From positions 1-46,508 of the forward strand of contig CAZQNA010000012.1 of the NCBI GenBank assembly GCA_964594835.1: 46,508 bases of DNA, written 5' to 3'. Under the pieces are notes generated by a model that worked only from the letters and a program-made list of their open reading frames with translations, searched no databases and was not told the DNA's origin. The number at the start of each line of letters is the position of its first letter. Position 1 is the stretch's first letter. Shown piece by piece: positions 1 to 46,508 of the stretch. Both the position numbers and the translations under genes were made by a program. This DNA comes from an uncultured Nitrososphaerota archaeon. GTDB lineage: Archaea; Korarchaeota; Korarchaeia; Korarchaeales; Korarchaeaceae.

Positions 1-4
1 GGGG

Positions 5-574
5 ATGAGCGAGGGCGAGGAGAGCGGGACCGAGGGGCGAGGCAGGGAGAGAGAGGCTGAGGAGCGGGCTTTCTTCTTCGTGGTCAAGGTGCCCGCCGGC
101 CAGGAAGCCGGGATCATAAAGCTCCTGGCCAAGAAGGCCGAGTACTCCCGACTTGGAGTGCGATCCATCCTATTCGTGCCGAGGCTGAGGGGCTACCTCT
201 TCCTAGAGGCGGACAGGGAGTACGAGGTTAGGAAGCTCGTCAGAGGGGTGTCGAGGGCCAAGATGCTTCCCGGCAGCCCGGTCCCGCTCTCCGAGATTGA
301 CGCCCTCCTCTACAGGGAGCCCGAGAAGATCGAGATCGAGCCCGGGGACATCGTCCAGATAATCAGGGGGAACTTCAAGGGGTTCCGCGCGCTGGTCCTG
401 TCCTCGCCCTCTGGCAAGGGGAGAAAGTTGATAACGGCGAGGCTGCTCGACATCGAGCGAGACTGGGAGGTCCAACTCCCCGTCGACAGCGTCAAGCTGG
501 TGGAGAAGGGCAAGGAGAAGGGGGAGGAGGCGCCTCCTGAGGAGCAGGAAACTGGATGGACAGAGGAGGTGTGA
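5..574 (+). CDS. spt5: Transcription elongation factor Spt5/NusG
   Basis: NGN domain (VKVPAGQE...LRGYLFLEA) plus KOW motif (IEPGDIVQIIRGNFKG); conserved position before rpl11. Confidence 0.95.
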   Translation: MSEGEESGTEGRGREREAEERAFFFVVKVPAGQEAGIIKLLAKKAEYSRLGVRSILFVPRLRGYLFLEADREYEVRKLVRGVSRAKMLPGSPVPLSEIDALLYREPEKIEIEPGDIVQIIRGNFKGFRALVLSSPSGKGRKLITARLLDIERDWEVQLPVDSVKLVEKGKEKGEEAPPEEQETGWTEEV

Positions 575-578
575 ATAG

Positions 579-1067
579 ATGCCCAAGAAGGTCGTCAAGG
601 TCCTCGTCGAGGGCGGGAGGGCGACGCCCGGGCCGCCGATAGGGCCAGCGCTGGGCGGGCTCGGAGTGGACATAGGCAGGATAATCGGGGAGATCAACCA
701 GAAGACGAGGGAGTACTCGGGGATGAAGGTCCCCGTCGAGATAATCGTAGACCTAGAGACCAGGGAGTACGAGGTCAAGGTCGGCCTCCCCCCGACCTCG
801 ATGCTGCTGATCCGCGAGATAGGGGCCGAGAAGGGCTCGGGTGAGGCTGGCTCACAGGCCGTCGGCGACCTGAAGAGAGAGCAGATCGTGAAGATCGCCA
901 GGATGAAGCTGGAGTCGATGAACACCACGAGCCTGAAGGCGGCGGTGAAGCAGGTGCTCGGCACGGCGGTCAGCGTAGGGGTCACCGTCGAGGGGAAGCA
1001 CCCCAAGGAGGCCATCAGAGATGTCGACGCAGGGCTCTGGGACGATCTCCTCAGGGAGGATTCCTGA
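579..1067 (+). CDS. rpl11: 50S ribosomal protein uL11
   Basis: GGRATPGPPIGPALG motif; operon context. Confidence 0.98.
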   Translation: MPKKVVKVLVEGGRATPGPPIGPALGGLGVDIGRIIGEINQKTREYSGMKVPVEIIVDLETREYEVKVGLPPTSMLLIREIGAEKGSGEAGSQAVGDLKREQIVKIARMKLESMNTTSLKAAVKQVLGTAVSVGVTVEGKHPKEAIRDVDAGLWDDLLREDS

Positions 1068-1079
1068 AGTGCGGAGGAG

Positions 1080-1787
1080 GTGATGGTCGTGGCGGTCACA
1101 ATTCCCGCGTTGGAGGATCCCCTCAGGAGGGCCGTGAGGAGGGCGCTGGAGGAGAGCCCGGAGAGGAGGTTCAGGGAGTCCGTCGACCTGACCGTGGTGT
1201 TCAGGGGGCTGGACCTGAAGAAGGACCCGTCCCTCAAGATCAACGAGATAGTCGCGCTCCCTCACCCCCCCAAGGGTAAGGAGGCCAGGGTGGCCGTCAT
1301 AGGGACGGGAGAGTTCGCGACCAAGGCGAGGGACGCGGGGGCCGACGCGATCTTCGATCCGGCCGAGATACTCAGCATAGCAAAGAACAAGAGGGAACTC
1401 AGAAAGCTCGCGAACAGGTTCGACTTCTTCGTGGCTCAGGCGGACGCCCTGCCCAAGCTGGCCAGGGACATAGGCCCCATATTCGGCCCCAGGAACAAGA
1501 TGCCCATCCCGCTGCCGGCGACTAGAGTGGACCAGCTGCCGGACACGATAGAGAGGCTGAAGAGGTCCGTCAGGGTCAGGATGAGGGACCAGCCCGTCAT
1601 CCACGTGAGGGTGGGCTCCAGGGACATGGACCCCGACGAGATCGTCGAGAACGTGAAGGCAATTCTGGCCGCCCTGGAGAGGAAGTACGGTGATCTGGGC
1701 GTGCTGGACGCTATGTACGTCAAGACCACTATGGGGCCCGCGATAAGGGTGGAGGCCGCCATGGGAGGGAGGAGGAAGAGGAGATGA
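1080..1787 (+). CDS. rpl1: 50S ribosomal protein uL1
   Basis: RRFRESVDL, GPRNKMP, YVKTTMGP motifs; start may be ATG at 1083 or later. Confidence 0.97.
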   Translation: MMVVAVTIPALEDPLRRAVRRALEESPERRFRESVDLTVVFRGLDLKKDPSLKINEIVALPHPPKGKEARVAVIGTGEFATKARDAGADAIFDPAEILSIAKNKRELRKLANRFDFFVAQADALPKLARDIGPIFGPRNKMPIPLPATRVDQLPDTIERLKRSVRVRMRDQPVIHVRVGSRDMDPDEIVENVKAILAALERKYGDLGVLDAMYVKTTMGPAIRVEAAMGGRRKRR

Positions 1788-2665
1788 GCTCAGCGGAGGC
1801 GAAGGTCAGGAAGAGTCCAGCCAGGCTCAGGAAGGAGGAGATGGTCCGCAGGATAGTCGAGGGAGTCAAGGAGTTCCCCACGGTGATGTTCGCCGACTTC
1901 GGCAGATCTCCCGCGGACTTCCTGCAGAGGCTGAGGAAGGAGCTGTCGCCAGACACGAGACTCATGGTGGTCAAGAAGAGACTCGTCCCCATAGCGTTCT
2001 CGAAGGTGGACTCCAGGGAGGGGCTCAACAGGCTCCTGGAGCACATCCCTCAGAGGCTGATGATAATCTTCAGCAAGGAGAGCCCGTGGAGGCTGTACCA
2101 GAGGCTCAGGGAGAAGACCGTCCGCGTCGACATACTGCCCGGGGAGGTGGCCGAGGAGGACATCGTCATACCCGCGGGACCGACGGACCTGGCCCCGGGT
2201 CCGATACTCACCGACCTCAGGGCGCTGGGCGTCCCGACCAAGATCGTGGGGGGCAAGATATCCATCTCTGAGGACTTCGTGATAGTCAGGAGGGGGGAGA
2301 AGGTCCAGGCGCAGATAGCGGACATGCTGAAGGCCCTCGGGATAAGGCCCGTGGAGGTCCGGCTGGAGGTCTCCGGCGCGGTGGACTCGGAGGGGATCTT
2401 CTGGCCCCCGGAGGTGCTGGCCAAGACCAGGGAGGAGATCCTAGAGGAACTCAGCAGGGCCGCCGGGGTCGGAATAGCCCTGGCCGTCGAGCAGGGGATA
2501 GTGACGGACAAGACCGCCGAGCTCATACTGAGGAAGGCGGCGCAGAGGGTCCTGGCCCTGGCCGGCGAGATCGGGTGGATGTCCCCCGAGACCGCCGAGC
2601 TCATACTGAGGAAGGCGGCCGCGAGGGCGAGGGTGCTGGAGGCCGCCCTCGGCCTCTCCTCCTGA
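1784..2665 (+). CDS. rpl10: 50S ribosomal stalk protein uL10/P0
   Basis: IVIPAGPTDLAPGP insert typical of archaeal/eukaryotic P0; repeated C-terminal spine helices; ATGA overlap with rpl1. Confidence 0.95.
   Translation: MSSAEAKVRKSPARLRKEEMVRRIVEGVKEFPTVMFADFGRSPADFLQRLRKELSPDTRLMVVKKRLVPIAFSKVDSREGLNRLLEHIPQRLMIIFSKESPWRLYQRLREKTVRVDILPGEVAEEDIVIPAGPTDLAPGPILTDLRALGVPTKIVGGKISISEDFVIVRRGEKVQAQIADMLKALGIRPVEVRLEVSGAVDSEGIFWPPEVLAKTREEILEELSRAAGVGIALAVEQGIVTDKTAELILRKAAQRVLALAGEIGWMSPETAELILRKAAARARVLEAALGLSS
2511..2619 (+). repeat. 31-bp perfect direct repeat inside rpl10 (2511-2541 and 2589-2619; TAELILRKAA twice)
   Basis: AGACCGCCGAGCTCATACTGAGGAAGGCGGC occurs twice, 78 bp apart. Confidence 0.95.
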
Positions 2666-2701
2666 TTTTTCATCGCCCCTGGGGTCGCCGGAGTCAATTG
2701 G

Positions 2702-2765
2702 GGGGACTCGGTAGCGGAGAGTCTCTTCACGAGATCAGGCTGTGGAGCTGTCTCTCATAGTCCCC
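2702..2765 (-). ncRNA. Candidate box C/D sRNA (degenerate C box)
   Basis: Minus strand GGGGAC-U-AUGAGA-guide-CUGA-UCUC-GUGAAGA-12 nt guide-CCGA-GUCCCC; 6-bp terminal stem; intergenic. Confidence 0.55.
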
Positions 2766-2868
2766 TGAGCGAACCCACCCGCGAGGCACTCTTATTCCTT
2801 TCTCCGGGCCCCCTCTAACCTGACACCTCGCCCCGGTCTCCGCTGGGCCGCCCCCCGAAGGCTACGCG

Positions 2869-4350
2869 TCAGTAGCCCATCCTCTTGAGGGCCCTTGGAA
2901 TGTACTCCAGGACGTCTTGAGCGGTCAGCGAGTAGGAGAGGTCCTCGAACGCCAGATCACCGGCCATCCCGACCAGGAAGGCCGAGGCGGAGGCAGCCCT
3001 GAGCGGGTCTCCCGACATGGCCAGGAAGGCGGCGGTCACGCCCGAGAGAACGTCACCCGTCCCACCCACGGTCATGGCCGGGTTTCCGGTGACGTTCAGC
3101 CTCAGCCTGTCTCCGCTGCATATCACGTCGACGTGCCCCTTCAGGAGAATAGCGCCGCCGAACTCGCGGGCCGCTTGCAGACAGGAGCTCACCCTCTCTC
3201 GGAGTTCGGGACCGGGGGCTCGGCCGAAGATCCTCTTGAACTCTCCGGCGTGCGGCGTTATCACGAGGCCCGGCCACCCCCCCTCCGGGGAGACGGCCTT
3301 CAACCCGTCTGCGTCAACGACGGTGGGCTTTCCAAGTCTCTTGAGCTCCCGCAGGATCTTGGCGGCCGCCTCAAGCGTCTCGGGATCTGCCCCAAGGCCC
3401 GGGCCAAGCAGGACGGCGTCAGCCTCCCTGGCCTCCCGGATCACGGGGTCCACGTCGCCGAGCCCCAGGCGATCCTGGCTCCCCAGCGGGAGCACTATGA
3501 GGTTGGGCGAGATGGGCTTCATCGTGGCTGAGACCCAGCGGGGGGCCACGACTGAGACCAGGTCGGCGCCGGCCCTCAGTGCGGCCATCGCGGCCATGGC
3601 CGGCGCCCCCGTGTACCGCGACGATCCGCCGACCACCAGGATCCTCCCAAACTCCCCCTTGTGAGACCAGGGAGGCCTCCTGGGCTTCAGAACGACCTTC
3701 ACGTCTCCGGGACCGCAGTAGAGGAGGGACTCGGCCGGGGCGCCAGCCTCGGCGACGACGACCTCCCCGCACAGGTCAGGCCTCAGCCCCGGCTTCCTGG
3801 CGTGGAACGTGACGGTGACCGTGGCCCTGACCACCGCGCCGGGGGCCTCTCCCGTGAACGGATTCAGGCCGGAGGGCACGTCGACCGCGACGACGGGAAC
3901 GCCCCTGCCCCCCAGAGAGTTGACGACCTCGATGGCCCGGGCGACCGCTCCCCTGGGCGCCCCCCTGACCCCGGTGCCCAGCAGGGCGTCGACCACGACG
4001 TCCGGCTCCCCCTCTGGGAGGTCGGGGAACCGGCGGATCTCGACGGACACCCCCCTCCTCACGACCTCAAAGTTGTACGAGGCCTCGCTCGCTGAGGGGT
4101 CTCCGGTGAGTACGACGGCGACCCTGGCGCCGAGCGCGGCCATCCTCCTGGCGGCGGTTATCCCGTCGCCGCCGTTGTTCCCCCTCCCGCAGAAGACGAA
4201 GACCCTCTTCCCCCTCAGCGTCCCGCCCAGGACCTCCTCAACGGCCCTGACCACCGCGCCGGCTGCGTTCTCCATCATGAGGAGGCGAGTCACACCCAGC
4301 CACTCGGCGTTCTCCTCCAGCACGAACATGTCGTCGGGGGACCGTATCAG
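2869..4350 (-). CDS. nnr: Bifunctional NAD(P)H-hydrate epimerase/dehydratase (NnrE-NnrD)
   Basis: LMMENAA, CGRGNNGGDG, VDVPSG, SHKGEFG, TPHAGEF, GGTGDVLSG; start uncertain (ATG 4398, CTG 4350 or ATG 4329). Confidence 0.93.
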   Translation of the reverse strand: MIRSPDDMFVLEENAEWLGVTRLLMMENAAGAVVRAVEEVLGGTLRGKRVFVFCGRGNNGGDGITAARRMAALGARVAVVLTGDPSASEASYNFEVVRRGVSVEIRRFPDLPEGEPDVVVDALLGTGVRGAPRGAVARAIEVVNSLGGRGVPVVAVDVPSGLNPFTGEAPGAVVRATVTVTFHARKPGLRPDLCGEVVVAEAGAPAESLLYCGPGDVKVVLKPRRPPWSHKGEFGRILVVGGSSRYTGAPAMAAMAALRAGADLVSVVAPRWVSATMKPISPNLIVLPLGSQDRLGLGDVDPVIREAREADAVLLGPGLGADPETLEAAAKILRELKRLGKPTVVDADGLKAVSPEGGWPGLVITPHAGEFKRIFGRAPGPELRERVSSCLQAAREFGGAILLKGHVDVICSGDRLRLNVTGNPAMTVGGTGDVLSGVTAAFLAMSGDPLRAASASAFLVGMAGDLAFEDLSYSLTAQDVLEYIPRALKRMGY

Positions 4351-5501
4351 GAGATCTCTCCCAAGTACGGGGAGAGGGATCTCTTCACCTCCTCCCATTC
4401 GGCATCACCCAGGAGCCCGTGCTCCCACTGCCAACGCTGGAGCCGGTACAGGGGCTCGATCAGGGCGGGGTCGGACTCGAACCTCTCCCTCAGGGGGCGG
4501 AACCTCTCTATGAAGTACTCGGCGGCGAGGTTCTTCAGGTCGAGGGGGTGAAGCTCTCCCCTCTGGTAGAGGTCGAAGAGCTGATCCCACTCGGAGACCT
4601 CGACCTCTCCCCCTCCCGCGGCCCTCGCCCTGGGGAGCCTCACCCTGCCCTCCGCCGGGAGGATCACCATCTTGAACATCGCCAGGATGGGGTTCACGAG
4701 CTTGCCCTCCTCGTCGTACTGGCTCTCCCCGGGCGGCGGGCAGAACGCGGCCCTCATCTTCTTCCTGATCAGCTCGGGGGGATCGTGGACCGCTATGTGA
4801 GACTTCGGTATGGAGCTGCTCATCTTCCCCCCCGGCAGGAGGCCCGGCACCAGCGGGTAGTGGGCGGCCACCGGAACCCACTTCTCGTGCCTCAGCTCTA
4901 TCCTCGATCCGAACAGCTCCCTGGCCAGGGCGTGAATCCTCCTCTGATCCGTGCCCCCCATGGCCAGGTCGCAGCCAAGGTAGACGATGTCGAGGGCCTG
5001 CATGATTGGATAGATGTGCTGACCCACCGTCGGGTGCTCAGTCTCCCTGGCGATCATGGACATGGCCCTCCAAGCCCTCCTGGCGGTCACCCTCTGGGAG
5101 AGCGTGAGCATGTCGAGTTCGTAGTCCGCGGTGAGCTGGTACTCGCTCCCGAGCACGATGTCTATGTCCGGCGAGCCGAGGGTGGTGAAGACCTCACTCC
5201 AGTAGCTCAAGGACACCTCCTTGAGGATCTCCAGGGAACCCTTCCCGTTCAGGAAGCCGTGAAGGTCGGCCATCAGGGCGATGGAGTGGAACCCCAGGCT
5301 CGCAAGCTTCGCGAGCTTCTGTATAGTGAAGAGGACGCCCACGTGAATTGGGCCGGATGGCTCGTAGCCTATGTAGACGGTCGGTCGAGGCTTCCTCACG
5401 ATCTCCCTCAGCTCGTCCAGGGTCATCACGAACTCCTCAACCGGCTCGGCGACGTTCTCCAGTACGGCCCTAACCCTGTCCTCGCCCAACTCGGCTCCCA
5501 C
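4347..5501 (-). CDS. tyrS: Tyrosine--tRNA ligase
   Basis: YIGYEPSGPIHVG, YPIMQALD, GGTDQRRIH, KMSSS. Confidence 0.95.
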   Translation of the reverse strand: MGAELGEDRVRAVLENVAEPVEEFVMTLDELREIVRKPRPTVYIGYEPSGPIHVGVLFTIQKLAKLASLGFHSIALMADLHGFLNGKGSLEILKEVSLSYWSEVFTTLGSPDIDIVLGSEYQLTADYELDMLTLSQRVTARRAWRAMSMIARETEHPTVGQHIYPIMQALDIVYLGCDLAMGGTDQRRIHALARELFGSRIELRHEKWVPVAAHYPLVPGLLPGGKMSSSIPKSHIAVHDPPELIRKKMRAAFCPPPGESQYDEEGKLVNPILAMFKMVILPAEGRVRLPRARAAGGGEVEVSEWDQLFDLYQRGELHPLDLKNLAAEYFIERFRPLRERFESDPALIEPLYRLQRWQWEHGLLGDAEWEEVKRSLSPYLGEIS

Positions 5502-5550
5502 CGGACGCGGGCCAATCAGGTTTTAATCCCAACATCGACGCGCCGCTGAG

Positions 5551-6981
5551 ATGTACCTCCCGGCGCTCAGGCTGAGCGACACGCTGCGGGGAGTGAAGGA
5601 GGAGTTCTCCCCGCTCGATCCACCGAACGTCAGGATCTACGTGTGCGGCCCCACCGTGTACGACGTCGCGCACATAGGGCACGCGCGGCCGGCCGTGTTC
5701 TTCGACGTGGTCAGGAGGTACATGGAGAGGCTGGGTTACAGGGTCTTCCTCGTCTCGAACGTGACGGACGTGGAGGACAAGATCATCAGGAGGGCCAGGG
5801 AGGAGGGGGTGCCGTTTAGGGAGGTGGCCGAGAGGTACGAGAGGGAGTACTTCGAGGCGATGTCTAGGCTCGGGGTGTCTCTGCCGACGGTCGTCCCCAG
5901 GGCCACGGACTACATCGAGGACATGATCCGGATGGTGGAGGGGCTCGTCGAAAGGGGCCACGCGTACGTGGCGGAGAACGGGGACGTCTACTTCGACGTG
6001 TCGACCTTCCCGGAGTACGGGAAGCTGTCCAAGGTCAGGGTCGAGGAGCTGGTCGCCGGCGCCAGGGTCGAGCCGGGGGAGGGGAAGAGGTCCCCCGAGG
6101 ACTTCGCCCTGTGGAAGGCGGCCTCGCCGGGGGAGCCGAGCTGGCCTAGCCCCTGGGGTCCGGGCAGGCCCGGCTGGCACATCGAGTGCAGCGCCATGAT
6201 CCTCAGGCTCCTGGGCCCTGAGATCGACATACACGGCGGGGGGCAGGACCTGGTCTTCCCCCACCACGAGAACGAGATCGCCCAGATGGAGGCCTACACC
6301 GGCAAGTCTCCCTTCGTCCGATACTGGATGCACGTTGGTCTCGTGACGGTGAAGGGGGAGAAGATGGCGAAGTCGCTGAAGAACTACTTCGCGGTGAAGG
6401 TGGCGGTTGAGGAGTTCGGGGCGGAGGCCGTGAGGGCGTTCCTCCTGTCGGCTCACTACAGGTCACCCCTGGAGTTCTCCCCGGAGGCCATCAGGGCTGC
6501 AGGAAGGAGGTGGGAGTCCTGGCGCTCCGCCCTGATGAGGGGGGAGGCCTACCTCAGGGACAGCGGCCCGTCGCACGACCTGACCCCCGAGGACCGGGAG
6601 GTCAGGGAGAGGGTACTCTCGGCCAGGGCCGCCTTCTACGAGGCCATGAGCGACGACTTCGACACGCCCAGGGCCCTGGCGGCGGTGGACGCGGTGAGCG
6701 CGGCGGCCTCCAAGGTGGCGTCGGAGTCCCTCGCCCCGAACGTGGCCGCAGAGGCTATCTCCACGTTGAAGGACCTCCTGGGGGTCCTGGGGTTCGATGC
6801 AGGCGGGCGGGGGATGTCCTCCGAGCTTAAGGGTGCCGTGAGCGTCCTCATCCAGGTCCGCTCCGAGCTGAGGCGGAGGAAGGTGTGGGACCTCGCCGAC
6901 ATGATCAGGTCCCGCCTTGGGGAGCTGGGAATCAGGCTGGAGGACCGGGGGGAGGAGACGGTCTGGTGGATGGAGGGATGA
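5551..6981 (+). CDS. cysS: Cysteine--tRNA ligase
   Basis: YVCGPTVYD.AHIGHAR, GRPGWHIECSAM, FPHHENE, KMAKS. Confidence 0.98.
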   Translation: MYLPALRLSDTLRGVKEEFSPLDPPNVRIYVCGPTVYDVAHIGHARPAVFFDVVRRYMERLGYRVFLVSNVTDVEDKIIRRAREEGVPFREVAERYEREYFEAMSRLGVSLPTVVPRATDYIEDMIRMVEGLVERGHAYVAENGDVYFDVSTFPEYGKLSKVRVEELVAGARVEPGEGKRSPEDFALWKAASPGEPSWPSPWGPGRPGWHIECSAMILRLLGPEIDIHGGGQDLVFPHHENEIAQMEAYTGKSPFVRYWMHVGLVTVKGEKMAKSLKNYFAVKVAVEEFGAEAVRAFLLSAHYRSPLEFSPEAIRAAGRRWESWRSALMRGEAYLRDSGPSHDLTPEDREVRERVLSARAAFYEAMSDDFDTPRALAAVDAVSAAASKVASESLAPNVAAEAISTLKDLLGVLGFDAGGRGMSSELKGAVSVLIQVRSELRRRKVWDLADMIRSRLGELGIRLEDRGEETVWWMEG

Positions 6982-6987
6982 GCCCGC

Positions 6988-7047
6988 GGGCCTCAGGGTA
7001 GGTCAGTGAGGTCACCCGTCCCGGCCGTCACCAGTCATCATCGGCCC
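6988..7047 (-). ncRNA. Box C/D guide sRNA, predicted to target 16S rRNA helix 34
   Basis: Perfect C box AUGAUGA (7041-7035), perfect D box CUGA (6996-6993), GGGCC/GGCCC terminal stem, degenerate D'/C'; guides complementary to recalled conserved archaeal 16S segments; CTTAAG about 25 nt upstream (7071-7076). Confidence 0.85.
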
Positions 7048-7078
7048 GAGGGTCAGACCCCCCCACCGCTCTTAAGCT

Positions 7079-7561
7079 TCACAGAAGGTCCCTGGCCCTC
7101 CTTATCGTCGCCTGCATGCGGGCGAAGTGAGAGCCCGGCCAGTAGACCTTTCCACAGGTTCCGCAGACGTACACGTGGCTGTACCTCTCTCGGACGTGGG
7201 GCGGCGCCCCCTCAGCCTCGCTCACGGGGACCCTTGTGAGGGGTGAGTTGCAAAGGGGGCACCTGGTCCGTCTCAAGTCAATGGACAGGTCTATCCCAGC
7301 CTCCCGGGCGATCTGAGCCAGGGCCCGCTCGACCTCCCCGGAGCGAAGGAGAATGGACCTCAGCCCCGCCCTGAGAGCCCTGGCGTGAAGACCCTCGTCC
7401 CTCGTTATGATGATCCTACGGGTAGAGCGGGCGCACTCGAGGATCTGCGAGTCCTCCTCGCCGCACTGGGTGTGGTCCAGAACGTCGTACCCCATGACCC
7501 GCAGCCACCGCGCGAGGTGGGCGACCATTGCATCGGCGACGAACCTGAGGGGCAAGCGCAT
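7079..7561 (-). CDS. Mut7-C RNase domain protein (PIN-like fold plus Zn ribbon)
   Basis: FVADAM..LARWLRVMGYD, IITRD, RCPLCN...CGTCGKVYWPGSH; start trimmed to ATG 7561 because the longer ORF runs into the tRNA. Confidence 0.9.
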   Translation of the reverse strand: MRLPLRFVADAMVAHLARWLRVMGYDVLDHTQCGEEDSQILECARSTRRIIITRDEGLHARALRAGLRSILLRSGEVERALAQIAREAGIDLSIDLRRTRCPLCNSPLTRVPVSEAEGAPPHVRERYSHVYVCGTCGKVYWPGSHFARMQATIRRARDLL

Positions 7562-7621
7562 CGCCCTGGGTCTGCTGGCCGGTGGCCCAGGCCAGGCAAG
7601 CCACCGGCCGGGCCATCTGGG

Positions 7622-7699
7622 TGGTAGCCCCGCCCGGATTCGAACCGGGGTCTCCGGGTCCAAAGCCCGGCGTGCTTGACCTGGCTACACCACGGGGCT
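7622..7699 (-). tRNA. tRNA-Gln(UUG), CCA encoded
   Basis: AGCCCCG acceptor stem, CCGGG-CT-TTG-GA-CCCGG anticodon arm, GTTCGAATC T loop. Confidence 0.97.
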
Positions 7700-7724
7700 C
7701 CGGCTCAGCGGGGGCCGGGGCGGC

Positions 7725-7732
7725 TTTAAAAA
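7725..7732 (-). promoter_or_regulatory. TATA box of tRNA-Gln, overlapping the GGGPS stop codon
   Basis: TTTTTAAA on the minus strand about 26 nt upstream of the tRNA 5' end. Confidence 0.7.
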
Positions 7733-8505
7733 CTGTTCCGGTGCCTCGAGCCCTCCCTGACCGCCTCAGCGAGGCCGGACACCTTTTCGGCGGTCTCGCC
7801 GGACTCGATGTAGGTCCCCACCACTATCACGTCGGCCCCCGCGGCCGCCCTCTCCCGCGCCAGCTCGGGGGATCTGATCCCTCCCCCGACTATGACCCCG
7901 AGGCCTGTGTTCCTCCTGACGGCGGCCACCATCTCCGCTGGGACCGGCTGAGGGGCGCCGCTCCCCGCCTCCAGGTAGACCCACCTCATCCCCATCAGCT
8001 CCGCCGCCAGGGAGTAGGCCACGGCCAGCTCCGGCTTTCCCCTCGGGATCTGCCTCGCCCTCCCCACCCAGCCGGCGGCGCTCAGGCCCCCGGGCTCCAC
8101 TATGAGGTAGGCCGTCGGGATGGCCTCCAGCCGCATGGCCCTGATCCCGGGGGCCGCCAGGGCCTGGGCCTCCACTATCCAGTAGGTGCTGTCGGAGTTC
8201 AGGAGAGACATGAAGAGGAGCGCGTCCGCCTCCGGGGAGACCCCGTCCACGTTCCCCGGAAACAGTATGACCGGGACGGAGACAGACTCCTTGACCGCCC
8301 TTACTATGGAGTGGAGCTTGAGGCCGGCGCCGACGGATCCCCCCACGAGGATCAGGTCGGCCCCCGCCGACTCTGCCTCCGCGGCGACGCGACCGGCCTC
8401 GGTGGGGTCGACGTTGAAGGGGTCTATGAGGACGGCGAGCTGAGTCCTCTCGGACGCCGCCTCGGCCAGCCTGGATTCCACGGGCCCCAGCTTAGGTGTC
8501 CTCAT
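7726..8505 (-). CDS. Geranylgeranylglyceryl phosphate synthase
   Basis: LIDP, VGGS, ILFPG, FMSLLNS, YLEAGSGA, VGGGIRS. Confidence 0.95.
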   Translation of the reverse strand: MRTPKLGPVESRLAEAASERTQLAVLIDPFNVDPTEAGRVAAEAESAGADLILVGGSVGAGLKLHSIVRAVKESVSVPVILFPGNVDGVSPEADALLFMSLLNSDSTYWIVEAQALAAPGIRAMRLEAIPTAYLIVEPGGLSAAGWVGRARQIPRGKPELAVAYSLAAELMGMRWVYLEAGSGAPQPVPAEMVAAVRRNTGLGVIVGGGIRSPELARERAAAGADVIVVGTYIESGETAEKVSGLAEAVREGSRHRNSF

Positions 8506-8540
8506 GTCGGGCGGCTGCGGGGGCGAGGTTTAGATAAATC

Positions 8541-9119
8541 ATGACCGGTGTGTGCGTGTTGAAGGCGGGAGCGCGGGCCCTTGGGATCGACGACTGCCCC
8601 TTCGCCAGGGGGAGGGACGCCGAGACCTGGCTCGTCGGGGTCCTCATGAGGGGGAGCGTCATCGAGAGGGTGCTCGTGTCGGAGGTCCAGGTCGACGGAT
8701 CTGACGCCACGGACGCCATAGTATCGATGCACGAGGAGGGAGGGTCGGAGGCCCGGGTGATACTGACCCACGGCACGGTGGTGGCTGGCTTCAATCCGAT
8801 CGATCTGCGGGGGGTGTCCGAGGGGACCGGGGTGCCCGTCGTGGCCGTCCTCGAGAGGCCGCCCCGCTGGGACCTGGTCAGGAGGGCCATGGAATCGCAC
8901 GGCCTTGTCGAGAACCTGAGGGTGCTTGAGGAGAACCCACCCTACGCCCCCCTCGAGACCCCGAGGGGGGAGATCTTCTGCGCCAGCGTCGGGCTGGGTC
9001 GGGGCGAACTCCTGGAGCTCATCGCGAGGTGGCAGATCGAGTCGAAGATCCCCGAGCCCGTCAGGCTGGCGGATCTAATAGGGAGGTCGGTGGTCAGGGC
9101 GGCGCGGCGAACCTTATAG
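8541..9119 (+). CDS. DUF99 family (endonuclease V-like fold) protein
   Basis: GIDDCPF, VDGSDAT, AGFNPID, SKIPEPVRLA. Confidence 0.88.
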   Translation: MTGVCVLKAGARALGIDDCPFARGRDAETWLVGVLMRGSVIERVLVSEVQVDGSDATDAIVSMHEEGGSEARVILTHGTVVAGFNPIDLRGVSEGTGVPVVAVLERPPRWDLVRRAMESHGLVENLRVLEENPPYAPLETPRGEIFCASVGLGRGELLELIARWQIESKIPEPVRLADLIGRSVVRAARRTL

Positions 9120-9151
9120 CGAGCGATCCCGATCACCCCGGCGTCGGGGGC

Positions 9152-10102
9152 ATGAGGGTGAACTTCCTGGCCGTGGGGAACATATCCATAGACCTGATAC
9201 ACACAGAGGCGGGGTTCGCCAGGAGGGTCGCCGGCAGCTCCTTCTACGCGGCCCTGGCCGCCTCCAGGCTCGGCGTGAGCTCGGGGGTGCTGGCGAAGTG
9301 CGGACCCGAGGTCGAGCCCAGCAGGGACTTGAAGCCCCTGCTGGAGGCTGGCGTCGACCTCTCGGGCCTCGTGAGGGCCAGCGTGACCTCCTCGTACGAG
9401 CTGTTCTACAGGGGAGAGGACAGGACCCTCAGGCTCAGGAGGGTCGGGGAGGAGATAACGCCGGAGGACGTCGAGAGGGCGGGCGCATCTTGTGAGGCCG
9501 CCCTGGTCTCCCCGATCTACAGGGAGGTTCCCAAGGAGACGCTCCTGAGGATAAGGAGGAGGTGCGGCCTGCTGGCCGTGGACCCGCAGGGATACATCAG
9601 GCGGAGGATCAGGGGGGGCTGGATACGCTTCGCCAAGTGGAACCCGGCCAGGGGCCTGGAGGGCGCCGCGGACATAATAGTCACCAGCAAGCCCGAGCTG
9701 CCTTTTCTGGCGAGGGCGAGGGGGGATGAGGGTAAGCTGAGGGAGCTCCTGAATTCGGGGGCCGACATAGTCTTCATGACCCGGGAGGGCGGGGCCAGAG
9801 AGGCCCTGCTGGCGTTTGACGGGAGGGTCTTCAGGATACCGGTGGTGCCCCCCGGGAGGGTCGTTGACCCGGGCGGCGCGGGGGACGTGTCGGCCGCAGC
9901 CTTCGTCTCCGAGTTCATGAGGACGAAGGAGCCCGTCTGGTCTGCTCTATTTGCCTCCAGCGTGGCGAGCTTCATATATGAGGCGTTTGGGGCGGAGAGC
10001 GCGCCCGACAGGCGGATGGCGATCGAAAGGCTCCGCGTCTTTTTAATGAGGTCCCGCCCCGACCTATACCGCGAGTACAGGGCGCGCCTCGAGGATGGGT
10101 GA
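9152..10102 (+). CDS. PfkB/ribokinase-family carbohydrate kinase
   Basis: VGNISID, VDPQG, DPGGAGD; ATG 9152 preferred over the longer ORF that overlaps DUF99. Confidence 0.9.
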   Translation: MRVNFLAVGNISIDLIHTEAGFARRVAGSSFYAALAASRLGVSSGVLAKCGPEVEPSRDLKPLLEAGVDLSGLVRASVTSSYELFYRGEDRTLRLRRVGEEITPEDVERAGASCEAALVSPIYREVPKETLLRIRRRCGLLAVDPQGYIRRRIRGGWIRFAKWNPARGLEGAADIIVTSKPELPFLARARGDEGKLRELLNSGADIVFMTREGGAREALLAFDGRVFRIPVVPPGRVVDPGGAGDVSAAAFVSEFMRTKEPVWSALFASSVASFIYEAFGAESAPDRRMAIERLRVFLMRSRPDLYREYRARLEDG

Positions 10103-10120
10103 GGCCGCAGGGGTGAGCTC

Positions 10121-12460
10121 ATGTCGAAGTTCTCTCCCAAGATAGAGAAGAAGCGTTGGCTCCCTGAGATGGAGTTGGAGATCCAGGAGATGTGGGATAG
10201 GGAGAGGCTCTACGCGTTCGACCCCGACTCTGAGAGGCCCAAGTTCTCGATAGACACCCCCCCGCCCTACGCCAGCGGGAAGTGGCACATAGCCGCTGCG
10301 ATCCACTACTCCCAGATCGACATGATCGCGAGGTCCATGAGGATGCGGGGCTACGAGGTCTACTTCCCTATGGGGATCGACAGGAACGGGCTCCCCGTCG
10401 AGGTGGAGACGGAGAAGCGCCACGGGATCCACATGAGGGAATACCCCAGGGAGGAGTTCCTGAAGCTCTGCGCCCAGTTCCTCGACGAGAGCGAGACGGA
10501 CATCGTAAAGATCAGCAAGAGACTCGGAATAAGCGCGGACTTCGAGAACGTGTTCAGGACGGACAGCGAGATGTGGAGGGCAGTGACCCAGGCCACCTTC
10601 ATAGACGCGTGGAACAAGGGATACGTGTACGAGGACTACAGGCCCAACAACTACTGCCCCAGGTGCCAGACGACGCTGGCAGATGCGGAGGTGGAGTACA
10701 AGGACCTCAAGTCCGTCCTCGTCTACCTAAAGTTCGAGACGGAGGATGGAAAGGCGGTCACGATAGCCACCACCAGGCCCGAGCTCCTCCCCGCGTGCGC
10801 GGCCGTCATCTACAACCCGAACGACGAGAGGTACTGGTGGCTGAGCGGGAAGAAGCTGAAGACCCCGCTCGGCAGGGAGGTCCCGGTCCTGGAGCACCCT
10901 GCGGCCGACCCCGAGTTCGGGACCGGGCTGGTCATGGTGTGCTCCTACGGAGACAAGGCCGACGTTCAGCTGTTCAGGGAGCTGCACCTCGAGGCCACCA
11001 TAATCGTTGATGAGCACGGGAGGCTCAACGAGCGCGCGGGGAGGTACGCGGGGATGACCATCCAGGAGGCGAGGGAGGCCATCATCGAGGACCTCAAGTC
11101 CGCGGGGTACGTTGAGAGGGTCGAGACCATAGAGCACAGGACCCCCGTTTGCTGGAGGTGCAAGACCCCCATCGAGATAGTGCCCATGAAGGAGTACTAC
11201 CTGAAGCAGGTCGACTTCCTGAACGAGATCAGGCGCGCGGCCCTGGAGGAGATGAAGTTCTACCCGGACTGGGCGGTCCAGTACCTGCTGGACTGGATCG
11301 ACTCGGTCGACACCGACTGGCCCGTCTCCAGGAGGAGGTACTACGCCACCGAGATCCCAGTGTGGTACTGCAAGTCCTGCGGGAAGCCGGTGGTCCCGCC
11401 CCCCGGGAAGTACTACCAGCCCTGGAAGGAGGACCCGCCGTTCGACAGGTGCCCGCACTGCGGGTCGACCGAGGGGTTCATCGGAGAGGAGAGGGTGTTC
11501 GACACCTGGATGGACTCAGGCATATCCCCCCTCGTGTACAACGGGTACGGGTGGAACGAGGGCCTCTACAGGAAGCTGGGCGGCCCCTCTGACCTGAGGC
11601 CCCAGGGCAAGGACATAGTGCGGACCTGGCTCTTCTACACGCTGGTCAGGGTCTACCTGGCCACCGGGAGGCACGCGTTCAGGCACGTGTGGATCGGGGG
11701 AATGGGACTCGACGCCCGCGGTAGGGCCATGCACAAGTCGCTGGGGAACATAATCTACCCGTGGCCCATGTTCGAGAGGTACGGGGCCGATGCGGTGAGG
11801 TTCTTCGGCGCCGCAGAGGCCCACCACGGCTCCGACTTCAGGATATCCGAGGCCAAGATAGCGGGGGCCTTCAAGTTCCTCCAGAAGCTGTGGAACGTGG
11901 CCAGGTTCATCTCCGCGTTCCCAATCCCGGAGAAAGAGCCCGAGCTAAAGCCCACCGACCTCTGGATCCTGGGGGAGATGAACGACTACATCAGGAGGGC
12001 GCTGGAGGGGTACGAGAGGTTCGACTTCTTCGACCCGGCCAACTCGGCCAGGACGTTCGTCTGGCAGGTCTTCGCCCCACACTACATCGAGCTGGTGAAG
12101 GCCCGAGCCTACGGAGACGAGGGCATCCCGCGGGAGGACGTGGATGCCGCCAGGTGGACCCTCCACACGGTCCTAAGGGCCGTCCTCAGGTGGCTGGCCC
12201 CCGTGACCCCGCACATCACCGACTACCTCTGGAGGGAGCTCTACGGCGGATCGGTCCACAGGGAGAGCATGCCGGAGCCGGAGGAGAGGTGGGAGACCGA
12301 GTACAAATCCCTTGGAAAGAGGCTCATGGAGTTCAACAGCATGGTCTGGAAGATGAAGAAGGAGTCTGGCCTCAAGCTGAGCGATGAGATCAGCGTAGAC
12401 ATTCCAGAGGAGCTGAAGCCCCTCGAGGACGACCTCAGGAGGCTCCACAACATAAGGTAA
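10121..12460 (+). CDS. valS: Valine--tRNA ligase
   Basis: IDTPPPY, ATTRPELL, FGTGLVMVC, DWPVSRRRYYAT, FDTWMDS, RPQGKDIVRTW; variant class I signatures HIAA and AMHKS. Confidence 0.95.
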   Translation: MSKFSPKIEKKRWLPEMELEIQEMWDRERLYAFDPDSERPKFSIDTPPPYASGKWHIAAAIHYSQIDMIARSMRMRGYEVYFPMGIDRNGLPVEVETEKRHGIHMREYPREEFLKLCAQFLDESETDIVKISKRLGISADFENVFRTDSEMWRAVTQATFIDAWNKGYVYEDYRPNNYCPRCQTTLADAEVEYKDLKSVLVYLKFETEDGKAVTIATTRPELLPACAAVIYNPNDERYWWLSGKKLKTPLGREVPVLEHPAADPEFGTGLVMVCSYGDKADVQLFRELHLEATIIVDEHGRLNERAGRYAGMTIQEAREAIIEDLKSAGYVERVETIEHRTPVCWRCKTPIEIVPMKEYYLKQVDFLNEIRRAALEEMKFYPDWAVQYLLDWIDSVDTDWPVSRRRYYATEIPVWYCKSCGKPVVPPPGKYYQPWKEDPPFDRCPHCGSTEGFIGEERVFDTWMDSGISPLVYNGYGWNEGLYRKLGGPSDLRPQGKDIVRTWLFYTLVRVYLATGRHAFRHVWIGGMGLDARGRAMHKSLGNIIYPWPMFERYGADAVRFFGAAEAHHGSDFRISEAKIAGAFKFLQKLWNVARFISAFPIPEKEPELKPTDLWILGEMNDYIRRALEGYERFDFFDPANSARTFVWQVFAPHYIELVKARAYGDEGIPREDVDAARWTLHTVLRAVLRWLAPVTPHITDYLWRELYGGSVHRESMPEPEERWETEYKSLGKRLMEFNSMVWKMKKESGLKLSDEISVDIPEELKPLEDDLRRLHNIR

Positions 12461-12464
12461 GTAG

Positions 12465-12575
12465 TGGCGCCGGGGGTGGGATTTGAACCCACGTGGCCTC
12501 CGAGAGGCCACCGGATCTCGAGTCCGGCCCCTTGGCTTCGCCGGGCCGGAGGCCCTCTGGCTAGGGTACCCCGGC
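12465..12575 (-). tRNA. tRNA-Ser(CGA) with 20-nt non-canonical intron in the D loop
   Basis: GCCGGGG/CCCCGGC acceptor, G discriminator plus CCA, CCGGA-CT-CGA-GA-TCCGG, long variable arm; oversize D loop resolved by removing 12537-12556. Confidence 0.93.
12537..12556 (-). other. tRNA intron (about position 18/19) with BHB/BHL-like splice motif
   Basis: AGGGCCTCCGGCCCGGCGAA; internal GGGCC/GGCCC hairpin; bulges AG|A and AA|G; removal gives D loop AGCCAGGCCAA as in the tRNA-Glu of this window. Confidence 0.8.
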
Positions 12576-12584
12576 ACCCAACCG

Positions 12585-12607
12585 TTTATCACGCTCCGGG
12601 TATATAA
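12585..12607. promoter_or_regulatory. Divergent TATA-like boxes for tRNA-Ser and the pgm gene
   Basis: TTTATC (12585) and TATATAA (12601) in a 47-bp gap between divergent genes. Confidence 0.6.
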
Positions 12608-12622
12608 CCGCTCGGTGGGGGC

Positions 12623-13966
12623 ATGGGGAGGCTGTTCGGCACCGCGGGCGTCAGGGGAGTGTACGGAGTCCAGATCGACGAATTCTCGGCCTTGAGATTC
12701 GGCAGGGCCGTCGCGAGGGTGATGGAGAGCGAGTCCCTCATAGTCGGCTGGGACGGGAGGCTGAGCAGCCCCTCGCTGGCGGCCGCGGTCATAAGCGGGG
12801 TGCTGTCGGAGGGAAAAGACGTCAAGCTCCTGGGGCTCGCGCCCCTGCCCGTGACCTGTAGGTCTGCCAAGGTGCAGGAGGTCGCGGGGATATACGTCAC
12901 CGCCAGCCACAACCCTCCCGAGTTCAACGGGTTCAAGGCCATATCCTCGAGGGGGGCGGAGGCCACCCGCGAGGAGGAGAGGAGGGTCGAGGCCGAGTTC
13001 GACGGGCTCCCCAGCCCTCGACTCCCTGAGAGGCGACCGGAGGTCTCCCCCTCGGGCTACACGTCCGCAGACTACGTTCGAGACCTGCTGAAGTCCTCCG
13101 GCTTCGGGGTTGGCGTGAGGGTCGTGCTGGATCCGGGAAATGGATGCGCCTCAGACCTCGCCCCGGAGGTCATATCGAGGATGGGCGCGCGGGTGACGAC
13201 CATGAACGACTGGATCGACGGGAGGTTCCCCGGCAGGCCCTCGGAGCCGACCCGAGAGAACCTGGCGGGGCTCGGCGAACTCGTGAGAAGGCTGGAGGCC
13301 GAGATGGGGATAGCCTGGGATGGAGACGCCGACAGGGTGGCGGTCGTCGACGGCTCCGGGCAGTTCGTCCCGCAGTACGCCGTCTCCTCGCTGGCCGCGC
13401 TGGTCCTGCGGGCCAGGAGGGTGATAGTCTCCGTGGACATGGGGTGGGGGATCAGGGACCTCGTCGAGTCCTGGGGTGGGAAGGTCGTTGAGTGGAGGCT
13501 GGGGGACCTCCACAGCGAGTACTTCAGGAGGGCGTCAGAGGGCTGGGAGGCGGACCTGGTGACGGAGCCCTGGAAGATCATGTCGCCCGGATGGGGCCCC
13601 TTCTTCGACGGAATAATGGCCTCAACGCTCGTCCTCAGGGCGGTCGGGGAGTTCGGCTCCCTGGGGGAGGCGCTTGACGCGGTGCCCAGGTACTTCCAGG
13701 AGAGGATGAGCTTCCGCTTCGAGGGCGACAGGGAGGCGACCCTCGCGGCCCTGGCCTCCAGGGTGGAGCGGGCGCTGGGGAGGAGGGTCGTCGAGATCAG
13801 CAGACTGGACGGGGTGAAGTACGTCCTGGAGGACGGCTGGGTGCTCCTGAGGATGAGCGGGACGGAGCCCAAGGTGAGGGTCTACCTGGAGTCCAAGAGC
13901 GAGGAGGGGCTGGCAGAGCTGAGGAGGATCGCCCTCGAGGCCCTCAGGGATGTTGGGGTGGCGTGA
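12623..13966 (+). CDS. Phosphohexomutase (PGM/PMM/GlmM family)
   Basis: LFGTAGVRG, TASHNP, DGDADR, RMSGTEP. Confidence 0.93.
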   Translation: MGRLFGTAGVRGVYGVQIDEFSALRFGRAVARVMESESLIVGWDGRLSSPSLAAAVISGVLSEGKDVKLLGLAPLPVTCRSAKVQEVAGIYVTASHNPPEFNGFKAISSRGAEATREEERRVEAEFDGLPSPRLPERRPEVSPSGYTSADYVRDLLKSSGFGVGVRVVLDPGNGCASDLAPEVISRMGARVTTMNDWIDGRFPGRPSEPTRENLAGLGELVRRLEAEMGIAWDGDADRVAVVDGSGQFVPQYAVSSLAALVLRARRVIVSVDMGWGIRDLVESWGGKVVEWRLGDLHSEYFRRASEGWEADLVTEPWKIMSPGWGPFFDGIMASTLVLRAVGEFGSLGEALDAVPRYFQERMSFRFEGDREATLAALASRVERALGRRVVEISRLDGVKYVLEDGWVLLRMSGTEPKVRVYLESKSEEGLAELRRIALEALRDVGVA

Positions 13967-13967
13967 C

Positions 13968-14735
13968 ATGGCTGACGTCGCCCTGATAATCGGGCTCGCG
14001 GGGACTGGGAAGACCACCCTCACCGGGGCCCTGGTCAGCTGGATGAGGAGGAGGGGGCTCAGGGCGGCGGCGGTCAACCTCGACCCCGGGGTCAGGAGGC
14101 TGCCCTACGCCCCGGCCTACGACGTGAGGGACATAGTCACGGTCGACGGGGTGATGGAGAGGGAGGGGCTCGGTCCAAACGGGGCCATACTGCGGGCCAT
14201 AGACGTGATCTCAGAGGAGGAGAACCTCTCCATGCTGATAAGGGGCCTAAAATCGGTGGACGCCGATTTCCTCGTGGTGGACACCCCCGGCCAGGCGGAG
14301 GCCTTCGCCCTCAGGGGCTCGGGGAAGAGAATCGTGGAGGCCATATCCTCGAGCTTCTCCCGGACCACTGCGGTCTTTCTCGGTGAGGTGAGTCCGGGGA
14401 TTTCGGTGGAGGACTTCCTGACCGCTGCCCTCCTGGCGAAGATCGTCGAGCTGAAGCTCGACGTCGGGGTCGTCCCGGCGCTCAACAAGTCCGATCTGGG
14501 TGGTGGTGACAGGCTCAGAGAGGCCTGGACATCCGTCCTCAGGGGTGACCTGGGGTGGGTCGAGCGGGAGGGGAGGGGGGTCGCCTCTGAGGCGCTTAAG
14601 GAGCTTCTAAAGGCTGTGAGGGAGTTCAGGACCGCGCAGAGGGTCGCGCTTATATCGGCCAGAGAGGAAAGGGGGCTGGATGAACTTTTTGACATGCTGA
14701 TGGAGGTCTGGTGCGCTTGCGGAGATATGACGTGA
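13968..14735 (+). CDS. GPN-loop GTPase
   Basis: GLAGTGKTT, NLDPG, GLGPNGA, DTPGQ, NKSD; ATG at 13968. Confidence 0.93.
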   Translation: MADVALIIGLAGTGKTTLTGALVSWMRRRGLRAAAVNLDPGVRRLPYAPAYDVRDIVTVDGVMEREGLGPNGAILRAIDVISEEENLSMLIRGLKSVDADFLVVDTPGQAEAFALRGSGKRIVEAISSSFSRTTAVFLGEVSPGISVEDFLTAALLAKIVELKLDVGVVPALNKSDLGGGDRLREAWTSVLRGDLGWVEREGRGVASEALKELLKAVREFRTAQRVALISAREERGLDELFDMLMEVWCACGDMT

Positions 14736-16282
14736 CGACTCGGGATGGCTCCGCGGATGGCGGGGAGGAGTCGACCAGGGCCATCGTCTCGGTTCTGCTG
14801 GGCATGGGTTACCACCTCACTCCCAAGGCACTAAGGATACTCTCGGAGGAGGTTCGAGACATCTCCGACCTCATCTCGGAGATTGAGAGGAAAAGGGAGA
14901 GCCTGCCTCCGGTCCTCGACGAGGAGGTGGTCAGGGGGATTGTGGAGGAGATAGCGAGTAGGATGGGCGCCCCGGAGGAGCCCAACCAGGGACGCGGAGG
15001 CCAGGTGGAGGCCCATCCCAGGGACGCGCCCCACGAGGTCCAGGTTCAGGTCCCCCCGCGGGTCACGGTAGAGGTCGATCCCGTCTTGGCCGTCAGGAGG
15101 GGGGTTCCGGAGGAGTTCGTCGAGTACTTCCAAGACAGGTTCGCCAGGCTCCTAGAGGTGGCGAGGAAGAGGTTCCGGGAGGGGCTCTACACGCCCTCTC
15201 AGGTTCGGCTCAGGGGGAGGGAGCTCCCCAGGGTCCACGTCGCCGGGCTTGTCTCGGAGAAGAGGGCAACGAGGAGGGGGATCGTCCTGGTTCTGGAGGA
15301 CGAAAGCGATCAGATCAGGGTGTTCGTTCCCAGGGAGGAGTTGGACCTCTACAGAGCCGCGGAGAGCGTGATGATGGACCAGCTCCTGGTCGTCAGCGGA
15401 GAGGTCGACCCGAGGAGGGGGACCCTGAGGCCGGACTCGATTCAGCACCCGGACGTGCCGGGGGGGTTCACGCCCAAGAGGTCGGAGGCCCGAAAGCGCG
15501 CGGTCCTCATCTCGGACATCCACGTCGGGAGCAGCTACTTCCTGGAGGACCTGTGGAAGAGGTTCGTCGACTGGCTCAGGGGGGAGGGGAGAGACGTCGA
15601 GTACGTCCTCATATGCGGGGACCTGGTCGACGGGGTGGGCATATACCCGGACCAGGAGGACGAGCTCGAGATCAAGGACATATACGGGCAGTACGAGAAG
15701 GCCGGAGAGCTCCTCTCGATGCTCCCCAGTCACGTGAAGGTAATCTACATACCCGGAAACCACGAGCCCGTCAGACAGGCCGAGCCGCAGCCCAGAGTCC
15801 CGGACAGGTTCCTGAGGCCGCTGATGGACGCCCTGGACAGTCTGGTGGCTGCGGGGAACCCGGCGCTGGTGAACGTGGAGGGGGTCAGGATCCTCATGTA
15901 CCACGGTAGGAGCCTTAACACGGTCTTCAAGTACGTCCCGGGCCTCCAGCCGCCGACGGGGAGGAGCGTCGTCAGGGCGATGGCCCACCTCCTGAGGGCG
16001 AGGCACCTGGCGCCGATGTACGGGGAGCACCCGATCGCACCGGAGTCCAGGGACTGGCTGGTCATCGAGGAGGTCCCGGAGGTCGTCCACATGGGGCACG
16101 TCCACGTGTTCGGCGTCGGGGCCTACAAGAACGTCAGGCTGATAAACTCGGGAACCTTCCAGGCCGAGACGCCTTACATAAAGAAGATGGGGATAACGGC
16201 GACGCCGGGGATCTTCCCGGTCCTCTCGCTGCACGACCTCAGCGTGAGGCCTCTAGATCTCCGGCCGCCTACACCCGCGTGA
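14732..16282 (+). CDS. DNA polymerase D small subunit DP1 (proofreading exonuclease)
   Basis: OB fold then calcineurin-like motifs ISDIHVGS, GDLVDG, PGNHE, YHGRS, RHLAP, MGHVH; GTG overlaps upstream TGA. Confidence 0.96.
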   Translation: MTTRDGSADGGEESTRAIVSVLLGMGYHLTPKALRILSEEVRDISDLISEIERKRESLPPVLDEEVVRGIVEEIASRMGAPEEPNQGRGGQVEAHPRDAPHEVQVQVPPRVTVEVDPVLAVRRGVPEEFVEYFQDRFARLLEVARKRFREGLYTPSQVRLRGRELPRVHVAGLVSEKRATRRGIVLVLEDESDQIRVFVPREELDLYRAAESVMMDQLLVVSGEVDPRRGTLRPDSIQHPDVPGGFTPKRSEARKRAVLISDIHVGSSYFLEDLWKRFVDWLRGEGRDVEYVLICGDLVDGVGIYPDQEDELEIKDIYGQYEKAGELLSMLPSHVKVIYIPGNHEPVRQAEPQPRVPDRFLRPLMDALDSLVAAGNPALVNVEGVRILMYHGRSLNTVFKYVPGLQPPTGRSVVRAMAHLLRARHLAPMYGEHPIAPESRDWLVIEEVPEVVHMGHVHVFGVGAYKNVRLINSGTFQAETPYIKKMGITATPGIFPVLSLHDLSVRPLDLRPPTPA

Positions 16283-17474
16283 CCTCGTTCAGGATCTCCT
16301 TGAGGCGGAGAGGTGGAAGGGCGGTCCCCCGAACGACCTTGGTGTTCCCCCTCGCCCCGCCATAGCTCATCTCTATCTCCAGGATCCCCTGGGACTCGAG
16401 CTCCCTCAGGATGGCGCTGACCCTCCTCATGGTGAGCGGGCTCACGAGGAAGCGCCTGGCGTACCTCTCGTACCTCTCGTAGATCTTCCCAGTTCCGGGT
16501 CTCGGGTCCCCGGCCAGGAGGAGATCGACAGCCGCCTTCAGGACCAGTAGGTGGTGGAAGGGGAGCGTCCTGATGGCGACCTGGACCTCGCTCTCGTCGA
16601 CCCTTATCTCCGCCTGACTCACGTGGTCCTCGGTGAGCCTCCCGCTCCTGTCCTTCTCGGCCAAGATGGCGGCCATCCTGAGGAGGTCTATCGCCCTCCT
16701 CGCGTCTCCGCCCTCCCTGGCCACCTTGGCCGCGATCCTCCTGAGGGCCGCGTCCTCCCAGGATCCCGGCCTCAGCCCAAGCCTGGCCCTCTGCAGGAGT
16801 ATGTTGTAGAGCTCGTCGGCTGTGTATGGCTGGAAGAAGATCCTGTCCGGGTTGTAAGAACTCCTGACCCTCCTGTCAAGCCTCTCGAGGAAGTTCAGCG
16901 TGTTGGATATCCCGAGGACCGTCACCGAGTTCCTCCTGAGGTCGAGGTCGTAGTTCATCCTGGTGAGGGAGTAGAGGAGCCTCCCCCCGTCCCTCCTGAC
17001 GAGGAGGTCGACCTCGTCGAGGACCAGGAATAGCCTCACGTCGGCCTCCAGGAAGGCCTTCTTGAAGTTGTCCTCGAGGACGTCGTAGGGATAACCGCTC
17101 GGCGGGATCAGGATCCCAAAGGCCCTGTTCAGCTGGTACATGACGCGGTATGAGGTGTTGGCCTGCGAGCAGTTGATGTATATGAACCGGACCGGGGCGC
17201 CCCTCAGCTCCTCCGACTTGCGCCTGAGAACGTGCTTGGCCACGGCCGTCTTTCCGGTCCCGGCCATTCCGTTGAAGGCGAGGTGGGATGGGGGCTCGTT
17301 GAAGAGGAGGGGCTCCAGGTGATCCTCGAACATGAGGATCTGCTCGTCCCTCCCGGGGAGGGTCTCCGGGACGTACGCGTCCGAGAGAACCCTCCTGTCG
17401 AGGATTATCCTCACGTTTCTCCCACTAGAGATCGAATTCAGGTGAGTGTACCTTGCTGCCAACCGATTCCCCAC
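16269..17474 (-). CDS. cdc6: Orc1/Cdc6 replication initiator (origin-adjacent copy)
   Basis: YVPETLPGRD, GMAGTGKT, YINC, VLDEVD, RVRSS, GDARRAIDLLR, C-terminal winged helix. Confidence 0.96.
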   Translation of the reverse strand: MGNRLAARYTHLNSISSGRNVRIILDRRVLSDAYVPETLPGRDEQILMFEDHLEPLLFNEPPSHLAFNGMAGTGKTAVAKHVLRRKSEELRGAPVRFIYINCSQANTSYRVMYQLNRAFGILIPPSGYPYDVLEDNFKKAFLEADVRLFLVLDEVDLLVRRDGGRLLYSLTRMNYDLDLRRNSVTVLGISNTLNFLERLDRRVRSSYNPDRIFFQPYTADELYNILLQRARLGLRPGSWEDAALRRIAAKVAREGGDARRAIDLLRMAAILAEKDRSGRLTEDHVSQAEIRVDESEVQVAIRTLPFHHLLVLKAAVDLLLAGDPRPGTGKIYERYERYARRFLVSPLTMRRVSAILRELESQGILEIEMSYGGARGNTKVVRGTALPPLRLKEILNEVTRV

Positions 17475-17495
17475 CCCCAGAACCTCAGCTCGGTC

Positions 17496-17758
17496 TTTCC
17501 CACTCCGTTCCGAGTGGAAACCCGGCCTAATTAAGCGAGTTCATATTTGGCTGGGGATCTGCTTAGAACCATCCTCATGATTTTTCTGCGCGGATCCAGA
17601 GAATGGAGCGGCGATCCGACCTCAACAGAGGGAGTCCACACCTTCCACTCCGACACCTCCAACCGAACCCGAGCACGGAGTGGAAACTAACCCACTTCCA
17701 CTCCACTCTGGCCCGGGCCCTCGCCCACCCACCTGTCGGAGTGGAAGGCAGGGGGGGT
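17496..17758. other. Candidate replication origin (oriC) with ORB-like boxes
   Basis: Six GAGTGG(G)AA boxes in alternating orientation directly upstream of cdc6; 15-bp perfect inverted repeat 17641-17655/17734-17748 followed by a G-string; relatively AT-rich stretch 17528-17586. Confidence 0.75.
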
Positions 17759-17761
17759 CTC

Positions 17762-18472
17762 TCACAGCAGCATGAGTGCTGCCCAGGGGGCGGCCGCCCA
17801 CAGGAGCAGAGCGGCGTCAACCCGCCCGAGCCGGTACTCGGGGTAGAGCGTCCTCTTCGCCCTCCCCCCGAACCCCCTGGATTCAACCGACTCGGCTACC
17901 GCCTGGCTCCTCCTCACGACGAGTACGAGCGCGGGGATGAGTATTGGAGCCAGCCTCCTGACCCTCTCCACGGGGCCGCCGACGTCGGACCTGTACCCCC
18001 GGCTCCTCTGGGCTGCCGCAATCCCCCTGAGGTCCTCTATCATCACGGGAACGAACCTGAACGCCACCATGCCGGCCAGCGCAACCGGAGGGGGGGCGCC
18101 CGCCATGGAGAGCAGGTCCGCTATCTCCATTGGGTCGGTGACGGAGAAGAACAGAAAGGCCGCGGCGGCCATCGAGGCCATCCTTAGTCCCATCGCGGCA
18201 GAGAACTCCAAGTTCCGGGTGATGACGAAGTTCAGCCCCACGATGAGCCCAATGGGGATCGCCAGGTGCCTCACCTCCAGGAGGGGCCTCAGCCCGACCC
18301 CGCCCAAGACCGCCGTGAGGATCAGGACCCCCAGTATAGCCCCCTGTCCCAAGACGGTGGATACTGCTAGCGGGAGGGCGGAGAAGGAGATCATCCACGC
18401 CAGCTTAGATGCCGGGTGAGCGCGGTGGAGGGCCCCTCTCCTGGCCCCCCCGAGGGCCCCCGCCCCTATCAA
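17762..18472 (-). CDS. ecfT: ECF transporter transmembrane component EcfT
   Basis: HPASKL, FRFVP, AQRSRG and ESRGF motifs; hydrophobic. Confidence 0.93.
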   Translation of the reverse strand: MIGAGALGGARRGALHRAHPASKLAWMISFSALPLAVSTVLGQGAILGVLILTAVLGGVGLRPLLEVRHLAIPIGLIVGLNFVITRNLEFSAAMGLRMASMAAAAFLFFSVTDPMEIADLLSMAGAPPPVALAGMVAFRFVPVMIEDLRGIAAAQRSRGYRSDVGGPVERVRRLAPILIPALVLVVRRSQAVAESVESRGFGGRAKRTLYPEYRLGRVDAALLLWAAAPWAALMLL

Positions 18473-19302
18473 CCCCCCCTCCCCCCCGAGACCGAGAGCG
18501 CCTCCAAGAGCTCCCTTGGGCTCAGCGACGGCGGGGAGATCCCAACGCCCTTCGACACCTGAACACAGACTGGCGCCGCCAATCCGGCCCTTTCAAGGGC
18601 GTCCCTCCTCGTCAGGACCTCTCTGATCCCTCCCTCGAGGATCGGCCTCCCCTCGTCCAGCACGATCACCCTCTCCGGTCTCAGGTCCACAACCCACTCC
18701 AGGTCGTGCGTGACGACCACAACCCCCCTCGACCCGCCCACGACGTTCCTGACCAGCTCCCGAATCTTCTCCTTGTTCTTGGAGTCCTGCCCTATCGTCG
18801 GCTCGTCTAGCGCAACGTAGTCTGGCTCCATGGTCAGAACAGACCCAATCGCGACCCTCTTCATCTCTCCACCGCTCAGGGACCATGGCGACTTGCCCAA
18901 GAGGTGGGTCAGGCCGAGCTCGTCCGCCACCTCCCTCGCCCTCTCCTCGGCCTCCTCCCGGCTCACCCCCAGGTTCAGGGGGCCAAACATCAGCTCGTCC
19001 AGGACCGTCTCCGAGAAGAACATCCTCTCGGGGTTCTGGAACACCAGGCCCACCTTCCCCGCCAGCTCGGACACCGGAGCCTCCCTGGTGTCCAGTCCGT
19101 CCACTGTGACCCTCCCCCTCATCTCCCCCGCGTAGAAGTGCGGTATCAGCCCGTTGAGGGTCCTCAGCAGGGTGGACTTACCGGCGCCGCTCGCTCCGAG
19201 GAGGAGGATGAACTCACCCCTCCGGATCTCCAGGCTGACCCCCCTGAGCGCGGGCGACTCCGAGCCCTCGTACCTGAACCAAACGTCCCTCAGCTCGATC
19301 AA
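18469..19302 (-). CDS. ecfA2: ECF transporter ATPase EcfA' (second copy)
   Basis: GASGAGKST, FQNPE, LSGGE, LDEPT, VTHD; TTG at 19302 overlaps the upstream TGA. Confidence 0.93.
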   Translation of the reverse strand: MIELRDVWFRYEGSESPALRGVSLEIRRGEFILLLGASGAGKSTLLRTLNGLIPHFYAGEMRGRVTVDGLDTREAPVSELAGKVGLVFQNPERMFFSETVLDELMFGPLNLGVSREEAEERAREVADELGLTHLLGKSPWSLSGGEMKRVAIGSVLTMEPDYVALDEPTIGQDSKNKEKIRELVRNVVGGSRGVVVVTHDLEWVVDLRPERVIVLDEGRPILEGGIREVLTRRDALERAGLAAPVCVQVSKGVGISPPSLSPRELLEALSVSGGRGG

Positions 19303-20168
19303 GGGCGACCGCCCCCCGCCCCCAGGACCTCTCTGAGGAGTTCCACACACTCCTCAACCGACACGGGGGCCTTTCTCTCCCTCCCAAGGAGCCCCTCCTC
19401 CGCCCCAGCCAGGTAGATCTGAACAACCCGGGGCGGCAGGACTCCGGACTCTATGACGTCGCGCCGGACCAGCACCTCAGCTGGCTCTCCGTCGGCTATG
19501 ACCCTCCCCTCACCCAGAACGACGGCCCTGCTCGCAAGCGGAGCGAAGACGTCGAGCCTGTGCTCGGACACTATGATGGTCTTCCCCTCCTCGTGTATCC
19601 TCTGGAGCGCCGAGGCGACGGCCCGCGCGGACCGGGGGTCGAGCTCTGACGTGGGTTCGTCCAGGGCCAGGTAGCTCGGCCCCATGGCCAGCACGGAGGC
19701 AATGGCGACGAGCTGCTTCTCCCCTCCCGAGAGGCTCCCCGTCCACCTCCCGAGCAGCCTCTCGATGCCGAGCACCTCGGAGACCGATCTGACCCTCTCC
19801 CTCATCTCCTCCCTGCTCAGCCCAAGGTTCTCCAGTCCAAACGCGATCTCCCTCTCCGCGGTGCCGGTCACCAGCTGGTTCTCGGGGTTCTGGAACACCA
19901 GGCCCACCTTCCCCGCCAGCTCGGACACCGGAGCCTCCCTGGTGTCCAGTCCGTCCACTGTGACCCTCCCCCTCATCTCCCCCGCGTAGAAGTGCGGTAT
20001 CAGCCCGTTGAGGGTCCTCAGCAGGGTGGACTTACCGGCGCCGCTCGCTCCGAGGAGGAGGATGAACTCACCCCTCCGGATCTCCAGGCTGACCCCCCTG
20101 AGCGCGGGCGACTCCGAGCCCTCGTACCTGAACCAAACGTCCCTCAGCTCGATCAAGGGCGACCGCCC
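19026..20168. repeat. 289-bp apparently perfect direct repeat (19026-19314 and 19880-20168)
   Basis: Base-by-base comparison by eye shows no mismatch; offset 854 bp; covers the 5' third of both ecfA genes. Confidence 0.93.
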
Positions 20169-20180
20169 ACGGCGCGTCAC
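19299..20180 (-). CDS. ecfA1: ECF transporter ATPase EcfA (first copy)
   Basis: GASGAGKST, FQNPENQ, LSGGEKQ, LDEPTSELD, SEH; start GTG 20180 or TTG 20156. Confidence 0.93.
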   Translation of the reverse strand: MTRRGRSPLIELRDVWFRYEGSESPALRGVSLEIRRGEFILLLGASGAGKSTLLRTLNGLIPHFYAGEMRGRVTVDGLDTREAPVSELAGKVGLVFQNPENQLVTGTAEREIAFGLENLGLSREEMRERVRSVSEVLGIERLLGRWTGSLSGGEKQLVAIASVLAMGPSYLALDEPTSELDPRSARAVASALQRIHEEGKTIIVSEHRLDVFAPLASRAVVLGEGRVIADGEPAEVLVRRDVIESGVLPPRVVQIYLAGAEEGLLGRERKAPVSVEECVELLREVLGAGGGRP

Positions 20181-20194
20181 CCCTCGTTCAAAGG

Positions 20195-20202
20195 TTTTAT
20201 AA
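20195..20202. promoter_or_regulatory. TATA box between divergent ecfA1 and rps3ae
   Basis: TTTTATAA in a GC-rich background. Confidence 0.6.
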
Positions 20203-20248
20203 TCCGATACACGCGCGGGGTCCTGAAGCTCGGGAGAGGTCGTCAGAA

Positions 20249-20902
20249 ATGCCGAGGAGACGAAGGGCGAAGAAGCAGGCGAAGGCCTGGTACGACGTGT
20301 ACGCGGCCGACATATTCCCTGGCCAGTGGCTCGGTGAGACTCCGGCGTCTGACCCCTCCCTCCTGATGGGGAGGAGGGTTGAGGTCTCCCTCAGGGACAT
20401 AACCGGGGACTTCATGCACGAGAAGTACAAGCTCTGGTTCATGATCTACAGGGTGGAGGGCACCAAGGCCTTCGCCAAGTTCAACAGGATGGAGCTGAAC
20501 AGGGACTACCTCAGGTCCATCGTCCAGAGGAGGACCAGCAGGATCGACGTCCAGTCGGAGGGCGTGACGAAGGACGGTCACCTCGTCAGGTACTTCAACA
20601 TCATAATCACCGCGGTCCGGATAAGGCACAGCCAGCAGTCGGACATTAGGAAGAGGGTCAACTCCTTCATGGAGGAGCTCATACCCCAGCTCACGCTCGA
20701 GGAGCTGGTCAGGGCCGCGATACTCGGAGACGGGGTCCCGGTCTCCTCTCAGGTCGCCTCAATCTCCACCAAGATAGCCCCCATAAGGAACGTCGAGCCG
20801 AGGAAGCTGGTGGTCCTCAGGTACGGTGAGGAGGAGCCTGGAATACCCGAGGGGGTTGCCCTCGAGATTGAAAGCAGTCCTCCTGGCGGCGGGGGAGGGT
20901 AG
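20249..20902 (+). CDS. rps3ae: 30S ribosomal protein eS1 (S3Ae)
   Basis: KAWYDVYA, GRRVEVSL.DITGD, RDYLRSIVQRRTSRID, TKDG. Confidence 0.95.
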   Translation: MPRRRRAKKQAKAWYDVYAADIFPGQWLGETPASDPSLLMGRRVEVSLRDITGDFMHEKYKLWFMIYRVEGTKAFAKFNRMELNRDYLRSIVQRRTSRIDVQSEGVTKDGHLVRYFNIIITAVRIRHSQQSDIRKRVNSFMEELIPQLTLEELVRAAILGDGVPVSSQVASISTKIAPIRNVEPRKLVVLRYGEEEPGIPEGVALEIESSPPGGGGG

Positions 20903-21977
20903 ACGGCTCAGGCCCGTGACCCTCGACAGGCCCAAGCCCGTCATCCCCCTCGCGGGCTTCTCGCTGGCTCACTATCACCTCTCCCTCCTCTCCTCCGTCG
21001 GCGTGGATGAAGTGGCGGTCGTCGTGGGCTTTGGAGAGGAGAAGGTGAGGTCGGCCCTGGGGGACGGCCGCGAGCTGGACCTGGAGATCACGTACCTGAG
21101 GCAAGAGCGCCAGCTGGGGACGGCTCACGCCCTGCTGGTGGCGGAGAGATGGGTGGGTGACTCCGAGCCGTTTCTCCTGATATATTCCGACGTCTACCTC
21201 CCCCCGGAGACCCCTGGCGCCCTGATCTCGGCCGTGGAGGACCGCGAAGCCGAGGCCGCGGTCGCCGTGGCCTCGGTTGAGAGGCCCTGGGAGTTCGGCG
21301 TGGTGGAGGCCGACCCCGACGGCCGCCTGAGGAGGATAGTCGAGAAGCCCGAGAGGGGAGAGGAGCCCTCTGACCTCGTGATAGCCGGAGCCTTCGCGTT
21401 CGGACGGTCGATATTCGGAGAGCTTGGGGAGATCGAGGTCTCCCCGAGGGGAGAGCTGGAGCTGACGGACGCGATCACCTCTCTGGCCGAGGGGGGAGGC
21501 GTTCACCTGGTCCGGATCGGAGACCGCTGGACGGACGCCGGGAGGCCTGCCGATCTGCTCAAGGCGTCCGCTTACCTCCTGGACGACGTCGCTCGGGCCA
21601 GGGTACCCAGGTCTCTCCTCGAGCTCGTCAAGGGGAGGTTCTACCTCAGTGAGACGGAGGAGAGGGGGGTCGAGGTCAGCCCCCCGTCCTACGTCGGTCC
21701 GGGGTGCGACCTGGGTCGGGGCTCGTCGATCGGCCCATACGCCGTGCTCGAGGGTTCGAACGCTGTGGGCGTGAGATCCTCGGTCGAGAGGTCCCTACTC
21801 CTCGCTGGCGCCTCGGTCGGAGGGGGATCCCGCCTGAGCGGGGCGGTCCTCTGCTCGGGCTCGGGCGTCCCCGCGGGTACCCAGGCGGCCCCAGGCGACG
21901 CGGGTTTCTCTCTGGTGGTTGGTCCTGGCCGCAGGCTTCAGGACGTTAGTCCCCCGGCCGGGACCGTCGTCTGGTGA
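20868..21977 (+). CDS. Sugar-phosphate nucleotidyltransferase (RmlA/GlmU-like) with beta-helix tail
   Basis: LLAAGEGRRLRPVT..RPKP, QLGTAHA, VEKP, SPRGELELTD; TTG at 20868. Confidence 0.9.
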   Translation: MKAVLLAAGEGRRLRPVTLDRPKPVIPLAGFSLAHYHLSLLSSVGVDEVAVVVGFGEEKVRSALGDGRELDLEITYLRQERQLGTAHALLVAERWVGDSEPFLLIYSDVYLPPETPGALISAVEDREAEAAVAVASVERPWEFGVVEADPDGRLRRIVEKPERGEEPSDLVIAGAFAFGRSIFGELGEIEVSPRGELELTDAITSLAEGGGVHLVRIGDRWTDAGRPADLLKASAYLLDDVARARVPRSLLELVKGRFYLSETEERGVEVSPPSYVGPGCDLGRGSSIGPYAVLEGSNAVGVRSSVERSLLLAGASVGGGSRLSGAVLCSGSGVPAGTQAAPGDAGFSLVVGPGRRLQDVSPPAGTVVW

Positions 21978-21980
21978 GGG

Positions 21981-23177
21981 TCACTTCTTCAGCACGATCT
22001 TGATGACGTCCCCGCTCTTGAGGACGTAGTCGAGCCCCAGCCGCATCTTAGTCCTGGCGTCGATCCCGAAGGCCGCCTTCTCTCCGATCTCGCTGTGTAT
22101 GGCGTAGGCCAGGTCCTTCAGGGTCGCCCCCCTCTCCAGCAGGAGCGCGTCGGGCAGGACCCTGCCGTCCTTGTCGGTGTACCTCGTCTCGTTCTCGACC
22201 GGGAAGACGACGACCCCCCCGGCGATCTTCAGGGCGGCCCTGTCGAGCGCCTCCTGGACCCCGGTCCCCCCGAACTTGTCGAGGACCCTCTCCTCCACAA
22301 GCCTCAGCGCGCGCCTCTGGGCCTCGGTCAGCCTCCCCTCGTCCACGACCGTGAACTCCGGGTCCCCGGGCTCGTACCTGATCAGGCCAGCGGCGGCGGC
22401 CCTCCTGAGGATGAGCTCCGCCTCCGCCGAGGTTGGCACGACGGCCTCTCCGTACCTCTCCCTGAGCGCCCTGACATTCTCCTCCGCCTCGGGGACGTCT
22501 ACCTTGTTTGCGGCTATCAGAAACGGCTTAGAGAGTTCCCTGAGGATGCGAGAGAACCGCACGAGATCCTCCTCCCCGACCCCGTCGAGGGACCTCAGAC
22601 TTATCCCCGCGGCCTCCGCCGCCTTCACCACCTCCCTCCTCCCGATGGCGAGTCCAGAGAGGACCTCTGAGAGCGCCTCGTCCGGCTTCGACCCGGCCCT
22701 CACCCTCCTGACCACCCTGTCCAGGTTCTTGCGGATGATCCCGGCGATCCACCTCGCGAACTCCTCCTCGACGATCTCCACGTCCCTCGCGGGATCGTGC
22801 GTTCCGGGAGGGACCGGATTGCCCTCGTCGTCCGTCCCCCCGGAGGCGTCGACCACGAGGATGTTCACGGTCGCCCTCCTCAGGTCGTCGAGGAACTTGT
22901 TTCCCAGCCCCCTCCCTGCGTGGGCGCCGATCACGAGTCCGGCGACGTCGAGGAGCTTCACGGGGACGTATCTGTGCCTCCCGTTGCACCACCCGTACTT
23001 CGGCTCGCAGCGGACCCCGAGCTCGGTGCAGGCCGACGCCACCCTGACGAACCCCACGCCCTCGTTTGGCTCTATCGTGACGAACGGTCTGTTGCCCCTC
23101 TCGGCCTCCACGAGAGTTGCGGCGGAGAAGAAGGTCGTCTTGCCCACGTTGGTCTTCCCGACGACCCCTATGAGCAT
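21981..23177 (-). CDS. ychF: Obg-family YchF-like NTPase (archaeal)
   Basis: GKTNVGKTT, PFVTIEPN, DVAGLV, GLGNKFLDDL, NKVD, C-terminal TGS domain. Confidence 0.92.
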   Translation of the reverse strand: MLIGVVGKTNVGKTTFFSAATLVEAERGNRPFVTIEPNEGVGFVRVASACTELGVRCEPKYGWCNGRHRYVPVKLLDVAGLVIGAHAGRGLGNKFLDDLRRATVNILVVDASGGTDDEGNPVPPGTHDPARDVEIVEEEFARWIAGIIRKNLDRVVRRVRAGSKPDEALSEVLSGLAIGRREVVKAAEAAGISLRSLDGVGEEDLVRFSRILRELSKPFLIAANKVDVPEAEENVRALRERYGEAVVPTSAEAELILRRAAAAGLIRYEPGDPEFTVVDEGRLTEAQRRALRLVEERVLDKFGGTGVQEALDRAALKIAGGVVVFPVENETRYTDKDGRVLPDALLLERGATLKDLAYAIHSEIGEKAAFGIDARTKMRLGLDYVLKSGDVIKIVLKK

Positions 23178-23253
23178 CCCAACACCCGGCTCGTCAAGGT
23201 TTAAAACCCCGGCCGTGGTCGCCCGCGGCGAGGAGTGAAAAGGGGGTTCTGAC

Positions 23254-23832
23254 GTGGCGAGGTACTACGAGACATACCTGTGGCGCAGGAGGAAGGAACT
23301 CCCCGAGCTGGTCGACCTGTGGCGGGGCAGGCTGGCCGAGTGGAGGAGGCAGCCGGCGGTGGTCAGGGTCGAGAGGCCCACCCGCCCAGACAGGGCGAGG
23401 GAGCTCGGCTATCGCGCGAAGCAGGGCTTCGTCGTAGCGAGGGTCAGGGTCAGAAAGGGAGGCAGGAGGAGGCCTAGGCCGAGGGCCGGGAGGAAGCAGG
23501 CCGGGATGGGCGTCCTCAAGCTCACCCCCGGCAAGAGCATAAGGTGGATTGCCGAGGAGAGGGCCGCCCGGAAGTTCCCGAACCTGGAGGTCCTCAACTC
23601 CTACTACGTCGCCGAGGACGGGGTCTACAAGTGGTACGAGGTGATCCTCGTGGACCCGCACCACCCAGCCGTCAGGGGCGACCCGAGGATCAACTGGATC
23701 CTGAACCCCGCCAACAAGAGGAGGGTCTTCCGAGGGCTCACCAGCGCCGGCAAGAAGGCCAGGGGGCTCAGGAAGTTTAGGGGCATTCCCCCGGTAGTGA
23801 AGCGATTTAAGAGGAAGAGGAGGGAGGCCTGA
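23254..23832 (+). CDS. rpl15e: 50S ribosomal protein eL15
   Basis: [33 protein letters not shown]. Confidence 0.98.
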
Positions 23833-23846
23833 GGGGATCTGGTCCT

Positions 23847-24308
23847 GTGCCCCCCCTCGACTGGAGCATAAGGGTCTCGAGACTGGTCGTCAGGACCTTC
23901 TGCTACCCCACCGAGGAGAGGGGGGTGGTAGAGGGGCTGCTCCTGGGCCTGATCCCCGAGGACCTTGCGGAGGCCGTCAGGCTGGAGCGCTCGAGGCTCA
24001 AGAGCGCCCACAAGTACACCTTCGAGGAACTCCGCCTGGACCTGAGGGGGAGGGACGCCGCGGACGCGCTGATCAGGATCCTGGCGTCCCTCCCGGAGTC
24101 AGACAGGCTCGAGCTGGCCCGGTCTCTCCCTGACAGGGTTGAGGGCAGCAGGCTGTACCTTCGCCTCGACAAGCAGGAGCTGGCCTCCGGCTCCACAAGG
24201 CTCTACAGAGGGGGGATCGGGGGTCACGTCCACGTGGTGGCGAGCTTTCGGGGCCCAGTCCCCCTGGAGACCCTGCTTCGCCTCTTGGAGGGAGGGGAAT
24301 CGGACTGA
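23847..24308 (+). CDS. UPF0201/DUF54 predicted RNA-binding protein
   Basis: YPTEE and LYLRLDKQ motifs; conserved position after rpl15e. Confidence 0.85.
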   Translation: MPPLDWSIRVSRLVVRTFCYPTEERGVVEGLLLGLIPEDLAEAVRLERSRLKSAHKYTFEELRLDLRGRDAADALIRILASLPESDRLELARSLPDRVEGSRLYLRLDKQELASGSTRLYRGGIGGHVHVVASFRGPVPLETLLRLLEGGESD

Positions 24309-25003
24309 GGAGGTTTGTCTACCTGAAGCTCAGGGGGGCCCCGGGAGAGGGGTCCCCGACGGAGCTTGCCGAGCTCAAGAGGCTCGGCTACTCCTCCGTC
24401 GTTGTCGACGTCCCTCCGGGGGAGTGGTCGCGGGAGGCCATGGAGAGGGTGAGGGCGCTGGCCCCACCCGGGATGTCGGTATACTCCTCGGTGGAGGTTA
24501 ACGCCGAGGAGGACCCGAACTGGAGGTCGACCCTGGCCAGCGTCAGGCCGGTGCCCGACTACCTCTCCGTCAGGGTCGCATCCCTCGCCGACGCACGAGC
24601 GGTCAGCATCATAAAGTCCGTGGACTCGATAGTTCTGTCCCCCTCCGCCGAAGACCTGTACTGGGACCTGGTCTCCGCCAGGGAGGCGGCCAGAACCCGC
24701 AAGGTGGTCGAGGTCCCCCTTTCCCCGCTCCTCTTAGAGCTGACCTCCAACACGCTGTCCCGGGCCCGCCTCAGGAGGCTGAGGATCATGCTGGCGATCT
24801 CCAAGAGGGTCGGCCTCCCGATCGTCGCCTCGGACCCTCGCGCTGAGTCTCCCGTTCAGCCAATCCTGGCGGCCGCCGCCGTCTCCTCCATCCTCTCCCT
24901 CTCCTGGGACGAGGCTCTCGACTCCCTGAGCTCTCGGATCTCGGCAATCCTCTCTGGAGAGAGGAGGCTGTTCCTGAGGGGGTATGATCAGGTTGAGGGT
25001 TAA
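24305..25003 (+). CDS. RNase P protein Rpp30-like (divergent), probable CTG start
   Basis: Frame of the 24440 ORF is open upstream and reads LRRFVYLKL...KRLGYSSVVV, like Rpp30 N-termini; lies between DUF54 and Pop5. Confidence 0.75.
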   Translation: MRRFVYLKLRGAPGEGSPTELAELKRLGYSSVVVDVPPGEWSREAMERVRALAPPGMSVYSSVEVNAEEDPNWRSTLASVRPVPDYLSVRVASLADARAVSIIKSVDSIVLSPSAEDLYWDLVSAREAARTRKVVEVPLSPLLLELTSNTLSRARLRRLRIMLAISKRVGLPIVASDPRAESPVQPILAAAAVSSILSLSWDEALDSLSSRISAILSGERRLFLRGYDQVEG

Positions 25004-25352
25004 GCTGCCGAGGGGCCTCCTCGGTCGGAGGAGGTACGTGTCCTTCAGGCTGATCCCGAGAGGCGAGGAGGGGTTTCCCCCTAGGGATCGGGTGGAGGGG
25101 GCCCTCGAGGAGGCGGCCGCGCGGCTCTTTGGAGCCCTCGGCTCAGCCGACCTAGACCTCTCACTCAAGTTCTACTCTCAGAGGACCGGCTCCGGGGTGC
25201 TGAGGACGGACAACAGGTCCCTGGGGGAGGCGCTTACCGTCCTCCTGACTGCGGCCTCCCTCGTGGGCCCATTCACCGTGGAGGTGGGCGCCGTGTCTGG
25301 AACGCTCCGGGGGCTTTCCAGGAGGTCTCGCTCCCGGACCAAAACTCTATAA
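24984..25352 (+). CDS. RNase P protein Pop5/Rpp14
   Basis: RRRYVSF, LFGALG, GVLR, VSGTLR. Confidence 0.9.
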   Translation: MIRLRVKLPRGLLGRRRYVSFRLIPRGEEGFPPRDRVEGALEEAAARLFGALGSADLDLSLKFYSQRTGSGVLRTDNRSLGEALTVLLTAASLVGPFTVEVGAVSGTLRGLSRRSRSRTKTL

Positions 25353-25395
25353 CCGAGAAAGTGTCGAACGCCTTCGAGTTCAGAGGTGGTTTTGA

Positions 25396-26136
25396 ATGTT
25401 CCCCCAAATGGCCAGTGGATACGACCGCGCAATTACCGTGTTCAGCCCCGACGGTAGGCTACTTCAGGTCGAATACGCGCTCGCCGCCACCAAGAGGACC
25501 CCCCTGGCGGTCGGCATCAAGAGCGCGGGGGGAGTGGTCCTGGTCGCCAGCAGGAGGCAGGCATCCCCCCTGGCAAGCCCGCCCGAGAAGATCTACATGA
25601 TAGACGAGCACATTGGCGCCATAGCCGCCGGCCTCATCGGGGACGGCCTGGTCCTGGTCGACAGGAGCAGGGTGGAGGCCCAGTACCACAGGCTGATATA
25701 CGGGGAGCCCATCACGGTGAGGAACCTGGCCAAGAGGGTGGCCCTCTTCAAGCAGCAGTTCACGCAGTACGCTGGCCTGAGACCCTTCGGCGTCATAATG
25801 ATATACGGGGGCGTGGACAGCCAGCCTGAGCTCTTCGTGACGCACCCAGGGGGGGCCTACTACTCGTACTCGGCCTTTGCCGTGGGCAGGAACTCGGAGA
25901 AGGTGAACGAGTTCCTGAAGGAGAACTACAACTACGACCTGGACCTTAAGGGGACCGCGTTCCTGGTCTTTCGGGCCATCACGGAGGCTTCGGAGACCAA
26001 GGAGGAGCTCAGGCCAGAGACCCTGGAGATAGCCGTCATCCCGGCGGACGAGAGGAGGTTCAGAACCCTCTCCCACGAGGAGGTGGCCTCCCTCCTGGGA
26101 GAGTGGGGTGGGCCGGGGGAGGGCGGCCAGGCTTAA
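25396..26136 (+). CDS. psmA: Proteasome alpha subunit
   Basis: GYDRAITVFSPDGRLLQVEYA, RPFGV. Confidence 0.98.
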   Translation: MFPQMASGYDRAITVFSPDGRLLQVEYALAATKRTPLAVGIKSAGGVVLVASRRQASPLASPPEKIYMIDEHIGAIAAGLIGDGLVLVDRSRVEAQYHRLIYGEPITVRNLAKRVALFKQQFTQYAGLRPFGVIMIYGGVDSQPELFVTHPGGAYYSYSAFAVGRNSEKVNEFLKENYNYDLDLKGTAFLVFRAITEASETKEELRPETLEIAVIPADERRFRTLSHEEVASLLGEWGGPGEGGQA

Positions 26137-26172
26137 ACGGGTCCGCGATCTAATCTCATCGGGTGCCCTGAG

Positions 26173-26862
26173 TTGCCGGAGACCGTGTTGGCTCGGCTCA
26201 GCAGGGGCGGGAAGAGGTTCGAGATCTTCGTTTACGCCGAGCCGGCCTACGAGTTCAGGGAGGGTAAGAGAAAGTCCCTGGAGGGCGTCCTCGCGGTCGA
26301 ACAGGTCTTCACCGACGCCAGGAAGTCCCTAAAGGCATCCGCGCAGGACCTGAAGAAGGCGTTCGGGACTGACGACGTATACAGGATAGCCGAGGTCATA
26401 CTCAGGGAGGGGGACGTACAGCTCACGGCCGAGTACAGGAGGAAGCTGAGGGAGGAGAGGCTCCGCTGGATAGTGAACTATATCCACAAGAACTTCGTCG
26501 ACCCAAAGACGGGCCTTCCGCACCCGCCCTCCAGGATAGAGAGGGCCCTGTCAGAGGCCAAGGTCAAGATCGACCCGCTCCGCGAGCCAGAGACTCAGAT
26601 CAAGGAGGTGGTGGAGTCCCTCCGCCGCGTCCTCCCACTCAAGTCGGGGGCCGTGGTCATGGAGATCAGCGTTCCGGCCGGCTCCTACGGCAAGCTCAGG
26701 TCCCTCCTCTCGGGACAGGGGGACGTGCTGGGAGAGGAGTGGAGCGGGGACGGGACCACCGTGACGATAACCCTCCGCGCGCCGCTGGGGTCTCAGGTTC
26801 TTATACTGGAGAGGGTGGGTCAGGCCGGTGGAGAGGTTAGGGTGATCAGGGAAGAGGGGTAA
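26173..26862 (+). CDS. Ribosome maturation factor SBDS/Sdo1
   Basis: GKRFEI, AFGTDD, QLTAEYRR, DPKTGLPHPPSRIE. Confidence 0.96.
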   Translation: MPETVLARLSRGGKRFEIFVYAEPAYEFREGKRKSLEGVLAVEQVFTDARKSLKASAQDLKKAFGTDDVYRIAEVILREGDVQLTAEYRRKLREERLRWIVNYIHKNFVDPKTGLPHPPSRIERALSEAKVKIDPLREPETQIKEVVESLRRVLPLKSGAVVMEISVPAGSYGKLRSLLSGQGDVLGEEWSGDGTTVTITLRAPLGSQVLILERVGQAGGEVRVIREEG

Positions 26863-26865
26863 GGG

Positions 26866-27594
26866 TTGAGGTCGGGAAGTAGAGAGCCTAAGATTCTGGT
26901 CGCGAACAGAGATCTCGTCCTTCCGGGCCAGCCCCTGGCCGTCGGCCCCATCAGGCCGGGTGACTACGTCTACGTGGACAGGAAGGGCGTGCTCAGGTCC
27001 ACGAAGGTGGGCCTCGCCGACATCCGGGAGGGGGAGATAAGGGTCGTCCCGCTGGCCGGGAGCTACATCCCCAGAGAGGGGGACCTGGTCGTGGGCACCG
27101 TCAGCAGGGTTGCTGGCAACACGATCCTCGTCAACATCAACTCCGCCTATCCCGGCGTAATCATCCCCCCGAGGGGACTCAGGGGCAGGGCTAGGGCGAA
27201 GTACAACCTTGCGCCGGGAGACCTGGTTCTGGCCAAGGTCAAGGCCTTCGACGGCGTTTCTTCCCCCCTGCTCTCGATAGACGGGGAGGGCCTCGGCAAG
27301 CTGATAGGGGGGAGGGTGTACATGATCAACCCCACAAGGGTCCCCCGGGTCATAGGGAAGCGCCAGTCCATGCTCATGCTCCTGAAGAGCAAGCTCGGGC
27401 CCGATATCGTGGTGGGACAGAACGGGGTCATATGGTTCAAGCCCAAGTCGTTCGAGCACGCGCTCCTTATGGAGAGGGTCCTCAGGAAGATAGAGAGGGA
27501 GTCCCACGTCTCCGGCCTGAGCGACAGGGTCCTGAGGCTGATAGAGGGCTCCGAAGCCCCCGGAACCCGATCAGACGAGACTGGGGAGGTGTAG
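26866..27594 (+). CDS. rrp4: Exosome RNA-binding subunit Rrp4
   Basis: YIPREGDLVVG (S1), PRVIGK and GQNGVIW (KH). Confidence 0.95.
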   Translation: MRSGSREPKILVANRDLVLPGQPLAVGPIRPGDYVYVDRKGVLRSTKVGLADIREGEIRVVPLAGSYIPREGDLVVGTVSRVAGNTILVNINSAYPGVIIPPRGLRGRARAKYNLAPGDLVLAKVKAFDGVSSPLLSIDGEGLGKLIGGRVYMINPTRVPRVIGKRQSMLMLLKSKLGPDIVVGQNGVIWFKPKSFEHALLMERVLRKIERESHVSGLSDRVLRLIEGSEAPGTRSDETGEV

Positions 27595-27595
27595 T

Positions 27596-28357
27596 ATGTT
27601 GCCGCTCATAGTGGAGAAGAGGCCGGAGGTCCTCATAACGGAGGACGGGAGGAGAACCGATGGGAGGGGCCCCCTGGACCTTCGTCCCATCAAGATACAG
27701 GTGGGGGTGCTGAGCAGGGCGGATGGCTCGGCCTACCTCGAGTGGGGGGGCAACAGGGTCTTGGCCGCGGTATTCGGGCCGAGGGAGGTCCACCCCAAGC
27801 ACATGGCCCTCCCGGACAGGGCGCTCCTGAGGTGCAGGTACAACATGGCGCCCTTCTCCACCCCGGAGAGGAAGAGGCCCGGCCCGGACAGGAGGAGCGT
27901 TGAGCTCTCAAAGGTGATTAGGGAGGCGCTCCTTCCGTCCATATTCGTCGAGAAGTATCCCGGGACCGCGATAGACGTGTTCGTCGAGATCCTGAGATCC
28001 GACGCCGGGACTAGGGTGGCCGGAACGACGGCGGCCTCCCTCGCCCTCGCCAACGCCGGGATAGAGATGAGGGGCCTCGTGACGGCAGTCGCCGTCGGCC
28101 GAGTCGGCGACTGGGTCATCGTCGATCCCAATCACGACGAGGACCAGTGGGGTGACGCCGACATACCGGTGGCCTTCCTCATGGAGGAGAAGGAGATAAC
28201 CCTGCTCCAGCTCGACGGCCCCATGACGGAGGAGCAGTTCGACAGGGCCCTGGAGCTCGCGTCACAGGCCGCCGACCTGATCTACGAGGTCCAGAGGGAG
28301 GCCCTGAGGAGGCCCTACGAGGCCGTCAGGCTCGAGATCCTCAAGGGAGGTGAGTGA
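27596..28357 (+). CDS. rrp41: Exosome exonuclease Rrp41
   Basis: RTDGR, ADGSAY, YNMAPFS, DAGTR. Confidence 0.97.
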   Translation: MLPLIVEKRPEVLITEDGRRTDGRGPLDLRPIKIQVGVLSRADGSAYLEWGGNRVLAAVFGPREVHPKHMALPDRALLRCRYNMAPFSTPERKRPGPDRRSVELSKVIREALLPSIFVEKYPGTAIDVFVEILRSDAGTRVAGTTAASLALANAGIEMRGLVTAVAVGRVGDWVIVDPNHDEDQWGDADIPVAFLMEEKEITLLQLDGPMTEEQFDRALELASQAADLIYEVQREALRRPYEAVRLEILKGGE

Positions 28358-29171
28358 CGTGCTCGACGAGAGGATTGCGGCGGAGCTGGTCGGGGGTTAC
28401 ATAAGGGAGCTGGCCGCGAGCGGGCAGAGGAAGGACGGTCGGGGGTTCGACGAGATCAGAGAGATCAGGGTGAGGCCAGGAACCTTCACCAAGGCCGAGG
28501 GCGAGGCCTGGGTCTCGCTGGGAGCCACCCAGGTCCTCGTGGGCATAAAGGCCGACGTGGGGACGCCCTTCCCGGACACCCCGGACAAGGGGGTCCTGAT
28601 ATCAAACGTCGAACTCCTCCCCCTGGCCTCTCCAACGTTCGAGCCGGGTCCGCCGGATGAGAACGCGATCGAGATGGCCAGGGTCGTTGACAGGGCGCTC
28701 AGGGGATCCAACGCGATCGACATGGAGGCCCTCGCGATTAAGCCGGGAGAGCTCGTCTACATGATCTTCCTGGACATGTACGCCCTCGACCACGACGGGA
28801 ACATAATCGACGCCTTCGCCCTGGGCTCGCTGGTGGCCCTCTCAAGGACCAAGATACCGAAGGTGGAGGTGACGGAGGAGGGCGAGATGGTGGTCAAGGA
28901 GGAGACCTTCGACCTCCCGCTCAGGGACCTCCCGATAACCTTCACGTTCGTCAAGATCGGCGACGCCCTGATGCTCGACCCCACGCTGGAGGAGGAGCTC
29001 GTCTCCGACGCGGCGATCACGGTCTCGATAGACTCCTCAGGGAGGGTGTGCTCGATCCAGAAGAGGCACGGCTCCTTCTCCGCAGATGAGATTAAAAGGG
29101 CGATATCGATAGCACGCTCCAAGTACCCGGAGGTCGAGAGGATCCTCAGGGAGCAGGGAGGGTTGGTCTGA
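28350..29171 (+). CDS. rrp42: Exosome subunit Rrp42
   Basis: RKDGR, PFPDTP, FEPGPPDE, DHDGN. Confidence 0.97.
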   Translation: MSDVLDERIAAELVGGYIRELAASGQRKDGRGFDEIREIRVRPGTFTKAEGEAWVSLGATQVLVGIKADVGTPFPDTPDKGVLISNVELLPLASPTFEPGPPDENAIEMARVVDRALRGSNAIDMEALAIKPGELVYMIFLDMYALDHDGNIIDAFALGSLVALSRTKIPKVEVTEEGEMVVKEETFDLPLRDLPITFTFVKIGDALMLDPTLEEELVSDAAITVSIDSSGRVCSIQKRHGSFSADEIKRAISIARSKYPEVERILREQGGLV

Positions 29172-29432
29172 ATGTCGAAGAGACCGCCTATGGCCAAGCT
29201 GCGGACCCCCAGGTACGGCCTCAGGATCAGGAGGCAGTACGAGGCCGTCCTGGCCAAGAGCAAGGCGACCTACAGGTGCCCCAGGTGCGGCGCCGAGGCC
29301 CTCAGGAGGGTCAGGCTCGGGATCTGGAGATGCAAGAAATGCGGGTTCGAGTTCGCAGGGGGCGCCTGGGAGCCCAGGACCTCGGTGTCAACGACCGCGG
29401 AGGCTGGACTTGCCAGGGTGACCGGCCGCTGA
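29172..29432 (+). CDS. rpl37ae: 50S ribosomal protein eL43 (L37Ae)
   Basis: PRYG, CPRC...GIWRCKKC, FAGGAW. Confidence 0.96.
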   Translation: MSKRPPMAKLRTPRYGLRIRRQYEAVLAKSKATYRCPRCGAEALRRVRLGIWRCKKCGFEFAGGAWEPRTSVSTTAEAGLARVTGR

Positions 29433-29445
29433 GGCAGGGTCCCCC

Positions 29446-30024
29446 TTGATCCTCATAACCACCTCTAGGTCCCCCTCTCAACGCACCCGGACATTCATCC
29501 GTGACCTCTCTCACGTGGTGCCTCGGTCCGTCAGGGTCAACAGGGGGAAGAAGAGCTTGGAGGACCTCAGGGTGGAGGCCGCAAGGCACGGCCTCTCCAG
29601 GGTACTCGTGGTGACCGAGAGGAAGGGAAATCCCGGGGGGCTGAGGTTCTACGAGGCGTCAGTCGCCGCCATAGCGCCGATCCACCCCCAGATCCTCCTG
29701 GAGGGGGTGACCCTGAGGAGGGAGCTCTACGGGAGGAGGCCCGATCGGATCCCTCAAGCGGTGGACCTCGCGGTGGCCTATCAGCCCGGCGACTCTCGGG
29801 CCGAGTACGCGTCGGCCCTCGCCGCCGGGCTGGGCGTCCAAGAGGCCTCGGCCGCCGGGGCGGAGTCAGAACTCCCGGACGCCGATATCGTCCTGTGGGT
29901 CCGGGAGCTGGCCGCTCGCCGAGCCGCGACCTTCTACCTGACCGGCCGCGGGGGACCGAGGGAGGTGGGCCCGAGGCTCTTCCTAAGGGGCCTCGTCGGC
30001 CAGCGGGCGGGTGGTTCGGAATGA
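29446..30024 (+). CDS. Brix-domain ribosome biogenesis protein
   Basis: ITTSRSPSQRTR, NRGK, KGNPG, EVGP. Confidence 0.92.
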   Translation: MILITTSRSPSQRTRTFIRDLSHVVPRSVRVNRGKKSLEDLRVEAARHGLSRVLVVTERKGNPGGLRFYEASVAAIAPIHPQILLEGVTLRRELYGRRPDRIPQAVDLAVAYQPGDSRAEYASALAAGLGVQEASAAGAESELPDADIVLWVRELAARRAATFYLTGRGGPREVGPRLFLRGLVGQRAGGSE

Positions 30025-30260
30025 CCGCCAGGTACAGCGTCCGTATCCAGGTGGAGGCCGCTGCCGAGGTCGCCAGGCTGATTGCGGAGGTCCTCGCACC
30101 CGACGAATTCCTCCCCCGACCCACCGTAGGAGAGGCGCAGGTGACGTTCACGGCATCTTCAGATTCCCCGAGGAGGCTCCGCGCGGAGTTAAACTCCCTG
30201 CTGAGATCTCTCGCGCTGATAGAGGAGCTCTTAACGTTAGCCGGCGACGGCCGGTCCTAA
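30021..30260 (+). CDS. pcc1: KEOPS complex subunit Pcc1
   Basis: 79 aa, LAPD and LRAELNSLLR motifs; ATGA overlap with Brix gene. Confidence 0.85.
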   Translation: MTARYSVRIQVEAAAEVARLIAEVLAPDEFLPRPTVGEAQVTFTASSDSPRRLRAELNSLLRSLALIEELLTLAGDGRS

Positions 30261-30295
30261 ACCTTTATTATTCGTCCACCCACAGCTCCTCCCGC

Positions 30296-30371
30296 GGGCC
30301 GGTGGTCTAGCGGCTATGACGCCGCCTTGACGAGGCGGAGGTCGTGGGTTCGAGTCCCACCCGGCCCACCA
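30296..30371 (+). tRNA. tRNA-Val(GAC), CCA encoded
   Basis: GGGCCGG acceptor, CCGCC-TT-GAC-GA-GGCGG; TTTATTA at 30264. Confidence 0.97.
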
Positions 30372-30412
30372 CCGAACATGCGTCTGATCGAAGTCCGGGA
30401 GGTAGCGGTTCC

Positions 30413-30697
30413 GTGGCTAAGTACTCCGTCAGCAGGCTGGGGGGCCGCGGGGTCATAACCGACAGGGGCCTCGTCCTCGGCGAGGTCGTTGACCTCGTGG
30501 TCGACGAGCTGTCTGGCAAGGCGATATCCCTCGTCGTTGAGGAGGCCAAGGGGGCGGCCGGTTCCCTGACTAAGAAGCTGAAGAGGGACCGGGAGGGCTT
30601 CGTCCTGATACCATACTCCACCGTGAAGTACATCCGCGAGATGATAGTGGTGGACGAGCGCCTCCTCAAGCTCTACATCGCCACCAAGGGAGAGTAG
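30413..30697 (+). CDS. PRC-barrel domain protein
   Basis: VITDRGLVLGEVVDLVVD..SG, LIPYSTVK; GTG 30413 after GGAGGT (longer ORF overlaps the tRNA). Confidence 0.88.
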   Translation: MAKYSVSRLGGRGVITDRGLVLGEVVDLVVDELSGKAISLVVEEAKGAAGSLTKKLKRDREGFVLIPYSTVKYIREMIVVDERLLKLYIATKGE

Positions 30698-30713
30698 CCC
30701 GGCCAGCCCCCGG

Positions 30714-31019
30714 TCAGCGGAGCCCCCTGAGGGACTCCTCCACCACCCGCCCCACTAGCTCGGTGACCCTCCTGGACAGGACGGACAGACCTCCTCTGGA
30801 TACATCCCTCTCTGGCCCGACGATCCGCTTCGCGGCCCTCAGAACCTCCTCGACGACCCTCCTGTCATGGACGATCCTCGCCGCCAGCTCTGCGGTCAGC
30901 AGGGCGGTCTCAACGACGGGTTGAATGTCGGCCGTCCCCTCGGGCTCCACGAGGGCTTCTCTGACCCTCTTCTTGAACGTCACGTGTGCCCAGAGAAGTT
31001 CGTCCAGCGGCTTTCCCAC
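30714..31019 (-). CDS. Hypothetical helical protein (about 101 aa)
   Basis: 3' part of ORF 30714-31343 fills a free gap with plausible codon usage; GTG 31019; AT-rich divergent promoter at 31062-31073. Confidence 0.55.
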   Translation of the reverse strand: MGKPLDELLWAHVTFKKRVREALVEPEGTADIQPVVETALLTAELAARIVHDRRVVEEVLRAAKRIVGPERDVSRGGLSVLSRRVTELVGRVVEESLRGLR

Positions 31020-31097
31020 TCCACTGAACGCCGCGGGATACCTCAACGGCCTCCCTCCCGCAATAACTTTTAGTCCGGGGGGTCTAGGGCGCTGCCG

Positions 31098-31463
31098 ATG
31101 GATCTTCGCGTGAGGCTCGTGGAGCGGACGGAGGACTCGATAGGCGGAATCGCGAACCTGAAGTTCGAGGTGGAGTCCCCAACGAGGGGCGTTCTCTCGA
31201 TCGAGCTTCCCCTGGACCTCGCCAGGAGGGTCCCAGACGGATACTCCGGGGAGGCCACCCTGACCAGGGAGAGGCCGTCTCACGACCGGGATGACCTCCT
31301 CATGACTCTGGTGATCTATCAGCCGGGAGAGAGTTCTCTTCACGCCTCGGCCTTCGGTCTCCTTGTCTCACTCGACTTTGAGACGCCCGTGAAGGAGCTC
31401 TCAGGCCTCTCCCGGGGGGACGAGGCCTACCTCCTGATCAAGCACATGTTCACGGTAGATTAG
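31098..31463 (+). CDS. rpoG: RNA polymerase subunit Rpo8/RpoG (Rpb8 homologue)
   Basis: Size and ordered motifs DDLLMTLVIY, SAFGLLVSL, DEAYLLIK resemble recalled Sulfolobales RpoG (SLFGLLV) and eukaryotic Rpb8 (SFGGLL). Confidence 0.75.
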   Translation: MDLRVRLVERTEDSIGGIANLKFEVESPTRGVLSIELPLDLARRVPDGYSGEATLTRERPSHDRDDLLMTLVIYQPGESSLHASAFGLLVSLDFETPVKELSGLSRGDEAYLLIKHMFTVD

Positions 31464-31475
31464 GCAAGGGCCGAA

Positions 31476-31536
31476 TGATTTGGAAACTTCTCTCAAAGTT
31501 TTTTGGAAAAGTAGTTCCTAATGTTAACGATATATA
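31476..31536 (+). promoter_or_regulatory. AT-rich promoter with tandem TTTGGAAA boxes and TATATA
   Basis: TTTGGAAA at 31479 and 31502 (23 bp apart); TATATA 31531-31536. Confidence 0.6.
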
Positions 31537-31698
31537 GCCGCGTGCTCGGAGTTACGTGGGTGGTGGGCGGTAGCCGAGGTCGCGAGGGGGACGCCCGCGT
31601 CCGCGGATTCGCCTGAGCTGGCTGCCGAGTTCTACCCCCAGCACCACTATCCCATCAAGCCGAGTGGGGGCGTTCGGGTTCCCAGGTGGCTCCCTGCC

Positions 31699-32316
31699 GT
31701 GATGATTGAGCTCGGGGGGCCGCCCCAGCTCTTAGAACTCACCAGGGACTTGGTCAAGGACTTGCGCCTCCCCTCTCACGCCAAGAGGGATGGATACGTA
31801 TTCCTGGCGGCCCTCATAGTTGCGAGCCGCGTCATCGGAATCCCATTCACCCTGAGCGCCGTCTCGAGGGCCTCTGCGGCGGTCGGTGTGAGGGTCAGTC
31901 CCAGGAGGCTAGCGCTGGTCGTCGCGGAGGTCTCCTCGCTCCTCAGACTTGGGGGTCACTCCGCCCGCGTTCAGAAGCACATCGCCGCCGTCATAGCCGC
32001 GCTGAGGCGGGACCCCACCCTCCAGCGGACCCTTTCCGAGTACTTCGGTCCGTGCTGGGACGTAGCACTTGACAGACTTCAGGTGAAGTCCGTTGAGCTG
32101 TACAACTTGGTTAGGGATGAGATCAGGCTGGAGCTCGTCGGGAAGAGCCCCCCAGTCACTGCGGCCGCCGTAGTCTGGCTGTCCGCCCGGACCCTCGGCC
32201 TCCGGCCGTTGACGCAGGAGGTGATCGCCAGGGCCGCGGGGATCAGCCCCTCGGCACTTAGAAGGCGGGCCAGAACGGTTCGGAGGAGTCTGGAGGCATG
32301 TGGACATGCCCGATAG
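31699..32316 (+). CDS. Divergent TFB/TFIIB-like protein (cyclin repeats only, no Zn ribbon)
   Basis: AALIVASRVIGIPFTL (repeat 1-like) and GKSPPVTAAAVVW...LTQEVIARAAGISPSALRRR (repeat 2 and HTH); true start uncertain. Confidence 0.72.
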   Translation: MMIELGGPPQLLELTRDLVKDLRLPSHAKRDGYVFLAALIVASRVIGIPFTLSAVSRASAAVGVRVSPRRLALVVAEVSSLLRLGGHSARVQKHIAAVIAALRRDPTLQRTLSEYFGPCWDVALDRLQVKSVELYNLVRDEIRLELVGKSPPVTAAAVVWLSARTLGLRPLTQEVIARAAGISPSALRRRARTVRRSLEACGHAR

Positions 32317-33979
32317 GTCGGACAGGCTTCCACTCCTCCTCGTAGCCGCAGTCGCCGTCAACGAGCTTAGGAAGAGGCTCGTCGGAGACGCGAACATGCT
32401 ATCCTCCGTCGTGGGGCGAATTTCGGGGAGAGGCCTCCCCTACCTGCTCGTTGGACTCTCGGCAGCCGCCGTCGTGGTGTCACTACCCAGGCTCCGCAGG
32501 AGGTCTGTAGGGGAGGTGGTCCGCGCCTACGCGCTCTCGCCGAAGTCCCCCCGGTCTGACCTTGAGCTCGACGTCTCCCTCGTCCATCAGGTCCTGGAGG
32601 CGACTCAGCTCGAGGGGCACCTGATCCAACGCGTCGGGGCGCGTGGACCCTCCCCCCCAATTCTCCTCGTGACCGAGAGGAGAAGGGAGGACGGGCCGGC
32701 GATAAGGGCCGCCCTGTCGGCCCTCCGAAGCGTCACGGGTCGCAGGGTCGAGGTCGTCGAGTTGGGGACCAGGCCGCTTCAGGAGGTCCTTAAGTTGACC
32801 TCCACCCCCAGGAGCGAGTCTGCGATTAGGCTGCGACTCCCCAGCGCGGATGCGGGACCCCGGCCCCCGGCAGTCCTCCTCGGCTACTCCGATGGGAGGA
32901 GGCCTGTCCGCATACCGCTCCCCCTGTTCTCTAAGCACGTCCTTCTGATGGGTCGGACCGGGTCGGGAAAGTCTACCACGGCGATGGCCCTGTGTGAGAG
33001 GCTGTGGTCGGATTACGGGATCCCCTTCCTGGTCTTGGATCACCACAACGAGTACACGGGGCTGGTCGCCCGCCTCGGAGGGACGCTCGTGGGAGCCTCG
33101 GGCGGCCCCTCCCTGAACGTCTTCGGGGGAGTCGCGGCCAACCCGGCGGCGATGGACATCTACGTGGATCTCCTGAGGGACGCCCTGGCGCTGACCCCAT
33201 CCCAGACCTTCATCGTCCACAGGTGTCTCTCCAACGCTCTGAGGGTGAGCCCAGGGGAGGATCCGACGCTGGCCGACCTGGTGGATGAGATATCGGAGTA
33301 CAGGGAGAGGACGGGCCCCGAGATGGAGAGCAAGCTCGCCCTCCTCAGAAGACTCGAGCCCCTCGTGAGCGGGGAGGGCAGGGCGCACCTGCTCGTGGAG
33401 AGGATCCCAGACCTGGCTCGGCTCGACAGGCCTGCGGCGATGCTTCTTGCCGAGGTGAGGTCCGATGCCGTGAGAGATCTCCTGGTTCACGTGATCCTGA
33501 AGAGGATCTACGACGAGGCCAGGTCTTGGGGAGTAGGATCTCACCTGAGGCTGGTCATCCTCGTTGAGGAGGGGGAGCGCGTCCTCCCAACGGTCTCCGA
33601 CGAGAGGGGGGCGACGGTCGTCGACAAGATGCTGGCCGAGCTCCGGAAGTTCGGCGTCGGCCTCGTGATAATCACGCAGGCACCTCACGCCCTGTCGAGG
33701 ACCGCCATGAGGAACTCCGCCGTGAAGATAATTCACGCCCTGGGGTCCCCCAGAGACTCCCTGGTGATCAAGCCCCTCCTACCACCCGGGATCTCTGATA
33801 GATCCTCTGAGGGCTCCGTGTTTACCTTGAGGCCCGGCGAGGCCGTCGTAGTAATGGAGGGCGCTCCCGAGCCGGAGCTGTGTACGGTGGTCCCACCCTC
33901 CACGGACACCAGGCCCCTGTCCCCGGCAGAGGTGGCGGCCCTCTCTCAGATGGCACCCTCCTTTCACGCGCACGTCTAA
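32306..33979 (+). CDS. Membrane-anchored HerA/VirB4-like (DUF87) ATPase
   Basis: N-terminal hydrophobic segments, HVLLMGRTGSGKST, LDHHNEY, ILVEEGE, ELRKFGVGLVIITQ. Confidence 0.88.
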   Translation: MPDRSDRLPLLLVAAVAVNELRKRLVGDANMLSSVVGRISGRGLPYLLVGLSAAAVVVSLPRLRRRSVGEVVRAYALSPKSPRSDLELDVSLVHQVLEATQLEGHLIQRVGARGPSPPILLVTERRREDGPAIRAALSALRSVTGRRVEVVELGTRPLQEVLKLTSTPRSESAIRLRLPSADAGPRPPAVLLGYSDGRRPVRIPLPLFSKHVLLMGRTGSGKSTTAMALCERLWSDYGIPFLVLDHHNEYTGLVARLGGTLVGASGGPSLNVFGGVAANPAAMDIYVDLLRDALALTPSQTFIVHRCLSNALRVSPGEDPTLADLVDEISEYRERTGPEMESKLALLRRLEPLVSGEGRAHLLVERIPDLARLDRPAAMLLAEVRSDAVRDLLVHVILKRIYDEARSWGVGSHLRLVILVEEGERVLPTVSDERGATVVDKMLAELRKFGVGLVIITQAPHALSRTAMRNSAVKIIHALGSPRDSLVIKPLLPPGISDRSSEGSVFTLRPGEAVVVMEGAPEPELCTVVPPSTDTRPLSPAEVAALSQMAPSFHAHV

Positions 33980-33990
33980 GGAGCGGCGAC

Positions 33991-34560
33991 TCACGGATCC
34001 TCAGCCCTGAGCCTCTGCACCGTGAGCGGCCCCAGCGGCCAAGAGAGAGGCGGAGTCCTCGTCATCTCCCCGCGGAGAGCTCCCAAGATAACTCGAACAA
34101 CGTCCTCTGGCTTTCCCGTCGAGGTGTCGAGTTCCAGGACCAGCTCGCTCCCCACGTGCTCCCGGGCAGACTGGCCGCAGTAGTCGACGATCTCGGCCTC
34201 GACGTTCTCTATCACCTTCGCCTTGGGATATCCCCTGCTGAGCAACCTCTCCGCGAGCACCTCGGGGTTGCACCTCAGGACGACCACGAGCCTGACGAAC
34301 TCCGGGGGGACCGCCTCGGGGTAGGCCGTGGAAACCACGCTCCACCCACTCTTTTCCCTGAGATCCCTGCGGAGGGCCTCCCTCACCCCCTCTACGTCCA
34401 GCACCAGGACCCCCCTCTCCCGGTCGGCGCCGAGCACCAGCCTCTCTCGGATCGCGTACTCGTTGACCTCAAGGACGTCTGCCCCGAGCTCGCCGGCCAG
34501 CATCCTGGAGATGGTCGTCTTCCCCGAGCCCGGAACCCCGGTCACAAGCACGACGGGCAA
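33991..34560 (-). CDS. Adenylate kinase, AK6/Fap7 type
   Basis: TGVPGSGKTT, LRCNPEVL..RL..RGY...KV.ENVEAE. Confidence 0.92.
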   Translation of the reverse strand: MPVVLVTGVPGSGKTTISRMLAGELGADVLEVNEYAIRERLVLGADRERGVLVLDVEGVREALRRDLREKSGWSVVSTAYPEAVPPEFVRLVVVLRCNPEVLAERLLSRGYPKAKVIENVEAEIVDYCGQSAREHVGSELVLELDTSTGKPEDVVRVILGALRGEMTRTPPLSWPLGPLTVQRLRAEDP

Positions 34561-34613
34561 GCCTGCGTCTCCCCTTCAACCTTATATAGGCCCTCCTCAC
34601 CCGGGAGAGTCGG

Positions 34614-34691
34614 GCTCCGGTGGTGTAGCCAGGCCAAGCATAGGGGCCTCTCGAGCCCCAGACCCGGGTTCAAATCCCGGCCGGAGCACCA
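34614..34691 (+). tRNA. tRNA-Glu(CUC), CCA encoded
   Basis: GCTCCGG acceptor, GGGGC-CT-CTC-GA-GCCCC; TTATATA at 34582. Confidence 0.97.
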
Positions 34692-34718
34692 CCTCATACT
34701 CATCCCCATCGGCTCGAC

Positions 34719-35111
34719 TCAGTAGGGCAGGGGCCCGAAGAGTGAGTGTATGGGGTGGAACCCGTAGTGCCTGGAGATCACCAGCCACAGGATCACGGCG
34801 AACGCCACGGCCACCCCTGACCTGACCCGCCTCCTCTGCACGATCGGCACCGAGAGGATCAGCCCGGAGATCAGTATCATGAGCCCGTAGAACAGGCGGA
34901 TGATGCTCTCCGCGCTGAGCATCCACAGGATCCCGGTCCAGACCCCGAACTCTCCTATGAGGAGCCCCACGCCGACGGCCAGGCCCCCCACTATCGCCCC
35001 ATATATCCCCTCGACGATCATTATCCTCGCGGAGAAGGGGAGTTCCAGCCTGGGCCTGGCTCGGGCTCGCCAACTGTGCCTCTTGGGCCTCCTTCTACGG
35101 GTATACATCAC
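34719..35111 (-). CDS. Hypothetical small membrane protein
   Basis: Basic N-terminus then about 3 hydrophobic segments; GTGA overlap with pyrH stop. Confidence 0.75.
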   Translation of the reverse strand: MMYTRRRRPKRHSWRARARPRLELPFSARIMIVEGIYGAIVGGLAVGVGLLIGEFGVWTGILWMLSAESIIRLFYGLMILISGLILSVPIVQRRRVRSGVAVAFAVILWLVISRHYGFHPIHSLFGPLPY

Positions 35112-35797
35112 TCACCTCCTCCCACAATTGTACCCACCTTCCTCCCGTTCACCGCGTCCCACACGGACCCTGGCCTCAGCCCATCTAAAACGATGCAGCG
35201 GATCCCGGACCTCTCCAAGACCTTTATCGCTATGGGATCCAGAAGCTCATACTCTCCCGGCCCGAACCCGTATCCGTACCTCTCCACGATCTCCCTGAGG
35301 CCGGCGTACGTTATCCTCTCCAGGAGAGTCGCTCCAGGCTCCGAAGGGGGGCGGTCGTAGATTCCAGGGGCGCCGGTTGCCTTAACTAGGAGTTCAGCTC
35401 CCGTCAATTCAGACATCACGGCTGCCACGGCGTCGGTTGACTGCGCGGGGGCTACTCCGCCCATGACCACCACCGGGCTGGTCTTGAGGGCCTGGACCCC
35501 CTCCTGGTAGCTGGTCGCCACGGCCGGATGGGCCAGCCCCCCCAGCGCGGCTATCACCAGAGAGGCGTTCAGACGGGTCGCCTGTATACCAATCCAGTCT
35601 AAGAACGCCTTGTTCGCCCCAAAACCCCCGGCGAGATCTATGTACTTTCTCGCCAGGCGACCTCCTCCCGCCACGACGAGCACCCTGTCCCCCCGCCTCG
35701 CGAGCCTCGCGATGACCTCCCCGTACTCCCGCAGGATGCCGGGATCCTCCGTCCCCCTGTCGAAAACCACCCCGCCGAGTAGGAGCGTGATTATCAT
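35108..35797 (-). CDS. pyrH: Uridylate kinase
   Basis: VAGGGRLARKYI, DWIGIQATRLNA, STDAVAA, LLDPIA. Confidence 0.95.
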   Translation of the reverse strand: MIITLLLGGVVFDRGTEDPGILREYGEVIARLARRGDRVLVVAGGGRLARKYIDLAGGFGANKAFLDWIGIQATRLNASLVIAALGGLAHPAVATSYQEGVQALKTSPVVVMGGVAPAQSTDAVAAVMSELTGAELLVKATGAPGIYDRPPSEPGATLLERITYAGLREIVERYGYGFGPGEYELLDPIAIKVLERSGIRCIVLDGLRPGSVWDAVNGRKVGTIVGGGE

Positions 35798-35842
35798 GCC
35801 GCGTCGCGGCTGATCCGCTTCCCATTAAATAATTGGAAATCG

Positions 35843-36826
35843 CTACCTGCCGTCGAACCTGATGGGCCGCTCCAGCCTCGAGAGGAGGACCACCCTGCTC
35901 TCGGGGACCTCGGAGAGTATCCTGTAGCCGGTCTCTCTCGCCAGGGCCTCTGCGAACTCCCTCACATCGGCGTGGGATGGCATGTTCTCCCGAGACAGCC
36001 TTCTCCGAGAGTAGCCGACGTACATGTAGGCCTTGGGCTCCACGTACGTCGGCTCGTACTTGAGGATGAGCTTGGCCCACTCCTCTGGCCTCTCCATGTT
36101 CAGACCCTTGATGGCCGTGATCCTCATTACGGTGGGGGCCGAGATGGACTGGAGGAGTTCCAGCGTCCTGTTGAGCCTCTGCCAGGCATCCGGTATCAGG
36201 GGCCTCGTTATCCTCCTGTACAGCTCCTCCTCGTAGGCCGGGACCGTCACGTAGAGCTGGGTAGGTTCTCTCTCAAGGGACTCCAGCCTCTCGGGGAGCG
36301 TCCCATTGGTCACTATGAAGGTCGTCATCCCCCTCCTCCTGTAGGCGTCGACGAGGCCGCCTATGTGGGGATAAAGCATCGGCTCCCCGGTGAGGGATAT
36401 GGCGGCATGCTTCGGTTCCTCCGCCTCCTCCAACCACCTCTCGCTGAAGACCTTGACCCCCTTATACCCCTGGACGAGCATCTTGTGAATCCTTATGCTC
36501 TCCTCGGCGATCTCCTCAGGATCGTCCCACGTGGATCCCTCCTCAGGTATCTCCCTCCACCTGGACTCCGGGGGGACGTCGCTGGCGTTGAGCCTCCAGC
36601 AGTAGAGGCACTGGAGATTGCAGAAGGAGGCTGCTGGGGTCATCTGGAGGCAGCTCCAGGTCTTGATTCCGAAGAACCTGTTCTTGTAGCAGGTCCTCCC
36701 CCGCATCAGGGCCTCGCGGAACCAGTAACATGGCTTGATGGCCGAGTGGTTGAGGACTATCTTGTACCCCTGTCTCTCCATGAGTTCTCTGACGTGCTGA
36801 GGGATCCTCACCCGCTCTCCGCTCAT
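35843..36826 (-). CDS. taw1: 4-demethylwyosine synthase Taw1/TYW1 (radical SAM)
   Basis: HSAIKPC.W, CYK, CLQMTP, CNLQCLYCWR, HAAISLTGEP, KAYMYVGYSR; ATG 36826. Confidence 0.96.
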   Translation of the reverse strand: MSGERVRIPQHVRELMERQGYKIVLNHSAIKPCYWFREALMRGRTCYKNRFFGIKTWSCLQMTPAASFCNLQCLYCWRLNASDVPPESRWREIPEEGSTWDDPEEIAEESIRIHKMLVQGYKGVKVFSERWLEEAEEPKHAAISLTGEPMLYPHIGGLVDAYRRRGMTTFIVTNGTLPERLESLEREPTQLYVTVPAYEEELYRRITRPLIPDAWQRLNRTLELLQSISAPTVMRITAIKGLNMERPEEWAKLILKYEPTYVEPKAYMYVGYSRRRLSRENMPSHADVREFAEALARETGYRILSEVPESRVVLLSRLERPIRFDGR

Positions 36827-36883
36827 CGAGGTTTGAGTCGCCTCCAAGGTGAAAAATAAAGTGGACCGACCAGCCTCAGCCTG

Positions 36884-37486
36884 ATGCCCTCGGTGGGGGA
36901 GATAACCAAGGTGATAGACCACTGCTACGCCAAACTCAGGGAGCTCGAAGACGTGAGGGAAGCCTCCATCCACCTCTCGCGGGAGGCCCTGAGGGACGCC
37001 AGGAGGGCCATCTCGCTCGCCCACCGCGGGGAACTAGCTGAGGCCGAGGGGATCCTTATGGCGGCCCTCTCAAGGCGTTCAGAGTTTCTCGAGGGCGTGG
37101 GGCCGGGTGCTCGAAGCCTGGCCATCACAACGCTCGCCCAGTCGACACAGGAACTCGTCGAGGCGCTCCTCCTGGTTAAGATGCTCTCCGGGGGAGAGCT
37201 TCCCTCCCCGGAGGATCTCGGGGTGGGCTGCCGGGAGTACGTGCTTGGCCTGGCCGACGCGGCCCTCGAACTCAGGAGGGCTGCCCTCAACTCCCTCAGC
37301 AGGGGGGACCCGGATTCGGCCCGGAGGCTGGTGGAACTCATGGAGGCCCTCCTGGACCGGCTCTCCCTCTTGGTCTTCCCGGATTCTCTGCTCCCGGTGA
37401 GGCACAAGATCGACACCCTCAGGGCACTAATAGACCGGACGAGGTCCGATATACTCTGTTCTGCTGGGAGGGGAGGGAGCCCTTGA
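36884..37486 (+). CDS. Translin/TRAX family protein
   Basis: RE.SI..SR, QELVEA, YVLGLAD...ELRR, RHKID. Confidence 0.88.
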   Translation: MPSVGEITKVIDHCYAKLRELEDVREASIHLSREALRDARRAISLAHRGELAEAEGILMAALSRRSEFLEGVGPGARSLAITTLAQSTQELVEALLLVKMLSGGELPSPEDLGVGCREYVLGLADAALELRRAALNSLSRGDPDSARRLVELMEALLDRLSLLVFPDSLLPVRHKIDTLRALIDRTRSDILCSAGRGGSP

Positions 37487-38178
37487 AGGGCAGACAGGCG
37501 GCAAGGATGACTTACTTCCTGATTTCGATGGCCAGGCTCGGGGCGGTTCAGGCCCCTGTGGAGGTCACGAAGCTGAAGGTGGAGATGGGCCTCCCGAGGA
37601 CCACGCTGGCCAGGTGGATAGCGGAGGCCAAGGCTCAGGGGCTAGTGGAGGTCCGCGCGGAGGGCAAGGTCAAGAGCGTCGCCTTCACGGACAAGGGCCG
37701 CGAGATCCTGAGGAAGCTCTCGGAGGACCTGCACCTGGCCTTTGAGGAACTCGAATCCCCGACGGAGATCACCGGCGTCGTCTTCAGCGGCATGGGCGAG
37801 GGAGCCTACTACGTGACCAGGGAGGGGTACAAGAGGGAGTTCATCAGGCTCCTGGGTTACGAGCCCTTCCCTGGCACCCTCAACCTCAGGGTGACGTCCG
37901 CCAGGGACCTGGAGGCCATAAGGAGGTGGAGGGTCTCCTCGAACCCCCTCATCATCCCCCCCTTCAGGGAGGGGGGAAGGACCTTTGGCGCGGTGAAGAT
38001 ATACGGGGTCTCCATCCCGAACTTCAACGGCCCGGTTCACGCCATATTTGCGGAGAGGCGCCACTACGGGGATGACGTCATTGAGTTGATATCCCCTGAG
38101 AACTTGAGGGAGTCGCTGGAACTCAGGGACGGAGACCCCCTCGTGGTCCGCCTCCTCTCAACCGGGGCTGGTAAGTAG
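37483..38178 (+). CDS. ribK: CTP-dependent riboflavin kinase with N-terminal HTH (RbkR type)
   Basis: HTH N-domain; SGMGEGAYY, PFPGTLN, ELISP.NLR. Confidence 0.93.
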   Translation: MKGRQAARMTYFLISMARLGAVQAPVEVTKLKVEMGLPRTTLARWIAEAKAQGLVEVRAEGKVKSVAFTDKGREILRKLSEDLHLAFEELESPTEITGVVFSGMGEGAYYVTREGYKREFIRLLGYEPFPGTLNLRVTSARDLEAIRRWRVSSNPLIIPPFREGGRTFGAVKIYGVSIPNFNGPVHAIFAERRHYGDDVIELISPENLRESLELRDGDPLVVRLLSTGAGK

Positions 38179-38186
38179 TTCGAGGT

Positions 38187-38262
38187 TGGTGGGCCGGGTG
38201 GGACTCGAACCCACGACCTCCGCCGTGTGAGGGCGGCGTCATAGCCGCTAGACCACCGGCCC
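38187..38262 (-). tRNA. tRNA-Val(CAC), CCA encoded
   Basis: Same body as tRNA-Val(GAC); CCGCC-CT-CAC-AC-GGCGG; TATTAA at 38290. Confidence 0.97.
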
Positions 38263-38307
38263 CCTCGGCCCGACCACCGGGTCGGCGAGTATTAAGCTCT
38301 ACTGTCT

Positions 38308-38382
38308 GCGGCGGGGGGTCACTACTCAAGATCCTCCTCCTTCGGGACTCAGCGGCTTCTCTAGCTCATCCCTCCCCGCCGC
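38308..38382 (-). ncRNA. Candidate box C/D sRNA guiding tRNA wobble C34 methylation
   Basis: 9-bp terminal stem, C GGGAUGA, 13-nt guide, D' CUGA, C' AGGAGGA, 12-nt guide GGAUCUUGAGUA, D GUGA; TATTTAATA about 25 nt upstream. Confidence 0.72.
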
Positions 38383-38436
38383 TCCCTCAGTGCCAGCCTG
38401 AGGATATTAAATACGGCCGACCCCCCGCCCTCCGAG

Positions 38437-38838
38437 ATGGATCGCAGGGGGTTGATCAGGGCATTCGCCGAGGGCTTGATCGAGATCCACCGGGGCGGAG
38501 ACAGGATGAAGGTGCTCGAGTCCCTGCAGGCAGCCCTGAGGGAGGCAGAGGGTGAGAGCCTGATCTCGGAAGGTGAGCTCGCGGCCCTCAGGGGCGTCCT
38601 GGAGTCGATAAAGGGGAAGTGGTCCTCCTCACTCCCTAGCAAGCTCATCGCGTCCGCGGACGACCCAGACCTCCTCAGGCTCCTTCAGGCCAGGCTCAGG
38701 TCCTGGCCTGAGGATATAACGGAGCTGACGACTAGGGAGAAGGAGTATCTCACCCTCTGGTCGGAGCTCATATCAGAGCTTCTCCTCGTGCTTGAGGCGT
38801 CTGATCAGGTCATCCAGGCCGGGGAGACCTCTCAGTGA
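38437..38838 (+). CDS. Hypothetical helical protein (weak GINS-like resemblance)
   Basis: 133-aa ORF 24 nt after TATTAAATA; LTTREKEY motif. Confidence 0.6.
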   Translation: MDRRGLIRAFAEGLIEIHRGGDRMKVLESLQAALREAEGESLISEGELAALRGVLESIKGKWSSSLPSKLIASADDPDLLRLLQARLRSWPEDITELTTREKEYLTLWSELISELLLVLEASDQVIQAGETSQ

Positions 38839-39925
38839 CGATGTACCTTCCAGATCGATCTCTCCTAACGATCCCCGACCTCTCCAGCTCCCTCATTATG
38901 GTGAGGGCCTCAACGACCCCCACCTCGAGGGCAGAGGCCGCCTCCCTCAGCGTGAATGGGCCCCGCCTCCTGTAGAGCTCCACGAGCTCCCGTGGTGTGG
39001 GGGGTCCTCTCCCCGCCACCCTGGCGGGTTCTCTGCCGCCTCCAAGTACTTCAAGCATCCTGGCCTCGTCGATGGCCACCTTCCCCCCCTCCCCGACGGT
39101 CACGTGAGAGAGGAGGGACCGTGCGATCCTGATCATGGATCTGGGGTTGTACCCGGCCTTCTCGGCAATCAGCCTCACGACCCTCTCCGTGAAGGGGTAG
39201 TAGGGGTTGATCGGGGTCCTATCCTCGACCCTGTAGTGGGCCATCCTCCTCTTGATGATCTCCTGAGCGGCCTCGGGGGAGACCGGACCTACCCGGAGGA
39301 TCCTTGCCCCAAGCCTCTCGAGGAAGGACCCTATCGCCCTGATGGCGTCTGGGACGCAGGCGATCAGTATGACCTTCCCTCCCTCCAGCCTCTGGTGCAG
39401 CTCTCGAAGGAACCTCGCGAATGCGACCGCATCCTTTCTGGTCCCCATGAGGACGTTCTCGATCTCGTCCAGCATGAGCAGGACCCGGTCCCTCCTGTTG
39501 AGCTCCAGCGCCACCTCTTTTGCGACTCGCACCGGATCGGAGAGGCCCTCCTCGGCCCTCCTCAGCAGGATCTTGTCAAGGATCCCCGATCTTATCGCCC
39601 CAACAATCGACCTCGCCACGTCTGCCCAGTCGTCTGAGTCGATCTTCACGTAGATGCGTTCGGCCCAGTTTATCTGCTCGGCGAGGAACCTGAGCCTCTG
39701 GGTTTTTCCGCTTCCAAACTCCCCGACCAGCACCACCACGGCCTTCTCTTCCTTCTCCAGGGCTTTCACGACGATCTCCCTGAGCTCCCTGTCCAGGTCA
39801 GTCTCCACGTGAAAGGGAGAGACCTCGTCGAGCCCCTCGCTGGAGAGCTGTGCAAAGGGATTCCCTACGAGCAGCCACTTGAGATATCCGGCCTGGGCCC
39901 CCCGCGAAGCGCTCAATTTGTCCAC
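38810..39925 (-). CDS. AAA+/P-loop ATPase with C-terminal winged helix
   Basis: N-terminal NPF, GEFGSGKT, LMLDEIE, YPFT...NPR, FTLREAASAL HTH. Confidence 0.85.
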   Translation of the reverse strand: MDKLSASRGAQAGYLKWLLVGNPFAQLSSEGLDEVSPFHVETDLDRELREIVVKALEKEEKAVVVLVGEFGSGKTQRLRFLAEQINWAERIYVKIDSDDWADVARSIVGAIRSGILDKILLRRAEEGLSDPVRVAKEVALELNRRDRVLLMLDEIENVLMGTRKDAVAFARFLRELHQRLEGGKVILIACVPDAIRAIGSFLERLGARILRVGPVSPEAAQEIIKRRMAHYRVEDRTPINPYYPFTERVVRLIAEKAGYNPRSMIRIARSLLSHVTVGEGGKVAIDEARMLEVLGGGREPARVAGRGPPTPRELVELYRRRGPFTLREAASALEVGVVEALTIMRELERSGIVRRDRSGRYIVTERSPRPG

Positions 39926-40034
39926 TCAGATGTGCTGGCCGGGCGCCCCTAATATATCATCGCAACTCGGCGGCTTACTGCCCCTCGACGCGGATCAATA
40001 CCTTTAATTATCTGAGAAGCCCCTCTCGTCCGAG

Positions 40035-41048
40035 ATGAGTCCCAGATACGCGTGTCTAACCCTCACAATTGCCATCGTGGCTCTCGGGGTATTCACGGGC
40101 GCCCCACCCCGGGTGAGGGTGGCCCTCGCCGCGCCGACGACCCCCTACTATTACAGGGTAGACGTGCTCATCACGTTCAACTCCCCGGACGCCGCAGCAG
40201 TCACGGTCGAGCAGAGCCTTTACGGGGATCTCGCCATCTCCCTGAGGCAGTCCATAGAGTCGGTCGGAGAGGAAGTCTACTTGGACTCGGTGTCCTCCAT
40301 AATCAAGTCTGAGGTGGGAAACAGGACCCTGATAGCGGGTAAGTACGACTTCGCCCTGGATGGAGACCCTAAGGTCAGGGTGCAGTACGCAGGAGGAGAG
40401 CTTCCCCTGGCCAAGATAACCATCGACCTCACCCTCAGGGGCGTCGAGTCTCCCGAGGGGACCAAGGCCATGATGTACCTGATGGACTCCGACCACCCGT
40501 GGCTATACCAGCTCTACACTCAACCTATCCTCGTCAGGCTGGGCAACACCAGCGCCGTGGTCCCGATCCACGAACTCAATCTGACCGTGATACTCCCCCC
40601 AGGCTACTGCGTTGAGACCGGCGGGCCGAGGGCGACGAGCGTCAAGCTGCTGGGCGACTACCCGAATCAGAGGGTCGTCCTCAACTGGCACGTCACCAAC
40701 CCGAGGGTTGAGAGCAGAGGGACCTCTACCGGAAGCTTCGGCCCCCTCTACTTCATACTGGACACCCCCGACGAGTCGACGGCTTCAAGGCTGGGGGAGA
40801 TCCAGTCGACCATCCAGAGATCGGCCCTCTCCTCGGAAGAGGCCGAGAGGCTTCTGGCCGACCTTGGCTCTGCCAGGGAGGCCCTGCTGGAGTTCTGCTC
40901 GATCAACCAGACACTGCTGGACTCACTCGAGGCCCGGGCATCAGGCTCTACGGGAGGAGGCGCGGGGACCCTGCCCGTCTGGGCGGCCTCAATCGGGGTG
41001 GCCGCGCTGCTCTTCGCCGCCTCGGCCCTCCTGCTGAGGCGGCGATAA
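40035..41048 (+). CDS. Secreted, C-terminally membrane-anchored surface protein
   Basis: Signal-peptide-like N-terminus, beta-rich body with N-x-S/T sequons, Gly/Ser linker, TM helix and RRR tail. Confidence 0.82.
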   Translation: MSPRYACLTLTIAIVALGVFTGAPPRVRVALAAPTTPYYYRVDVLITFNSPDAAAVTVEQSLYGDLAISLRQSIESVGEEVYLDSVSSIIKSEVGNRTLIAGKYDFALDGDPKVRVQYAGGELPLAKITIDLTLRGVESPEGTKAMMYLMDSDHPWLYQLYTQPILVRLGNTSAVVPIHELNLTVILPPGYCVETGGPRATSVKLLGDYPNQRVVLNWHVTNPRVESRGTSTGSFGPLYFILDTPDESTASRLGEIQSTIQRSALSSEEAERLLADLGSAREALLEFCSINQTLLDSLEARASGSTGGGAGTLPVWAASIGVAALLFAASALLLRRR

Positions 41049-41140
41049 AACTTTCACCCAGCTGCTCCACAGATGGATCTACCCGCGAAAATATTATCTC
41101 GCCCCCGCGAGGGCCTCGGGGGTCGCCTCTGGGAGCCATA

Positions 41141-42277
41141 GTGCGCGAGGAATACAAGCTCTCCCACGGCTACAACCCTCCTAGGCTCCCCCACAGGGAG
41201 GAGGAGCTGAACAGGATACGCCACGCCCTCGAGACGGGTTCTGGCCCCCTCTTCATCTACGGGAAGACGGGCGTCGGCAAGACCACGGTATCTGTAAACG
41301 CCGCCAATTCGGTCAGCAAGTCGACCGTCCCCCCCGCGTACGTCAACTGCTCCTTCTACAGAACCGCGTCAAGGGTCTTGTCGGAGGTAATCCGTCAGCT
41401 GAGCAGCGGGATGCCTGAGAGGGGAATCTCCTTTCACGACAGGCTGTCCCTGCTGGAGACGATAGTGGCGGACCTCGACGGGCGGGTGACCATAATTCTG
41501 GACGAAGTTCAGGACCTCAAGGGGGGAGGGGAGCTCCTGTACTCTCTCCTGAGGCTCCACGAGGGTGGTCGGGCGCCCCCGCTCGGCAGGCTGGTGGTGA
41601 TATGCAGGGAGGAGTCTCGCCCCCAGTTCCTGGCCGAGAGATCCACCCTCAGCTTCTTCACCCTCAGGATGAGGTTCAGGCCGTACACGCAGGATCAGCT
41701 CCTAGACATACTGAGGGCCCGGGCCAGTGAGGCCCTGAGGCCCGGCTCCTTCTCTGACGACGCCCTCAGGGAGATAGCCCGACTAACCGCCGCCTATCAG
41801 GAGGGCAACGCCCGGTACGCTCTCTCCCTCCTGAAGGCGGCCGCCCTCCTGGCCGAGAGTGAGGGCTCCCTCGTGCTGGACGTCGACCACGTCCGACGCG
41901 CGGAGGAGGACGCGGAGGTTGCCGCAGTCGATCTCTCCATCTTGGAGGGACTGGACCTCCACAACCAGCTGATACTCCTCGCGGTCGCCAGGCTTCAGTC
42001 GGCCAGCGAGAGGTGGGTGACCACGGGGGCGCTCGAGGAGGAGTACCACGTTGTGGCCGAGGGCTATGGAGTTCCCCCCCTCAAGCACACCGCGACCTGG
42101 AGGAGGATCAAGGAGCTGGGGACCCTCGGCGTGTTTGAGATCCGCAGATCCGGGAAGGGGCTGAGAGGCCAGACGACCCTCATATCGCTAAGGGTCAATC
42201 CAGAAGAACTCTCAAGCGTGGTTGAGGCCATCTTGGACAGGAAGGTCGGCCGGTGGCCCATCAAGACGGCGCCCTGA
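41141..42277 (+). CDS. cdc6: Orc1/Cdc6 paralogue (Orc1-2-like)
   Basis: PPRLPHREEE, GKTGVGKT, YVNC, ILDE, GNARYAL, HT.TW...SGKGLRGQTTLI. Confidence 0.92.
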   Translation: MREEYKLSHGYNPPRLPHREEELNRIRHALETGSGPLFIYGKTGVGKTTVSVNAANSVSKSTVPPAYVNCSFYRTASRVLSEVIRQLSSGMPERGISFHDRLSLLETIVADLDGRVTIILDEVQDLKGGGELLYSLLRLHEGGRAPPLGRLVVICREESRPQFLAERSTLSFFTLRMRFRPYTQDQLLDILRARASEALRPGSFSDDALREIARLTAAYQEGNARYALSLLKAAALLAESEGSLVLDVDHVRRAEEDAEVAAVDLSILEGLDLHNQLILLAVARLQSASERWVTTGALEEEYHVVAEGYGVPPLKHTATWRRIKELGTLGVFEIRRSGKGLRGQTTLISLRVNPEELSSVVEAILDRKVGRWPIKTAP

Positions 42278-43517
42278 CGTGCTCCAGGGCCGACCTGAGC
42301 AGGTCAGGGTCCAGCCCATGCCTCCTCGCGAACTCCTCTATCTTCCCGGGCCTGTCTCCCAGCGCCGCCTTGATCAGAGGCAGGATCTCCCGACTAACCA
42401 CCCGAGAGGAGACGTGATACCTCTTGGCCAGCTGGAGGGAGACCTCCCTGAGCACCCTCCTGGACTGGACCGTCGCCGAGGCCTGCTTGACCCAGGCCGG
42501 GAATGAGAACTTGACGTATCCCGTCTCCTCTCCCGTGGACAACTTAGCCGAGCAAACGCCCAAGGTCGCCATCTCGCTCGCGTAGCTCAGGAGCCTCCAG
42601 TTCTGAGTCCTGACTATCCTCCCCATGAAGACATCCGAGCGTGAGAGGTACTCGTAGGCCAGCGTCAGCGTCCGAGGAGTCTTGTAGACCAGGGGCGTGT
42701 TCTCCTCAACCCACCTGAGGATCATGTCCGGGTCCACGTCAACGTTCATGGTCATCCAAGCCGCGCTCCTGCAGCTCTTCCCGAGGAATATCGCCCTCAT
42801 CAACTCGAATATGTTCCGCTCGACGTCCCTCGTCCCCAGCACCCTCCCCAGAGAGGCCGAGAGTTCCCGGGAACCCTTGGCAACGGCCTCTAAGTCGTTT
42901 ATGGCGGCCCTCAGGTCTCCCTTCGAGTTCCGCGCAACAGACTTCAGGACCTCCTCGGAGATCCTCAGCCCCTCGCGCTGGGCGATCCTCCTGAGGACGG
43001 AGTAGACGGTGGTCCACCGCAGCCGGGTGAATTGCACCATGGTCGTGAGCCCCCTGAGCTGGGCGAGACCCTGCTCGTAGGGGTCGTTGGCGGTCAGAAT
43101 GATGGGGGCCTGGGCTCTCTTCAGTATCTCTCTCATGATCGAAGCTATCGTCCGCGCCTCCGATGGGAGCGCGTCTATCTCATCGAACAGGATCAGTCTC
43201 CTCCTTCCCGTGAAGAGGGAGCGGGCCGACAGCCCCTCCAATATCTTGGACAGGTGCTCCCTGTTCCTCACGTCGCTGGCGTTCACCTCTATTACGTCCA
43301 TGTCGAGTTCTCTGGCCGCGGCATAGGCGGCAGAGGTCTTCCCCGTCCCCGGCGGGCCGTAGAGGAGCAGGGGCTTGACCTTCTTTCCGGCCTTGACGCT
43401 CTCTATCCACTTCCTGATGGCCTCAACGGCCCTCTTCTGCCCGACTATGTCGTCCAAGCTCATCGGGCGGTACTTCTCGGTCCAGGGAATCCTCTCCCCC
43501 TCGGCGGCCCCGCTCAA
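42261..43517 (-). CDS. rfcL: Replication factor C large subunit
   Basis: PWTEKYRP, GPPGTGKT, EVNASDVR, GDLRAAINDL, WVEEN. Confidence 0.96.
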   Translation of the reverse strand: MSGAAEGERIPWTEKYRPMSLDDIVGQKRAVEAIRKWIESVKAGKKVKPLLLYGPPGTGKTSAAYAAARELDMDVIEVNASDVRNREHLSKILEGLSARSLFTGRRRLILFDEIDALPSEARTIASIMREILKRAQAPIILTANDPYEQGLAQLRGLTTMVQFTRLRWTTVYSVLRRIAQREGLRISEEVLKSVARNSKGDLRAAINDLEAVAKGSRELSASLGRVLGTRDVERNIFELMRAIFLGKSCRSAAWMTMNVDVDPDMILRWVEENTPLVYKTPRTLTLAYEYLSRSDVFMGRIVRTQNWRLLSYASEMATLGVCSAKLSTGEETGYVKFSFPAWVKQASATVQSRRVLREVSLQLAKRYHVSSRVVSREILPLIKAALGDRPGKIEEFARRHGLDPDLLRSALEHVRAPS

Positions 43518-44482
43518 GACCTCCCACCCACCGCCGCCAGCTTGGCAAGGAGGGCGGAGAGCTGGATGTCACCGTGAGATCCCTCAGTCAGCCTGAAGTC
43601 CGCCTCCCCTATGTGGTATGCCAGCTCCGCCTTGACCGCGTCGCTCAAGTTCGGCAGGGCCATTATCTCCCTGTGGAGCTGCCTCACGATGTCCTCCGCC
43701 GACATCCCGTACGCTATCATCAGGTCCCTCAGGGTCGCCCTCGCCTTCATGAAGTCCCCCTTGAGGGCGAGCTGAATCATATCCCTCACCTCCTGCGGGC
43801 TGGCTATCCCGGCCACCTTGTAGACGAGGGTGGCGTCGACGACCCCTCCAAACGCCGACGCCGTCTGGAGGAGGTTTATCGCCCTCCTCAGGTCTCCCTC
43901 CGCGACGTACACTATCGCGTCGAGTCCCTCCTCCTCGTACTTCACCTCCTCCCTCTCTGCGATGAATCTCAGCCTCTCCTTTATCGCCTCGTCGGGCAGG
44001 GGATTGAATCTGAAGACCGCCGTCCTGGACTGTATGGGCTCTATGATCTTGGAGGAGTAGTTGCACGCAAGTATGAATCGGACGTTGTCTGAGTACAGCT
44101 CCATTACCCTTCTGAGGGCGTGTTGCGCGTCGGCAGTCATGCTGTCGGCCTCGTCCAGGTGTATTATCTTGAAGGGGGCGTCCCCGAAGGGCATGGCCCT
44201 AGCGAAGTCCTTCACCTTCGTCCGGATCGTGTCTATCCCCCTCTCGTCCGAGGCGTTGAGCTCGAGATAGTTCCTCCTGAAGGCCTCACCCTCGCCGAAG
44301 AGTTCGTGGGCCACGGCTATGGCGGTCGTGGTCTTCCCCGTCCCCGCAGGTCCGGCGAAGAGCAGGTGGGGTATTGACCCCCTGGAGACGAACCCCTTGA
44401 GGGCCTCCACAACCTCCTCTTGATCGACCACGTCGTCCAATTTCTTCGGTCGGTACTTCTCGATCCAGAGTTCTAGCGCCAA
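43514..44482 (-). CDS. rfcS: Replication factor C small subunit
   Basis: WIEKYRP, GPAGTGKT, ELNASDERG, LDEAD, IQSRT. Confidence 0.98.
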   Translation of the reverse strand: MALELWIEKYRPKKLDDVVDQEEVVEALKGFVSRGSIPHLLFAGPAGTGKTTTAIAVAHELFGEGEAFRRNYLELNASDERGIDTIRTKVKDFARAMPFGDAPFKIIHLDEADSMTADAQHALRRVMELYSDNVRFILACNYSSKIIEPIQSRTAVFRFNPLPDEAIKERLRFIAEREEVKYEEEGLDAIVYVAEGDLRRAINLLQTASAFGGVVDATLVYKVAGIASPQEVRDMIQLALKGDFMKARATLRDLMIAYGMSAEDIVRQLHREIMALPNLSDAVKAELAYHIGEADFRLTEGSHGDIQLSALLAKLAAVGGRS

Positions 44483-44591
44483 AACTCACCCCTCCACAAC
44501 TCACCCTACCGGGGCCCTCGGAAAATAATTAGGTGGCGGTCCCGCGGGGCGTCCTCACCTTTATAACTCCTGTCCCGGGGCGAGACGGGAT

Positions 44592-44810
44592 ATGTTCCCG
44601 GTAAGGTGCTTCACGTGCGGGGCCGTCATCGGCGACAAGTGGGAGGAGTACATATCCAGGGTGTCCCAGGGGGAGCCCCCCGGGAAGGTCCTGGACGACA
44701 TGGGCATCAAGAGGTACTGCTGCAGGAGGATGTTCCTCTCGCACGTCGACGTGAGCGACGAGCTGGTGAAGTTCGCCTCGATGGCGAAGCTGAAGATGGC
44801 CCCGCCGTGA
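44592..44810 (+). CDS. rpoN: RNA polymerase subunit Rpo10 (N)
   Basis: [15 protein letters not shown]. Confidence 0.98.
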
Positions 44811-44850
44811 GGGCCTGCCGAATGTTTATACGCCCCATGGGTCTGCGCGG

Positions 44851-45513
44851 GTGATGCGGAGAATGCCTGATGCGCGGGACGAGTTCATGTCCATACCAGT
44901 CGAGGACAAGGACCTCTTGGTTCCCAGGCAGAAGTACCTCTCGGCCGGAATACACGTGGGCACCAAGGTCAGGACGAGGGACATGGAGAGGTTCATCTAC
45001 AAGGTGCGGCCCGACGGCCTGTGCATGATAGACATAAGGAAGACCGACGAGAGGATCAGGGTCGCCGCCAAGTTCCTGGCCAGGATGGATCCCGAGAAGA
45101 TTCTGGTGGTCTCCGCCAGGATCTACGGATTCAAGCCGGTCAGGAAGTTCGCAGAGTACGTCGGGGCCAGGGCCATCACCGGCCGCATACTCCCCGGGCT
45201 CCTGACGAACCCCCAGTCCCCCTCCTACATCGAGCCGGAGGTGGTCCTCCTCTCCGACCCCAGAGTCGACAAGCAGATTCACGACGAGAGCGCGAAGGTA
45301 GGGATCCCCGTGGTGGCGCTGGTGGACGCCGACAACACGCTCGAGAACATAGACCTGGCCATACCCGCGAACAACAAGGGTAGGAGGTCTCTGGCCTTCA
45401 TATTCTGGCTCCTGGCCAGGGAGGTGCTGAGGGCCAGGGGAGATCTGCCCCCGGACGGCGAGCTGCCCGAGGGCTACGAGGCGTTCGCCACGAGGATCAT
45501 GGGCATCGTGTAG
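44851..45513 (+). CDS. rps2: 30S ribosomal protein uS2
   Basis: YLSAGIHVGT, IPANNKGRRSL; start could be ATG 44854 or 44863. Confidence 0.97.
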   Translation: MMRRMPDARDEFMSIPVEDKDLLVPRQKYLSAGIHVGTKVRTRDMERFIYKVRPDGLCMIDIRKTDERIRVAAKFLARMDPEKILVVSARIYGFKPVRKFAEYVGARAITGRILPGLLTNPQSPSYIEPEVVLLSDPRVDKQIHDESAKVGIPVVALVDADNTLENIDLAIPANNKGRRSLAFIFWLLAREVLRARGDLPPDGELPEGYEAFATRIMGIV

Positions 45514-45574
45514 GGCGCGGAGGATAGGGTGCGAACAGTTTTTCATTCGCCCTCCTCCCCAGGCAAGGAGCACC

Positions 45575-46423
45575 ATGAGTGTCAGGAGGCCCGCCGTCGC
45601 GGGGTTCTTCTACCCCGCCTCCAGGTCTGCCCTCTTGCGCTCGCTCAGCGAGTCGTTCGCCAGGGCGGGATACCGGGAGATACCCAGGGGGGAGGAGGGG
45701 GGTCCCCGCTCCGTCAGGGGTCTCATGTCCCCCCACGCCGGCTACGTGTATTCCGGCCACGTCGCGGCGGCAGCCTACGCGAGGCTGGCCGAGGACGGCA
45801 CCCCAGACGTCTTTGTGCTGGTGGGGCCCAACCACACGGGCCTCGGCGAGGCGATCTCGATCTACCCCGATGGGTCGTGGGAGACCCCCCTGGGATACGC
45901 GGAGGTGGACTCCGAGCTGGCGGCCGAGATCGAGGGGAGCTGCCCACTGGCCCGGTTCGATAGGATAGCCCACATGAAGGAGCACTCGATAGAGGTGCAG
46001 GTCCCATTCCTGCAGGCCGTCTTCGGGGAGGTCAGGATAGTCCCCATAGCCATGCTCGACCAGTCCCCGGGGGCGGCGTCCGCGCTGGGCTCGGCCGTGG
46101 CCGAGGCCTGCTCCAGGCTGGGGAGGGACTGCGTGGTCATAGCCTCCTCCGACATGACCCACTACGAGCCCGCCGAGATGGCTGAGGCTAAGGACAGGAG
46201 GGCCCTGGACGCGATCGTGTCCATGGACGTCGACGCCCTCTACAGGGCGGTCTCGGAGTTCAACATCTCCATGTGCGGCTACGGCCCGACGGCCACCATG
46301 CTCATCGCGTCCAAGCTGATGGGGGCCCAGAGGGCGGAACTCGTGATGTACTCCAACAGCGGGGAGACGACAGGAGACTACTCAGCCGTCGTGGGCTACG
46401 CTTCGGTGGTGGTGCGCGCTTGA
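45575..46423 (+). CDS. MEMO1 / AmmeMemoRadiSam protein B
   Basis: RRPAVAG.FYP, PHAGYVYSG, GPNH, EHSIEVQ, ASSDMTHY, MCG. Confidence 0.95.
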   Translation: MSVRRPAVAGFFYPASRSALLRSLSESFARAGYREIPRGEEGGPRSVRGLMSPHAGYVYSGHVAAAAYARLAEDGTPDVFVLVGPNHTGLGEAISIYPDGSWETPLGYAEVDSELAAEIEGSCPLARFDRIAHMKEHSIEVQVPFLQAVFGEVRIVPIAMLDQSPGAASALGSAVAEACSRLGRDCVVIASSDMTHYEPAEMAEAKDRRALDAIVSMDVDALYRAVSEFNISMCGYGPTATMLIASKLMGAQRAELVMYSNSGETTGDYSAVVGYASVVVRA

Positions 46424-46508
46424 GCACGCCGAATAGAAAGCTGGACCACCTGATCATCGCCCGAGACAGGGAGGTGGAGTCTCGCGGGCTGAACTGGCTC
46501 CCCCAGGT
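46420..46508 (+). CDS. fni: Type 2 isopentenyl-diphosphate isomerase, 5' fragment (runs off window)
   Basis: TTG overlapping upstream TGA; reads MSTPNRKLDHLIIA...; RK.DH motif and usual position after rps2/MEMO1. Confidence 0.75.
   Translation, partial: MSTPNRKLDHLIIARDREVESRGLNWLPQ

Follow-up and report, generated by a model that had tools for sequence, protein, structure and literature searches.

The window, that is, the whole stretch of 46,508 nucleotides that was analysed, belongs to a genome that is korarchaeal and not Sulfolobales-like. It contains the korarchaeal form of a conserved unit in which rpo8 is followed by a short TFB paralogue and then by a gene for a CedD-like ATPase. The features of this cluster are listed below, together with what each assignment is based on:

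31098..31463, plus strand: rpo8/rpoG, RNA polymerase subunit 8, 121 aa (profile match to Rpb8/Rpo8 chains)
31459..31540, plus strand: AT-rich, promoter-like spacer with a TATA-like box (GC minimum; congeneric alignment)
31541..31698, plus strand: leader, formerly the 5′ coding part of the TFB-like gene (alignment to relatives)
31699..32316, plus strand: ORF1, short TFB paralogue, 205 aa, GTG start (fold, homology, domain census)
32300..33979, plus strand: ORF2, CedD-like membrane-anchored HerA/VirB4-type P-loop ATPase (Pfam, NCBIfam, AF2, Foldseek, tree)
33991..34560, minus strand: putative kinase, AAA_18/PRK03839-type, convergent (Pfam, NCBIfam)

Neighbourhood and conservation of the cluster

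ORF1 and ORF2 overlap, as had been read from the sequence originally, and the overlap measures 17 nt. The adjacency on which the idea of a two-gene module depended is conserved, the pair being found side by side on the same strand in 35 of the 43 genomes of the phylum. It was also present in 25 of the 80 genome-contig loci scanned, and all 25 were loci with korarchaeal-type neighbourhoods. The surrounding genes are those of the exosome, L37Ae, Brix, Pcc1, tRNA-Val, a kinase, UMP kinase, and TYW1. The original prediction had described the pair as interrupting housekeeping genes, which is correct for the flanking genes but not in the sense of an insertion, because the place of the cluster is conserved phylum-wide. 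A recent insertion or a mobile island was ruled out, as the GC content (~0.64–0.67) matches the surroundings and the position is kept across the phylum; the cluster is resident.

The gene convergent with ORF2 matched AAA_18 in Pfam (1.2e-21) and PRK03839 in NCBIfam (3.8e-31). An AAA_18 gene also lies convergent and downstream of the ATPase in the scanned loci of Methanosuratincola, Brockarchaeota, Nitrososphaeria, and Conexivisphaerales, and ORFs of ~185–210 aa fill this position in most loci. This putative kinase, assigned by sequence, is a conserved neighbour of the ATPase.

The single 121-aa protein encoded upstream of the pair had no match in Pfam or NCBIfam. When a profile of 13 korarchaeal orthologues was searched against PDB sequences, it matched the Rpb8 of S. 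pombe (3h0g_H, E 3.3e-13) over positions 2–113 of 117, and the archaeal Rpo8 chains with E values from 5e-9 to 1.7e-4, with 36rp_G and 7ok0_G at ~5e-9. Judged by this full-length profile match to solved Rpb8/Rpo8 chains, the ORF at 31098–31463 is Rpo8, and in the korarchaeal loci the TFB-like gene is likewise preceded by an ORF of 110–137 aa. The rpoG–TFIIB-like neighbourhood of a korarchaeote was published in 2007 (PMC2234397), and it also occurs in Thermoproteales, in which TTX_1929 (tfb3) adjoins TTX_1930 (RPB8) (PMC2234397, PMC3189178). This neighbourhood has thus been noted since 2007 without an explanation, and the CedD-like ATPase now appears as its third partner.

The TFB-like protein and the spacer ahead of it

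The upstream stretch had been called unusually AT-rich, and indeed positions 31459–31535 constitute the 77-mer with the lowest GC content of the entire window (0.338 vs. 0.646). An ATATATA box was found at 31530–31536, and the spacer aligned with those of two congeneric loci, in which an ATG start follows ~20 nt past the AT-rich box. By these features the spacer is promoter-like and a candidate promoter. Position 31476, from which the original prediction had the module begin, falls inside this spacer, upstream of ORF1. The GC-rich 160 nt that follow the TATA box were considered as an RNA gene, and this was dropped, since Rfam returned only chance-level matches (E ~6) for the window at gathering thresholds and for 31400–31760 at E <= 10.

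The start of ORF1 has changed relative to its relatives. Their ATG start is matched in the alignment by GTG 31556, which lies in a different frame from ORF1 and encodes VGGGR before a stop. The ORF1 frame itself has no stop as far back as 31528 and retains the relatives' HYP...PRW, with no ATG, GTG, or TTG in this upstream part, and AGGTGG is found at 31685–31690, 9 nt ahead of GTG 31699. No indel was observed in the region 31541–31698 across contigs of 4 runs from 2 samples. These 4 are DNA runs, and no RNA run was listed among the 7 runs that contain this DNA. Because the ancestral start is out of frame, the TFB-like gene may be partly degenerate in this genome.

ORF1 is a diverged TFB core, made of two cyclin repeats and a C-terminal HTH. 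Alone, it had no TFIIB match in Pfam at E <= 0.1; two of its orthologues (L029 and L033) exceeded the Pfam TFIIB cut-off. An initial word-based homologue search, which returned 2 relatives of ORF1 and 13 of ORF2, was superseded by an exhaustive profile search and genome scans. A profile of ORF1 and 2 orthologues, searched against 1.84 billion representatives, retrieved 67 proteins at E <= 1e-3, and Pfam TFIIB repeats were detected in 29 of the 31 that were scanned. The best PDB matches of the AF2 model (pLDDT 80.2) in Foldseek were TFIIB cores (5wh1_B, E 2.6e-4, also 1ais_B and 1d3u_B), with low TM-scores of 0.3–0.4. Moreover, hhalign aligned residues 130–302 of the canonical TFB of this genome with the ORF1-family profile at a probability of 99.3% (E 2.6e-20), in a match spanning ORF1 residues 1–194, and the arginines were kept in the aligned HTH segment (AAGISPSALRRR in ORF1 vs. 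AAGVTEVTVRNR in the canonical TFB). The cyclin fold that had been proposed for ORF1 is therefore upheld by its TFIIB-repeat relatives, by the structural matches to TFIIB cores, and by hhalign. The TadC-like protein found at the same position in other classes was rejected as a homologue of ORF1, since those proteins are polytopic membrane proteins.

The canonical TFB (contig C10, 332 aa) shares the two cyclin repeats and the C-terminal HTH with ORF1, which differs from it in having neither the Zn ribbon nor the B-reader/B-linker and in being only 18% identical over the core. In canonical TFB, the C-terminal HTH reads the BRE, and the Zn ribbon and the B-reader/B-linker of TFB/TFIIB are needed for RNAP recruitment and start-site selection. 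The predicted absence of a Zn ribbon was confirmed by a census of the CxxC..CxxC motif, which is missing both from ORF1 and from the open frame upstream of it. In other genera, this ribbon was found in 17 of the 32 distinct orthologous frames, joined almost directly to the core, and it was missing in the other 15, of which 3 are cut or fragmentary. Since orthologues in other genera keep the ribbon, its loss in this genus is secondary, and the family was not ribbon-less ancestrally. The TFB truncation had been described as the opposite of that of TFB3, which stands for ORF1 itself. What is constant in the sequences of the whole family is the loss of the B-reader/B-linker: in the canonical TFB the core starts at residue 130, after the ribbon and ~79 residues of reader/linker, whereas it starts at about residue 48–58 in the ribbon-bearing orthologues, leaving ~20–25 residues, and ORF1 begins at the core.

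The CedD-like ATPase and its pilus-linked relatives

The product of ORF2, 559 aa long, or 557 aa if ATG 32306 is the start, belongs to the HerA/VirB4 branch of P-loop ATPases and is membrane-anchored and of the hexameric type. It matched DUF87 (1.5e-15) and HerA_C (1.3e-6) in Pfam, and its Walker A (GRTGSGKS) and Walker B (LVILVEEGE) motifs were located, the EE pair of the latter being invariant in 25 aligned relatives. The AF2 model comprised a helical hairpin (7–66), with hydrophobic helices at 7–29 and 44–66, an alpha/beta N-terminal domain (71–205), and the ATPase (205–530). By Kyte–Doolittle hydropathy, the first helix is weak (1.25) and the second strong (2.14) in this genus, and both exceed 2 in most other genera. 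The membrane-anchored DUF87 ATPase with N-terminal helices and a VEEGE Walker B that had been predicted was thus recovered by Pfam, AF2, and hydropathy.

In Foldseek, the top matches of ORF2 were DNA-translocating HerA hexamers (2.3e-17), and the C-terminal domain of VirB4 was also matched (4ag6_A, 9.8e-12). Among NCBIfam families the best score was that of CedD, with 105 bits (E 4e-30), followed by HerA_Thermprot (50) and CedB (24.5–24.9). These values fall far below the equivalog cut-off of 600 bits for CedD (NF053655) and of 700 bits for CedB (NF041017). Other members of the clade scored 120–186 bits on the CedD model, korarchaeal and Brockarchaeota members reaching 182–186, and a protein from a Sulfolobales MAG, found with the ORF2-family profile (E 2e-73), scored 283 bits. 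A phylogenetic tree placed ORF2 in a clade with SH-aLRT 96, apart from HerA, and the own HerA of this genome (contig C4) scored 329.7 bits on the HerA model in the genome scan, against 29.6 for ORF2; a grouping with the soluble, NurA-associated HerA was thus not obtained. These scores indicated that the closest characterised relative of ORF2 is CedD rather than CedB or the NurA-linked HerA, at a similarity far below the equivalog cut-off. The analogy to Ced drawn in the original prediction is thus closer than was supposed there, with CedD and not CedB as the counterpart.

In this genome, which is 97.4% complete, the CedB model retrieved only ORF2 (24.5 bits) and a fragment (22 bits), and VirB4 (TIGR00929) had no match at E <= 1e-3. 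No CedD above the cut-off was found in five genomes of the same domain. The CedD-like family was detected in 40 of 43 Korarchaeota genomes at E <= 1e-20, and also in loci of Methanosuratincola, Brockarchaeota, Bathyarchaeota, Geothermarchaeota, and Nitrososphaeria. In other Thermoproteota, a Tad-like type IV pilus operon ends with the orthologue of ORF2: in the loci of Methanosuratincola, Brockarchaeota, and Nitrososphaeria, a T2SSE ATPase, two TadB/C-like membrane proteins, and a ~67-aa pilin-like protein precede the ATPase. In the genome studied here, the best homologue of that T2SSE is encoded on contig C9, where T2SSF and a prepilin peptidase are also found along with a second TFB paralogue of the short kind, this one bearing the ribbon. 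This pilus locus has no CedD-like gene.

Possible functions and comparison with known systems

The most likely reading, to which we give about an even chance, is that a TFB-derived promoter-binding regulator is co-expressed with a CedD-like DNA translocase. Under this hypothesis, both genes would be co-transcribed from the AT-rich promoter, which would couple the amount of regulator to that of the motor, and the ATPase, working at the membrane, would pump DNA or energise an apparatus for pilus-linked DNA transfer. The TFB-like protein would be unable to complete initiation alone and would act as a promoter-bound regulator on the TBP/BRE sites of a small regulon, consisting of its own operon and of pilus/DNA-transfer genes, and there it might rival the canonical TFB or modulate its action. 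Such a role would be a functional parallel to TFB3, the activator of cedD in Sulfolobales. We infer, in line with the original prediction, that ORF1 may bind TBP/BRE but not recruit RNAP. With 105 bits against the cut-off of 600, ORF2 may or may not equal CedD in function.

The main rival, considerably less probable in our view, takes the TFB-like core as a stoichiometric subunit of the membrane ATPase and not as a free transcription regulator, either as a DNA-recognition/loading adaptor that hands DNA to the translocase, or as a factor that the ATPase tethers to the membrane until a signal sets it free, much as an anti-sigma factor does. The tight operon linkage, kept across the phylum despite a divergence that reaches ~25% identity, would suit physical contact at least as well as regulation. 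The genes overlap, and are probably translationally coupled, in 8 of 22 loci, this one included, but they lie 28–139 nt apart in the other 14, so that coupling is not universal. That the Zn ribbon, which docks to RNAP, was lost repeatedly (15/32 frames, with 3 cut or fragmentary) suggests a conserved function that does not need RNAP recruitment, and TFIIB-fold proteins can bind DNA outside transcription, as eukaryotic Orc6 does. Complex predictions of ORF1 with ORF2 residues 75–557, made from two alignments, gave an ipSAE of 0.00 in both runs; made without controls, these weigh neither for nor against binding. On the other hand, the short TFB paralogue on C9, whose pilus locus is devoid of a CedD-like gene, suits regulators better than subunits, and TFB3, the Sulfolobales counterpart, is by experiment a transcription activator (PMC6101594).

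Two further readings are improbable. The ATPase could be an assembly or secretion ATPase of a pilus or surface structure, in a VirB4-like role, with the TFB-like protein as the local transcription factor of that regulon. It is consistent with the fold match to VirB4 and with the orthologues that end Tad-like pilus operons, yet those operons already have a T2SSE assembly ATPase of their own, and the top fold matches are DNA-translocating hexamers. Among the regulators predicted for type IV pilus loci of archaea, TFIIB homologues are reported to be the commonest (PMC4858521, 2016), but the best-scoring characterised family, CedD, serves DNA import and not aggregation or pili (PMC11823120). Slightly more doubtful still is a role centred on RNAP, in which the TFB paralogue acts together with RNA polymerase and Rpo8, for instance as the alternative or auxiliary initiation factor proposed in 2007, and its adjacency to the ATPase is a gene order conserved within a housekeeping superoperon without any functional relation. 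The position of rpo8, which in the korarchaeal loci, this one included, directly precedes the TFB-like gene on its strand, and its recurrence beside TFIIB-like genes in Thermoproteales (PMC2234397, PMC3189178) would fit such a role, as would the persistence of the ATPase–kinase adjacency in classes lacking the TFB-like gene, which makes the placement of the ATPase independent of that gene. However, ORF1 lacks the very segments on which RNAP recruitment and start-site selection depend, the candidate promoter between rpo8 and ORF1 groups the TFB-like gene with the ATPase and not with rpo8, and TFB paralogues recur beside pumping ATPases in three lineages (including PMC4858521).

The phylum-wide conservation of the trio hints that TFB-derived factors and machines that pump DNA have long been linked. 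A bolder version, which we regard as speculative and rather unlikely, is that truncated TFB paralogues and membrane DNA-pumping ATPases are an ancient, phylum-spanning functional pair; the korarchaeal factors (core only, or ribbon and core), those of Thermoproteales (ribbon and one cyclin), and TFB3 would descend from one ancestral TFB duplicate tied to a pilus/CedD-type machine for DNA transfer, the korarchaeal protein being a DNA-recognition/loading subunit of the CedD-like translocase at the membrane. If true, DNA uptake or export would be linked directly to DNA recognition of the promoter type, and possibly through Rpo8 to RNA polymerase. Three different TFB truncations are found beside FtsK/HerA-superfamily ATPases in three lineages, which offers a concrete origin for TFB3 that can be tested, and a CedD-like family beyond Crenarchaeota would make pilus-coupled DNA transfer a Thermoproteota-wide trait and not a crenarchaeal speciality. 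The factors also form a natural "domain-deletion" set (core only; ribbon and core without the reader; ribbon only), which could be used to dissect the role of each TFB domain at promoters.

The pair had been proposed as a possibly undescribed module. It is not entirely new, as the rpoG–TFIIB neighbourhood (2007) and TFIIB homologues in pilus-like ATPase loci (2016) had been published. No description of this particular pair turned up in the literature searched, nor a paper linking CedD to Korarchaeota, though supplements on CedD or type IV pili might list korarchaeal homologues. CedD was named only in 2025, and the surveys in both CedD papers cover just Crenarchaeota (PMC11868833, PMC11823120); a text search of a 2026 study on Korarchaeota genomics returned nothing on TFB, HerA, Ced, or pili (PMC12787533).

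Among known systems, NurA-associated HerA, a soluble protein with a HAS-barrel, shares with ORF2 the ATPase fold, its hexamers being the top PDB matches, while ORF2 differs in its membrane anchor, its N-terminal domain, and its separate clade. CedD (SiRe_1715/Saci_0667; TedD in Thermoproteales) resembles ORF2 more closely, as it combines a TM segment, an uncharacterised N-terminal domain, and a C-terminal HerA/VirB4-like ATPase (PMC11868833). DNA import in Sulfolobales needs CedD (PMC11868833, PMC11823120), which is dispensable for aggregation and pili (PMC11823120). The gene, earlier known as herA1 (SiRe_1715), is TFB3-dependent, TFB3 being enriched at its promoter in ChIP (PMC6101594), and it is damage-induced through TFB3 (PMC11868833, PMC11823120, PMC6101594). 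As with ORF2, a gene for a truncated TFB paralogue lies nearby: by the locus-tag numbers given in publications, tfb3 (SiRe_1717, PMC7515695; saci_0665, PMC5817253) is two tags away from cedD (SiRe_1715, saci_0667). In contrast to CedD, which occurs together with CedB and CedA (TedD with VirB4/TedB), ORF2 scores below the equivalog cut-off, has a korarchaeal host, lies within a housekeeping cluster, and has no CedB or VirB4 partner detected in its genome.

TFB3 is like ORF1 a truncated TFB paralogue, and regulation as well as genomic proximity links it to a CedD-type ATPase and to genes for pili and DNA transfer. As described in PMC6101594, it retains the Zn ribbon and a coiled coil without the cyclin core, whereas ORF1 has the opposite composition, with the whole core and neither ribbon nor reader/linker. 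As ORF1 has no ribbon, the mechanism of TFB3, which acts on RNAP through the ribbon, cannot apply to it. The predicted operon of subclade 4D in Thermoproteales, described by Makarova, Koonin, and Albers in 2016, encodes a VirB11-type ATPase, a membrane protein of 4–5 TM segments, and the TFIIB homologue arCOG05559, as well as RPB8 (PMC4858521). As in the korarchaeal cluster, rpo8/RPB8 shares one predicted operon or neighbourhood with the genes for a TFIIB homologue of reduced length and for an ATPase that is membrane-associated and belongs to the FtsK-HerA superfamily, and these authors too suspected a transcription-related role. The ATPase of subclade 4D belongs to the T2SSE/VirB11 branch and has a separate membrane protein, whereas ORF2 is of the HerA/CedD type with its own anchor; by domain content, the TFIIB variant of that operon combines a Zn finger with a single cyclin domain (PMC4858521), and ORF1 has two cyclin domains.

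The rpo8, TFB-like and ATPase gene cluster

The window is GC-rich (0.646) and crowded with housekeeping genes, comprising those for Spt5, L11/L1/L10, tRNA synthetases, proteasome alpha, SBDS, the exosome, L37Ae, Brix, Pcc1, Orc1/Cdc6 and RFC. The following features of the window and of two other contigs of the same genome are considered here:

31098-31463, + strand: Rpo8/RpoG, an RNA polymerase subunit identified by an orthologue-profile match; the gene before ORF1
31699-32316, + strand: ORF1, the TFB-like gene, 205 aa
32300-33979, + strand: ORF2, the CedD-like membrane ATPase, 559 aa
33991-34560, - strand: small kinase of the AAA_18/PRK03839 type, convergent, downstream of ORF2
16272-17474, - strand: Orc1/Cdc6 gene
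41141-42274: second Orc1/Cdc6 gene, adjoining RFC genes
Contig C10: canonical TFB, 332 aa
Contig C9, pilus locus: second short TFB paralogue, 277 aa, Zn ribbon present, Pfam TFIIB at 24.9 bits

ORF1 and ORF2 overlap by 17 nt. The promoter-like, AT-rich stretch that the original prediction had placed before the pair was recovered, since positions 31459-31535, 5′ of ORF1, form the most AT-rich 77-mer in the whole window (GC 0.338), and the motif ATATATA is found upstream of ORF1 at 31530-31536. The Rpo8 reading frame alone had no Pfam or NCBIfam match and could be identified only once 13 orthologues were combined in a profile; this matched Rpb8 (3h0g_H) at E 3.3e-13, while the E-values for archaeal Rpo8 chains were about 5e-9.

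Elsewhere in the window, the second most AT-rich 77-mer starts at 17528 (GC 0.429), just upstream of the Orc1/Cdc6 gene at 16272-17474, and this region is a candidate replication origin. It was also observed that a 108-nt tRNA at 12468-12575 (- strand), detected by Rfam with 45.8 bits and missing from the ARAGORN output, probably contains an intron.

A TFB core and a CedD-like ATPase

As a single sequence, ORF1 fell below the Pfam TFIIB model and gave no match, and no more than two relatives came from a word-based search. The profile built from these three proteins retrieved 67 matches among 1.84 billion representatives, and TFIIB repeats were present in 29 of the 31 that were scanned, several of which also carried a TFIIB Zn ribbon. 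The best structural matches to the AF2 model of ORF1 (pLDDT 80.2) were TFIIB cores (5wh1_B at E 2.6e-4), and the Pyrococcus TFB-TBP-DNA entries 1ais and 1d3u were matched as well; the TM-scores against TFIIB cores were low, at 0.3-0.4, probably owing to a different relative orientation of the repeats in the model. By hhalign, residues 130-302 of the canonical TFB were aligned with residues 1-194 of ORF1, the C-terminal HTH included, with a probability of 99.3% and an E-value of 2.6e-20. Profile search, Foldseek and hhalign thus agreed on the cyclin fold, and ORF1 is a TFB core.

The loss of other TFB domains differed in extent. Korarchaeal orthologues of other genera present an N-terminal CxxC..CxxC ribbon followed by the core from about residue 48-58, whereas some 79 residues of B-reader/B-linker separate ribbon and core in the canonical TFB; loss of the reader/linker is therefore a family-wide feature. 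The ribbon-less state claimed originally holds for the whole genus of the window organism, in which a cysteine-poor N-terminal extension is found instead, but not for the family, as 17 of the 32 distinct orthologous frames retain the ribbon and the 15 others include a single fragment and two frames truncated by the end of a locus.

In a DNA alignment with two congeners, their ATG start was located about 20 nt 3′ of the AT-rich box, for which reason their TFB-like gene is probably leaderless. This ATG aligns with GTG 31556 in the window, the ancestral start of the TFB-like gene, which net indels have shifted out of the ORF1 frame, so that it now encodes VGGGR followed by a stop (5 codons). The ORF1 frame remains open 5′-ward as far as 31528, and the HYP...PRW motifs of its relatives can still be read in it; however, no ATG, GTG or TTG occurs in it between 31528 and the ORF1 start. 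From the sequence, the N-terminal extension is disabled in the window's own copy, and the presumed site of translational restart is GTG 31699 or ATG 31702, preceded by AGGTGG and a 9-nt spacing. Contigs from two samples (four runs), among which the source sample may be included, were free of indels across 31152-34100, and the frame disruption can therefore not be put down to an assembly error in a single data set. The region 31528-31698 may be a leader that carries a mini-ORF; alternatively, a non-canonical start or a frameshift may be involved.

ORF2 was matched by DUF87 and HerA_C in Pfam, and its AF2 model (pLDDT 79) comprised N-terminal helices at 7-29 and 44-66, an alpha/beta domain at 71-205 and the ATPase at 205-530. 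According to hydropathy, the second helix is clearly membrane-like (2.14) and the first marginal (1.25); both exceed 2 in the orthologues of most other genera. HerA hexamers were the top Foldseek matches (9x1m_A, 2.3e-17), and the VirB4 C-terminal domain 4ag6_A was also matched (9.8e-12). ORF2 had been proposed to be a CedB-like membrane ATPase; the Ced likeness holds, but the best NCBIfam family was CedD (105 bits, E 4e-30), followed by HerA_Thermprot (50 bits) and CedB (25 bits). The CedD model gave up to 182-186 bits for further proteins of its clade, and all lie far below the equivalog cut-off of 600 bits. With the models used, neither a CedB nor a VirB4 was identified in the genome of the window, which encodes a separate HerA (329.7 bits). 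In a quick ML tree of 39 sequences, built without verified CedB or over-cut-off CedD, ORF2 was placed inside a korarchaeal clade (SH-aLRT 99) that grouped with a clade from other Thermoproteota, a CedD-like protein of a Sulfolobales MAG and long actinobacterial forms (SH-aLRT 96), while HerA stood apart, contrary to a grouping of the ATPase with HerA.

Two side observations concern this family. One member, P0087 (1101 aa), carries LAGLIDADG and intein-splicing Pfam domains and, from these, is probably an intein-containing ATPase. Actinomycetota proteins of about 870-1040 aa (loci L083-L095; P0103-P0123) are closest to the CedD-like family in their C-terminal part and score 62-73 bits with the CedD model; in both loci that were scanned, the ATPase gene is immediately preceded by an unannotated 377-aa gene, which is codirectional in L085 and on the opposite strand in L092.

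Conservation of the pair and link to pilus operons

The adjacency is conserved, and the observation of a TFB-like ORF overlapping a membrane ATPase is real and more than chance. Scans with the family profile and with the CedD model placed the TFB-like gene immediately 5′ of a codirectional ATPase gene in 35 of the 43 genomes of the korarchaeal group, ranked as a phylum in the collection. Among the eight misses, two had the genes on separate contigs, at the contig ends, three were incomplete genomes (63-80% complete) in which one partner was not found, and three belonged to two outlying families with ATPase frames of 855-918 aa and no short TFB-like gene. The 35 include one genome (G015, 75% complete) in which both genes are interrupted by stop codons (contig C198, about 980-3180); the two may have decayed together, or the assembly may be poor. 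In named genomes, the arrangement occurred in 25 of 80 loci, all 25 with a korarchaeal neighbourhood.

The convergent kinase follows the ATPase in Korarchaeota and several other Thermoproteota classes, at the same position in L046-L086. Loci of Methanosuratincola, Brockarchaeota, Nitrososphaeria, Geothermarchaeota and Conexivisphaerales also keep it; there, the genes 5′ of the ATPase code for a T2SSE ATPase, a pair of polytopic TadB/C-like proteins and a protein of about 67 aa whose N-terminus is Flp/pilin-like. The ATPase-kinase order has thus outlasted the replacement of everything 5′ of the ATPase, and the ATPase family is linked to pilus operons. In L048-L082 (e.g., L051:83-4613 and L054:71-4781), from Methanosuratincola, Brockarchaeota, Nitrososphaeria and related MAGs, the ATPase is the last operon gene, and no description of this pilus and CedD-like operon was found in the literature searched. 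In the genome of the window, the best match to the pilus-operon T2SSE is the T2SSE ATPase of a type IV pilus locus on contig C9, at about 8100-13700 (L136, L140), which also holds a T2SSF protein, a Peptidase_A24 prepilin peptidase and the second short TFB paralogue.

Proposed roles and published counterparts

By analogy with CedD, ORF2 would act on DNA at the membrane. The TFB-like protein could still bind TBP/BRE-type promoter DNA without completing initiation and would therefore serve as a dedicated regulator of a small regulon for pilus and DNA transfer, a role to which we give roughly even chances. The main rival is that the TFB-like protein belongs physically to the ATPase motor, as a subunit or as its DNA adaptor. 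Linkage in one operon and the recurrent ribbon loss are well in line with such a partnership. A single, uncontrolled complex prediction for ORF1 with ORF2 (ipSAE 0.00 in both runs) speaks neither for nor against it. We consider the partnership possible but about half as probable as the regulator role, and the remaining rivals were rated less probable still.

The original interpretation was right in spirit, with the corrections described, and its suggestion of an undescribed module holds in part: in the literature searched on CedD/TedD and Korarchaeota, including a 2026 Korarchaeota genomics paper, nothing on this pair was found. Related neighbourhoods, however, have already been published. Koonin, Makarova and Elkins (2007; PMC2234397) described a TFIIB-type gene (printed 'TFIIIB') as a common rpoG neighbour, codirectional in the korarchaeote, and Makarova, Koonin and Albers (2016; PMC4858521) named TFIIB homologues as the commonest predicted regulators of archaeal type IV pilus loci. 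The latter also reported an operon from Thermoproteales that joins a VirB11-type ATPase and a membrane protein to a TFIIB variant and RPB8, and for this operon a transcription-related role was suspected. In T. tenax, tfb3 (TTX_1929) adjoins RPB8 (TTX_1930) (PMC3189178).

CedD itself, a membrane ATPase of the HerA/FtsK superfamily essential for DNA import, was characterised in 2025 in two studies whose surveys covered Crenarchaeota only (PMC11868833, PMC11823120). The cedD gene (SiRe_1715, earlier named 'herA1') is reported to be TFB3-dependent, with TFB3 ChIP enrichment at its promoter (PMC6101594). Judged from the published locus tags, tfb3 (SiRe_1717, PMC7515695; saci_0665, PMC5817253) is two tags away from cedD (SiRe_1715; saci_0667). 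TFB3 is the proposed functional parallel of ORF1, yet the two are built from opposite halves of TFB. The cluster constitutes no new category, since both CedD-type ATPases and pilus-type loci with TFB paralogues are known kinds; its most interesting element is that differently truncated TFBs recur beside pumping ATPases in three lineages.
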